In this document: positions 1 to 64,000 of the stretch, in pieces | How positions within the stretch are numbered: the stretch's first letter is position 1 | How the letters are laid out: every line of letters begins with the position of its first letter | NCBI GenBank assembly: GCA_030141605.1 | Contig: JAQGDQ010000178.1 | Coordinates: forward strand, 372,001-436,000 | DNA: 64,000 nucleotides | Source of the DNA: Tubiluchus corallicola | Taxonomy: Eukaryota > Animalia > Priapulida | Direction: 5' to 3' | Translations under genes and position numbers: made by a program | The notes under the pieces: generated by a model | What the model saw: only the letters and a program-made list of their open reading frames with translations | Database searches by the model: none | Told to the model about the DNA's origin: nothing

Positions 1-460
1 TTGTCAGTGAGTTTTGCCTTTTTCACAAACAGGATGAATCCCGTTAGGGAAAGGACAATAATGCTAAACTCGACACAATTCCAGGTCTTTTTAAAATAGC
101 TGAACTTCAGTTTGTTAAGTTGTTTTCCTTCTCTATAGATAAACACTCCAAGTAGGACAAGGTAAAAAAGTTTGCTTAATATTATTGTCCCATCTACTGC
201 ACTTGCAAATGTAACCAGGTTCAAAGTAAAAATCTGATAAAATGGAAAAATGCCGCCGGTATTACTAAATTCCAAAATCATTAGCACAATGCTGAACAAG
301 TTTGTGTTGGAGTTGAATAGAGTCATCTCGATCATCATGGCTCGAGTGCGATCATCAATCCAACGCGAATCAATCAATGAATCAATAATCAATTCATTCT
401 GTGAGCGATTGCGAGTCAATTCCATCACATAGCCACCACCACTGTAGAAAGCTAAATGTC
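1..460 (-). CDS. Duplicate of the terminal channel exon, truncated by window edge
   Basis: Aligns to 3525-3984 without indels or stops; acceptor intact. Confidence 0.65.
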
Positions 461-1567
461 CTGTAATAAAAAATGTAAATTCAGAGGACTTATTACAATG
501 CAAAACAACTAACTTTATGCCAGTGTACAGAAAACTTTGTATACCAGTGTAGAGTAAGTTTTGCCAATTATCAGTACTAGTAATGAACACACATCGACAA
601 ACTGATGAATGCAGACCAACTACTACAAGCACTCGTACAGCGGATTAACCAAAATTCAGCTGACCACAATGTTCCACTAATTAAGCGCTCAGTTGTAAAT
701 CAACATGATCGTGATTGCTTAATATAATAAGAGTAACATTTTGTATGTTTCGTCATTAATATCTGCCGTTTAATTACTCAGGGCAAAAAACCTGCAATGG
801 CATGTAGAGGTAAAACAACATAAGAGCTTAATGTTCTGAAGTCATACTGATGCAACACAACCAAATATTACGTTCGCATTTTAAGAGAATTATAAGCCTG
901 TGCGTTTGAGAATCTAGCAAGAAGAAGTTACAACAGAAACTTTTGAGTGAGTAAACAGGAGAACTGATTGTACCATTAAGTTTAGTAAATCAATGATGTG
1001 ACATCCCTCCATTTTAATTAACCTCTTCAATCCTGTATTCCAGCTGGTGCTCTGGAATATTTTATAGAAAATGAAAAGTTGCTGCTGCTTCTGTCACTGC
1101 TGTGTTATCGTGCTGCTGTTTCCCACCCTACAGCCACTGCCACCGCTGTCACGAACTACTGCTTTTTTGTAAAATATGTAAGCCCAGTGATTCATATTCA
1201 AATTGTGTCATTTATCAACCACACAATGTTGAACCAGCCACATCATATTATATGCACGAACTGGCTTGACCTATTATCTACTGTTGCCTGATGACATGAC
1301 TAAAAATCTGGCAAGATAGTTTCTAATTTGTTCTACACTGTTCTATTTCTGAGCCATTTGAATAGACAAACATTGATAAAAAGCAGAAAACAGCTTCACA
1401 GAAGGCAGCAGTCACAATTTAGGCAGACGATACAGCAATAACAGCAATCTTTTTTGCAAGTTTATCCAACTGAGTAAACAGAAGAAATGATCATTGCAGC
1501 ATTAAATTTATTGGATAAAAGATGGCTGCTATTTCAAGCTTCAGCTAATGATAACTTTTGCAGGTAC

Positions 1568-1750
1568 CTGCATAAGGTAGTGTTCGCAATTCCAATGTTG
1601 AGCGAAATGTCCAGTGGTCAGTAGGAAAAGAAGGAAATTGACGTTCACGCCATCCAGGCGAATACGGGGCAATATCCTCCCAGGGCCAAGAATAAGCAGA
1701 GACACACTTCCTTCCAAATGGTTCCATAAGATGATGTATTGAACACAAAC
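1568..1750 (-). CDS. Duplicate of the 183-nt TOP exon (copy of 5147-5329)
   Basis: Same peptide, intact tag/gt splice sites, five synonymous differences. Confidence 0.65.
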
Positions 1751-2467
1751 CTAAAATGTTAAAAAAACAGGCATATTTATTATTATACTGTCGATGAATG
1801 TATAATACTGTAAATTTAATTACACAAATTAAATTTATCTGGACAATCATATTTTTTGTCTTCTTACTGTCTCATTGCAGCCTCTTATCTTGATTAGGCA
1901 TGATCATCAAATGTTCAAGTTATCATGCTCATATTCATTCAACTGTTAAAGCTATGCTTTATCTTTACAATGCGACCAGTGAACCTTACATGGAATGCAG
2001 CAGGCATTACTGTGTTACCTAATTGCAAACAATTTTTTAATCTGAGTTAGATTCAAACCTAAAATTGTAGAGTCGTATAATTTGGCAATTAAACAACAAG
2101 CGTTCTCTATTATTATAACGTCTGAGACATGGTGCAATCAGCATGATTTCTGCGCACAATTTTTAAACAAAAATGTGTTTTTCTGCAGAACTAAATCAAG
2201 GGATATGCTTGTTCTTAATGAGGCTGTCTTTTATTAATGATTTGAAAATTTGTTTGATTATTTTTAAAAATAATTTCGATTCAGATTCCAAATCTTGAAA
2301 ATTTGTTTGATTAGAGTTCTAAAGTTAAAAGTTCGATTAGATTTGAGTTTGCTTTCTGATAGAGAATGCTTACCACAAATTTAGATTGGCCAATGACTTT
2401 GTTCTGGTCACATTTGTATAAAAAAATAAGTGGAAATGATGTAATGATTTCGTTTTACCAGAAGTTT

Positions 2468-2473
2468 TTTATT
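2468..2473 (-). promoter_or_regulatory. Candidate polyadenylation signal AATAAA
   Basis: tttatt on plus strand, ~215 nt downstream of the stop codon; common motif in AT-rich DNA. Confidence 0.3.
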
Positions 2474-2686
2474 TGAAAATAGAAGGAAAAAAATCTTGAT
2501 ACACTAACATAGCAACAGACATGCAGTTACGAGGTGATGTTTTCCCTACTGAAGCTAAGTAAGAATAAATTTACAAGTTTGTGCACTTTAAATTTTGCTC
2601 AATGACTTACATCACACAATGTGGTCAAATTGTTTGAATGATGTTACGTATTCATTACCTAATAATGTTTCTTGTCTTTGCTTCTG

Positions 2687-3984
2687 TTAAATACCAAGAA
2701 ATGCCTTTCGCTTTAAAGCAGATGTACTTGGTTCTTTGGCGAGAGAACTTGGCGTATGATCTGAAACTAACTCATCCTGTTTTAAAGCAGCTGCTCTTTG
2801 CCGTTTAACTGTGCGAGCCTGAACTAACTTATCTCGCCTTAATGCAGCTGCTCTTTGCCGTCTAACTGTGCGAGAACTTCGCTTGCTTTCTTCAGCCATT
2901 TTACAACTTCGTAAAATGTCCTCTAGGCACTCCGCCTCTGTGGATTTTTTAATCTCTCTCAGGTCTGTGTTTTCATAGATGTCTTTTGCTCTAGTTATGA
3001 GTTTAACTGTGTGGTCAAGTACCTCATAGTCATTGGCTCTTTCATCCAAGTTTTTTACAGCCATATGAAATGCTCTCATGATGATCATTCGAAACATATT
3101 CAGCAGGTAAATTGCTGCGGAAAAATTGAAAATGAAGAAAAATGCAGGTCCAAACAGAGAGTGCGCATTTTCATAATTATAAAACTTGCCTCCACTCAGT
3201 AACATGTCCATCAGTGATCCCATAGATATTAAAAACGTATTGAACTCGTAGAGAATGTAGCTAAACACAAGCATGCCAAACAATGCAAACGGCAACAGTA
3301 CTAATAACAAAATAATCGTGTAGTTAAATAGGGCATCTACAGAAAAAGCAATTGTATCCGGAAAGAGAAACATCATCTTATTAAATGACAGTATCTTCCA
3401 CAGTTTGATAGTTACCAAGACGACCAGAAAACCCAAAACATACGTTAGTGTAAAATCCCAAAATGCAGCTGTGTAAAAACTCAAGAATTTTGATTGTTCT
3501 GCCCGCTTGTTTTCTTCTAACAAATTGTCAGTGAGTTTTGCCTTTTTCACAAACAGGATGAATCCCGTTAGGGAAAGGACAATAATGCTAAACTCGACAC
3601 AATTCCAGGTCTTTTTAAAATAGCTGAACTTCAGTTTGTTAAGTTGTTTTCCTTCTCTATAGATAAACACTCCAAGTAGCACAAGGTAAAAAATTTGGCT
3701 TGATATTATTGTTCCATCTACTGCACTTGCAAATGTAACCAGGTTCAAAGTAAAAATCTGATACAATGGAAAAATGCCGCCGGTATTACTAAATTCCAAA
3801 ATCATTAGCACAATGCTGAACAAGTTTGTGTTGGAATTGAATAGAGTCATCTCGATCATCACGGCTCGAGTGCGATCATCAATCCAACGCGAATCAATCA
3901 ATGAATCTATAATCAATTCATTCTGTGAGCGATTGCGAGTCAATTCCATCACATAGCCACCACCGCTGTAGAAAGCTAAATGTC
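2687..3984 (-). CDS. Terminal exon: polycystin cation-channel domain (S2-S6) and C-terminal tail
   Basis: ORF 2687..4027; acag acceptor before 3984; [47 protein letters not shown]; TAA stop. Confidence 0.95.
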
Positions 3985-6900
3985 CTGTAATAAAAAATGT
4001 AAATTCAGAGGACTTATTACAATGCAAAACAACTAACTTTATGCCAGTGTACAGAAAACTTTGTATACCAGTGTAGAGTAAGTTTTACCAATTATCAGTA
4101 CTAGTAATGAACACACATCGACAAACTGATGAATGCAGACCAACTACTACAAGCGCTCATACAGCGGATTAACCAAAATTCAGCCGACCACAACGTTCCA
4201 CTAATTAAGCGCTCAGTTATAAATCAAAATGATCGTGATTGCTTAATATAATAAGAGTAACATTTTGTATGTTTCGTCATTAATATCTGCCGTTTAATTA
4301 CTCAGGGCAAAAAACCTGCAATGCCATGTAGAGGTAAAACAACATAAGAGCTTAATGTTCTAAAGTCACTCAACACAACCAAATATTACGTTCGCATTTT
4401 AAGAGAATTATAAGCCTGTGACTGGGGTAGTCACATAAACATTAACAATGGCATTGTTCGTTTGAGAAACTAGCAAGAAGAAGCCGTGTGCACGAGTGCT
4501 ATGTTTTTACAACAGAAACTTTTGAGTGAGTAAACAGGAGAACTGGTTGCACCATTAAGTTTAGTAGATCAATGACGTGATGTCCCTCCATTTTAATTAA
4601 CCTCTTTATTGCTGTATTCCAGCTGATGCTCTGGAATATTTTATAGAAAATGAAAAGTTGCTGCTGCTTCTGTCACTGCTGTGTTATCGTGCTGCTGTTT
4701 CCCACCCTACAGCCACTGCCACCGCTGTCACGAACTACTGCTTTTTTGTAAAATATGTAAGCCCAGTGATTCATATTCAAATTGTGTCATTTATCAACCA
4801 CACAATGTTGAACCAGCCACATCATATTATATGCACGAACTGGCTTGACCTATTATCTACTGTTGCCTGATGACATGACTAAAAATCTGGCAAGATAGTT
4901 TCTAATTTGTTCTACACTGTTCTATTTCTGAGCCATTTGAATAGACAAACATTGATAAAAAGCAGAAAAAAGCTACACAGAAGGCAGCAGTCACAATTTA
5001 GGCAGACGATACAGCAATAACAGCAATCTTTTTTGCAACTTTATCCAACTGAGTAAACAGAAGAAATGATCATTGCAGCATTAAATTCATTGGATAAAAG
5101 ATGGCTGCTATTTCAAGCTTCAGCTAAATATAACTTTCGCAAGTACCTGCATAAGGTAATGTCCGCAATTCCAATGTTGAGCGAAATGTCCAGTGGTCAG
5201 TAGGAAAAGAAGGAAACTGACGTTCACGCCATCCTGGCGAATACGGGGCGATATCCTCCCAGGGCCAAGAATAAGCAGAGACACACTTCCTTCCAAATGG
5301 TTCCATAAGATGATGTATTGAACACAAACCTAAAATGTTAAAAAAACAGGCAGTGCAAGTCAATGGAATGCATGGAAGTCACCAAGACAAACTTTTCAAA
5401 TCACACAGAGAATTTATCAAGCCCTGAACAGTACAAAGCTGTGCCTAGCTTCCACCTAGTTTTGACATTACCAACCTGGCTTTATGCGTAATTGTCTCAG
5501 TCTCACAACACCAACTAACATCGTAGTCATATCTGCAGCATATCCGTATGGTGCCTCTTCTCCATTGTACAGTGTATCTGGATGTAAGCTAGGTTGCAAA
5601 GTGTTCCGGATGTAATCCCACATGGAACTCACAGTTGATATCTATAAACAAAAGAGTATGACGGTGTGATATACAAACCAAAACGAAACTAAAGTTTATT
5701 TGAATCAAAGAAGAGCTCTCAACAAGAAAACAACAACAATCAAACAAAATTACAAACTGCTTTTTGTAATTTTTTGACCAATTTGAGCTTAATAACTTAT
5801 GACTGGTACCTAAATAATTATTATTATTAATTATAATAATTATTAACAATTTATACTGCCATAAACCATATGACAGGTTGAATGTTGAAGCAAATTCCTC
5901 TCACTTTACCTTGCAGCATAGGAGAAATTAGGTACAACATTCAATCTGTCACAGAAAAAGTTGCATTTGCAGGAATAGGTTTACATATTGTCTCAATGTA
6001 TAAGGATAGAAACAAACACGGAAAATTATCGCCAAAATCATAGCAAAACTATTAGGCATTTTTTAAAAGAAATGTACTTGCCAAGAAAAAGTTATACTTA
6101 TAAACTGCTAATTAAAAACGCATATATTGTCAACTGAAACAATATTTCAGATGGCATAGGAAAACATAAATAAATATTGTTCTGCAGTAAGGTTTTTACT
6201 GCCAGCGATGTCACTCGCAGGGACTCACATCTCATCCTGGAGGTTAGCAGAACCAGGAGAGAAATCGATTAGCACACAAATTCACGAAAGAGAAAGTTTG
6301 GCTCAAACCAGCAGAAGTAGGAGAGGCATGGATTCACACACAAATTCACAAAAGAGAAAAGTTTGCCTCAAACTAGCAGAAGCAGGAGAGGCATGGATTC
6401 ACACACAAATTCACAAAAGAGAAACTTTGGCTCAACTAGCAGAATCAGGAGAGGCACTCGCTAAACTTAGTTAACCAGTTAAATCACATGCAAATTCACA
6501 ACAATTAGTCCAAGATTGTTTTTAAAAAGACAGGAAGACCGCATTTCGGCTGAACGGGCATCTCGCTAACACAAAACACGAAGAAGTTACCCTTGAAAGG
6601 TTACTGGACTGTCATATGAATGCCTAAAACAAATGAACTCTAAAACCTTTGATGATCTGGACAGACTTATGCTGTTTTGTGTTCAACTAGCAACTACCAT
6701 ACTCAAGGATTCAACTGTAGCACATGTATTTATCAACTTTGTAGTTTTAGACAGGCAAGAATTCGAATTTGACCAATCACAGAGTTCAGGATATGTGAAT
6801 TACAAGTAGGTAGGTTAAGGGGCCTTAAATTAGAAAGGGTGATTTATTTTGTTGTAGTACTAAAGTAACCTACAGAACAGTCACTGTAGCATTGATCACG

Positions 6901-9900
6901 AAGGTAGAGGGACTAGAAAAGAGATGTCAAATGCAGATTGGCCGAAACACCTCCCTCCAACATTTATTTATGTAAAAGCTTAATGAAAGATACCTACATC
7001 GGTAAAGTTCGTACTTCTCACATAAGATGCATTGATGACTACATCCTCTACAGTTCTAGTCACCATGTACGACCTAGAAAATGTAAAAGTACAGTGAATC
7101 CTCGCTTTATGCCCCCCAAATTAGCGACGTTTCATTTTAACAATACTAAACATTTGAATGACTTAACAACTCTTGTTTCATTTTAACGACAACTTTTTTA
7201 CTTTGCTCACATCCATTTTTTACCTTATCAACAACATTACTACCTAATTTATAGCAATACAACGGTACACATTGCATTATTATGTTCTAAAAATGCACTA
7301 ATAATAGAAAACAGAACAATTATTGTTATTATGTCTTTGCTTTGCGACTGACTGCTAAATGCTAGCCATATGTATAAAACGTTTTTTAACATTTTATTAC
7401 AAAGTTTTAATAAAAGTTGAATCTGTTAAGTTTTTTGGTATTTCAAAGTATTGGTCTTCTCATATGCCAATAAAACTTCAAAGAAGCCTATGAAATGTAT
7501 TATCAAAAGACTGTTTGTCATAAACTGCTTAAAGAAGTGTATGACTTGTGAAGGGTCAGTTTAAATCACAATTACAAAATAACTTCCAAAAGAAGTTGTA
7601 TCGTGTTTTATGAAACACCGTTCAACACATTTTTATTTTTGTGAACAGATTAAACCTTCATATTAGGCAGGTGTAATTAAAAAAAGTTTAAAAACGACAC
7701 TACATCTGTTGCATCTCTATTATCATAAAGGCCAAGTAGGGGTACTTTGCCAGAATTATTTACCCACCTTGCATCACGGAAATTATAGACAATAACAGAC
7801 AAACTTGCTATGAAACATAGGAAGAGAATAATCTCTTTAAGAATCGCATTAATTTCGTTGGTGTAATTCTTATTCTCCCGTGCAACCACTACAAACTTTT
7901 TATCAGGAGGCATGTACATGTAATGCTTTTGTCTGTATCTCGAGTTCCTATGCAAAAAATATGTTTGAATTAGGCTAATTAACAAAACCATTATAATCTA
8001 GTCTGTTACCAAAAATGGGGGACTGACTGGACATAGCTGCCAAACTTTCAAGAAGGCCTGATTCTTAGCCCTTTCTTACAGCATTTTGGACATGGACAGT
8101 TTTATAAAATTTCGCATTTTGGCCCGCTGTCCCGGGACACTAAAAAGTAAAAAAATGATCCTGCACTTTGGAGGTTTATAACTCCAAAACGTTCACAGAT
8201 AGACACTTGGTTGCTATTAGGGACGAATAGGAGCTTACATGTGAGCTGTTCTTTAGTAATATTATTAGTGTTTTGGAACACACAAAGTGGCCAGATTACA
8301 TCATCAATGCCCTTGAATCCATTTCACAAAATCAATAGTCCGGTCTGTTACCCAAAAAACGAGCTCTTAGCTTCGTACTAGATGACAAAATGCTATATAT
8401 TAGGTATGTTGCATGAATAGTGGCTCACAGATAATTAACTACATTGACATTCCAGAAGTTTAAACATGGGCACTCTCACTCATGTTTAACACGGGATGGA
8501 CAGGAACGATTAAGACAACGCCGGCCCTAACTCTAATTCAGCACACCTCAAAAATATAAAGAAAAATACCATGATGGAAAAACTACTCATTGGAAAACTT
8601 TGTCCCGGAGGTCAATCTGCTCCCGGATCGGGGAATGAGCCCCAGCCATGGCAGGGATGACAGGCAAGTTTTACAATAAATACAAATTATACAATTTTGT
8701 TAAACTAAACTGCAGTGCTTACATAAATATGATACTGCCCAAGTTTGAAATGAAAATAGCTTTACAAACCTTTTATAAGCATCAAGCCATTCTTTTTGCA
8801 GATAAGTATTTAAATTCAATAGTGATGTGTCAAAATGTCTTTCCTCAACCTCAACTGATGGCTTTTTGAAAATAAGTGCCGTTAAAGCAGCAACAACAAG
8901 AACTTTACCAGGTTGAAGTACAAAAATACTTTGAAATATCCCAGTTATCATAGAGATCAGCCAGTCTACACTTTTCCTGTATCCGTACTTCAGACCATAG
9001 AGCATAACCAGGTATGAACAGATAAGACAGGTGCTAATTACAAGAAACCATCCAATGTATAAACACCACCAGGGGAGTTGAAATGTTCTCTGGGGCTTTG
9101 GCTGAAGTTCAGAACGAGCTTTTCCCACATCTTGATAACTTATATGTGAAAAACTTTTCATCATTGAAGCAAATTGTTTAGAATTGACTTCCGAATTTTT
9201 CAGGTTACTCGCACAGTCTTTTATGCTTGTTACCTAAATTATACCAACAAATATTTGAATAAATTACACCAATCTCCCATTTTCTGGAAACAGATAGTAA
9301 CTCCACTTCACCTAGCTTTAAAAAAAACGATAAATGCCAAGAAGCAACGGTTTAATTCTTACAGTACCTAGTTGACTTTTTGGCTGGGCCGTATTGTGTT
9401 TTTCACATTTCACAATAGCTTTTTGTTGTGTGTTACTAAAACAGAATCTTGTAAATAAACAAATAGTCATATTAATCAAATAGTGTTAATAAACACTAAT
9501 ATTGAATATGAGTTTTATTTGTATGCGCGCACACACATACGTGCACATCTGCATGCACTCAAGAACCTTGACAAATAAGCAAGGTTATATTTAGAAACCA
9601 ATTTTCACAGCAGTCATAATATTAATCCATGTTATGTGATCATTTTATATGAAATGCAGAACAAGCTGCTAAACATACGTTTCACCATGCCTGGTGAATG
9701 TTACTTGTTGCAAAGCCATTGGAATCCCAAGGCTGTTAAACATTTCTACATGTTTTTGCACGGCTGTAGCAGCAAAATAAACAGACCTGAGTGACTGCGC
9801 TTAGAGCTGAGCTGAGCTTTGGCAGCAGTCTACTGCCTTCCGTCCCTTATACGAAAAATATAGGCAGCAGTGTGCCACCTTCTGTAGTGAAAGGGTTAAC

Positions 9901-12900
9901 GAAGTACCTTTAAATGTGAAATGAATACCCACTAAAAGGTATCTCATTAATTTGTAAAAATAAATAAATAAATATTTAAAGTAATTTTCAAATTGCAGAC
10001 TTGCTAGGTCGCATTTGCAAATAGCGTACTGCACATGTTGCTTGTTTTCAAAAAGCGGGAAATGCTAGCTTCCCTCATGCGCTCAAGCGAGACAGGGTTG
10101 TCAAACGCCGCAGATATGCAGCATTGCAAACATTTCCGATCTGTCGTGATTAACCCTCTAAAGGGTTGAACAGCCTAGCCATTAACCTGGTGCATGATTG
10201 CAAAGCGTGTTGTGATTGGCTGAAATGGATGCTTCTGTGGAGTTAGCCAGTGCCCGATTTACAGGGGACATAGAGGGCAATTGCCCCGGTGGTAACATGC
10301 AAAAACTTGTATGTGGTGTGGTTAAATTGCGTTTGCTCTCGCTTTTATTGAGGTGCGATATATAAACGTATCTGCTAGGTTGCTAGTTAGGTACCGACTA
10401 CGTTGGCATCTCAGGTCAGACGGCTAGTTTTGATAATGAACTAAATTCCAGATCTAGTGCAAGTGCAAAACTGTAAAAAATCTTAATTAACCATTTTCGT
10501 TGGTTTTTAATCATACGCAAAAGGTCATCGCAAGTTTACCTGCATCACATACTTCAGTCCAAACATTTTTTCTAGGAACGTCTCTTCTTTCTGTTTAAAT
10601 ATGCGCCTATACGTTCTAACGATTGTCCTTATAATATCGCTAAATGTAAAAAAATCAGATATCAATGTTACTCGCAATCGAATTCAGACTACAAAACTTG
10701 CCTGACAATTTTAATTTATAGCAGTGGTGACAAAATATGTTTTAAGTGAAGCAGGATGGTTTTGACACACATGAAAAAGGCCACTGAACTGATTAGAATC
10801 CCCAAATCCAAATATGAAATTTCTTCGTACTTCTTAAAATAGACTTGAAATATTAACGACACAGCGACAATTATCGTCAAAAGTCTACCACTTCAATGAT
10901 TATTTATCCTACAGTCAAATTCCTGTAACACGATTTGGCTTATGACGAAACTCTCAGCAGTATGATAATTTTATTATGCCCCAAGGTTATAATAAAACCT
11001 ATGTAATCACTTATGCTTAATACAAAACTCGTTACCCCGCAACCCCATTTTATACGATGATTTCTCAAAGCCTGCCAATATGAGTTCAATATAAAAACGG
11101 TTGTAATAAGATTTCTGCTGCAAGTTAAACAAGCGTAAGTTATGTTCATCGATCAGAAGATAAACAATATAGAGACTATCAGCATCATAATATAAGCCAT
11201 TTCACATTAGAAATGACATTAGGAGTTAATAAAAGTGTACAATGGATAGTACAAAACACGCTTAATATGAAAAATCCTGGATCTGATGAAAAAACGCATT
11301 TGACTGCATATTTAAAAATACTTAAGCAGCTAATTATCTAGTTAATTACACGATTCTTTCCAGTTATAAGTTTTATAACAGTATTGCTACATTAAATGCC
11401 ATGATTTACATTGCTCTGATTACAAAAGAAAATCCTGTCTCTAGCTATATCATTATTCCATAGCAATGCACACTTCTTCTTCTGTTGGTCTAAACAGCTT
11501 GGACATTGAGCCTCTATCCTTTATTAGAGCACCCCACTATTTCCTACAGCTCCTTTCTGCAGCTACAATTTTCAACTCCTGTGATGCTATTGTCACGTTT
11601 AGTCTTAGCTGTTGTAAATCTTTATTAATTCTTGATATCCAAGTTGTTCTTGGTTTTGCCTGGATGTCGTTTAGCAGGTTTCAGTGCCTCGTTTAATGCT
11701 AATCTTACTGGTATTATGCTATTGTCACATTTGTTCTCAGAGGCTGTAAATCTTTATTAATTCTTGATATCCAAGTTGTTCTTGGTTTTGCCTGGATGTC
11801 GTTTAACATTAGCAATTTAAAATAGTAAAGATTAACTGTTACGTGTCATTAAGAACTAATAATCAAAATACCTCCTTATTTCTTCTATACAAGGTTATAA
11901 GAAATAATTATTAACAATTACCTCCACAGTGTACTCTCATCTGAAACACTGCCAGCCAAATATAATCCCTCGTAATCTAGCTGCCTTCTGCTGAGCCGAA
12001 ATATATAAACGATAATGAGGTTAATGGGAAGTACCACCAAGCTACTGGTTAAACCTACAAAAAATCAATAAAAACATTCATGGAAACCATAACCGAGCAG
12101 CCCATCAGATGTAGTACTACATGAATCACGGAGCATGTAAAAACATTTACAAATTAATGTTCGTATTATTTAATAATAATACCCGAGCAAAAGAAATAAT
12201 AATGGAAGCAATTTTTACATAAAAACAAAGTATTTAATTACAGTCAAACCTTGTTGCAATGCCAACCTCACATTATGTCAAAATTTTTAGCAAGACACAA
12301 TATCTATATTTGCCCATAAAAACAACGTATTTAATTACAGTCAAACCTTGCTGCAATGCCAACCTCACTTTATGTAAAAATTTTTAGCAAGACACAATAT
12401 CTATATTTGCATAGACGTGTATGTATTAATGCATCTCATTTCATGCAAGTACACTTTTTGGTGAACCAAGTGGTGCACACTGGGATGGTGGTGCTCTGCT
12501 GTTTTATCATGTGGTGCAAGTATTTCAAATTATGAAGAATTTGTCTAGTTATGCAAGTCTTTCAAACAGGAACGTAAGCATAATGCCAAGTAAAATAACT
12601 TTATATGGGAAGTTTTTTTGAGACATCCTTTAAAATTTCGTTTTTTTCTCCCTTAAAGTTCATTATGTTTACAATACAGCAGTTGTATGGCAGTAACAGT
12701 CCACTTTAGGTAGCGACTGAGTTATATAACATGTTTATTTTAGATACAAAAATTGCATTGGCAGATGGTGGTATTTTCTGTGGTACTTGAATTTTCTGTG
12801 ATACATTACGAATACTAGGCATAACCACCAAAAATGCATTATGGTGCAACTGGTATTACAATGATGTACAATAAGGTTTGATTGTAAGACTATTCGTAAC

Positions 12901-15900
12901 TAATAACAATCAAAGGTTACTTAGTAGATTATAGGCAAAATTAATAGCTTAAAAGCAGGATAACTACCTATAGACAATTGTACCCAGGAAAACCTGAATA
13001 CTTTTCCAACTACTAGTTGATCTTCAGGATTATCTGTAGGAATCCCATAAAACATGATATTCGCCAACATTGTAGTTAAAAGCAACGTCAAGACACAAGC
13101 TAGTCTCTGAAATATAAAAACTAATGTAAAAATTCTAAGTCCAAGTCTTAAAAAATGACTTATCAACAAGAAAAAGCAGTATTATGCTAAAGCTGGCATT
13201 ATAACCAAGAAGCCTCTCATTATATTAAACAGCCATGTTGTACAACTTGACCACTGTACCTGGTCGTCCAATGTTGCATGCTCGGAAATGTTTAATGTTC
13301 GAAAATATTGAAGCAATATGTTTGAGACTTTTGGAAAAAGCACATTTTGAGCAAAATTTTGTATGTTCTATTGTTTCAACATTTGAGACAGCTTCACAGA
13401 AAAATATTTATTAGCGTGAGGCATAAGGTCAATCCAATAACCAGTACAGTGCACAATTGTTTGTAATGATCCACTAATGTTACCTGAAGTGTGTTGGAGC
13501 TCACACAGTAAAAACACGGGCCTTCAAGCACTATCTTTTTTACAAAAAACGTAAAGAATAGATAGATGATAATTCTAAAGTTACTGAGATAGTTTACATT
13601 ATACTTGGAGTGTCATAGTTCATCAGTGTAGTTTGTATTCTACTGAAAATAATAAAAGTTATCAATAGGTTCCATTATGTTGAAAGTTATGGCTGAAATT
13701 TACATTTCCCACACACAAGAAATTAGTTTGTGAAGCAGAAGAGTTAGAATTAGGGTTGGAGTTAGGGTTAGGGTATTTATATTTTGCAGGGAAGTAAAAG
13801 CTCCTTCAAAAGTTATCAATATCTTAAGTATCAAAAACTTCAACAAAAAGTACCTGCACTCTAGTAAAATTGCTGTTTGCAGGCCTCAAGAATATGCTGG
13901 CCCAAAGATGGTTATCCTTCATGTCACGACGTGTATTATTCTTGAACAAGTTAGAAAACATCTGTAAATAATTAACATTTTAGGTAAAGTTAGACAGAAA
14001 TGTACCAATATATAGTTTTAGAGTAAATGTAGACAATGAAACTAGACTTATTAATCTAATAAATAATCCATAATCAACAATAAACATTTTAAAGTCAGAA
14101 CAAGCAGTTTTCTAGGAAAAGTGTCATTCACTTACAACTTATTAAGAATAAGTAAATATATAAGTAGATGTGCTGAATTAATCCATGCTTAAATTTAACT
14201 CACATTTGAAACACATTTTTAAGTCTCTAAATAACAACAGCTGCCATTTTTTCTTCTGCATTCTCCCAGAGAAGCTAAAGAAGAGTTTGGTTGTTGGTTT
14301 AATATGAAAATCTCTCACAAATGTGACAATCATTTATCAACAAATCGTTTAAAATTGGCTAAAAAGCAGCATAAAATACAATGGAGGCTGCGCAGACTCA
14401 CAGTTAATAGAATTAGTCACCTAATTGACTTGAAATGCGAATGACTTCATCTGGTGTGGCAAATGTGCTTTAAAACTTAGGCAGCCGACACAAATAAATC
14501 TACATAATTGACTCAACGGTTTTGCTAAAGGTACAAGAATAACTGGAAGCTAAACATTTAATCACTTGTCTAGTGGTTTCCTCTGAAAGCTCCCACTGCT
14601 TTTCATTGAATGCATAATCAGTTAACTGTTGCTATTATACCACTGATACAGCACCAGTAATTTGCCAGTATTCCTTGTGACTTTAGAAGTGTAGACATCA
14701 CACAACAACTAAGGACATAGAGGTTAATTTTGAAAAAAAGAGCATACATATAAAGACTTAACATTTAACGCTCTCGCAGCTCTTGCGCTGCATAATATGC
14801 TGAAGACTAATAACTCATACTTCTGTACTAGTAATACTGACACCAATCGCCTAATAGATTCAGTTCGTTAATGGGATCAAAACACTTGCATTCCAAAGTG
14901 AATCTATTAAACTGTGCCTACTGTATTCAAATCCCAACAGAATTCTAACACACACAAAATGTAACAACTGCCATGAATGAAACTGGTTACTTATGAAATG
15001 ATTAGGGATAGTAATTGAAACAGTGTTAATCTAATGAAGCACAAACAATAACCACAATGTCTGCAAACTTCAAGAAATATATATAATTAGACTTAAATTA
15101 AATTAAATGACACTAAATGTGTGGTAAACATTTTTCTTAAGTTATAAAAAGTTCTTGAAATGTCACCTGGAGTTGGGTACTAGTGGCTGCAGGAATAGAA
15201 CAATAGACAGTTTTGTTGCCTCGGTCAATAGCTAACCAATTTTGGTAATTAAAAAACCAGGTCTCATTCGTCTGACCGTCTCGAATCACAACTTGATTAA
15301 GAAACCTGTAAAATTAACCAACTGATGAATCACACAGTCAATCAGACAATCATTAAAGAAATTAATTAAAGGAAAACAGGGTGACTTTTCCTGTCACATC
15401 CCATTTTAAAGTATGGTAAAAAGTGTTCATTTTAACATTGTATAATAATGACAAAACGTTTCTGATAAAAAATTAATAGATTAAAAACTTATTAATAGAT
15501 TAATTAACGGTGTACGAGCCTAAACCCAACAGATTTTAAATTTAGCTGTGCTCACATGTGACCTCTTACTTCAACACTGGACACTTGTGAACTGAGAGAT
15601 ACAGCACCTGTTTTCTGTGCAACACCTTTCCGAGATGCAGGTGCTAGCACCCATCTAATTAGCAAATGGCAAAATGCATGTAACAGGGTGGAACTAGACA
15701 TGCGAACGTGAAATTAAGTTTCTATGGTAATAATTCTTACAGCCATTCTTGAAAATATAGTATATTCCCTTTCAATATTTCATAGAGTAGACTGTTCCCG
15801 GTTTTCCTTCAAGCAAATATCATTCAATCAACTAGCCAACTCATAAGAAACAAATCTTTGATAATCTAATTATAATGGATTTACAAAGTATGAAGCAAAC

Positions 15901-18900
15901 GGAACAATTTTGTTTAGATTTATTACATTCAACAGATAAACCTCTAGTATTTCATACATCAACATATCAGAAGACTGCATAACAGGATTAAAAAACATGA
16001 ATACTTTGACTTGATTAGCAGAGTTCAATTAACTTGCCATTCAGGGTGGCTTCCAGCATTATCATGCCATAGCTCAATAGCTGTCAAGTCACCAAGACAT
16101 TTGTTTGTGGTCAGCATGAACCAGTCTTCTGCACCTCTGTGCATGATGGTTCTTGTCTTGTCCTCCAAAATGACCGGGTTGCTGGACATGTTCTTACCTA
16201 ATACATTTAAATAGTAAATTAATCAAGCTGTGTTCTTAAAGCAAGTATCTATACACAAGTCGATCAAAAGGTTTAGTAAATTAGTCTTTCTTACAATATT
16301 CTAATCCTTGGCTGCTTATGACTCAACAAATCACCAAATTGGTAAAAAGAGCATAAAAAACTAAAGTGCAAATGCAACACAAAACAACCCTAACCAAAGC
16401 ATACTGAACTCCTACTTTAATACCATAGAAAGTCCTTTAGTTACAAACAACTTTCAGTACTGCTTTGCCAAAAGAACAATTTATTTGATAAAAACTTTTT
16501 AATGGTAGTACCTATAAGAACAATGGCAACGTGAGCTGAGGTGCCGGCACCATTCATTATCCCAGTGTATGTCGTAATCAAGTAAACATAAGTATCATTT
16601 GGACTATTGTCTTCTAATAAAGTCACACCCAACTAAGAACAAATTACAGTTAAATTAATAATAACCACTAAACAGTTCGACTTTTCTTATCCCATAAAAA
16701 CAAAATCTATAGTAGACCAAATGCAAATTTAGCAGTAATGGCGGAACAAGAGAAGCTTTCTTTGACGTAAAAGTCCTTCATCGTAGTACAGCAGCAACAA
16801 TGTCAACAAACAAAACGAAACTGCAAGCACACTATTTGCCAACATTTGAAAAAGCTCACTATACATTTACGATGCATTGCTTCTTAAACTTTAAAATTTG
16901 TTTTAATAAGATTTCATTGTTATTTTTCAGATAAAATGCTGCTTGTTCTAAGAAGTCTTTCGTAAACTATTGGCATCATTACATTGTAACACTGACAGTC
17001 CATGAGCACTGTTCATTTTGAGCCAGACGTCAATCAGAGAAGTAGAAATATCCATATTTGTCAAATAAATGTAACTACATCAAAATGCAATTTATTGCCG
17101 ACCGGTTTCAAACAAAACAGAATTATGAAATTCTGTTCTGTTGCTACTAACATAATGGCTTGTTGGTTTGTGGAGTGTTAAACAGTTTCTTACTAATCAA
17201 TATATGTAGTATGTAAGATAAATTGCTAAATTATCTATATAATATTATACCATATATCTTTTGGCTATTAACAACTGAATTGTATTTTGACGTTGCTTCT
17301 AAATTCTGGTAAATTTCTTTATTTTAGATGTCCTAATATTGAACAGTTTTGTTCAAAACTGGTTGGCAACAAATTCCATTTTAATCTAAAAGTGTTGTAA
17401 AATGCATTGTGTTATTAAATATAAAGTTTATTTACACTATACACTGACATAGAAGACATTCAATAAACTGTACACAAATGTCTCAGAATAAACTGTTTAA
17501 CAAATTTGTTGTACAATCACTTTATTTTACTAACCCGAAGCTCGTCCACTTTATCTTCTCTCCTAGCATATAAGAAAAACACGAAGCAAGTTATCCAAAT
17601 GAGCACAACAAAAACCACCACAACCGGATTATCAAAAAATGTAAGAAACAAAGCAGCATCTTTGAACGGATGAATCTCATTCGGTGTTGCAAGAAGACTT
17701 CCACCAAATATTGACATGTGTGAACACTGGCAGTGTATCTGCTGTGGAGAGGTGAAAGGGCCAACCTGAAATTAAAACTCCAACTTGAATTCAGTAAAAA
17801 TTTTAAAGGCTAGGAAGTAATAGGTAGCACAGCTAGTTATCTTTGATACGCGTTTTGAACATTTCTGCAAAAATAAACGTGCATTACCTCAATTTCAAAT
17901 TCTATGCTGGTCTAACACATTAGTTCAGAAAATCAGTGACCAGATACTATAGATCATAACTACAGATTATATATTTATAAGATAGAATTGGCTAAATTTG
18001 TATGTAATGACTAGAGGCTATAGATCATAAGTAGGGGTTATTTACAAAACAGAATTAGCTAAATTTGAAAAAAAAATAACAGGCTTAATGTCAGAACTTA
18101 TTCTTGGAAGGACCGGGTTTTTACCCTGTCATAATCACTTGTTACCCTCTCATTATGCAGGTCCTGCCATTGAAGGCATATTTTTGTGCCGGTTACAGCT
18201 TGCAAAAAATGCATCATCTCTTAATTAAAAAAACTACCTGACACCCGTCATCAGACCATTCATCCAGCGTTTCATTCCAATAAAGACATCGTACTGATTG
18301 AAAAGACAAGTTGAAGTTGATGTAGAACAGCTCAACGGGTGCTGAAATAAACAGTTACATTTATACAAGGCAAGTAAGCTGTAAAAGCCAGTACTGAATA
18401 TAATGTATAAGATGATAAAATTAAAATTTAACTTCCATCTTTACATTGATTTACTGAGATTACAATGAGTTTCTCTCTTTTTATTTGGTGCAGTAAAAAT
18501 GTTTAATCACTTCTTCGTATTATTAACGGACATGGGACACCTATACATTGAACTAATGACCCATGGCTAACAAGCACTCTTTAGCATTAAAATTACCTAG
18601 CAATACGATGTGCTACAAAATGCAAATGACCAAGTACGCATCTAAATATATGCAAGTAAAACATGTTATAAGAAATCATTTAACAATCATTTAACAACTG
18701 CCCCTGCCATCCCAGCCCCCTTTGACCATGTACACACATTGCTTTGTCCAGTTCACAAGAAAAGAGTCAGCCATTGGAATTGGAGGATTAACTAACCTTG
18801 CAGTGAAGATATGATAAAACATCATTATTTGGAAAGCGCCATTTTGAGAATCCAAGATGGCCACCAAGTTGATTATTGTAAAAAATGGAAAGATAATTTT

Positions 18901-21900
18901 TAGGTTAAAGCAGATCCTTAGCTCTCCAAAACCCTATAGGATATCTAACCTCCAAAATTTTTTAAGGAACATTATGTATGAGGGAGGCTAAATGCTTGAT
19001 TTGGACTCAAAATATCATTTAAGTAAAAACATTTTTACCTGGTGTGTCATTTGCAGATAAGTAACAAGGAAACTCTACTCTTTCATCCGAAATCGTAAAC
19101 CACTTCATGCAAGGACAAGTAAATGTGAGATAGCTTGTTGTTATTACTACCTAAGTAAACGTGAAAACAACTTGATACAACATAGGTAAAGATTGTAACT
19201 ATTAGCACGAGTTATTTCAGCTAATTCTGGTCTTAGTGTACTCATCAGTTTAAACACGTATTTATTTTACAACCTTTGGACATTCTGTAAAACTGATACA
19301 AAAGTCCACTGGATTACAGAGATAATACAAAACTCGAAAGATAAAGTGCATAATTAGTATCTACATAACAATTAAACAAGCGTATTAATTAATGAAAAAG
19401 CCAGTGGCAATCTAGCAAGTATTAAACAAACGAATGTAAAACATGTAATGTTATCAACGGAAAGTATTGAATTTAGCTTAAGTTTAGGTTTAATATAATT
19501 ACACACAACAGTTAATATACTACAATTTACCAAGATACTAGTTGTCATGTATTGATAATACTGCGTATGAATAGCATAGTAGTGCGGATGGTTAGGAGTT
19601 GTTCGGTTTATGGCCGCGAGGCATAATAGATTAAACTTGTTTCTTATTAGATAAATGAAGCCCATTTCGTGTTTAAAATAATAAAGAATTACAAATATAA
19701 CAGTGGCGAAGAGTTTATGAAGAAACCGAGACTTGTCTGCTGTAAACCACAGAAACCGTAAGTTAGTCATCTATTGTTAAAATGGAAAAAACTGTTATTC
19801 CAAAATTTGATTGCCTGTCTGACCCAGCAACTTTGGGCACGCGCTGGCAAAGGTGGCTGACGTCATTTGAACTGTATGCAGACGGCAAAGGTCACATCGT
19901 TGGAGAAAACGCTGCTGCAGCAGTATGACAGCAGAGACGTGTGCTTTTGTTCACTTAGCTGGCACCGATGTGCAAGAGATCTTTCGCACATTGCCAAACA
20001 CTGGTGAAGCCAACGATTACATTGCGGCAGTGAATGCTTTAAACACATATTTTGTACCGCAAATTAATCCAGTATTCGCTCGACAAACTTTTCATCAGTT
20101 AAACCAGAAACAAGGAGAGACTGTACTACAGTTTGTTACTCGTCTACGGACTGCCGCATGTGATTGCGAATTTGGCGGTGATTCAGACAATCAGATTTGT
20201 GACGCTGTGCTGTGTAAGTGTAATTCGGATTACATTCGTCGTAAGTTATTAGAATCTGACCAAGACTTAACGCTTGCTAATGTGTTAGATATTGCAAATA
20301 AATGTGAGAAAGTTGAATCTCAGATGACATCGTTAGTGGGAACTCCAAATTCCGCTGAAAAAGACAGTTGCAATCTAGTGCACAGCAAAAAGCATAATTA
20401 TGCAAAGTCGCGAAAATTTGCACAACTTAACTCCCCAGGAAAAAAGAAAAATTCTGGAGCCTGCTACAGATGTGGATCGCTAGATCATTACGGACGTGAC
20501 CCAAATTGCCCAGCCAAAGGTCAAACGTGCAAAAAGTGTGGTGGCAGAGATCATTTTGCCAAGGTATGCAAGACCAAATTAAATAAGTTGAATAAAACTG
20601 GGACCAAATATGCTAATGTTAATCAAGTGAAAAATGGTTCGGATGATGAAAACTGTCACTATGTTTTTGTAAGAAAAGATCGCCTGAAAACAAACATGAT
20701 AACTGTCAATGCAGGTGGTGTAGATATGGAGGCAATGGTGGACTCTGGTGCTACTTGCAATCTTATTGATGAAAAGATGTGGGAAAACTTAAAGCGAAAT
20801 AAAATAACATGCAAATCATGCGTGGCTTCATCTGGAAGAAAGCTGTATACTTATGCTTCAAAGGAGCCTCTATCGATTAAAGGTACATTCACATGTGAAG
20901 TTAAAACTGGTCAAAAATGGACAGATGCTGAATTTGTTGTAATCCATGGTGAAGGTGTTCCATTGTTGGGTGAGGAAACTGCGACAACATTGGGAGTACT
21001 GAAAATTGGCACCGAAGTTGCTGCTGTGAGTACTGAGGAATTAACACTTAACAGTTTAAAAACGAAATTTCCAGAAGTGTTTCAAGGCGTTGGCAAGCTC
21101 AAAACCAGGCAGGTGGAGTTGCACATTGATGAAGCAGTAACACCTGTAGCACAACCGTTAAGGAGAACTCCCTTCGATTTAAGGGGCAAAGTTGAGGAGA
21201 ACATACAGGAACTTTTAAATCTAGATATCATTGAACCGGTAGATGGTCCAACCCCTTGGGTCAACCCTGTAGTGGTTGCACCAAAGGACAAAGGTCACAT
21301 CCGGTTATGTGTTGATATGCGCTGTGCAAATGAGGCAATTATCAGAGAACGTCATCCGATTCCGACAGTTGATGAAGTACTGCAAAACATGAATGGTTCA
21401 AAGGTATTTAGCAAACTAGACCTAAAATGGGGGTATCACCAACTTGAATTATCTGAAAAATCGCGTGAGATAACAACCTTTGTGGTACACTCAGGACTAT
21501 ATCGAAACAAACGACTTCTGTTTGGGGTCAATTCTGCAAGCGAACACTACCAGTATATGATAAGTTCTGCCCTGGCTGGACTCGAGGGTGTACAGAATAT
21601 TTCTGATGACATAGCAGTATATGGTCCAGATGAAGACACACACTATGTATGATTATTAGCTGTCATGCAGAAATTATCTGAAATTGGCTTGACCTTTAAC
21701 CCAGACAAATGTATCGTCGGTATGAATCGGTTAGTTTTCATGGGGATACTTCTATCTGAGAAAGGTATAGGTCCAACTGAAGAGCGAGTAAGAGCCATCG
21801 AAGATGCATGAGAGCCGGAAACTGTATTGGAAGTTCGTAGCTTCTTAGGACTCGTTGGATTCAGTAGCCGATTTATCCCAGATTTCGCTACTATATCGGA

Positions 21901-24900
21901 GCTGCTTCGCAAGCTAACTCGAAAAGGAGAACCATTTAAATTTGAACCAGAACAGAAGGAAGCATTCAACTTGCTGAAACAGTATGTGAGAGAAGATACT
22001 CGCAAACGGAGAAAGAGGCTTTAGCACTGGTTTGGGCATGCGAACGATTTCATGCATACATGTATGGACGCAAGTTTGAACTGTTAACTGACCATAAAGT
22101 TTTCCAAATATTTACGGACCTAGATCAAAACCATGTGCACAAATAGAACGTTGGGTACTACAATTGCAACCGTATGACTATAAAGTAGTTTACGTACAAG
22201 GACAACAGAACATTGCTGACCCACTATCATGTCTTTTAAGAGTAGAGGATACCAGCAATCATGAACATGGTGCAGAGGAGTATGTACAGTTCATTGCAGT
22301 TGAAGCAACTCCTAATGCATTAACAACTAAGGAAGTGGAACAATTGTCAGGTTCTGATGAAAAACTGAAGTGTGTTAGAAAAGCTATAAAGACTGGCAAA
22401 TTTGAAAACTGTAAAAACTATGCACCCATAGCGAGAGAATTGTGCATAGTTGGACAATTAATCTTACGGGGAACACGTATTATTCTACCTACTAAGTTGA
22501 GAATGTAAGCTTTCAATCTGGCACATGAAGGACACTTAGGAATTGTTGGCACAAAACAAAACCTTCGAACCAAGGTGTGGTGGCCTGGCATGGATAAAGC
22601 AGCGGAGAAATTTTGCAAGTCATGTCATGGATGTCAGATTGTTGCTCGTCCTGATCCGCCAGAACCATTGAGGCCTACGGTATTGCCAGATGGACCATGG
22701 CAGGACCTTGCCATTGATTTACTTGGTCCATTACCTTCTGGTCATTCTATATTAGTAATCATTGATTATTACAGTCGATACTACGAGTATGCAGTGATGA
22801 TGTCAACGACAGTGGATAAAGTCATAGAGTGCTGTGAAGAGGTGTTTGCTCGTCACAGGTTACCTGAAACAATGAAATCCGGCAATGGACCACAGTTTCG
22901 ATCCAGGGAATTCCACCAATTTTGTCTACAAAATGGAATCTCTCATTTAAAAGTTACTGCTCGATGGGCACAAGCTAATGGAGAATGGAGAAGTTGAGCG
23001 TCAGAATCACTCTACTATGAAGCGCATCAGAATTGCACAAGCTGAAGGCCGTGATTGGAAACGAGACTTAAGAAAATATGTTGCCAAGTACCGAATGTTA
23101 GAACATCAGACAACTGGGAGAAGCCCGGCTAAATTATTGTTTAATAGGAAACTGCGAGGAAAGATTCCAAGTTTTGAGTTAATCAATGAAAATTTAGAAA
23201 TAGTTGATCGTGATGCAGTAGAAAAGGGGAAATCTAAGATTTACGCAGACTCAAGACGTAATGCTGAATATTCCTCGGTGGAACCAGGTGACAAAGTCTT
23301 GATGAAAAAAGATCAGACAAACAAATTTTCGACACCATTCAATCCAGAACCACATACGGTTATTGACAAGACAGGAAACAGTCTTGTAGCGTAATCTCCA
23401 ACTGGAGTTCAATACTCGCGAAATACGAGCCATGTAAAGAGATTCAGGAGTAGGAGAGATGAGACAAGCACGCAATCATCGAGTTCCACGACTCCTTCTG
23501 ACATATCTATTACTACTGATATGGAAGCTGAGAATGAAAGTTCTGAAATTTCGATCAGAAGATCACAGAGGATTAAAAAGAGACCCATAAAGTTTAATGA
23601 TTATGTACTTAATTAAACTAGTTTACAGTGTGTATTTTTGTTCAATTACAATTTACATTAACAGCTTACAGGATTTAAATTTAGACATATCAAGTCATTA
23701 GTTTCAAGTGTGATGTTCACTTATTTGTTAGCTTATTCTACTTATAATATTGTGTTGGTAAGATATCGCCAAAATTGTGTTATTTCTACAACAGACTTTT
23801 CATTAGCAATTTAAGTTTCTGTCTAAATGGGAAAGAGAAGTCATGTATTGATAATACTGCGTATGAATACCATAGTAGTGCAGATGGTTAGAGGTGGTTC
23901 GGTTTATGGCCGAGAGGCATAATAGATTAAACTTGTTTCTTATTAGATAAATGAAACCCATTTCGTGTTTAAAATAATAAGGAAGTACAAATATAACATT
24001 AGTGATCTGGAGTAAATTATGTAAAATGTATGCTTGCTTTAACATTATTATTCAAGTTTTCGTAATTTCCAAGATCTTCATTGACAAATAGATTTGACAT
24101 TGATAACATCATACAAAGTGTAGTAGCAATAGACAGCTGTGTATTCATTGCTGTGCCATGCTTAGTGACACAAGAGTTATGCTGTAAAAGGAAAAATAAC
24201 TTCCCGTGTGTACATGTATTTTTTATTTTTTACTGCAGGAAAACATTAAAGGATCCTGAGTTATCAGCAACTTGCACTATTTTCTGCAGCTATCACTAAG
24301 CTACCATTACTTGAAATTTCAGCTAATATCAGATCTAGTAGTTGTAATCATCAAATCACTGGTCTCAAGATATTTTACTGCTTACAAAATTATTTTGCAA
24401 TTTACTTGAGAAAGTGTCATACCTTTTCTAGCAGCCAACCTGTCTGGAAAAATGATTTCTGAATCCACATTGTAACACTTTGCAAAAGTTTTACAGTTCT
24501 TGTGGAATACATGAACCTATCAATCCTATAAAAATAGATAAAATTAACAGTAAGGTACAGACTAACCTATAACGTGCCTGCTTTACATCTGTAACTCTGT
24601 GTGCTTTATACAAAAGACTTTAAAAACCTTTAAATAATTTCTGTCATGTAATTTTACCCTGTTGTTCAGTTACAGTCAATGATAAAAGCCTCATAGCAGG
24701 TTTCTGTTGAAGTTATAGTCATTTTTAAATATGCCCCCAGAAATTTATAGAAGCACCTTTTTTTATAATTTTCTTTTAGCTTATGATGAGCATGCATGTC
24801 TCTTAGTAAAATTTCAACCAACAGACAATAGCGCCATCTTCATTTTAGAACATAACGGTATAAAACATTAATGAAACATACAAACGTATGAAAAACAGCT

Positions 24901-27900
24901 GTTAAGCACAATTGATGATTCTTTTAAGTAATTGTCGCCTGCAGATTCTTCAAAATAATAAATCTATAGCAACCGTTAACCCTTTCACTATGCAATTGCA
25001 TCTTAACTGGGCTGCATTGACTTTTTGCACGTTTGACAATAGCTTCTTGTAGTGCGTTACTAAAATAGAATCTGGTAAATAAACAAATATGAGTTTGTTA
25101 TTAAACACTAATATTGAATATTAGTTCTATTTGTATATATGTACACAAAAACGTGCATGCAAGTACTCACTTAATTACTCATGCACGCACTTGCACACAT
25201 ACACACGTTAAAAGAAGACTTAAAAATGAGTGTTCACAAAAGTCACACGACTAATTTAAAGCATACAATCATTTTATAAAAAATGCAGAAAAAGTGACTA
25301 AACATAAGTTTCATTAAACATCAACAAGTGATTTTGGGTGAGAACTCATCATGCAGTAGAGTATCGTAAAATGCACGTGGCTTCAGATGGTGAAAGGCTG
25401 GTTAGTGTTATTCCTAATCCCAAGATTGTTAAACTGTTTTACAATGTTCTTGCATGGATGTATCAACAAAATAAACAGGTCCGAGCAATTGGGCTTAGTG
25501 CTGAGTTCTGGCGACAGTCTGACGCCGTCCGTCCCACACACAAAAAACGTAGGCAGCACTGTGCCGCCTTCTATAGTGTAAGGGTTGAGCGACCACACAA
25601 TTTTTTTTCTTTGTAGAAATAGATGTCAAATGGAATATGCATGCAATCCTGCTCGTTGTATTAGAATCAAATCACATAATAAATAAAAAATAAATAAAAT
25701 ACTGTGTAGTAGGCCTACAATATAAAATGTTCAAAGCTCAACGTAAACTTTTACCAAAAGGCAATGAAGGTAGCACCAACTTACTGTGCACGTCCAAAAT
25801 TATTGTTCCCACCAGCTAGCTCAAAAATGGGTGATATACCACCAGTTCCATGGAGTTCAATAAACACCCTAGCGCCAGTGCCGCTATAATCCGTATCAGC
25901 CGTGTATGTTTTTATGTAGTAAGTTGAATCATCTGACAAAAACAAAAAAACACAAACTTACTATCTTTAGTTTTGCTGACAGAAACTACTATATTGTCTT
26001 GTACTTGTTACAAGCCTGGGAACCTACACAGGACTTTCTAAATAGCTACCATTTTGAAAAATGCAAATGAAAAACAAAAAAAATCATACAATGTGTTTAC
26101 TTCATCACAGTACCACAATATGAAAAAGACTTGACAGGGTTTACGTACTTATAATATATGCTCTATATACTGTATAGCCAATGAGACGCTTGGGTGACTC
26201 ACCGTGTGGGGAAAGTACTTTTCCGTATCACTGCCTGAAGAGTCTAGACACCCACTGCCTGAAGCATCTAGACACCCGAGGGAATAGAGGGATGCAGTCC
26301 TTGCTTTGTCCAAGTAAATTGGTGAATAGGTTATAAGATTAGGGTTGTAAGTGAACAAATACGAAAAGATGGATATAGAAGATAAACATTAGAAAAAAAT
26401 TCTTATGCAATATCTCACCAAATTTCTTTTTCACTTCAAGCTACAAAATTGAAATATAAGAAAAAGCCAAGCAACTCACCTGTATAAAATTTCTCGGCGA
26501 TATCAGCATCATACATAATAGGAGGATCCTTTGTCCACCAATTTTTCGCACAAAACGTTTTCTTCTTTTTGGTAAAATTTGTGCAATTGACTGAAGCATT
26601 GAAATTGCATATATTCAAATTTAATGAACATTCATCAAGGCAGTCCTGACGCAGTGCAGAATCGCAAGGAGGTTCACACAAATGACACTGCTTGACACAC
26701 TCAATAACACTGACATTGCAATGTTCTGTGACATATGCACTGCACTCACCATAAATATTCCTACAATGTTGCCTGTCCACATCTAGCTGTATTGTTTGAA
26801 CACAAGCAGAGTCGTACTGATAGATGCATTCAGTGGTGCCTTCACAGTATCTGCTTTTTTGATCTAAACAAGTTGATCTCAGATTTACACATGTAAGCTG
26901 ACACTCTTTAAATTCATACTTACAATAATCAATGCAGGAAGAAACTTTTCTATCACAATTTGCGTTGCACTTGCTAAGTTCATTTGTGCACTTATCAACA
27001 CAAGCAGTATCAGTTGTTGTACAATTGCTTACACATGCATCTTGGTTAGTACTACATTCTTCAGAACAAGTATCTTTCTCCACTTGACAGTCACCTCTAC
27101 GTTTGTTCAAAAACTCTTTGCAGTTGAAGTCACAATTCATGTAAATGCCATGACAAGTCTCATTCACAACCTCAAGACAGTCTTTCAAACTGTTCTCACA
27201 TTTTTGAGAAACATTTTTACAATAATCAATCCACTCATTGTAGCAGCGATATTTCTGCAAACAAGCATCAACACTGCAGCTTCTAGATTTTTTATTGTTT
27301 TTACACTCAGAAGAAACTCTCTTGCATTCTTGTGATGGATCAAAACAAGGAGGAGTCAAATATTCATTGAACATTATGCCAATGTAGTAGTGAATTGAAC
27401 TGCTGCGATTGTTGTATAATACTACACTGTTATCTGGTTGGTCACTTGTAAAAAATGACTTAGCATTAGGAACGGGAATGTCATAGACGGATGAAAAATT
27501 TGAAAAATCTTCAAGAACTGGCCTTACATCCTCTTTAAAAATGACCTGAAAATTAGAACAGTTTTATAACAAACTCATCAAGAAGCATACCAAGTCAAAT
27601 ATCACATGCATTCGCTTAAGTATCAAGTGACATCAACGGGACGTCAGACGTTACCTGGGGCCCAGGAAAAAGTACTCCATAACCGTGATACTCTATAAGC
27701 ATACACTGATAATAATATGTATATGACTACTTAATAGATAGACATGCATGTAATAATAATAAGTGTACAAATAATGTACAATCTGTGGCTTCATAGAGAA
27801 CTTAAATATACTTTTCAAAGATGTTGACAAGTATCAACTACTTTACAGTATATTCAGATTCTAAGAAATACACTTCATGTGATTTCAACAAACAAAAATT

Positions 27901-30900
27901 GATGAACGTTTCATATCAAATTTTGTGTACCCATTCTGCTGTAAATTTACGTGACAGGTTCAATAAAGTCAAGTGGGATTCAAAACAGCTGGTCAATTTC
28001 GTTTATGCAAAATTTTCGTTTGATACTTGAGTTTTTGTCACATAAAAAGTTTTTGCAGCAAAGTAACTGCAGTAGGATTCATCACTTGAAACTGTTAGCT
28101 CATTAGCATGCTGTCAGTGTAGGTACATAGATAAAACAGCTGGTGCTACACTAGTATGAGATCTTTGGACACATGTTAACAGCTTCGCATACTCCATAGC
28201 CAACAACTTTTTGCAGCTCCAGGTGTGGCGCGTTAAATTTAACCGTAAATTAATTTGCAAACGACTGGCAAAGTTAAAGTACGAAATAAAAACCAATAAA
28301 TATATAGTTATACAGGCAATCTGGCCCCATAAAAAGTCCACAATATGCAATAACAAAGTGTGCAATAATGTAGTAATAATAACGATGACAGTTTTTTAGT
28401 TTTTGTGAGTTTGCATTACTGATGCGCAAGCAATAAACCATGTCTGCTATAATAGTGTTATACTGCATCTATTATACAATCAACTATAAGCTGTCCAAGT
28501 TTTACCACAGGACTGACCATACGTCTAATTGTAAGTTTTATCACTGACAATCATAAGGAAGCCTGGTACAATGTCTGGTACATAATCTTGTAATGTAGTC
28601 AGTAACAAACATAATACTTGCTAACTCCATCAATATAATATTTTAGAAAATAAAATAATCACTAATTCAACTTAAGCAAGTGGCTAAACTTAATTAAACA
28701 AGATTCGTCATTCTTCTTATTTTTCCAAAAAATAATTTACAAAAATGGCAACCAAAGTTTTTTTTTAATAAAAACAAACAATATTTTACGTACTTTTAAA
28801 GTTGCATTCTTTTGCAAGCCCTCAAAACCCAAAATGAAGAAACTGTAAGAACTGACAGTGAAATTGTAAACAGTGATATCTTTGTCAGTATAATTTCCAT
28901 AATGCTGGACCACAAAAGATGCAACCAATGAATCACTTGTTGCTGTAAATATTCAAAAAAATTAAAAAATCATTACTGCTTCATTACTCAATCTTTCTTA
29001 GTTTACTCTTCATAACTTAAAATTGACAATGATAGCTTGTTAACACTGCCTTTTAATTTAGTTTGGTTTAAATATAGTTAATTTATTGTAATATGACAGG
29101 GATTACAATATGGCTTGAACAAAACAGTTTTACAACTGATAGACATTCTTACCAATGGAACATAACACTTAGAAGAGTGCAGACAATAAATGAACAGTAG
29201 AAGCATTAAATTCAAATTCAGTTTATTTCACCAGCAGACAAGCAAACTACAATAATACACATTATAAATGTACAACTTTTTTGTATAATTCAAAAAACAA
29301 CAACAACAAAAATAATTTCTGATTCCATAAACATAGCAATTATAGTGTTGAAACTTGTCGCATGGGAGCTATAAAGATGACCTTACTAAGCCAAAATGAA
29401 ATGTGAAACGAAGAATGAAGATAATGAGGAGAATAAAGAAGAGCTATGCTGCAGTTAGTAGAAAGAAAACAGAAGAAAAGAAGTCAAACGAAAACATGTT
29501 CAGAATAGCTGCAGCTGATTTTTGACAAGAAATCATCGCTGGATGCCGTAAGACTGACAGGAAAAACCACCCAAGTGAATTATTCACTATTAGAAATAAG
29601 ACAGAAATGTACGCTATTTCAAACACTTTTTAAAAGTATTTATAGATTTGCTGTTGTTAATGTTTGGACGAATATTGTTCCAATATAAAGAGGCTGTGAA
29701 TTTAAGAAAATGTCTATGAATATTCATTCTACAGTACAATAGGGTACAAAATACTCATTAAGACAGGTATTATTGTGTTTAATCACATAAGATTGGATAA
29801 AAAAGTAGTTGGAAATAAACTGAAATGTGTTTTGTACATATATGTAGAGAAGTTAAATGAAATTAAATCTTCTAAAATTGAAATACTACAGTTTCGAAGT
29901 AAGTAGTGATTTAGTTAGTTGTCTATTTTCTTTGATATCTATTTAAGATAACCAAGTCTGTAGGATAAGTTCTGCCCCATAACACAAAACAATGTTAAGC
30001 AAGGAAAAATTAATGTATTATATAATGATAATAAATAAAATTTACATGGTTTATATTTGATATATGAAATTATTCAAGGCTTTTGCAATTTTTGACTTAT
30101 CGTGTTTACATGAGGCTGCTTCCAATCTAAGTTTTCATGAATGACAATTCCCAGAGATTTGAATGTACTCACACGCTCGATCAAACAGCCATCGGTATAC
30201 ATATTTATATCATTTGGAAGTGTTTTGTTTTTGTTATGAAAAATCATGCATTTTGTTTTGTAGGGATTAAGAGATAATGTTATATGAGAACAATCTGTAA
30301 TTACAGGTAGCGTCTCATTTATCTGTTTTATGGAGTAAGAAGATGGACTGAGAAATAAGGTTGTGTCATTAGCAAACTGAAGTAGGTTCAAGTTGTGTAA
30401 TAAGTTACTTAAATCATTTATGTAAAGCAAGAACAACATGGGTCCCAATATGGAACCCTGAGGAACGCCACATTTCATACCCGACAACAATTCTAACTTC
30501 TTACTTGTTGAGTATGACTGGCTAAGTAACTGACAAACAAGGTATTGGTTGTGCCTCGAATTCTATAATGAGTCAGTTTTTGAAGAAGAATTGAGTGGTC
30601 TATAGTTTCGAATGCTTTTCATAGGACACAGAAAATGTCTGCTGCTAGAGAGTTATTTTCAATAGTGGCTACAATAGTGGTTATAGTGCATCACTATTTT
30701 TGAAAAGGGGTATCATTACAGCTTGTTTTAAATTTGTTGGGAACATATCCACACTAGGTGATGCATTTATTATATATGACTAATAGGTGTAGCAATGGAT
30801 GGCATTGGCATGGTGTCATGAAATACCTTGGGAGAAAAATTGTCTATTCCTGGACTTTTACTTGAGTTTAACGTTTTACAGATGCTTATTACCTCGGCAG

Positions 30901-33900
30901 GACTAATTGGTTTAAAAAAAGATCTTAAAACAATTTCCCATTAAATGATCCGCTTAATGCTTGTTTGAATTTCAAATTTTATTTGCAAGAGATGGTGCTA
31001 TATTTGCGAAATATTCATTGAATTTATTTGGGGTACAGTAAATTAACATACTGTCTTTACAAATATATTGTTTGAGATTCTCAGTTTCTGCAGCTTGGCT
31101 GGCTACTTTAGATGCAGTGGTTTTCACTAAGGCTGTAAGATCATTGTTCTCTTGTTCAGTATTTTCTAATCTTGTCACACATCGCACAAAGATTATCATA
31201 TTTAGTTTCCAAAGATGTTTGTCCTGCCTCAAGTTTTTTCAAACCAATTTGGATTTTGCCCATTTCAGACATCATTTCTCCTCTAAATTTTTACAGTTCA
31301 GATGAAAGGTTTTCGTCAGTATTAGATTTCATATTACCTTCAATATAGTGTCACATTACAGTATGATTGCTAGCAGTGTAGATCCTGCTACAACAATACC
31401 TAGCGTAATGTTGAGAATGACATGTGTAAACAATGTAAACTAGTACAATGGTTAGAAGTGCTTAGTTAAAAATATAAATATCTGTACAAGCTTAATACTT
31501 GAGTATTAACAGTTATAAGTAGATATTGATGGCCAAGAAGAAGTAGATAAATGACTTCATTTGTCGACAGATTAATATCCTAATATTATACGTAATTAAC
31601 AGAGTACAGAGTTTGTTTAATATCTCAGGTCTGGTGATATAAGGGGCAGCTATTTAGAAAATGACCAGTGGTTTCAAAAGAGGCACCGCATCTATAAGTA
31701 GGTAAAATGGGGTTCCCTGACTTTCTTTTTCGTTACAAGGATAATAGAAACGAGAATTCTACTAATACGTTCACATTCAGTAAAAAAACTTGATTCAAAC
31801 GTCTACCATACATTTCTAAAAAGCTTAAACATGCTCAGCAGCAAACCAAAATCAATTAACAGTACCTTGTGTATCAATAAAGAAATCCAAAGGTCGTGAA
31901 ATTGGTTCCTCTTCACGTTTCGATGGGTCAGTCATACTAAAACTCAATACTGGGGTATTCACAAGCAAGGCAGATTCATCCCAGACAAATGGGTTTTCAG
32001 AAACAACATACATCTAGCAAGCACAACATAATGATAAACACTATCTGTTAATTGACCAAAAATACGAACCTACATAATAAGAATTTGTTAAGGTATTTGG
32101 TAAAATGGCAAACTATAAGAATTTGTTGAGCTTTTTGATAAAACAGAAAACTAATTGCTTCAAAGCCTCACTCTGAAACACTTCAAACATTAACTAGTGT
32201 GTAAATAAATTATTAAACTTACCACTGCATCCACGGTTTTGTAATCGTCAGCCACAGCATCTGTGTTTTTATCGTCCAGTGAAGGTTCTAATGGAGGGAG
32301 AAATACACGTCCAGAAGCTTCTAGATCAAATTGAAAACCTAGAAATAGGTGAACATATATGACAGGAAAATTAAAAATGATATTATCAGTAAATGGCACT
32401 TATTAGACTCACTGTTAATAGAATCAGTCACCTAATTGACTCACTAATGTCTGGTTACCCACTCCAATGTTAGTAATGGAAAAATGGTGAAGTAAACTTA
32501 CTAGTGCAGTGAGATTTAGTTTGTACTCAGACAACATACAGATAACATATTGACAACAAACAAAAAAATTTACTTGTTGTAACCATTTGAAAGCTAATAT
32601 ATTAGTCATAAAAATTTACATATGGGTACAGGTGGCGCTGTTGTATTGTGAGCTACATGGAAGAAATCTCAGCCCTTCTCTGTCATGCTGGGCTAATAGC
32701 TTAGGTGGTAGAGCCTGTGAGTACTAATACTATCAGCTTCAGGTTCAAATCCCAGCTATTCAACAATTTTTCAGTGTCTCCTTTGTCTAACTCATTAGCC
32801 TCAGAGTAACAGCTGATAAAATAAGCCGTTCTGGTTTACAATAAAATTCTGGCAATCATAATTAATTAACAATGAAACTTGTTTTACCCTCAGAGCTTTT
32901 GGTGCGTTTTTTGTCCACTATAAGTTTAAGCGATTCGGTAATGATAGTACTAGGTTCTTCACCAAGAATTTTATAATCAAGAACAACTTTTGCAACACTG
33001 TCGACGATCTTCAACGTTTTCAAGGATGTGTCTTCTGCCTGTTTGAAAATACATAGTTACTGTAAGTACAGAAAATGTCAGGAAATGTGTCGTTTCAGGA
33101 AAAGTCCACTAAAAAAATTAAGTACTTCACAATGAAATTAGAATATAGAAAGGGCAACCTACAAAAAATAGTCAGATTAGTGTGGACATAAATAAACTAA
33201 CTCAACTTACTTTGTTTAAATGGAAATGATACTGAAAATTTCTACCAGGAAGAGGTTTAATTGTGTCCAAAAACATTAAAGGATAACTAGCCATAACATA
33301 GAAATCACAAATGCCATTAGGCATACACAGGCATTTTTGAAAATTATCCATTTGTATAATCCACTTATAGCGAGTTTCAAGGGACCATGAAAATTTGCTC
33401 CCCACAACCGACTCTCATTTTTGATGAGGTGAACTGCTTGAGTAAACAAGATACAAATGAAGATTATACAAAGTGGATGAAACAAGGATGAAAAGGGCAC
33501 TTTCTTTTGGGACTGGCACAAGTTTCTCAATGAGTGCCATTCTTAAGCAACTAATTAATCACAAGAGTAAACCCTTAGTGTTTAAATTTTCTTTTTATAT
33601 AGGATTAAGGCGGTATTTTATGCAATAAATAAAACTGTCATGCAAGTTTCTTTTCTCTAAGTTAAAACTGCTGTGATTCATTGTGATTTCTGTTGATAGT
33701 TGAGTGTGTTTTGCCTGATCGTGCATGGTTATTCATGATCATATAAATGCGTTGGATGTATTTTGCACTGAACGCGGTTAGATCTGTGTGGGCGGAAAAC
33801 AAACCTGATTTTTATTTAAATCTGTACAGGACAGTTTGTTTTATAATTATAAAGCATTTTCAACATGGACCAATGTCAGCTAATATCTAATTACCCATGT

Positions 33901-36900
33901 GTAACTTAACGTAAAATCACTGTATTTATTTAAAACAACATCTTTATTAGAAATTCAACTTTGAAAAGTCACAGAATTACTTATTATGCAACAAAGGCCA
34001 ATTTATTTTTTAAAAAAACTCAGTTATTTTGCCAACTTTACATAAAATTGCCTCACAGGAGGCGCTGTCAAGTTTTGATAGGAATGAGAACAGATTCAGT
34101 TGCTGGTGATGACTTAAAAACTGCTTAAGTTTAGCAATGACTTCAATGGTGTCATTCAATGTAACGCATTCACAAACTGGTTCTTTTTCTGCATCTGCAT
34201 CATGTCATTGATTCGTTCCGACTGTAAGTTACAATTACAGCAGGGCCAGTAGCTGCAAACCTATTTGAATATCTGCATCTTCTGTACTTGATCTACCTTG
34301 TTTTATGCACCAGTAGTAAACTAATCCTCATGGTGATCTCTTTGCTCTTGTTGAATGGTGCCAATTTGCCCTTTGTTTTATTATTTGCACTCATTATATG
34401 CACAGGAAATACAATCACAGGGCCATAAAATTCACACGTAAGAAGCAAAATATCGGATCTCTCTGTAAGCAAGGTTCAAAGATATTATTTAAGCCTAATA
34501 ATTGACATGTCTTTGAAATTTACTCGCAATAACCAGAAACTCTTTATAACAGAACTCGCTATAAGTGGATTATACTGTATAATAAAAGAAAACAAGCGAA
34601 AGCTACGTCTTCTATTATTTTGTCTTTGCTTCGATTTTCCTCTAGTGACACTTTATCTTCCACGATTTCATATCCCTCATCTTCATCAAGCAAAATTTGT
34701 TTTTTAGCAGATTTAACACTGCCACCAAATATGCTTGACGTGCCAATCATCATGAATCTGCAACAAGATAAACAATAAACAAAAATAAAATAAACAGTGT
34801 GCAAATATACAGCGTGCTGCCAGATTGATTGATAACATGCAGAGTATGCAAAATACTAAATAAGTAAGACAAACAATTTTCCCAAGTGGAATTTAATTTT
34901 AATGAAAAGATTGTCACAATTTCTTGTAGAACTATAAGAATTGTAAAAGTTCATACTTTGCAGCATTTTCCAGTTCAGCATCGATAGTTTTTTCTAAAAC
35001 ATGCTTGTCCATTTGGCTTCCTATTTCAGTGAACTTTGTCATGGCATTTTGCTGAAAATTATGACACATGAATAAACCCAATACACAAATGAATACAAAC
35101 ACAACAAACGAATAACAGCAAAGTTCACACGTTTATTCACCGCAAAAGGTATAGAGATTCTTTATGATAAATAAATGCCAATAATAACCAAAAAAGTAGA
35201 TAAATTAATACCATTGCTTGTGGTGATAGTTCCTCAGCAACCAGAGAGTTTTGGCTAAGAAGTACTGCAACTTGTTGTACAGATTTGGTGTTATAAAGTG
35301 GAGTCTTAGCCAAAACATCCATAATAGAGGACCGAACCTACCAAATCAAGTTATCAGTAAAGTTAGCATACAGATATTATTCCTGAAAAGCGGGTTTCTT
35401 TAATCACTTCATGTAAATACTAAACTATTATGATTACAGATATGCATACTATTGACACTGCAGCCATTTTGTAAATATAGTGTGAAACAATGCATAAGAT
35501 TTTGCACAAAAAAATAAACATCCATAATAAAATACCGTATATTATCCAAAATGCTAAAAGTTTTGCAAAATAAACACTATAATCTAATATGCGATTATTA
35601 TAATGGATGAACAGCATTCCAAAATTGTAAGTGTAATCAATACACTTCAAAACATCGAGCTTGATTTTGCCTAAAAAACCTTAATAACATCAAAAAATGG
35701 AATCTATAAACAATAGAAGAGCATACTAGCCCTTTGTATCATTTGATGTCATGTCACACCATTGTACATGTGCAGTATCGATTTCAGATGTGAATACGAT
35801 ACACAATAATGTGTGAAAAATACTTTTCATATAATTCAGAGAATTCATACAAATGGGTGGAAATATATACAGTCTGATTTGTTGTTTTTATAGAAAGAAA
35901 TGCATAACGCTTACGTCTACGAGTTGTTGCTTCAAATGTTTTGCTGTTATTGAAATATGTAGTTTAAATTAATTCATGACTTTGTAAGAAAAACCGCACA
36001 ACTATATGATTAAAAGAGTGGGCACCCAAAATATAATTCATTGTAACTTACAAGATTTGGAGCATATACATTATTAATTTTTATCACAACTCTAACATTA
36101 AATAAAACACAGGCAGGATAACCAATCATATATAATTAATCACTAATTGTTACATTATAAATATGCAATAAGCACAATGCACTAATCTTAGATATAGGAC
36201 GCGTGAATTAGCATATAACTATTCAAAAAAATGTTAGGGAAAAAAATAACCTAATGAGCTAGACGGATAATTTGACGTCTGCTTATAGGAATAGCAAGCA
36301 GCAAATGGTCACCTGTACAGAGGTGACAATAAATATTGTAACTTAAAATTAAGCCGGTATAACTGATTCAAGGTTAACCTAATCTAAAAGACTCTAGGTA
36401 GATTTGCAAAAATTGTAGCAGCTGAAATAAACTAGTTAGCAATACTATAAATAAAAAGTCTTGCAGCAGAGTTGAACTCAATCACGGATATATGTGACAT
36501 AATAATTATAATGATAATAATAATAACTAGCAAAGGCCCCACAAAAGGTTTTGCGTAAAAAACCACGTATAATCAATAACACGCGAAAGTCCTACACAGT
36601 CCTCATTTATAACACAAAGCCCGTAACATCCTGCCTACTTACCTAACGCAAAGCCAGCAGCGTTTACTCCTGCCTACTGTATGTTTATCTAATGCAAAGC
36701 AGCTTTTTGCTGAATTAAAGCTATAAGCAATAATGGATGACGTCAGCACAATGGAATGCGGTCAGCACAGTTTTCTAAGCGAAAATTGTCGAAATTTGCG
36801 GAAAATAGAACATGTAATTAACTCGTCGATACTCCTCTCGGTGGACCTGCCCTAAAATATAGCCCACATCATCGTGTAGCCTTGTCCTTCCTCTTTGTAA

Positions 36901-38163
36901 AGAGCTATATATCTCCTTCCGAGAGTCCAACCAGGCACCGCTAGAACGTTTTTCCCGCAGGCTGTTTGGTCAAAATTTCGAAAAAATCGCGAGTTGGGTC
37001 CGGGAAAACACCCGCTGTGGGACCCCGTGGCCCTCTCGCGAATTCTAAATATGCCTACTACACCCACCGCTGAACGGGCTATCTATCCATACCCAGTACC
37101 ACCCTCGACCTGTTCCCGTTCTCTACATCTCAGCCGTATAACTTTTGCAAAAAACGGCCGAAAAATGGCCATTTTTGGGGGGTTTTCGCCCCCACTCCTC
37201 CTGGTGGGCCCGATTCGAAAAATAAACCATCAATGGCACAACACTAGATCGATACCTTTCGTTTGATGTATAGATCGCCGCAAATGGTGCCCTCGTCGAA
37301 GCTGTAGCCTCGAATCTTATATATATATATATATATATAACATACCAAGAATATTAATATAAGAGACTAGCAAACGCCCCGCAAAAGATTCTGTGTATAA
37401 ATACACGTATAATCAATAATACGCAAACATCCTACCTAGTCCTCATGTATAACATAAAGCCCGTAGCATCCTGCCTACTTTTTGCTGAATTAAAGCTATA
37501 AGATTATAGGCAGAGTACAATGGATGATGTCACTACAATGCCTTTGCGTCACCAGTTTTCTAAGCGAAAATTGTCTAAATTTGCGGAAAATAGAACACGT
37601 AATTAACTCCTCGGTACTCCTTTCGGTGGACCTGCCCTAATATATAGCCCACATCATTGTGTAGCCCCGTTCTTCCTCTCTCTAAAGAGCTGTATATCTC
37701 CTTCCGAGAGTCCCACCGGGCGCCACAAGAACGTTTTTTCCGCAGGCTGTTTGGTCAAAATTTCGAAAAAATCGCGAGTTGGGTCCGGGAAAATGCCTGT
37801 TGCGGGGCGCCGTGGCCCTCTCGCGAATTCTAAATATGCCTACTACACCCACCACTGAACGGGCTATCTATCCATAGCCAACACCACCCTCGGCCCATTC
37901 CCGTTCTCTACATCTCAGCCATATAACTTTTGCAATTTTTGCAAAAAACGGCCAAAAAATGGCCATTTTTGGAGGTTTTTTGCCTCCCCTTCCTTCCGGT
38001 GGGCCCAATTCGAAAAATAAACCATTAATGGCACGACAATAGATCGAAACCTTTCATTTGATATATAGATCGCCGCAAATGGTGCCCTCGTCGGAGCTGT
38101 AGCCTCAAATCTTATATATATATATATTAAGATACCAAGAATATTAATATAAGAGAATAGATG

Positions 38164-38227
<64 letters not shown>

Positions 38228-41200
38228 CAACAACAAAAACAACAATAATAATAATGATAATGATAATATTAATAATATTAACAATAATAATAATCATAAT
38301 AATAGAAGTGCAAATTACCTCTGCCTTTGCATTTAACAGAGCTTCGCGTTTTTCATTTCTTTTTTTGTCGTCTGTTAACTGAATAAACCTAGTTTTGTTA
38401 TCATTTAGCAATGCAGTAGCGGCTCCCACAAGCTTGGCAACACCTAAGAAAGTAACCATGCACTTAAATTCTGTAACAAAACTTTTAATTGAAAATGATA
38501 TGGCAGACTTTAAAACCAAAACAACCGCTGACAGTGTAAAAGCTACAAATCAACAGAAACACTGTCCACATACAGTATGAATTTTTTTTGAAAAACGTAG
38601 AACAACTAGATGACCTGTAAAGAGACGCTCTGCTTGTCTATGATGACTAATAAGCGGTTTAGGCAAGAACATGGTGACCTCATTGAAGTCTGGAAAATTT
38701 TGCATGGCTGCTATGATACCTCTCTATCCCTTCATTGTTGTTGGAGTTCAATAAGACTGGTGATGTTCAGCGACCTATCACTTCAAGTTCGGTTTTCAAG
38801 TTAGCCAAAAAGCAGATGCAATAAAGTACAGAGAGTTTGGTTTATTGGAAATCGCATGGTGAACCCCTGAAATCCATTACCAAGCACAAGTGGTTTTCGT
38901 TCAGAGTGCAGAGAGTTTCAAAAATTGATTCATAACCACAGTGCTGCCAATCATTACTCTACATCCTATGGACTTCTTTACTTACTATAACATCTATGAC
39001 TAAGTTTGCTGCCACTGTTCCCGCCAACTTGGTGTTTTTTTTAACTTATGTTTGATAGTTGATGATACTGATGCTTTTTTGGTGAAATGTTAAAATCAGC
39101 CTAAAGTCCCAAGGACTAACCCTACAGCTGCAAAGTGGTATTTGATAACTTGTAAATGACTCATTAAAAGCACACAAAAAACATTTACTAACAAAGAAAA
39201 CATGGGAGTGTGAATGCTATAGCGTACAGACAAAAACTTGCTCCAAAGAATAAATAAAAACATAATCAGACATACCTTGGACATTACCGGTATTAAAATA
39301 CGTTTCTAACTTACTGGGTGCAGTACCATTAGAAACGATTAATTTTTTTAAGATATTAACAATTCGGACTGCTCGCTCAAAGGCTGTCATAGTTGGTGCA
39401 CCTGGTTCATATCCTACTGGAAAAACCTAAAAATTAAAAAAACATTGTCATTGTTCTTAATAAGCCTTTTCACAGTTTTTGTTATGTGTTCACGCAGTTG
39501 CTGTAAGGTTAAGTGTAAAACAGCAACGCGTCTTAACAACAACTTCACGTAACATGTTGGTAAAGCAAAGCTGTCTACCACATCAGGTCACTAGCATAAG
39601 TTGTTTACGTGGGCTTTACTTAATTCTGCATTAGTCTGTGGATAGAGGGATTTAGTGGTAGGATCTTGCTTGGGAAGTAGAAAAAATGAATAGGCAAGGT
39701 TCTAGCTAGTTGTCAAAACATGTTAAATCTGTTACTATTACAATAACATGGGCTGCAAGGCATTGTCACTAGCACACTTAACTTTTGCCTTTTCTTGCTG
39801 GAACTGTTAATTATTCATATTACATAATCCTTTAACTGTTAGTTATGCACAATAGTCTGTTATTATTACCTCTGTTCATAGAACTTAATTATACCTATAT
39901 TATAGTTATATTTCTAGTTATATTTATGCCCATACTTTGAAATGTTACTCAGCAAATTTGTAAACTCAAAAAAATATTTTTATAAAATCTGCACTCAACA
40001 AATTTACAGTGTAATTTTACAAAATACAGTCTAATTGTAAACTAGATTATAAGCCTTTTACAGTAGACGCTGTTTATTAGACGCACTGTTAATAGAATAA
40101 GTTGCCTAGTTGACTCAAAAACATCTGGCACTGGCTTTTGTTCAAATGTATTTAAAAAATTTCGGCACTTGACTACTCTGCATAATTGACTCAATTTTTT
40201 GCTTCAGGTAATTAAAAGAAAACACTATGAGTGATCAAAGAGCTTTTACTACTTTTACGTCACCTTTACTTCACATTTGTCCACTATAACGTAATAACAT
40301 ACATAGAAACAATCATGTTTAGTACTGCTTGGTTTGAAAACAGGCACGCTTTCTAATGCACTAATTTGCTAGCCAGCAGCTTTGCTTTGAGTCACCAGCT
40401 CAACCACTGCAATTAAATTCACTGCCCAAGAATGTATTGGAAACTAAACTTTAAATCACATGCCTAACGATTTGTTTTTAAAGTGGTTAATTTTGAAAAA
40501 CACAAAAGAACATAAGCATAAACATGTAATATTTAAAGCTTTCACAGCCTTGGTGCATACTAAGCTGGAAAGTGATGACAGGTTCTTCTCTATTAGTAAT
40601 ACTACACAAGTCGGTTAATTAGGTAAAAAAATACTTCTATCCCAAAATGAATAAACTAGCCGGTGTCTACCGTATCATTTTATAAGTTGGTTTTGTATAC
40701 ACTCTCTGCTGAAAATACAAAGTATTCAAATAATTTTGTTTTATTCCACAAAGTGCAGTGCCAATAGCACCTTACCTTTATTGGCAAACGTACTCGAGCA
40801 GCACACTTATAAACATCCGAGACAACCACAAGAATGTGTGCTGAATAATTTCTCTCGGGTAGGCCGGGAGAAAGAATACATGGGGGTAAAAAAGGATCAA
40901 TACTGTAGTGCACTAATGTTCCTGAAAATAGATTTTATATAATAAACAATATTGTATACAAACAATAATTAAAATGTGAAGGCAAAACTATATTCATAAT
41001 AAAAATAATAAAGATTAATATTTTGATAGATGTGCTTATTTCTATAATCAGAATACTGTAATTCTAAAATCGACATAGTTCTAGTACCATTAAAAACAAT
41101 TTAAAACAGACAAGCATGTTCAGCGACCCCAGCCATCCATTACAGGATTATTTAAAACTCTCAATTTTACAATTTAGAGTTGTCGAAATGGAGATTTGTA

Positions 41201-44200
41201 TACAACATGTTTCATTACTCAAGTTTTGATTGAGCTGCATTAATGACCACAAAAATCTTCATAATGCATTAAGATGATGCAGTTTTCCCATGTTCAGTTG
41301 AGAACAAACTACTAGCATTCAAATGGCGATGCACCAGATAGCATATATTTCTCTTAGTCTGCCTTTAGTCTGGCACAAAAACTTATGAACTACATTGGCA
41401 GGACAAAGAACAGACACGACTTTCTCTTCACTCACCCAAAAGCGAACAAATACAAAGTGATTATTCACAAATGGGACACACAAAGATTTCTCGGTGTATT
41501 CAGAATAAAGGTTTGAGAGTGTTGCAAAATTATTAAGAAGGCATTGTGTCTGCTCTTGGTACCATCAATGTGATTTATAAGTATTTTGCAGTACCACTGT
41601 GGCAATTCTTACATAGGGCAGACTAAGAGAAATCTAGACTATCGAGTACATCAGCATTTGAATGATAAAAGACTGATCTCAAATGAACATTTGCGAAAAT
41701 GCATCAGCTTAATAAGAAGATTTTACATATTGCATTAAGCTGATGCAGTTTAGCTGATGTTCAGTTGAGACCAAGCTATTAGCATTCAAATTATCATTCA
41801 CAATAGCATGCACCAGTTAGCCTAGATTTGTCTTAGTATGCCCTATGTAAAAATTACCACAGTTGTGCTGCAAAAATTTATAAACAAAATTACATGGCTT
41901 AAGTCAAAATTTGATCTGAGGAGGCACATTACATATATATCCTTCAGCCAAAGTCAAATCAGCAATTTGGAGAATTTTAATACATAATTTAGTCTCACAA
42001 TGAATGGCTGGAGTTGTAAGGGATGCCATTTTCCTGAATTGTCATGTATTGGGACTCCTTGGAGATTTTAATTCTAGAATTATTCTGACTTTGAAAATGA
42101 TATAGGTACCCATCGAAACAATTTTAGATAATTTCATACTTTTTTATAGTATTGAAATCAACCTGTGACAATGTATTGAATTATTTTATAATGAAATTTG
42201 ATCTCAGTTCTGTACTTTTTAATCTATATTGCACTAGTCTTTCAGACTAACTTACACCTTCTGTTTTATATAGTGCTTGTCAGATTACGTTTTGATTACG
42301 TGTTAATGTGTACATTCTTTTCAATTCAATTCAAAATTTTTTATTTATCCACCTCCTTATGTTACAAAGCGTTTGAAACTGTAGTCAGTAAATTATGTTT
42401 ACGAACTAGAAATTGGAGTGGCAAAGGACCAGGGGTTATCGAGCAGCCACCCCTACATTAATAAATTATTTTTAGATACCACAGCTTTCTAAATTTAATG
42501 TATACGAATATGTTGTGTCGATTAATTGTGCTACTATGTGTTGTGAATTTAATATATTGTCTGACGAGACAATAACTAGATTTGCACAAATGAGATTAAT
42601 CAATTTACTGATATTTTGAAGTTCATTGTTGGGCAAAATGAACAAAATAAAGCAGCATAACAGAATTCATAGAAATACAGTTGCATGACATGCAATAACA
42701 ATTAACCATGCAATGTAAACTAAATTAAATAAACTAAAATAAAAAAGAAATAAACTGAAACCATACGTTACAATAACCTATAGTTAGAACCAAAAACAAT
42801 AACAAGACCAGAATAAAAAGAAAAACAAACCAGAATCAGATTGTAATTAGAACGTCAGTTAATTCGATGAAACAAAAATATGCAGATATAGCCTTGCATA
42901 TTAACTTAATGAGACAAGCTAAAATTTGCATGCTTAATATTGTTACCATGCAATAATGATGATGATGAACATGATGATGGTGATGATGATGATGTGATGA
43001 TGATGATGATGATGATGATGATAATAATAATAATAATAATAATAATAGTAGTAGTAACAGTATTAATAATAACAAATGCAACAGGAATGAAAGCACAGTA
43101 AATTTACCACCAGAATGATCATATGCTGTCCAGTTTGTTAAATATTCATCTTATATCTGATAATTATGTAAATTAAATAAGGAGTAGTGATACCTATATA
43201 TGAGTATCTATATTTCTTTTTGTGTGTATAATTCCTGTGCTGGGACTAAAAGTCTAACGACTGGAATGTATGCATTTCTTTTATTTATAATAATCAAAAT
43301 AATTTTATACTATTTTTCCTATTTTGTTACGCATACTGTGTGCTATGCCATTTTTAGACTAAATTCAAAATTGATAATTTAACACTCTACATTACCTTTG
43401 ATGTTAAAAGTGTCAGCTCTGCTTTCATAAAAAAATGAATAAGTCAGCGGTTCATCTTCGTCTTCAAATCTTTCACATGTTATTTCAAATTCTGTTTCCA
43501 AAGCATTTCCTTGACACAGACAAAGGTAAAACTCATCAATGCCATCACAAGTTTTGCAGATAATAAAATGTGCAAACGATTACGTAATAGCAAAACAATT
43601 TCTCACCAAGATTTTTCCACATTTTTTAGTTAGACGCAAATATAAAACTTCATTGGGTTTTTTGCACAGAATTTAATTTTTAACTAAAGTTGGAAAATAG
43701 TACACCATTACAAGTATAGTATAAAAACTGCTTACCTCCATCTGGCTTAACAACACAAGTTTTTTTAGTAGGAGGACCGTTTACAACAAACTTGTACCCA
43801 GCAAACACTCCACTTACATCAACTCTTCTTCCTAAAAACAATATCAGAATTTACAGGTCTAGTTTTTATTTTTGAATACTGTCAAATAAATTGTATAAAG
43901 TACAATGCTACAAGTAATGCTGATAATATCTCATAATATCTCAGTGTTACTGCCATTAATGTTACGCATTAGTACCCAATTGACACATGTAAGCGCTCAT
44001 TAAAAGAACAATCAAGCCTTCTGGAAAGTTAGGCTTATTTCAATGTTTGAAAAAATGTTAGAAGGACAGTAATAAAAGAGTGATAAGCGCCCCACGTTGT
44101 TAGTAAAATCACTTTTCACGTTTGGGCGCTCTCATTTTTCTACCAATGACGTCATTTGTCGACTGAAGAAAAGCTTGTAAATTTCTGCAAAAATTATAGT

Positions 44201-45646
44201 ATTTGCAAAAACCTAAATAACTAATTCTGTGATACTTTTGCAAGAACATTAGGTAAGTTAGTTAAGCACTACACTATGCAAAAAATCACAAGGTCAACCA
44301 GTTACGCCATAATGTGCAAGTAAATGGCGGCTGTCAACGTGGCTGAAACTTTCTTTACAGCAGTGGTATAAATTAACTTCATGCTTTATAAACACTCTTT
44401 GTTATACTTTCTAAGTTTAAATAATAAGAATAAAGTAAATCCAACATGATGAGTGACTTGTCCTTTCCTTTAAGACGTTAACATAATAATTATTCAATTA
44501 TGGTTAACATTTGCGTGCAAAGTAGGTTTTAATCAGTGTTTATTTTCTTCCTTGTGTTCAAAATAAAGTGGATTATTCAGCAGGTCTTTTCCTTAATGTT
44601 AGAGTAACTGGTGAAAAAATTGCTGTTTTGCCTTTACTCTTAAAATGGAAAATAAAAATCAATATTTCGATACATAGAATTACTATGTGCTAAATGGAAA
44701 GTAAAAATCAATATTTCGATATATGGAATTACTATGTGCTAAATGGAAAGTAAAAATCAATATTTCGATATACGGAATTAATACGCACTACAACAATTGG
44801 GTACAACGAAGTTCACGAACCTTCAGCTTTAACCTTATAAACAAAATCCTCGACAAAAACATTTTCTTTCGGGATAATGAAGACTTGTGTGTCAGCAGAT
44901 GCTGTTGTATAAAACTCATCAGAGACGTCTCTACTTTCAGTTACCGAATAGATGGTCCAGGTAAAATGAAATGGCTCATCATCATTCTTGCAGTTTGTGC
45001 AAACAGCTTGTAGAGCTAACTTTTCTCCCGTATTCACTTTGCGTAAGCAGTTCCTCAAACATCTTTATAATAACAGGCCAGATAAAAACAAAAGAAAAGA
45101 GATTATATCAAAACAAGAAGCACTCAACTTTGCCCACACACAAATAATTAATATAAAACTAAAGTAAACATTTTCACCGTACTAGTCACCAATCATCATT
45201 GAGTACAGTTTCCTATATCACACAATTTACATGTTAATTAGCCAGAGAATTTTTAAAATAAACTTTGAATTAACAAAAATATTCTCAAAAGATTGGTGCC
45301 ATTAGAATACCTAATTTCAATAGTTGGTCTTTCTCCTGGTAAAGCTATTATTTCTTGCTTGGCTATGACAGCAGTTCTGCCTTTTCTTCCAAATGACAGC
45401 GCAAAAGTCAATGTTATGTCCTGAGGTAAAGATCTAGGAGGAATGGTAATAGCTGATTCTGAAAAAATGGCAAAGTGTACTATTAACAACAACAACTTAA
45501 AAGTTCAAAAATATAATTCATGCTACCGCCAAATACGTTTTCCGCCTGAAAAGTGGCCAGGAAAGAAACAGCTCAGCTGTATTGAACTGCATATAAAAAT
45601 AACCCGTTATACTGCCATCTGTTACCTGTCATAAGCCACGGAAATA

Positions 45647-45678
<32 letters not shown>

Positions 45679-48600
45679 TCAATAGGAAACACTAAAAGCA
45701 GTCTCAACTAACACCAGAGACTTCTTGGTATAATGCCAACTGTACGAGGCTGATATACGCTCCGCTGAGTCAGAGACACTAGTCAGATATCATGTGTAGA
45801 ATAATGCCAGTTATCATGTTTGCAAGCTGTACCGTACAATGTACATCGCTCATGTAAACAAAAACTCCTTAAAGAAGATGAGTGAGTCGTTAATTCACAG
45901 ATGATTAATTTAATAATTTTTTTTTAATTCATTAACTCTTAGAGTGAAAATTGAGGACACTAACCTGTGTAAATTGGACTGGCTGTTGTGATTTATCTAT
46001 GGGAAAATTTAACACACCTCGTTATAATTCAGACTTTTTTCTGATCAAAAAGCGGGCAGTATAAAGAGTATTGACTATATGCATAGATCGTCATTATCAC
46101 TTCATAATTTTAATTAAACACTGTTAATTGTACGCAATTAAAAAACACAGACTAAATTATGTTTTAAACTTGTGTAAATTATTGACATTGAAAATAGTTG
46201 TTGCGAGGGCAGCTAAAAAGACGTGATAAACAAAATACTTAGCTATAAAAATGTATGTAACATTTGAGATGCAAAAAACCTAATATATTAATAGTAGCTT
46301 AAAGGCAGAAATTTCGTTACTTTTTAGGCACTGCTACTGTAGCATTTTCAGATTGACATGCAATGCTAAATGACAAACCAGAAATAGATATCGTTGTATG
46401 ATAACGTACAGCGCTCGCTTGTTAAACTCCGCTAGCCAATTCATGTACATGATGTGCAAATACATAAAGAGCAGTGAAAATGAAACACATCACCACAATT
46501 TCAGAATCACAATCAATTCATAATTTCAGTTCATAATAGTTGTAAAAATTTAAATGGTTTAATTACTCATACCGTTAAAAGGAAGGAGAGTCACACTATT
46601 ATCAAAACATCCTGGGACATTAGGATCAGGAATGCGGCCTGTACCAACATAGCAGTACCATGTATACCTTAAATAAATAGTCATTAGTGTTATTTATTTA
46701 TAAATTGCTAACTTAATCAAATTTATACATTGCTAAGAAATCAGTCTGCAAGTAAATAGACAGTTTCGTTTCCATTGTTACATTATTTTACAAGTTTATA
46801 GTGATTCTATTACATTTTGTTTTTGCTTTGAAATCAGATATAATTCCCAATAGTTATACGATACTTACAATCATTGTGAAATTCATATTTAAATGATTGT
46901 TTAACAAAAATCCAACAAATAGTGAAAATTGTTTATTTGTTCTTACATGTAAGGAGGATCAACATGATTGGTGTGATTTATACCGTAAACAAATTCGTGA
47001 TACGTATATTGATCAAGCTGCTTGTTGTTTGCTTCATTTACAGTTTTGCTAGCATAGTATTCATCACTCTCATGTCCAAAACCAAACTCGTCATCGTTGT
47101 CCATAGTTAGATAAGTCCAGTGTTCATGCCCAGGGTCGCTGTATGGAGGATAGTCAGGATCATACGACGCAGAACCATTTATCACAAAGCTTTGATTCCA
47201 ATTGATATACCTGACGTCACCTCCTTGCAAAATTGGCATTAATTCTGAGGGATATATAATGATCCAACCCTAGATAATACAAGTATAGGCACAAATTAAT
47301 ATGTTTTGTATCAATTTAAAACAGTAACATGCTTTTTTGTAATTAAGATATGTATCTTTTTACACCTAGAATGGAGAAACTAACACAGAGTTTTCTACTA
47401 ATAAAATTTAGTAATTGCATTATTGTATTACCGAAGATATTAAATTACTCAAAGTGGAGTTTAATATTTCTTAGAAAAGGGTGAGAAAATCTGTGCAATT
47501 CCTAAAAGATACATGTACTGCTTCAACATGGAAATATGTCACATGCCAAAGACTACATGAATAAAATTAACATGAATTAAATCACCTGGTACGTATTTTT
47601 CACAACATTTTCTGTCTGTTCAGATAACACTGCCAAACGTATGACATATGTCCCTGGTCGTAGAAGCTTGGAAGGTACTATAAAATAGTGGAGAGACGCA
47701 TTAACACTTTTAGGCAGTTTAATTAAATTTGCCCAAGATGGAACAGGGTAATCTTCAGATATGCGAAAGATGTGCCATTCATACCGCAGCTGAACTTTCC
47801 TGGTGCAAGTGTCATATACTATTGAGGACACTATGAATTCGTCACGAACTCTAAACTTTGGTGCTTCGCTACGACTATAACCAACATTAACAAGATCGAT
47901 GTTAGGCAAGCAATCATCTGGATTGTCAAAAACGTTAAAGGTGAGAGATGCATTCCAGTAAACCCAGCCTTCGATAGAGCTATGTGCAGTAACCATATAC
48001 GTTCCTTTTTTAGCATAAGAGTGACTGTATTCACACGCCACTCCAGGGATGGTTTCACTAACAGCAATACCTAAAATTTTGTGAGCGCATACAGATGTTT
48101 CTTTAATAGGAATAAACTTTTCATGATCATAAGTGAATGTGAATTGATCACCCATGTCCCACTCAAACACGACATCTCCAAAAGTTCTGGAGTCATTTGA
48201 ATATATGAGAAAACAAATGGCATCACCAGTGTCATATGCAGGCAGATGCTCATCCTCTTCTTTCTTCTCCTGGAGTAGGACCAAATTTCGAAATTTATCT
48301 GAAATAGTTGCATTTAATAAACTGGAGATTACAAACTGTCCTTATAAGGCACAACAGTTGTACTTGATGGTTTAATCTATAACAGTATAACAACGTAATT
48401 TAATCTTATAATACAGGACAGTTGTATCTTTACCAAGCAGAAAATGCTACTAAGATGTGACCAGCACCTTAATTTGGATATGGATCTTTCACGTTTCTAA
48501 GCAATGACATAAGTCCTCACCATTGCATCATCAAACGTGTCTTCTTGTATTGCACAAGTTTTTGTATACATTGTTCTACACATAGTTTATTTAATATAAA

Positions 48601-51600
48601 CTCATTCTAAACACATGGTCATTATAAACGTATTTGTACATCATGAACTCATTGTCAAATGTTTAATATGTAGAAGCTCTATCTCTGTTGGATTGCCAGC
48701 GACTAAAGTTTAAACACAGCATACAATTTTGGGTATTTAAAATTTTACGAAGCACTGTACATCAAAAACTACATGATAATAGTAATCGGCGCTACTAAGT
48801 TATATCTTTCCTGTAAAACCAAATGCTCAAGGACAGGAAAACACACAAAAAAAAATCAGTTAATTTGGACACAATGTGCAGAAAAGCAAAAAAACAGAGA
48901 ATGCTTCAGGAAACAAAAATGAATAATTCAACAAATTTGACATTACTTGAGCGTTACTGATTTCACGTAACAAGTTTGACAAAACAGCCGATCAGCGACC
49001 GAAAATGAATCAAGTGGTACAGTTAGAATTCTGTTTCACATGCGTCTTTTGTTTCTTGTCTGCGAGATACATACCATCTGTGTGTGTGCATTCAGTAGAA
49101 AAACCATTCAGTAGGAAAATGATACAAAACAACTGGAAACAAAATTGTTTATCGTTTCTCATTTTCTACCCTCCATGTAAGAGTGGCTCAAGATATTACT
49201 ACAATTATGTCAAATTATGAGATAAACTGAATGAAAATCTTTGCTTAGTTGAAACAAAGTTTAAAAAGTCAACAATTTCATGCTTACATACCAACATCAC
49301 ATAAAAAGCCCATGAAGTCTGTGCTGCATGTACAGTTGTAGCCACCAGGGAAGTTAACACAAGCACCACCATTTTTGCAGGGATCATCCACACATTCATC
49401 TATGTCTGCAAAAATAGATAAATTTACTAAGATGTGGATTTATATTAAATCAATTACCACCTACACAAACAGCGCAATAGTTTTTTATTCATTCAGGTTC
49501 CTTCGCTATTGACAGCAAAAATGAGAAGTTACAATTATTTAACTTTTCTTAAATTTTATAATTTGATTATAAGCGATTATAAAAAAAACTATTACTAGCC
49601 ACTACCTAAATATACAAATTTATTTCACATTGCACTTCCAATTATGCAGCTGCTGACAAAATATTTGTCAATTGTTACATATCGTGTTAATTTCCTAATT
49701 ACAATAATTTTAATTATACTGTATGACTGCCATATAAAACAGAAACTAGATAAGCTTTGGTTACAACTGTCATAATTAATGACGAGGAAGCATTAGCTAC
49801 TTCAGCACATAAGATATATTAATAATGAGACAAAATATTTTTCTAAAACTCCCCTTTGTCATCATTGCCGTCTTTTTTCTACTTTGTTGTAACTTTATTG
49901 GTGGAGCACACACCCTTGTAAAAATCAATCCAATGCACACCTGAAAATATGTTTTCCAAATGTGCACGTATGAAAATTCATTTACAAGTATGAGCAAATT
50001 AAGAAAACATTACCCTCACTGCAGTTCCTTCCTATATAGCCAATTGAGCATTTACACGTATAGTTATTTAAATGGTCAGTACATAAACCATTGATGCATG
50101 GACCATCAGAACAATCATCAATATCTAAAAACCAAGGTGTACAATAAGTGATTCATATAATAATAAATAACCCTTATTTTCATTCTATATTATCAATAAA
50201 ATTCAACATATTGAGTCTTTTTTCTTTAATTCTTTCTTTATACTTGTAGATTCTTTAAGCTTAACGTCAGTAACCATCCTCTAGTTCAAGAAAAGATCAC
50301 AAATATCCTTACCTTAAATGGAAACTGTGTGGTGTTTGGCTGTTGTGCGCATGCGGCCATGCGTACATGTCCACGACAAGAAGCTGTTCGCTAGGTGAGA
50401 AAACACTGTTGCTCACACAGTGCCAACCCTGCTGTACAAGTACGGTAGTTTTTCTTTTCGACTAAATTTTCTTTTTATATGTTTGTTTCATTTTACACAA
50501 TATTAAAACATTTTTCTCAAGTAACACCCCTCTAATTTTAACTATGAGATGCCACTGATGCTGACAAAATGTCAGTGATGTAGTAATTTACTATAATGCG
50601 TGTCAAAGTTCAAAAAGTTATGTAAATCATATCTATTGTCTGTCTACAGGCTAGAACCCTGGTCTCTGCTACAGAATACAATTTTGCACTAGTGTGTCGC
50701 AAATGCGAGCATTTAATTTACAGTTTATTATTAATTTTCATTTGTAGTTTTAAATTTAGTTTTTTATTACCACTAAATCAGTGCTGACATCTGTTTGTAC
50801 ACTTGGAAATTTCCAACATATATATAGATGTACTTGCTACTGCTATATGTTTGTATGGAACTGGGTTACTGGGCTTCTCTGCGAATGTACTAGTTTTTCA
50901 CACTTGGTAGCAAGATTAGAAGACAAGCAATAGGCTTAAGCAGTTGTGTGGTTATAATAACGTTTTGACTCAGGTGCCATGATGTATTGGCTGATGGATT
51001 TACTTTAACTTTTGTTTACTACTGTTGATTATGTTTACCATTTTCGTGTATATGTGGACTGACTATGAGACTATGATTTTGAGTAAAATACAGAATGCAA
51101 AGTTAAACCATGTTTTCATCCAGTGATTTCATCTGTTTAACACGAACGTCGCAACTACAAAAGCAGTCTGATAAACTTGCCAGGTTGTTGGCTCTTCCCA
51201 AAACAACCCAGCGACAACTTTAGCGTCACAACATAGTGTACTGCTCACGTGAAATGACCACCGGTGGAGTCACTTGCCAGATGTGGCATACTCAAGGACC
51301 CCTTTACCCATACATCCCTCAGTAGTAGGTCCTACAGGGACACAACTAGGTATTAGCAATGTAACTGTAATTGCTGTAAATTCCATTGCCTTAACTGCAA
51401 TCATTGCTTAACAGAATCTATATTAACCGAACCATCACATTAAATTTTTGATTCAGTAATTAAGGTTTCTTCTATTAACCCTGAACATACATACCAATAA
51501 TGCTTAAACGTAAAAAGAAAACCAATTACCTATTTCACAGTGACGCCCTGTGTAACCAGGTATGCAAGTACAGGTAAAGTTATTAACAGCATCTATGCAG

Positions 51601-54600
51601 GTACCTCCGTGCATACAATAAATATTCTCACATTCATCAATGTCTGAAAGTATTTCCAAGCAATTATAATCAACCAAATTGGTGTTAAGACAACATTCAA
51701 CCCAGCGATTAAATGTTGAAAAGAATTGTCAATTATGCCTTTTATCTACTCATATGACACAGGAACTTTTAGTGTTTAAAATCAGGAGATTTTCAAACCG
51801 AGATGCAAATCCTTGTTATTAGTAACTGCTTTTATTAAAACAAAGAATGTAATTATTACCGTAAATCAAATTTACTAGTTGTGTGGATGCAAATGCAAAT
51901 ATAAACTAGAACCTATTTGATTGTGAAAAGCACACATGCATTTAATTACTAAACTATATTTATTTGAAAAATGTGCTTATTTTATTCATATATCAAACTT
52001 TGTTGATTTACTGCTAAATCTTTTACATCATTGTAAATTGAATTACCTTGTGTGCCTTGAAATTACAAAAAATATGTAATACAAAACAAAATATACTTGT
52101 GTGGCAATCGTGTCCCTCATATCCAAGCACACACGTGCACTTATAAAAATTAGGATGGTTAACGCAAGTCCCATTATTTTGACATGGTTGATTCTCGCAC
52201 CAATCAGTCTCTAAAATTTTATAAAAAAATTGACAGAGGTGCATAAGCACATGCAAGTATACTCAACTGTAATGATTTTCGAATTAATGATTTTTTTTAC
52301 TTTAAATTCGATTCCAATCTAAAATTTATAGATTCCAATAATTTCATCACTTCAACTACATTTCATCATTAAAATATTTGAATCAGCATGCAATCAGCAC
52401 AATTTAGCTGTGATTTCTATGCAGAATCTTTAACCATATCAACTTTTATAAATTATTTCTGAAAATTCATGATAACACTGAACTGCCTAATGTCATTCTG
52501 AAATTCTTAGTATACTTTTACTTTAACTAATTAACAATGTACATTTGCTGTAGTCACTATACATCCAAAAAATTTTCTGTACATAATGGTGTCAGCCAGG
52601 GAAGGATTTAATCAATAAAGTTTTTCAATCATTACTTCAAAGATCTTAGTGTATCTCTAATGACTAGTATGGTTAGTTCTATGCAAAGTCTAATTGATAT
52701 TTATCAATGCTTCGCTTCTCACTTTAACGTCATCATTAACATTGAAACAATTACACAGCTCACTATTAAACCACAAGTATGAGCAGCATTCCTAATGGTA
52801 GTGTGCATTGCAATAATTGTATTATCAAATCGGCCTGTACAGAAAAATATATTGGATATATTATCCACATCATTGGCAACAAAAATGATGATATTAGCTG
52901 ACAGAAATGTATACCTAGCAGTTACAGCTAATATTCATCTAAGAAATTTCAGTCACTCTATCTTGGAAGTCAAAATTTTGCTCTTTTAAACTTATTGTAC
53001 AAGTTTTTATGAAGCGAATTTGTGGATAAAGTTCCTTGCATATACTCTCTATGAATTTAAAGGCACATATAACAAACAGATAAAGAAATTGTTTTCTCTG
53101 TCTTATCATTGCAGTGGAAGGGAAATGACACTGAATCTTGTTATCACTGTTATTTTGATGCATTAGTAAGGAAATGTTAATTTTATTTAAAATCATACAT
53201 TGAAATGTGATAACATTTATCTGAAAGGTTGTCTGATGTGTATCGCACCTCTAAACTTCACAGCAGGTGGAAGGACATTTTATATGTATAATTCTTGTAT
53301 TTCACAACTCTCAGACATACTTAAATGTAAACATGCAATGTTTCATCCATGAACATAATTTTTTTTAAAAAAAGGATTTTTTAATTTTTTAATTAGTTTT
53401 ATCTACAAACTCTCATTTATCATATCGTTCATTTACTGTGTGCAAATAATTAAATAAATGCTTTTTATCTCTGAAATAAAGTTGACATTGAAAACTCATA
53501 ATATCAGCATGCAAATGGATTATGAATATTAATATGATATTTTATTCTTTGCTGTTTCTGTATTCCTTAGCTGTTTCACTTTATTTTTAAATTTATTGTA
53601 CTTTGTGATTTTACAAACTTATTTATGAACTGAAAAGCTACCTATTTATTCACAGTATATACTAACCTGAGCAGTCTACATCTGAGAAACCCGGCGCACA
53701 GGTGCAATTAAAAGAACCAGGAAGATTATTACATGTTCCTCCATTATAACAAGGGTTTTGAGCTGCAGCACATTCATCAACATCTAGATGCACAAACATT
53801 AAAACATATAGTGCACTTGCAGTAATGCAGATTTTTTTCTGTGGCTAATGTAAATATTTCAAGCAAATGCTACAAATGAACAATATGGATGTAGACAACA
53901 CACAAACAACTTTTACAACATGTCGCTTACATGCCAGTCCACTTCAGACTTTTCCTAACAGTTTTTTTATTATTATTAAATTGTTTTGCAAGTCAAGGCT
54001 ATAGCGGCATGCAAATGGATTATGAATATTAATATGATACTTTATTCTTTGCTGTCGCTGTATTCCTTAGTTGTTTCATTTTGTTGTTAAATTTATTGTA
54101 CTTTGTGATTTTACAAACTTATTTATGAACTGAAAAACTACCTATTTATTCACAGTATATACTAACCTGAGCAGTCTACATCTGCAAAACCCCGCGCACA
54201 GGTGCAATTAAAAGAACCAGGAAGATTATTACATGTTCCTCCATTATAACAAGGGTTTTGAGCTGCAGCACATTCATCAACATCTAGATTCACAAACATT
54301 AAAACATATAGTGCACTTGCAGTAATGCAGATTTTTTTCTGTGGCTAATGTAAATATTTCAAGCAAATGCTACAAATGAGCAATATGGATGTAGACAACA
54401 CACAAACAACTTTTACAACATGTCGCTTACATGCCAGTCCACTTCAGATTTTTCTGAACAGTTTTTTTATTATTATTAAATTGTTTTGCAAGTCAAGGCT
54501 ATAGCGGCATGCAAATGGATTATGAATATTAATATGATACTTTATTCTTTGCTGTCGCTGTATTCCTTAGCTGTTTCATTTTGTTGTTAAATTTATTGTA

Positions 54601-57600
54601 CTTTGTGATTTTACAAACTTATTTATGAACTGAAAAACTACCTATTTATTCACAGTATATACTAACCTGAGCAGTCTACATCTGCGAAACCCCGCGCACA
54701 GGTGCAATTAAAAGAACCAGGAAGATTATTACATGTTCCTCCATTATAACAAGGGTTTTGAGCTGCAGCACATTCATCAACATCTAGATTCACAAACATT
54801 AAAACATATAGTGCACTTGCAGTAATGCAGATTTTTTTCTGTGGCTAATGTAAATATTTCAAGCAAATGCTACAAATGAGCAATATGGATGTAGACAACA
54901 CACAAACAACTTTTACAACATGTCGCTTACATGCCAGTCCACTTCAGATTTTTCTGAACAGTTTTTTTATTATTATTAAATTGTTTTGCAAGTCAAGGCT
55001 ATAGCGGCATGCAAATGGATTATGAATATTAATATGATACTTTATTCTTTGCTGTCGCTGTATTCCTTAGCTGTTTCATTTTGTTGTTAAATTTATTGTA
55101 CTTTGTGATTTTACAAACTTATTTATGAACTGAAAAACTACCTATTTATTCACAGTATATACTAACCTGAGCAGTCTACATCTGCAAAACCCCGCGCACA
55201 GGTGCAATTAAAAGAACCAGGAAGATTATTACATGTTCCTCCATTATAACAAGGGTTTTGAGCTGCAGCACATTCATCAACATCTAGATTCACAAACATT
55301 AAAACATATAGTGCACTTGCAGTAATGCAGATTTTTTTCTGTGGCTAATGTAAATATTTCAAGCAAATGCTACAAATGAACAATATGGATGTAGACAACA
55401 CACAAACAACTTTTACAACATGTCGCTTACATGCCAGTCCACTTCAGACTTTTCCTAACAGTTTTTTTATTATTATTATATTGTTTTGCAAGTCAAGGCT
55501 ATAGCGGCATGCAAATGGATTATGAATATTAATATGATACTTTATTCTTTGCTGTCGCTGTATTCCTTAGTTGTCTCATTTTGTTGTTAAATTTATTGTA
55601 CTTTGTGATTTTACAAACTTATTTATGAACTGAAAAGCTACCTATTTATTCACAGTATATACTAACCTGAGCAGTCTACATCTGTGAAACCCGGCGCACA
55701 GGTGCAATTAAAAGAACCAGGAAGATTATTACATGTTCCTCCATTATAACAAGGGTTTTGAGCTGCAGCACATTCATCAACATCTAGATTCACAAACATT
55801 AAAACATATAGTGCACTTGCAGTAATGCAGATTTTTTTCTGTGGCTAATGTAAATATTTCAAGCAAATGCTACAAATGAACAATATGGATGTAGACAACA
55901 CACAAACAACTTTTACAACATGTCGCTTACATGCCAGTCCACTTCAGACTTTTCCTAACAGTTTTTTTATTATTATTATATTGTTTTGCAAGTCAAGGCT
56001 ATAGCGGCATGCAAATGGATTATGAATATTAATATGATACTTTATTCTTTGCTGTCGCTGTATTCCTTAGTTGTCTCATTTTGTTGTTAAATTTATTGTA
56101 CTTTGTGATTTTACAAACTTATTTATGAACTGAAAAGCTACCTATTTATTCACAGTATATACTAACCTGAGCAGTCTACATCTGAGAAACCCGGCGCACA
56201 GGTGCAATTAAAAGAACCAGGAAGATTATTACATGTTCCTCCATTATAACAAGGGTTTTGAGCTGCAGCACATTCATCAACATCTAGATTCACAAACATT
56301 AAAACATATAGTGCACTTGCAGTAATGCAGATTTTTTTCTGTGGCTAATGTAAATATTTCAAGCAAATGCTACAAATGAGCAATATGGATGTAGACAACA
56401 CACAAACAACTTTTACAACATGTCGCTTACATGCCAGTCCACTTCAGATTTTTCTGAACAGTTTTTTTATTATTATTAAATTGTTTTGCAAGTCAAGGCT
56501 ATAGCGGCATGCAAATGGATTATGAATATTAATATGATACTTTATTCTTTGCTGTCGCTGTATTCCTTAGCTGTTTCATTTTGTTGTTAAATTTATTGTA
56601 CTTTGTGATTTTACAAACTTATTTATGAACTGAAAAACTACCTATTTATTCACAGTATATACTAACCTGAGCAGTCTACATCTGCGAAACCCCGCGCACA
56701 GGTGCAATTAAAAGAACCAGGAAGATTATTACATGTTCCTCCATTATAACAAGGGTTTTGAGCTGCAGCACATTCATCAATATCTACAACAAAAGAACCA
56801 AAATTCAGAAAATTATTGATGATTTTTTTACGAAATAATTTAACTGGCTAAGAAAAAAATCAGATTACTTACTGACAATATAGTTATGTCGTGTTTAATG
56901 ACTAGTATAGCAATTCTGACCCGAGTATTTGATGTCATTTATGTATCTACTCTATGCACTAAAATAGACAATTTATCACGAAACACTTCAACAGAATATA
57001 CAAGTGATTTATAACAAATGGAGTGCTTAAGAAAATTTAACATGAGATGATAGTCTACAGATGAAAATTAAAACACAGTCGGGGAATTATATTCTGCCTA
57101 AATTGGGACTGCGAAAAAGTTGGAGTTACAGCCACTTTGGTGTTATGCATTAATACATACATGCCTATGCAAACATTTTGCATTGTGAAAAATTAGGGCA
57201 TTATGCGAGGTTGGTGTTATTAAATTGGGGGCATTATAACGAAGTTTGTCTGTATTTATTATACAACCTAATAGCCTCTTCAATTAAATGCTTTAGCAGA
57301 CATGCTCACAAGAATTAAAAGCACCAAATTCAAACCACGATCTAGCGGGTGATTGCTGAAATATTCAAAGTCAATTTTCAAGAATGAAATTTTAATTGAG
57401 CATCAATTGTCAAAAAGTAAAAAAATGACACCACCAGGGGTTTCAGGTATAATTATAAATATCACTCTTTCCTCTCCGTTATCGTAACTTGTGCAAACAT
57501 TGAAGTTGGGTCTACAAAAACACTATGAATTGTAAAATTTGAAGGCAAGTGTCAGAAAGTATAAGCCTAAGCACTAAAGCACAGGAATGCATCAGTATTA

Positions 57601-58697
57601 AGTGGATAAATACTGATTGTTTTAGTGCCATTCTGAGTTCTCTTAACCTGCTAGCTGCATCTAATGAGGTCACAGCATAAACACAGAGCTTTTGCAGGAA
57701 GTGAAAGATGCAGTTACGGTTGTTTGCAGAAAAAAATATTGTGAGCCTTGTGAACAGGTTGTGGCGGTGTGATCAGTGTTTATTGCACAGGAACATGTAC
57801 AGACAAAATGAAAGCTCGCCCTATACAGCACACTTACAGTAATGCAGACCTTTTCCTGTGGCTAACGTAAGAATTTGAAGCAAATGCTACAAACGAACAA
57901 TATGGATGTAGACAACACACAAACAACTTTTACAACATTTTCCTTACACGCCAGTCCACTTCAGGTCTTAACAATTTTTTTTATTATTATTAAATTGTTT
58001 TGCAAGTCAAGGCTGTATAAAGTAAACGTGTTCATGCCAAACATCACAGACATGTTGGGAAATACAAAGACAATACATACCAACATCACAATTAATTCCA
58101 GCATAACCTTGTTCACATGAACAGTTGTAAAAATCATAATGATCCACATAGGTGCCATTTGCGCAAGGATTTGATACACATTCATCAAAAGTTCTTAAAT
58201 CTGAAAAGTTGAACATCAAACACGAAGCATGCATTACCGGGTCTTTAAGTGCCCTACTGTTCATATGACAAAGTATCTATTTTTTCTCTTTGCATACATT
58301 TATTGCCCACATTTATCAGCTTATTATTTGTATTATAACAATGTAAAAACTAACCTATTGAACACAATCCTCCGGTCCATCCATCAGCACATTCACAAAT
58401 ATGAAATCCATAATCCATAATGCAGGTCCCTCCATTAAGACAGGGATCATAAGCACATTCATCTATACCTAATAAAAGATTTGCAAATGTTTCCCATCAA
58501 TATTATATGTTAAATTAAAACTTGTACAAGGGCAACCTTCCCATATCTACATTTTCAAACAAATCCTTTTTACACAAGGTTTTTTTGTTAAAAGCTTGTG
58601 GATGTGGGAAAGTTGCCTGCGTCTACGTAGTAGAATGAAAGTAAAGTAGTGCTAGCACTATAAAAAGTGTTAAATAATATACAATGATATATGAATA

Positions 58698-58728
<31 letters not shown>

Positions 58729-61700
58729 TATCAAAAGTGTTACACAATTGATAAAACCTCAGTTAGTGCCAAAATGCACTTAAAATGACTATGAAGGAAG
58801 AAATGACCATTCAAAAACATCTTAACGAATTCTCTTTGAGTTTTGTAAAATTCCATGAAATTACTCTAAAGACTTGCAGTTTATTTTCTACGAGGAACTT
58901 TCAGTCTCATGATCTTCAAAAGACAGAAAAACATAAGAAAGCCATCTTCTAGCAAATCAGAATAAAAATTGATACTGTTTTGTTGAAAGTTGGGTCTCAC
59001 GTATTTTTCAAGCTGATGAAGATGGTGAAACTGACAGCTCCTAATAGAAAATAAACTGTAAGACTTCAAAGCAATTGATATTTTAAATGTGTCAAATCTG
59101 TCCCGTGCCTTAACATACAGAGACAGAAGTGGCATTCTTGGTATTATATTACTGATGAGAGCTACACTTTACTGCTATAACCTAAATTTAGAAAAACATA
59201 ATAAAGAAATTTTCAAAATTTGCTTGGCCTTACCTTTAAGAATTACTAACATTAAAAAAGTAGTTCCTTCACATAAACCTAGATGACCGATGATGTATAT
59301 TTCTCAAAAATGTGATGTAAAGAAGAGAGGCTGTGGTAGGTGGCCAGGTATAGGTAACAACTCAACTCAGGCGGGGTTAGTTAAGTTTCTAAATTTATAC
59401 TAATATTTAAACATTAGAATTATTTTGGCACATATAAGCTGTCTATATTTTGAATCATTAATTTAACTGATATATTGTTTAAAAAGCTGCTTGTTTTTTT
59501 TAAACTTGTCTAATATCAGTTACATGATTAATTCACAAAAAAATTAACTGTTTTGATAAAAAATCAAAATAACAAAAAACACAAAACTTAAGCAGATACA
59601 CAATAAAATCTTAATTTTTGAAAATATGAACAAAAAAACAGATAGATACTGTATGTTGTGTTGTGTTAATCTACTTTTTAATGTATGACTAAATAATAAA
59701 TAAATAATACTACATACTAATGTCACAATTAGTTCCAGTGAATCCGTGCTCACATGAACAAGTGTAATTGTCCTTATGATCAACACAAGTTCCATTAAGA
59801 CAAGGATTAGCAGCACAGTCATCAAAATCTGAAAAAAATTATTTCCTTCATTTATCCTCTAGATCTACCATTTCATGAAAACACAAGGTAAGATTTCTAT
59901 TTGTAATAATTCAATATTCTTAATGAGCAGCTCCAATTGAAGAACATTAACATTACACTTACATTACCTTACTTTAGATTAATCATCTGAATAAATTTAA
60001 TAAATTTAAAGTCCAGATTCTTCATGCTTTGCTTTTACGAAAAAATGATTAGAGGTAGGTTTGGTAAAATAGGCTGTTTGGTAAATGCCTATTTAGGCTG
60101 TCTGCATGTCCTACTTAAACTGGAAATTTTCACATCTTACTTTTTCAAGCATTAGCTAATATAGTTCACATTTTTGTCTATCTAGCCGGCAACTGTCTAT
60201 GCAACTGATACAATGTTTTTTAATCTGCTGTTCTTTTGTCTGCTACTGAAAACACATTTATAAGCTTGCTTACCTATTTGACACTTCTTCCTTCTTTATC
60301 TATACAGACTTTTAGTATTTACAGTTTTGTTTACCTCTGGGCTTTTCAGTTTGTCGTTTAAACAATTAATGGTTGGTAGGCAATGGTTCATAATGCAAAT
60401 GAAGACTACTTTAGTCAAGTTGTCAACAGCAACATTAAATAAAGTAAATTTATTGTAAATATCAGTAAAAAACTTGAGGTTTCATAGCACAGCGTTTATA
60501 AGAAAGGCACACCTTTTTCGCAGAACTCCCCAGGAGCATAAGCAGGACAGGCACAGTTGAATCCGTACCGAATAAGAGTGCAAGTACCGCCATGTTGACA
60601 GGGATTGGGAGAACAAGCATGAGTACCTGCAACGAGAGTAAATACGGTACAACTGATTCTTTGTATAAACATATTTAAATCATTTCAGAATTAACAATAA
60701 AGCATTACAAATGCTTAACTAAAGTTTCTTCTGAGGTGATAAATTGAACTTGACACACACAGAAAAGAAGGTCACAAATATATCATAATGATGCGGTGAC
60801 AAAATTTAACAGCTAAAGATGAAATGTCATAGGTAGCTATAGCATTTTACAAATCATTACAACATAGAATATCAAAGTGGTCTCTTAGTTCCTGCAGGGC
60901 TTGTACTCAGGAGATTATTCTAAAAAAATATAGGACATTTTTTGAAAGAAGTATAGGAATTATAGGGCCTTTTTCCTTAAAAACAAAAGTTTCTAACCTT
61001 AAACTACGGCGATTTTCACAATTTCTTTGCAAAGATAACAGATTTTTGAGAATACCAACTCTGTAAAAACATACATACTTGGCTAGAGACAAATGTTATT
61101 TACATTAGCTAAAATGCCCAAATCATGAAGATATGAACTTATAATATCTAATTGTGGTTATGCGCGCCAAATGCGTGCGAAAAATACCAATAACATTCAC
61201 ATTTCATTGAGAATTCATGATTTCATAGGAATTATAGGACATTTCTAAAAATATAGGAATTATAGGACGAGTACAAGCCCTGTTCCTGTAATAAAATTTT
61301 TTGTTTGAGTCAGTAGAGCTTCATTAATAGATACTGGTAAGGCATCCGAACCATATATGTTTAACTATATATAACATTAAAGTTAAAAAAACAGCTGAAA
61401 TAAAGAAAATACATTATCAATATAATTGATTCTAAGATTGGCAAATGACAATCTTATAAAACAGTATATAAATTTGAGAATATATTTGTGAACATACCTT
61501 CTGTCGTGAGTACGCTCCCATGAAAGATCATTAAGCAACTTATTACTACTCCTACCAAATACTGCTCCAGTAACAATAAGAGAGGCATGATACTGGATAT
61601 GCTCAATAGCAGAAGCGCTAACATCACTGCAGTCTGCTCAATTAACGTCACAATATTCCAGTAAAGGCAGAACATAAGATTTACACAAATTATCAAGTGA

Positions 61701-62463
61701 ACTTCTGTCTAAAAGATCTTATGCAGCAGATTCCAACGTTTTGAGGTTTTGGATGGTAATTCATTAATGTGAGTAGTCCAAGCAAGAGTGTTGATAAGAA
61801 TTAGGCCTAAATGTTTGTACTGCAAATAGTTATCAATTTTGACATCGCCCAGAAACAAATGTGAATGGAAAGGTGACTTAATTTTACAGGAAAATATCAG
61901 TTTTCTGAATGTGATCTAGATCATCTTGTAAAATATTACATGAAGCAACTGGATCGTCAACAATTTGCTTTGTGCAGGCATCATTGGCAAATTGCATTTC
62001 AGATTTTTCAGGCCTTTTTCTGAGACAAACCCTACATTTGTGACTGAAAGTAGCAAATTTTCTAACATAGCATTATACTCACCCAGACAGTAAAATTGAA
62101 GCCGCATAATCCGGCGCACTACATAAGGTTTTGGTGATTCGCAATCTGATACATTGACATTAACCTTGAAAGTGATGTTACAAGATTGCTCCCCGATACA
62201 GTGATGAAAAGCATTCATAACAATGTCTCGGTCTGGCCTAAATGTTCCATGATAAGGAGGGCAGGTAGAGAGAGTTGATGGTGGCTCACCACACACTATA
62301 TCATAGTCATTTCTTCCATAAGAAAGTACTGGGTAACGAGCTGTACTTTGTGCATAGCGGGTTGCACCAGGGCACAGAAGTTCATGTGATTCATTATCAC
62401 AATAAACTTGGCTAGAATCTGCTTTGTTTTCATAAACTTCTGACGTGAACTCATATGTAGTAC
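2687..62463 (-). CDS. PKD1L2-like: Polycystin-1 family (PKD1-like/REJ) receptor-channel subunit, multi-exon, 5'-partial
   Basis: 52 exons with AG acceptors, GT donors (one GC) and compatible phases, total 10,232 nt. Domain order SUEL, EGF x15, PKD, REJ, GAIN/GPS (CLYW...W..DGC...[12 protein letters not shown]), TM1, [52 protein letters not shown]. Exact orthologue not determinable by eye. Confidence 0.93.
5147..7947 (-). CDS. S1 and TOP domain exons (7768-7947, 6998-7073, 5476-5641, 5147-5329)
   Basis: [51 protein letters not shown]...C...YS...ED...Y.PGW. Confidence 0.88.
6245..6460. repeat. ~62-bp tandem repeat, 3-4 diverged units
   Basis: agcagaa..aggagaggcatggattcacacacaaattcacaaaagagaaa recurs. 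Confidence 0.8.
8770..13961 (-). CDS. TM2-TM5 region (exons 13854-13961, 12968-13106, 11922-12054, 10540-10639, 8770-9233)
   Basis: [21 protein letters not shown]|[44 protein letters not shown]...LYGLKYG...WL.S...QSIFVLQP. Confidence 0.9.
9356..9895. mobile_element. piggyBac-like MITE, second diverged copy
   Basis: Ends gtagtgaaaggg-ttaa; left ttaa with degenerate TIR; internal similarity to 24980-25584 (gttactaaaa.agaatct.gtaaataaacaaata). Confidence 0.65.
11584..11805. repeat. Local direct duplication (~90 bp, 132-bp offset)
   Basis: atgctattgtcac...tgtaaatctttattaattcttgatatccaagttgttcttggttttgcctggatgtcgttta twice. Confidence 0.85.
12218..12410. repeat. ~97-bp tandem duplication
   Basis: cataaaaacaa.gtatttaattacagtcaaacc...gcaagacacaatatctatatttgc twice. 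Confidence 0.85.
15167..16632 (-). CDS. Canonical intracellular PLAT domain (exons 16512-16632, 16038-16197, 15167-15305)
   Basis: [25 protein letters not shown]...RGAEDWF...[27 protein letters not shown]...WLAIDRG. Confidence 0.93.
17535..18341 (-). CDS. GPS motif and TM1 (exons 18238-18341, 17535-17765)
   Basis: [19 protein letters not shown]|[22 protein letters not shown]...PN...[30 protein letters not shown]. Confidence 0.93.
19039..25932 (-). CDS. Extra PLAT/LH2 domain N-terminal to the GPS (exons 25785-25932, 24423-24525, 19039-19150)
   Basis: [35 protein letters not shown]...FGRAQIDRF...VTMWI...GWLLEKVVI...[10 protein letters not shown] matches the PLAT pattern; phases 1-2-0-1 chain. 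Confidence 0.8.
19543..23998 (+). mobile_element. Ty3/Gypsy LTR retrotransposon (Mag-like), decayed, intronic, antisense to host
   Basis: 160-bp LTRs 19543-19702 and 23839-23998; PBS tggcgaagag at 19704; polypurine tract before 3' LTR; 5-bp TSD ctagt/ttagt; gag-pol order PR-RT-RH-IN. Confidence 0.95.
19782..23613 (+). pseudogene. gag-pol pseudogene of the Gypsy element
   Basis: Two CCHC knuckles ([18 protein letters not shown]), protease [22 protein letters not shown], integrase AHEGH..WWPG..C..C and DLLGP; several stops, frameshifts and an RNase H deletion near 21985. Confidence 0.92.
24980..25584. mobile_element. piggyBac-like MITE
   Basis: ttaa-ccctttcacta ... tagtgtaaggg-ttga; related copy at 9356-9895. 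Confidence 0.7.
26480..27545 (-). CDS. Large exon: GAIN strand (HYYIGI) followed by ~280-aa Cys-rich Cx3Cx6 insertion
   Basis: 1066-nt open exon, phase 0 to 1, includes ORF 26436..27374; 41 Cys counted. Confidence 0.85.
28794..38443 (-). CDS. GAIN domain exons (38319-38443, 35212-35337, 34957-35051, 34607-34757, 32888-33038, 32223-32338, 31866-32013, 28794-28942)
   Basis: Helical segment (VRSSIMDVL...[11 protein letters not shown]...EELSPQAM), LGEEP, ENPFVW...VLSFSM typical of PKD1-like GAIN; phases chain correctly. Confidence 0.8.
29210..31320 (-). mobile_element. Decayed LINE (CR1/L2 group) with internal deletion
   Basis: [20 protein letters not shown]...[35 protein letters not shown]; coiled-coil ORF1-like piece 31040-31310; 3' tail tgaaataaactgaatttgaatt; ends approximate. 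Confidence 0.85.
32690..32765 (+). mobile_element. tRNA-derived SINE head or tRNA pseudogene
   Basis: A-box-like tagcttaggtggtagagc and B-box ggttcaaatcc at tRNA spacing; no clean anticodon arm. Confidence 0.45.
34174..34221 (-). CDS. Possible additional 48-nt phase 0-0 mini-exon ([16 protein letters not shown])
   Basis: ttacag acceptor, gtgaat donor, frame-preserving; not required for the model. Confidence 0.3.
36527..38161 (-). mobile_element. Head-to-tail dimer of a non-autonomous Helitron (36527-37366, 37367-38161)
   Basis: Minus strand 5' TC, 3' CTAG with short imperfect hairpin upstream, CTAG|TC junction, A|T insertion site without TSD. Confidence 0.75.
38162..38303. repeat. (AAT)n/(AAC)n microsatellite
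   Basis: Direct reading. Confidence 0.95.
38620..38960 (+). mobile_element. 3' fragment of a CR1-type LINE
   Basis: [14 protein letters not shown] motif typical of CR1 ORF2 C-terminus; ends approximate. Confidence 0.6.
39276..47269 (-). CDS. REJ domain exons (46947-47269, 46573-46667, 45311-45458, 44821-45062, 43736-43831, 43396-43509, 40776-40921, 39276-39426)
   Basis: REJ motifs [29 protein letters not shown]...[42 protein letters not shown]...VVVSDVY; phases chain correctly. Confidence 0.85.
41100..42030. repeat. Nested imperfect inverted repeats (fold-back / MITE relic)
   Basis: 41570-41712 is a diverged reverse complement of 41733-41890; third copy of the arm at 41255-41380; outer inverted pair ~41120-41170 / 41965-42015. 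Confidence 0.6.
42953..43072. repeat. (GAT)n/(AAT)n compound microsatellite
   Basis: Direct reading. Confidence 0.95.
44641..44780. repeat. ~49-bp tandem repeat, ~3 units
   Basis: aaatggaaa.taaaaatcaatatttcgata...gaattactatgtgct recurs. Confidence 0.8.
47586..48298 (-). CDS. Exon: PKD domain and start of REJ module
   Basis: VVFEWDMGD...[16 protein letters not shown] (PKD WDFGDG-like motif) then YEWHIF...[19 protein letters not shown]; ORF 47577..48284; phase 1 to 0. Confidence 0.88.
49292..52210 (-). CDS. Four single-EGF exons (52097-52210, 51530-51643, 50014-50124, 49292-49405)
   Basis: Phase 1-1 exons: [15 protein letters not shown]..., [15 protein letters not shown]..., [14 protein letters not shown]..., [15 protein letters not shown]... 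Confidence 0.9.
53507..56780. repeat. 500-bp tandem repeat, ~6.5 units, each carrying one EGF exon
   Basis: gcatgcaaatggattatgaatatt... recurs at 53507, 54007, 54507, 55007, 55507, 56007, 56507; units differ by a few substitutions, no indels seen. Confidence 0.97.
53667..56783 (-). CDS. Seven near-identical calcium-binding EGF exons (56667-56783, 56167-56283, 55667-55783, 55167-55283, 54667-54783, 54167-54283, 53667-53783)
   Basis: 117-nt phase 1-1 exons D[IV][28 protein letters not shown][PR]GF[SAT]DVDCS, each with tag acceptor and gttagt donor. Confidence 0.88.
58081..60626 (-). CDS. Four single-EGF exons (60513-60626, 59718-59828, 58355-58468, 58081-58200)
   Basis: Phase 1-1 exons, e.g. 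[15 protein letters not shown]..., [23 protein letters not shown]..., [15 protein letters not shown]..., [17 protein letters not shown]... Confidence 0.88.
60895..61282. mobile_element. hAT-like MITE with 14-bp TIR and 6-bp TSD
   Basis: TIR cagggcttgtactc / gagtacaagccctg; ttcctg on both flanks; subterminal ataggaattatagg motifs. Confidence 0.8.
61520..62040 (-). mobile_element. LINE reverse transcriptase C-terminal remnant
   Basis: Minus strand reads [33 protein letters not shown]; stops present; ends approximate. Confidence 0.6.
62083..62463 (-). CDS. Exon: SUEL / rhamnose-galactose-binding lectin domain
   Basis: Phase 1-1 exon of 381 nt: [14 protein letters not shown]...[12 protein letters not shown]...C...[13 protein letters not shown]...SDC...RLQFYCL; YGR and Cys spacing typical of SUEL. 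Confidence 0.8.
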
Positions 62464-63107
62464 CTAAAAACCAATGAAAATAAATTTTGCATAAGGGCTA
62501 CCGAAACAATAACAAACATCATTTGTAATCTTTAAAATTGACAATTAAAATTATTATAAAATAAAATTAAGGTAAAATAGGCTACTTAAATGATCACATC
62601 TATTACATACCAATTCAACCATAAAATTATAACTTGCCCACCAAATGCTATATAAAGTCTGCTAAGTTCCTCTCTCACAAATAGCTTCGGAACAGTGGTA
62701 TGCAAAATAAGTTTTTCGTATAACGTCATATGACGTGGCACATTATCTGCTGGTTTGGCTACAGCACTGAAAATGTGATAACTCCCAAATATTTGATATT
62801 TTGCATACAGCTGCTACATTCTACCATTCACTGTACAACTAAAGTAGATTTACCTTTTTTTCAATAATTTATTGAAAACCTGGAACTACAAGATAAAAAA
62901 TAAAATTAAACATCTGATTGCTTTTTGTTTTAAGTTTATAAAAAAAAAGCAAGAGAAGGTGTCCCTCAAATGAGAAGTTGAGAAAAGCGCTGACGCAGTA
63001 AGTGTAAATGAATAAAAATTTCAACCACCAAAAAATGTTCGAATCGGCGAAAAACAGATTTGCCCTCAGAGACGTCAGACTTGTTTCATTATATGTATCA
63101 TTTACTT

Positions 63108-64000
63108 CTTGAACACGACCATCCTAAAAACCTTGTTTCACCTGAACACGACCATCTTAAAAATCTTGTTTCACCTAAACACGACCGTCCTAAAAATTTT
63201 GTTTCACCTGAACATGACCGTCCTAAATATCTTGTTTCACCTGAACACGACCGTCCTAAAAATCTTGTTTCACCTAAACATGACCGTCCTAAAAATTTTG
63301 TTTCATCTGAATATGACCGTCCTAAAAATCTTGTTTCTCCTGAACATGACTGTCCTAAAAATCTTGTTTCACCTGAACATGACTGTCCTAAAAATCTTGT
63401 TTCACCTGACCACGACCGTCCTAAAAATCTTGTTTCACCTGAACACGACCGTCCTAAAAATCTTGTTTTATCTGAATATGACCGTCCTAAAAATCTTGTT
63501 TCACCTGAAAATGACCGTCCTAAAAATCTTGTTTCACCTGAATATGACCGTCCTAAAAATCTTGTTTCACCTGAACACGACCATCCTAAAAATCTCGTTC
63601 TTCCTGAACACGACAGTCCTAAAAACCTTGTTTCACCTGAACATGACTGTCCTAAAAATCTTGTTTCTCCTGAACATGACTGTCCAAAAAATCTTGTTTC
63701 ACCTGAACACAAACGTCCTAAAAATCTTGTTTCACCTGAGACCGTCCTAAAAATCTTGTTTCATCTGAATATGACGGTCCTAAAAATCTTGTTTCACCTG
63801 AACACGACCGTCCTAAAAATCTTGTTTCACCTGAACATGACTGTCCTAAAAATCTTGTTTCACCTGAGCACGACCGTCCTAAAAATCTTGTTTCATCTGA
63901 ATATGACCGTCCCAGAAATCTTGTTTCACCTGAACACGAACGTCCTAAAAAATATTGTTTCTCCTGAACATGACAGTCCTAAAAATCTTGTTTTCCTGAA
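63108..64000. repeat. 33-bp minisatellite, about 27 units, continues past the window
   Basis: Consensus cctgaacacgaccgtcctaaaaatcttgtttca. Confidence 0.97.

Follow-up and report, generated by a model that had tools for sequence, protein, structure and literature searches.

We identified an insert of about 416 residues in the GAIN domain of a Tubiluchus corallicola gene which, to judge from its sequence, is a member of the polycystin-1 family. The insert consists of a cysteine-rich segment and a PLAT-like domain, both upstream of the GPS strands, and is real, orderly and apparently lineage-restricted. According to structural modelling, the core of the Cys-rich segment is likely to form a rod that is about 10 nm long and held by 11 nested disulfides between C109 and C248. 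We lean towards a reading in which this rod and an extracellular PLAT-like domain would together make a stiff arm, relaying the binding or pull of a partner to the GAIN subdomain that holds the stalk. The weight of the finding is that of one sequence from one animal, with a coding model known from the genome alone.

The host gene and the position of the insert

The window, by which we mean the whole 64-kb stretch of DNA that was analysed, comes from an AT-rich genome and holds most of a single intron-rich gene on the minus strand. Its recognizable parts are EGF-like, REJ and GAIN/GPS exons, a first transmembrane (TM) helix, a cytosolic PLAT domain and a polycystin channel exon (Table 1); the EGF-like exons were recognized by reading translations. 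An 11-exon model from 32013 to 15167 has AG acceptors, GT donors with a single GC exception, matching phases and 827 codons free of stops. The GC donor, at 16038 in a GC-AG intron, is required for an in-frame cytosolic PLAT domain. Fragments resembling a LINE reverse transcriptase, recognized by eye, lie at 30074-30940 in the intron upstream of the exon that starts at 28942.

Table 1. Coordinates in the window of the gene features discussed in the text
Feature	Position	Strand	Basis
REJ-domain exons, four pieces scanned	44816..48341	-	Pfam REJ, E 6e-9 to 1.5e-5
GAIN exon, strand with NPF motif	31866..32013	-	Gene model and alignment
GAIN exon upstream of the Cys exon	28794..28942	-	Gene model and alignment
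Cys exon, phase 0 to 1: GAIN subdomain-C strands (aa 1-60), Cys-rich domain and linker	26480..27545	-	
Cys-rich domain C67-C332: 266 residues, 41 Cys, 8 N-glycosylation sequons from aa 46 on	26550..27347	-	
Rod core C109-C248: hairpin of two antiparallel helices (predicted), with 11 mirror Cys pairs, one of them a residue out of register, and orphan C208	26802..27221	-	
R149 (CGT), mirror of orphan C208, on the Cys face	27099..27101	-	
Hairpin turn C175-C182, the mirror centre	27000..27023	-	Helix break at aa 174-179 in both AlphaFold2 models
C-terminal Cys segment C261-C332 (second set of the first-pass annotation)	26550..26765	-	
Inserted PLAT-like exon 1/3, phase 1 to 2	25785..25932	-	
Inserted PLAT-like exon 2/3, phase 2 to 0	24423..24525	-	
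Inserted PLAT-like exon 3/3, phase 0 to 1	19039..19150	-	
GAIN strand S10 and first GPS half	18238..18341	-	Pfam GPS, E 1.7e-4; tblastn with P0001
Second GPS half, stalk and first TM helix	17535..17765	-	H-M-S at 17720-17712
Usual cytosolic PLAT, three exons (16632-16512, 16197-16038, 15305-15167)	15167..16632	-	Pfam PLAT, E 1.6e-5
Polycystin channel exon	2690..3985	-	Pfam PKD_channel, E 1.2e-36

The best match of the channel exon was the hemichordate protein P0001 (29% identity), one of 6 proteins returned from 7996 scored candidates in a search that covered no full-length polycystins of more than about 2000 aa. The GAIN region was compared with two proteins out of those six. Against Pfam, the first GPS half scored 22.4 bits, with a cut-off of 22.5, and both halves align with P0001 by tblastn. 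The GPS triad is H-M-S, as against the usual H-L-T/S. The consensus for GPS cleavage is given as HL-T/S (PMC9672506), and autoproteolysis is plausible in the product of the host gene.

The host gene shares REJ, GAIN/GPS, a TM helix followed by PLAT, and a C-terminal channel with the polycystin-1 family (PKD1, PKD1-like, PKDREJ and the sea-urchin SpREJ). It differs from these proteins by the extra residues ahead of the GPS, as measured against P0001, and by a second PLAT domain that is predicted to be extracellular. The domains listed for a coral polycystin are WSC, PKD, REJ, GPS and one PLAT, and such an insert goes unmentioned in that list (PMC4890752).

The size of the insert follows from the spacing of two aligned blocks (model residues 6-113 and 594-810), which are 481 residues apart in the host protein and 65 apart in P0001. 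Its start was placed directly after the YYIGI strand (27389-27375, minus strand), inside the Cys exon, by comparison by eye with P0001 and P0004; automatic alignment left this strand unplaced. The polycystin GAIN subdomain C is described as nine-stranded and polycystin-specific, lying between strands S9 and S10 and holding the tethered-agonist extension (PMC11697300), and we infer that the insert sits at the end of this subdomain, just ahead of S10. The first-pass annotation had proposed a Cys-rich insertion in a polycystin GAIN domain, and the gene model and the alignment against P0001 bear it out. As to the content of the insert, the Cys-rich part stands, and three further exons, which had been missed, add an entire PLAT-like domain. 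A plain pairwise alignment assigned the STYYI strand at 25932 to GAIN, an assignment we rejected: the PLAT profile spans all 100 residues that follow.

The Cys-rich domain shares its exon with GAIN strands, and skipping that exon breaks the frame, which led us to reject the domain as a cassette exon. None of the ten top-scoring donors within the exon falls directly after the YYIGI strand. A consensus phase-1 donor at 26750, in frame with the following exon, could drop aa 266-355, and its use would possibly remove the C-terminal Cys segment. The Cys exon is very probably present in the mRNA. A single RNA run gave zero coverage of this exon and zero exon joints of the host gene, and is uninformative either way.

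Cysteine spacing and the predicted helical rod

The Cys exon is bounded by an AG acceptor and a GTGAGT donor and encodes 355 aa without a stop. A chance open reading frame was rejected, as shuffling the bases of the exon 2000 times gave open frames of at most 154 codons. Outward from C175-TTTDTA-C182, the gaps between cysteines are 3,6,3,6,10,3,6,7 on the N-terminal arm and 3,6,3,6,3,6,3,6,7 on the C-terminal arm, where 3+1+6 equals 10. A second set, 7,6,3 / loop / 3,6,7, is also present. The cysteine count and the listed spacings of the first-pass annotation thus agree with the exon translation.

The spacings had also been described as a perfect mirror. As spacings they hold, but their rarity does not: gap shuffles reached this mirror in 3 of 20000 cases, and in 939 of 20000 when the periodic core C153-C226 was fixed and only the flanks were shuffled. 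The mirror is largely explained by the 11-residue periodicity, because any 3,6,3,6 repeat is already a palindrome. With the core kept, the exact zip of 9 pairs is marginally rare (the same 939 of 20000), a zip of 11 pairs with a tolerance of one residue was reached by 1220 of 20000 shuffles, and 13 pairs in any register by 243 of 20000. Thirteen Cys pairs sum to 357, a number that free shuffling of the gap order reached in 6 of 20000 cases. A rival register, with sum 335 and its turn at C164-C171, pairs 12 cysteines and leaves 7 unpaired within its span.

More permissive settings extend the mirror. With a tolerance of one residue and three skipped cysteines, a single mirror of 16 pairs extends from C67-C290 at the outside to C175-C182 at the centre (reached by 72 of 20000 shuffles with the core kept); with two skipped, a 15-pair mirror reaches out to C74-C283 (65 of 20000). 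Both settings were chosen post hoc from four that were compared with shuffles. A recent origin of the hendecads from tandem DNA was rejected, as non-Cys codon positions are 30% and 35% identical at offsets of 33 and 66 bases, like those at control offsets.

The twelve cysteines of each arm fall on a single helix face, at 97.7 and 98.5 degrees per residue, an arrangement that none of 2000 random placements matched and that supports an earlier proposal. The periodicity of the stripe is about 3.67 residues per turn. Hydrophobic residues occupy the Cys face and one of its flanks, and the helix backs are polar, with hydrophobic residues at 3 of 26 and 5 of 32 positions. Two single-sequence AlphaFold2 runs, one of the whole Cys exon and one of aa 61-340, both placed one long helix at residues 100 or 101 to 173 and another from 180 onwards, separated by a turn at 174-179. 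The predicted fold is therefore the one that had been suggested from the spacing, a long antiparallel helical hairpin turning at the mirror centre. In the model of aa 61-340, ten-residue blocks have pLDDT values of 75-90 over aa 121-230, symmetric around that centre; mean pLDDT is 46 and 61 and pTM 0.29 and 0.37 in the two models, with low values past aa 230.

A crude model of ideal straight helices at 98.2 degrees per residue brings nine mirror pairs, including 149-208, to C-beta distances of 3.6-4.9 A, its best fit of 7.0 A being the lower limit of the helix distances tried. At 102.9 degrees, the heptad periodicity, the mirror pairs fail. That the disulfide ladder forms is, given the Cys spacing, a probable outcome, on evidence from one sequence of one animal. 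The orphan C208 faces R149, whose codon is one transition away from Cys, as are 14 of the 225 non-Cys codons in the Cys-rich domain. This is suggestive of a lost cysteine, and with a Cys restored at 149 the count becomes even.

At the base of the rod lie 18 cysteines (C67-C101 and C261-C332), for which the candidate layouts are one 16-nm hairpin and a second hairpin with a small N-terminal knot, and these compete for C276 and C283. A layout of two hairpins (C109-C248 and C261-C332) plus a knot (C67-C101), as opposed to a single 16-nm hairpin from C67 to C290, is a serious if still tentative alternative. Its three nested sets pair all 42 ancestral cysteines in 12+6+3 bonds, and the models show helices at 280-287 and 296-313/317 flanking the loop; the single long hairpin leaves six C-terminal cysteines, C101 and C287 without obvious partners. 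The second hairpin corresponds to the second mirrored set of the first-pass annotation, which is present in the sequence as four exact pairs summing to 589 but is not beyond chance: 5565 of 20000 shuffles reached four pairs, compared with the 72 that reached the single 16-pair mirror. The pLDDT of 25-40 in the C-terminal segment also counts against the two-hairpin layout.

The inserted PLAT-like domain and the known relatives

The three inserted PLAT-like exons encode 121 residues and, as a phase 1-1 module, can be left out together without a shift of frame. The inserted domain aligns with the cytosolic PLAT of the same gene at a score of 72 (reached by 0 of 5000 shuffles) and with the PLAT of P0004 at a blastp E of 5.7e-5. 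Against a profile of four polycystin PLAT sequences, which took in the host gene's own cytosolic PLAT, it scored 24.6 bits (E 8.6e-10 in a one-sequence database) over model positions 4-109 of 124. A Pfam scan of the first of the three exons alone returned no match. The similarity to PLAT/LH2 domains, by profile and by pairwise alignment, thus extends over about 100 residues. Since the intron positions differ, the inserted domain is not a recent copy of the cytosolic one.

The inserted domain lies N-terminal to the first TM helix and within GAIN, and so would be extracellular. PLAT was always intracellular in the 10 sea-urchin and 5 human proteins compared in PMC1934368, and an extracellular PLAT, if true, would depart from the topology that is usual in polycystins. 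The intron between the second and third inserted exons contains a plus-strand retrotransposon of the Ty3/Gypsy type (19544-24005), with Pfam matches to gag, protease, reverse transcriptase and integrase in separate open frames, and two direct repeats of 166 nt (19544-19709 and 23840-24005) that are 93% alike.

Sequence searches with the Cys exon at E<=0.001 found no relative among 138 candidates of similar length, among 143 longer candidates of 623-2000 aa or among 1.84 billion representatives; Cys-rich queries are prone to filtering, and the search of longer candidates stopped at about 2000 aa, so that full-length polycystins lay outside it. Nor was there a relative in metagenome contigs, a usable Atlas match, or a Pfam, NCBIfam or PDB sequence match, in keeping with the earlier view that no described domain corresponds to the Cys-rich insert. 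Foldseek with the predicted Cys-domain model gave no match at E<=0.001 in PDB or viral models. A VIA fold search, in which aa 250-340 were barely tested, returned generic hairpins only; its alignments with hairpins of known structure have their midpoint near aa 178, which is the mirror centre (model residues 78-159 and 68-168 are instances). In the literature covered by a listing-level search, which left subscription papers mostly outside, there was no description of a polycystin GAIN domain with a Cys-rich or PLAT insert, nor of a hendecad disulfide ladder.

The closest known systems are the cystine-laddered helix-loop-helix peptides, i.e. vicilin-buried peptides, alpha-hairpinins, scorpion CS-alpha/alpha toxins and nemertean neurotoxin B-IV. 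Like the rod, these have CXXXC pairs across a short loop (in the rod, C171-C175, a six-residue loop and C182-C186), and their antiparallel helices and ladder-like pairing are both predicted for the rod. Such peptides are reported to have 23-55 residues and 0, 2 or 4 disulfides (bioRxiv 10.1101/2020.05.26.118075), with neurotoxin B-IV, a helical hairpin with four disulfides (PMC6410017), described as the largest of them. The predicted rod, in contrast, is a module of 140-220 residues with 11-16 rungs inside a receptor, and the segment as a whole has 266 residues and 41 cysteines within a membrane protein, quite unlike a small released peptide of 23-55 aa with at most four disulfides. None of these peptides appeared among the sequence or fold matches of the Cys domain, in searches that easily miss short Cys-rich relatives. 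By analogy, then, the rod would work like the cystine-laddered hairpin peptides and is no member of them. Long antiparallel coiled-coil hairpins (chemoreceptor tips, SMC arms, ESAT-6-like proteins and prefoldin) resemble the rod in overall shape; unlike the rod, they imply no Cys ladder. The best VIA score against them was Z 10.8, among many ties and in the range of a 'common arrangement', with identities of 1-13%.

Possible roles of the insert

How force or ligands reach the polycystin-1 GAIN domain and uncover its stalk is described as an open question (PMC9672506). In the stiff-arm reading to which we lean, disulfides formed in the secretory pathway would give a stiff, protease-resistant rod. 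With the hendecad spacing C-x3-C-x6 the two helices would run side by side almost without twist, which would bring each Cys opposite its mirror partner, and the polar helix backs would leave the rod exposed. Rod and PLAT would be suspended from GAIN subdomain C. A matrix or cell-surface partner might bind the rod and the PLAT domain, PLAT being a membrane- or protein-binding module, might dock on the outer membrane or on a protein. Load on the sandwich that holds the stalk could then tune stalk exposure and with it channel activation, a view that agrees with the tethered-agonist models discussed in PMC9672506. This last step, in which load or binding is passed through the arm to subdomain C and adjusts stalk exposure and channel activation, is a more tentative proposal. 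The strongest version, which we regard as unlikely, is a mechanical handle made of a single 16-nm hairpin with up to 16 nested disulfides and an extracellular PLAT anchor, whose pull gates the channel. Were it true, a pull on the rod would pry at the subdomain in which the tethered agonist is held, and the hairpin would be several-fold longer than any described cystine-laddered helical hairpin.

The same rod could instead be purely a ligand-binding or spacer module, uncoupled mechanically from the cleavage site. Although somewhat doubtful in itself, such a plain role is nearly as likely as the load-passing arm. The ectodomains of polycystins and adhesion GPCRs freely collect adhesion modules (PMC9672506), GAIN loops are often longer than 50 residues (PMC11697300), the host gene also carries EGF and REJ exons, and the back of the rod is polar and exposed. 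Against it, the insert lies inside the GAIN fold and not in the N-terminal string of modules, so that load on the insert would reach subdomain C directly.

A neutral or dead insert, whether a tolerated addition to a variable loop or a piece of a gene copy in decay, is improbable. The protein searches that were run found no relative, a cysteine was probably lost at position 149, a retrotransposon occupies a PLAT intron and the 3' end of the gene is partially duplicated, all as this explanation would have it. However, the 355-codon open exon, the intact phases over 11 exons, the conserved GPS, PLAT and channel motifs and the ordered amphipathic pattern argue for selection. Slightly less probable again is that the Cys stripe forms inter-chain disulfides, joining two receptors as a coiled coil. 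Long amphipathic helices with a stripe of cysteines on one side, an odd Cys count and a free C208 would suit it, but the helix-breaking turn at the exact mirror centre in both models fits an intramolecular fold, as do the outer mirror pairs. A thiol-lined, metal-binding bundle in place of disulfides, for which the copper-storage protein is the comparison, is very improbable: it would account for the many C-x3-C motifs on one helix face, but the Cys domain is extracellular to the first TM helix and has N-glycosylation sequons, cysteines on the extracellular side are normally oxidized, and a rod of two helices that are polar on their backs encloses no lumen.

Whichever role the insert may have, a natural addition of 416 residues marks a loop of subdomain C, beside the stalk, that tolerates large folded additions, and handles or tags for force experiments could be placed in such a tolerant GAIN loop. 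The rod, if true, would take disulfide-laddered helical hairpins from 4 rungs up to 11-16, and would represent a stiff secreted nanorod built on a simple 11-residue rule.

A second copy of the 3' end of the host gene, 97% identical and taking in the first part of the channel exon, lies some 3.5 kb further downstream (1-1773 versus 3525-5352), as either a tandem duplication or an assembly artefact. At the far end of the window, a 33-bp tandem repeat of 27 copies (63110-64000) is open in one minus-strand frame, with Pfam matches that look spurious. Upstream of the EGF exons, a Cys-containing open frame at 61919-62497 has weak, unrelated Pfam matches; by eye it resembles a galactose/rhamnose-binding lectin domain. 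Lastly, positions 53507-56786 hold 6.6 copies of a 500-bp unit, 98% alike and with one EGF-like exon each, an array that amounts to a recent exon expansion in the ectodomain.
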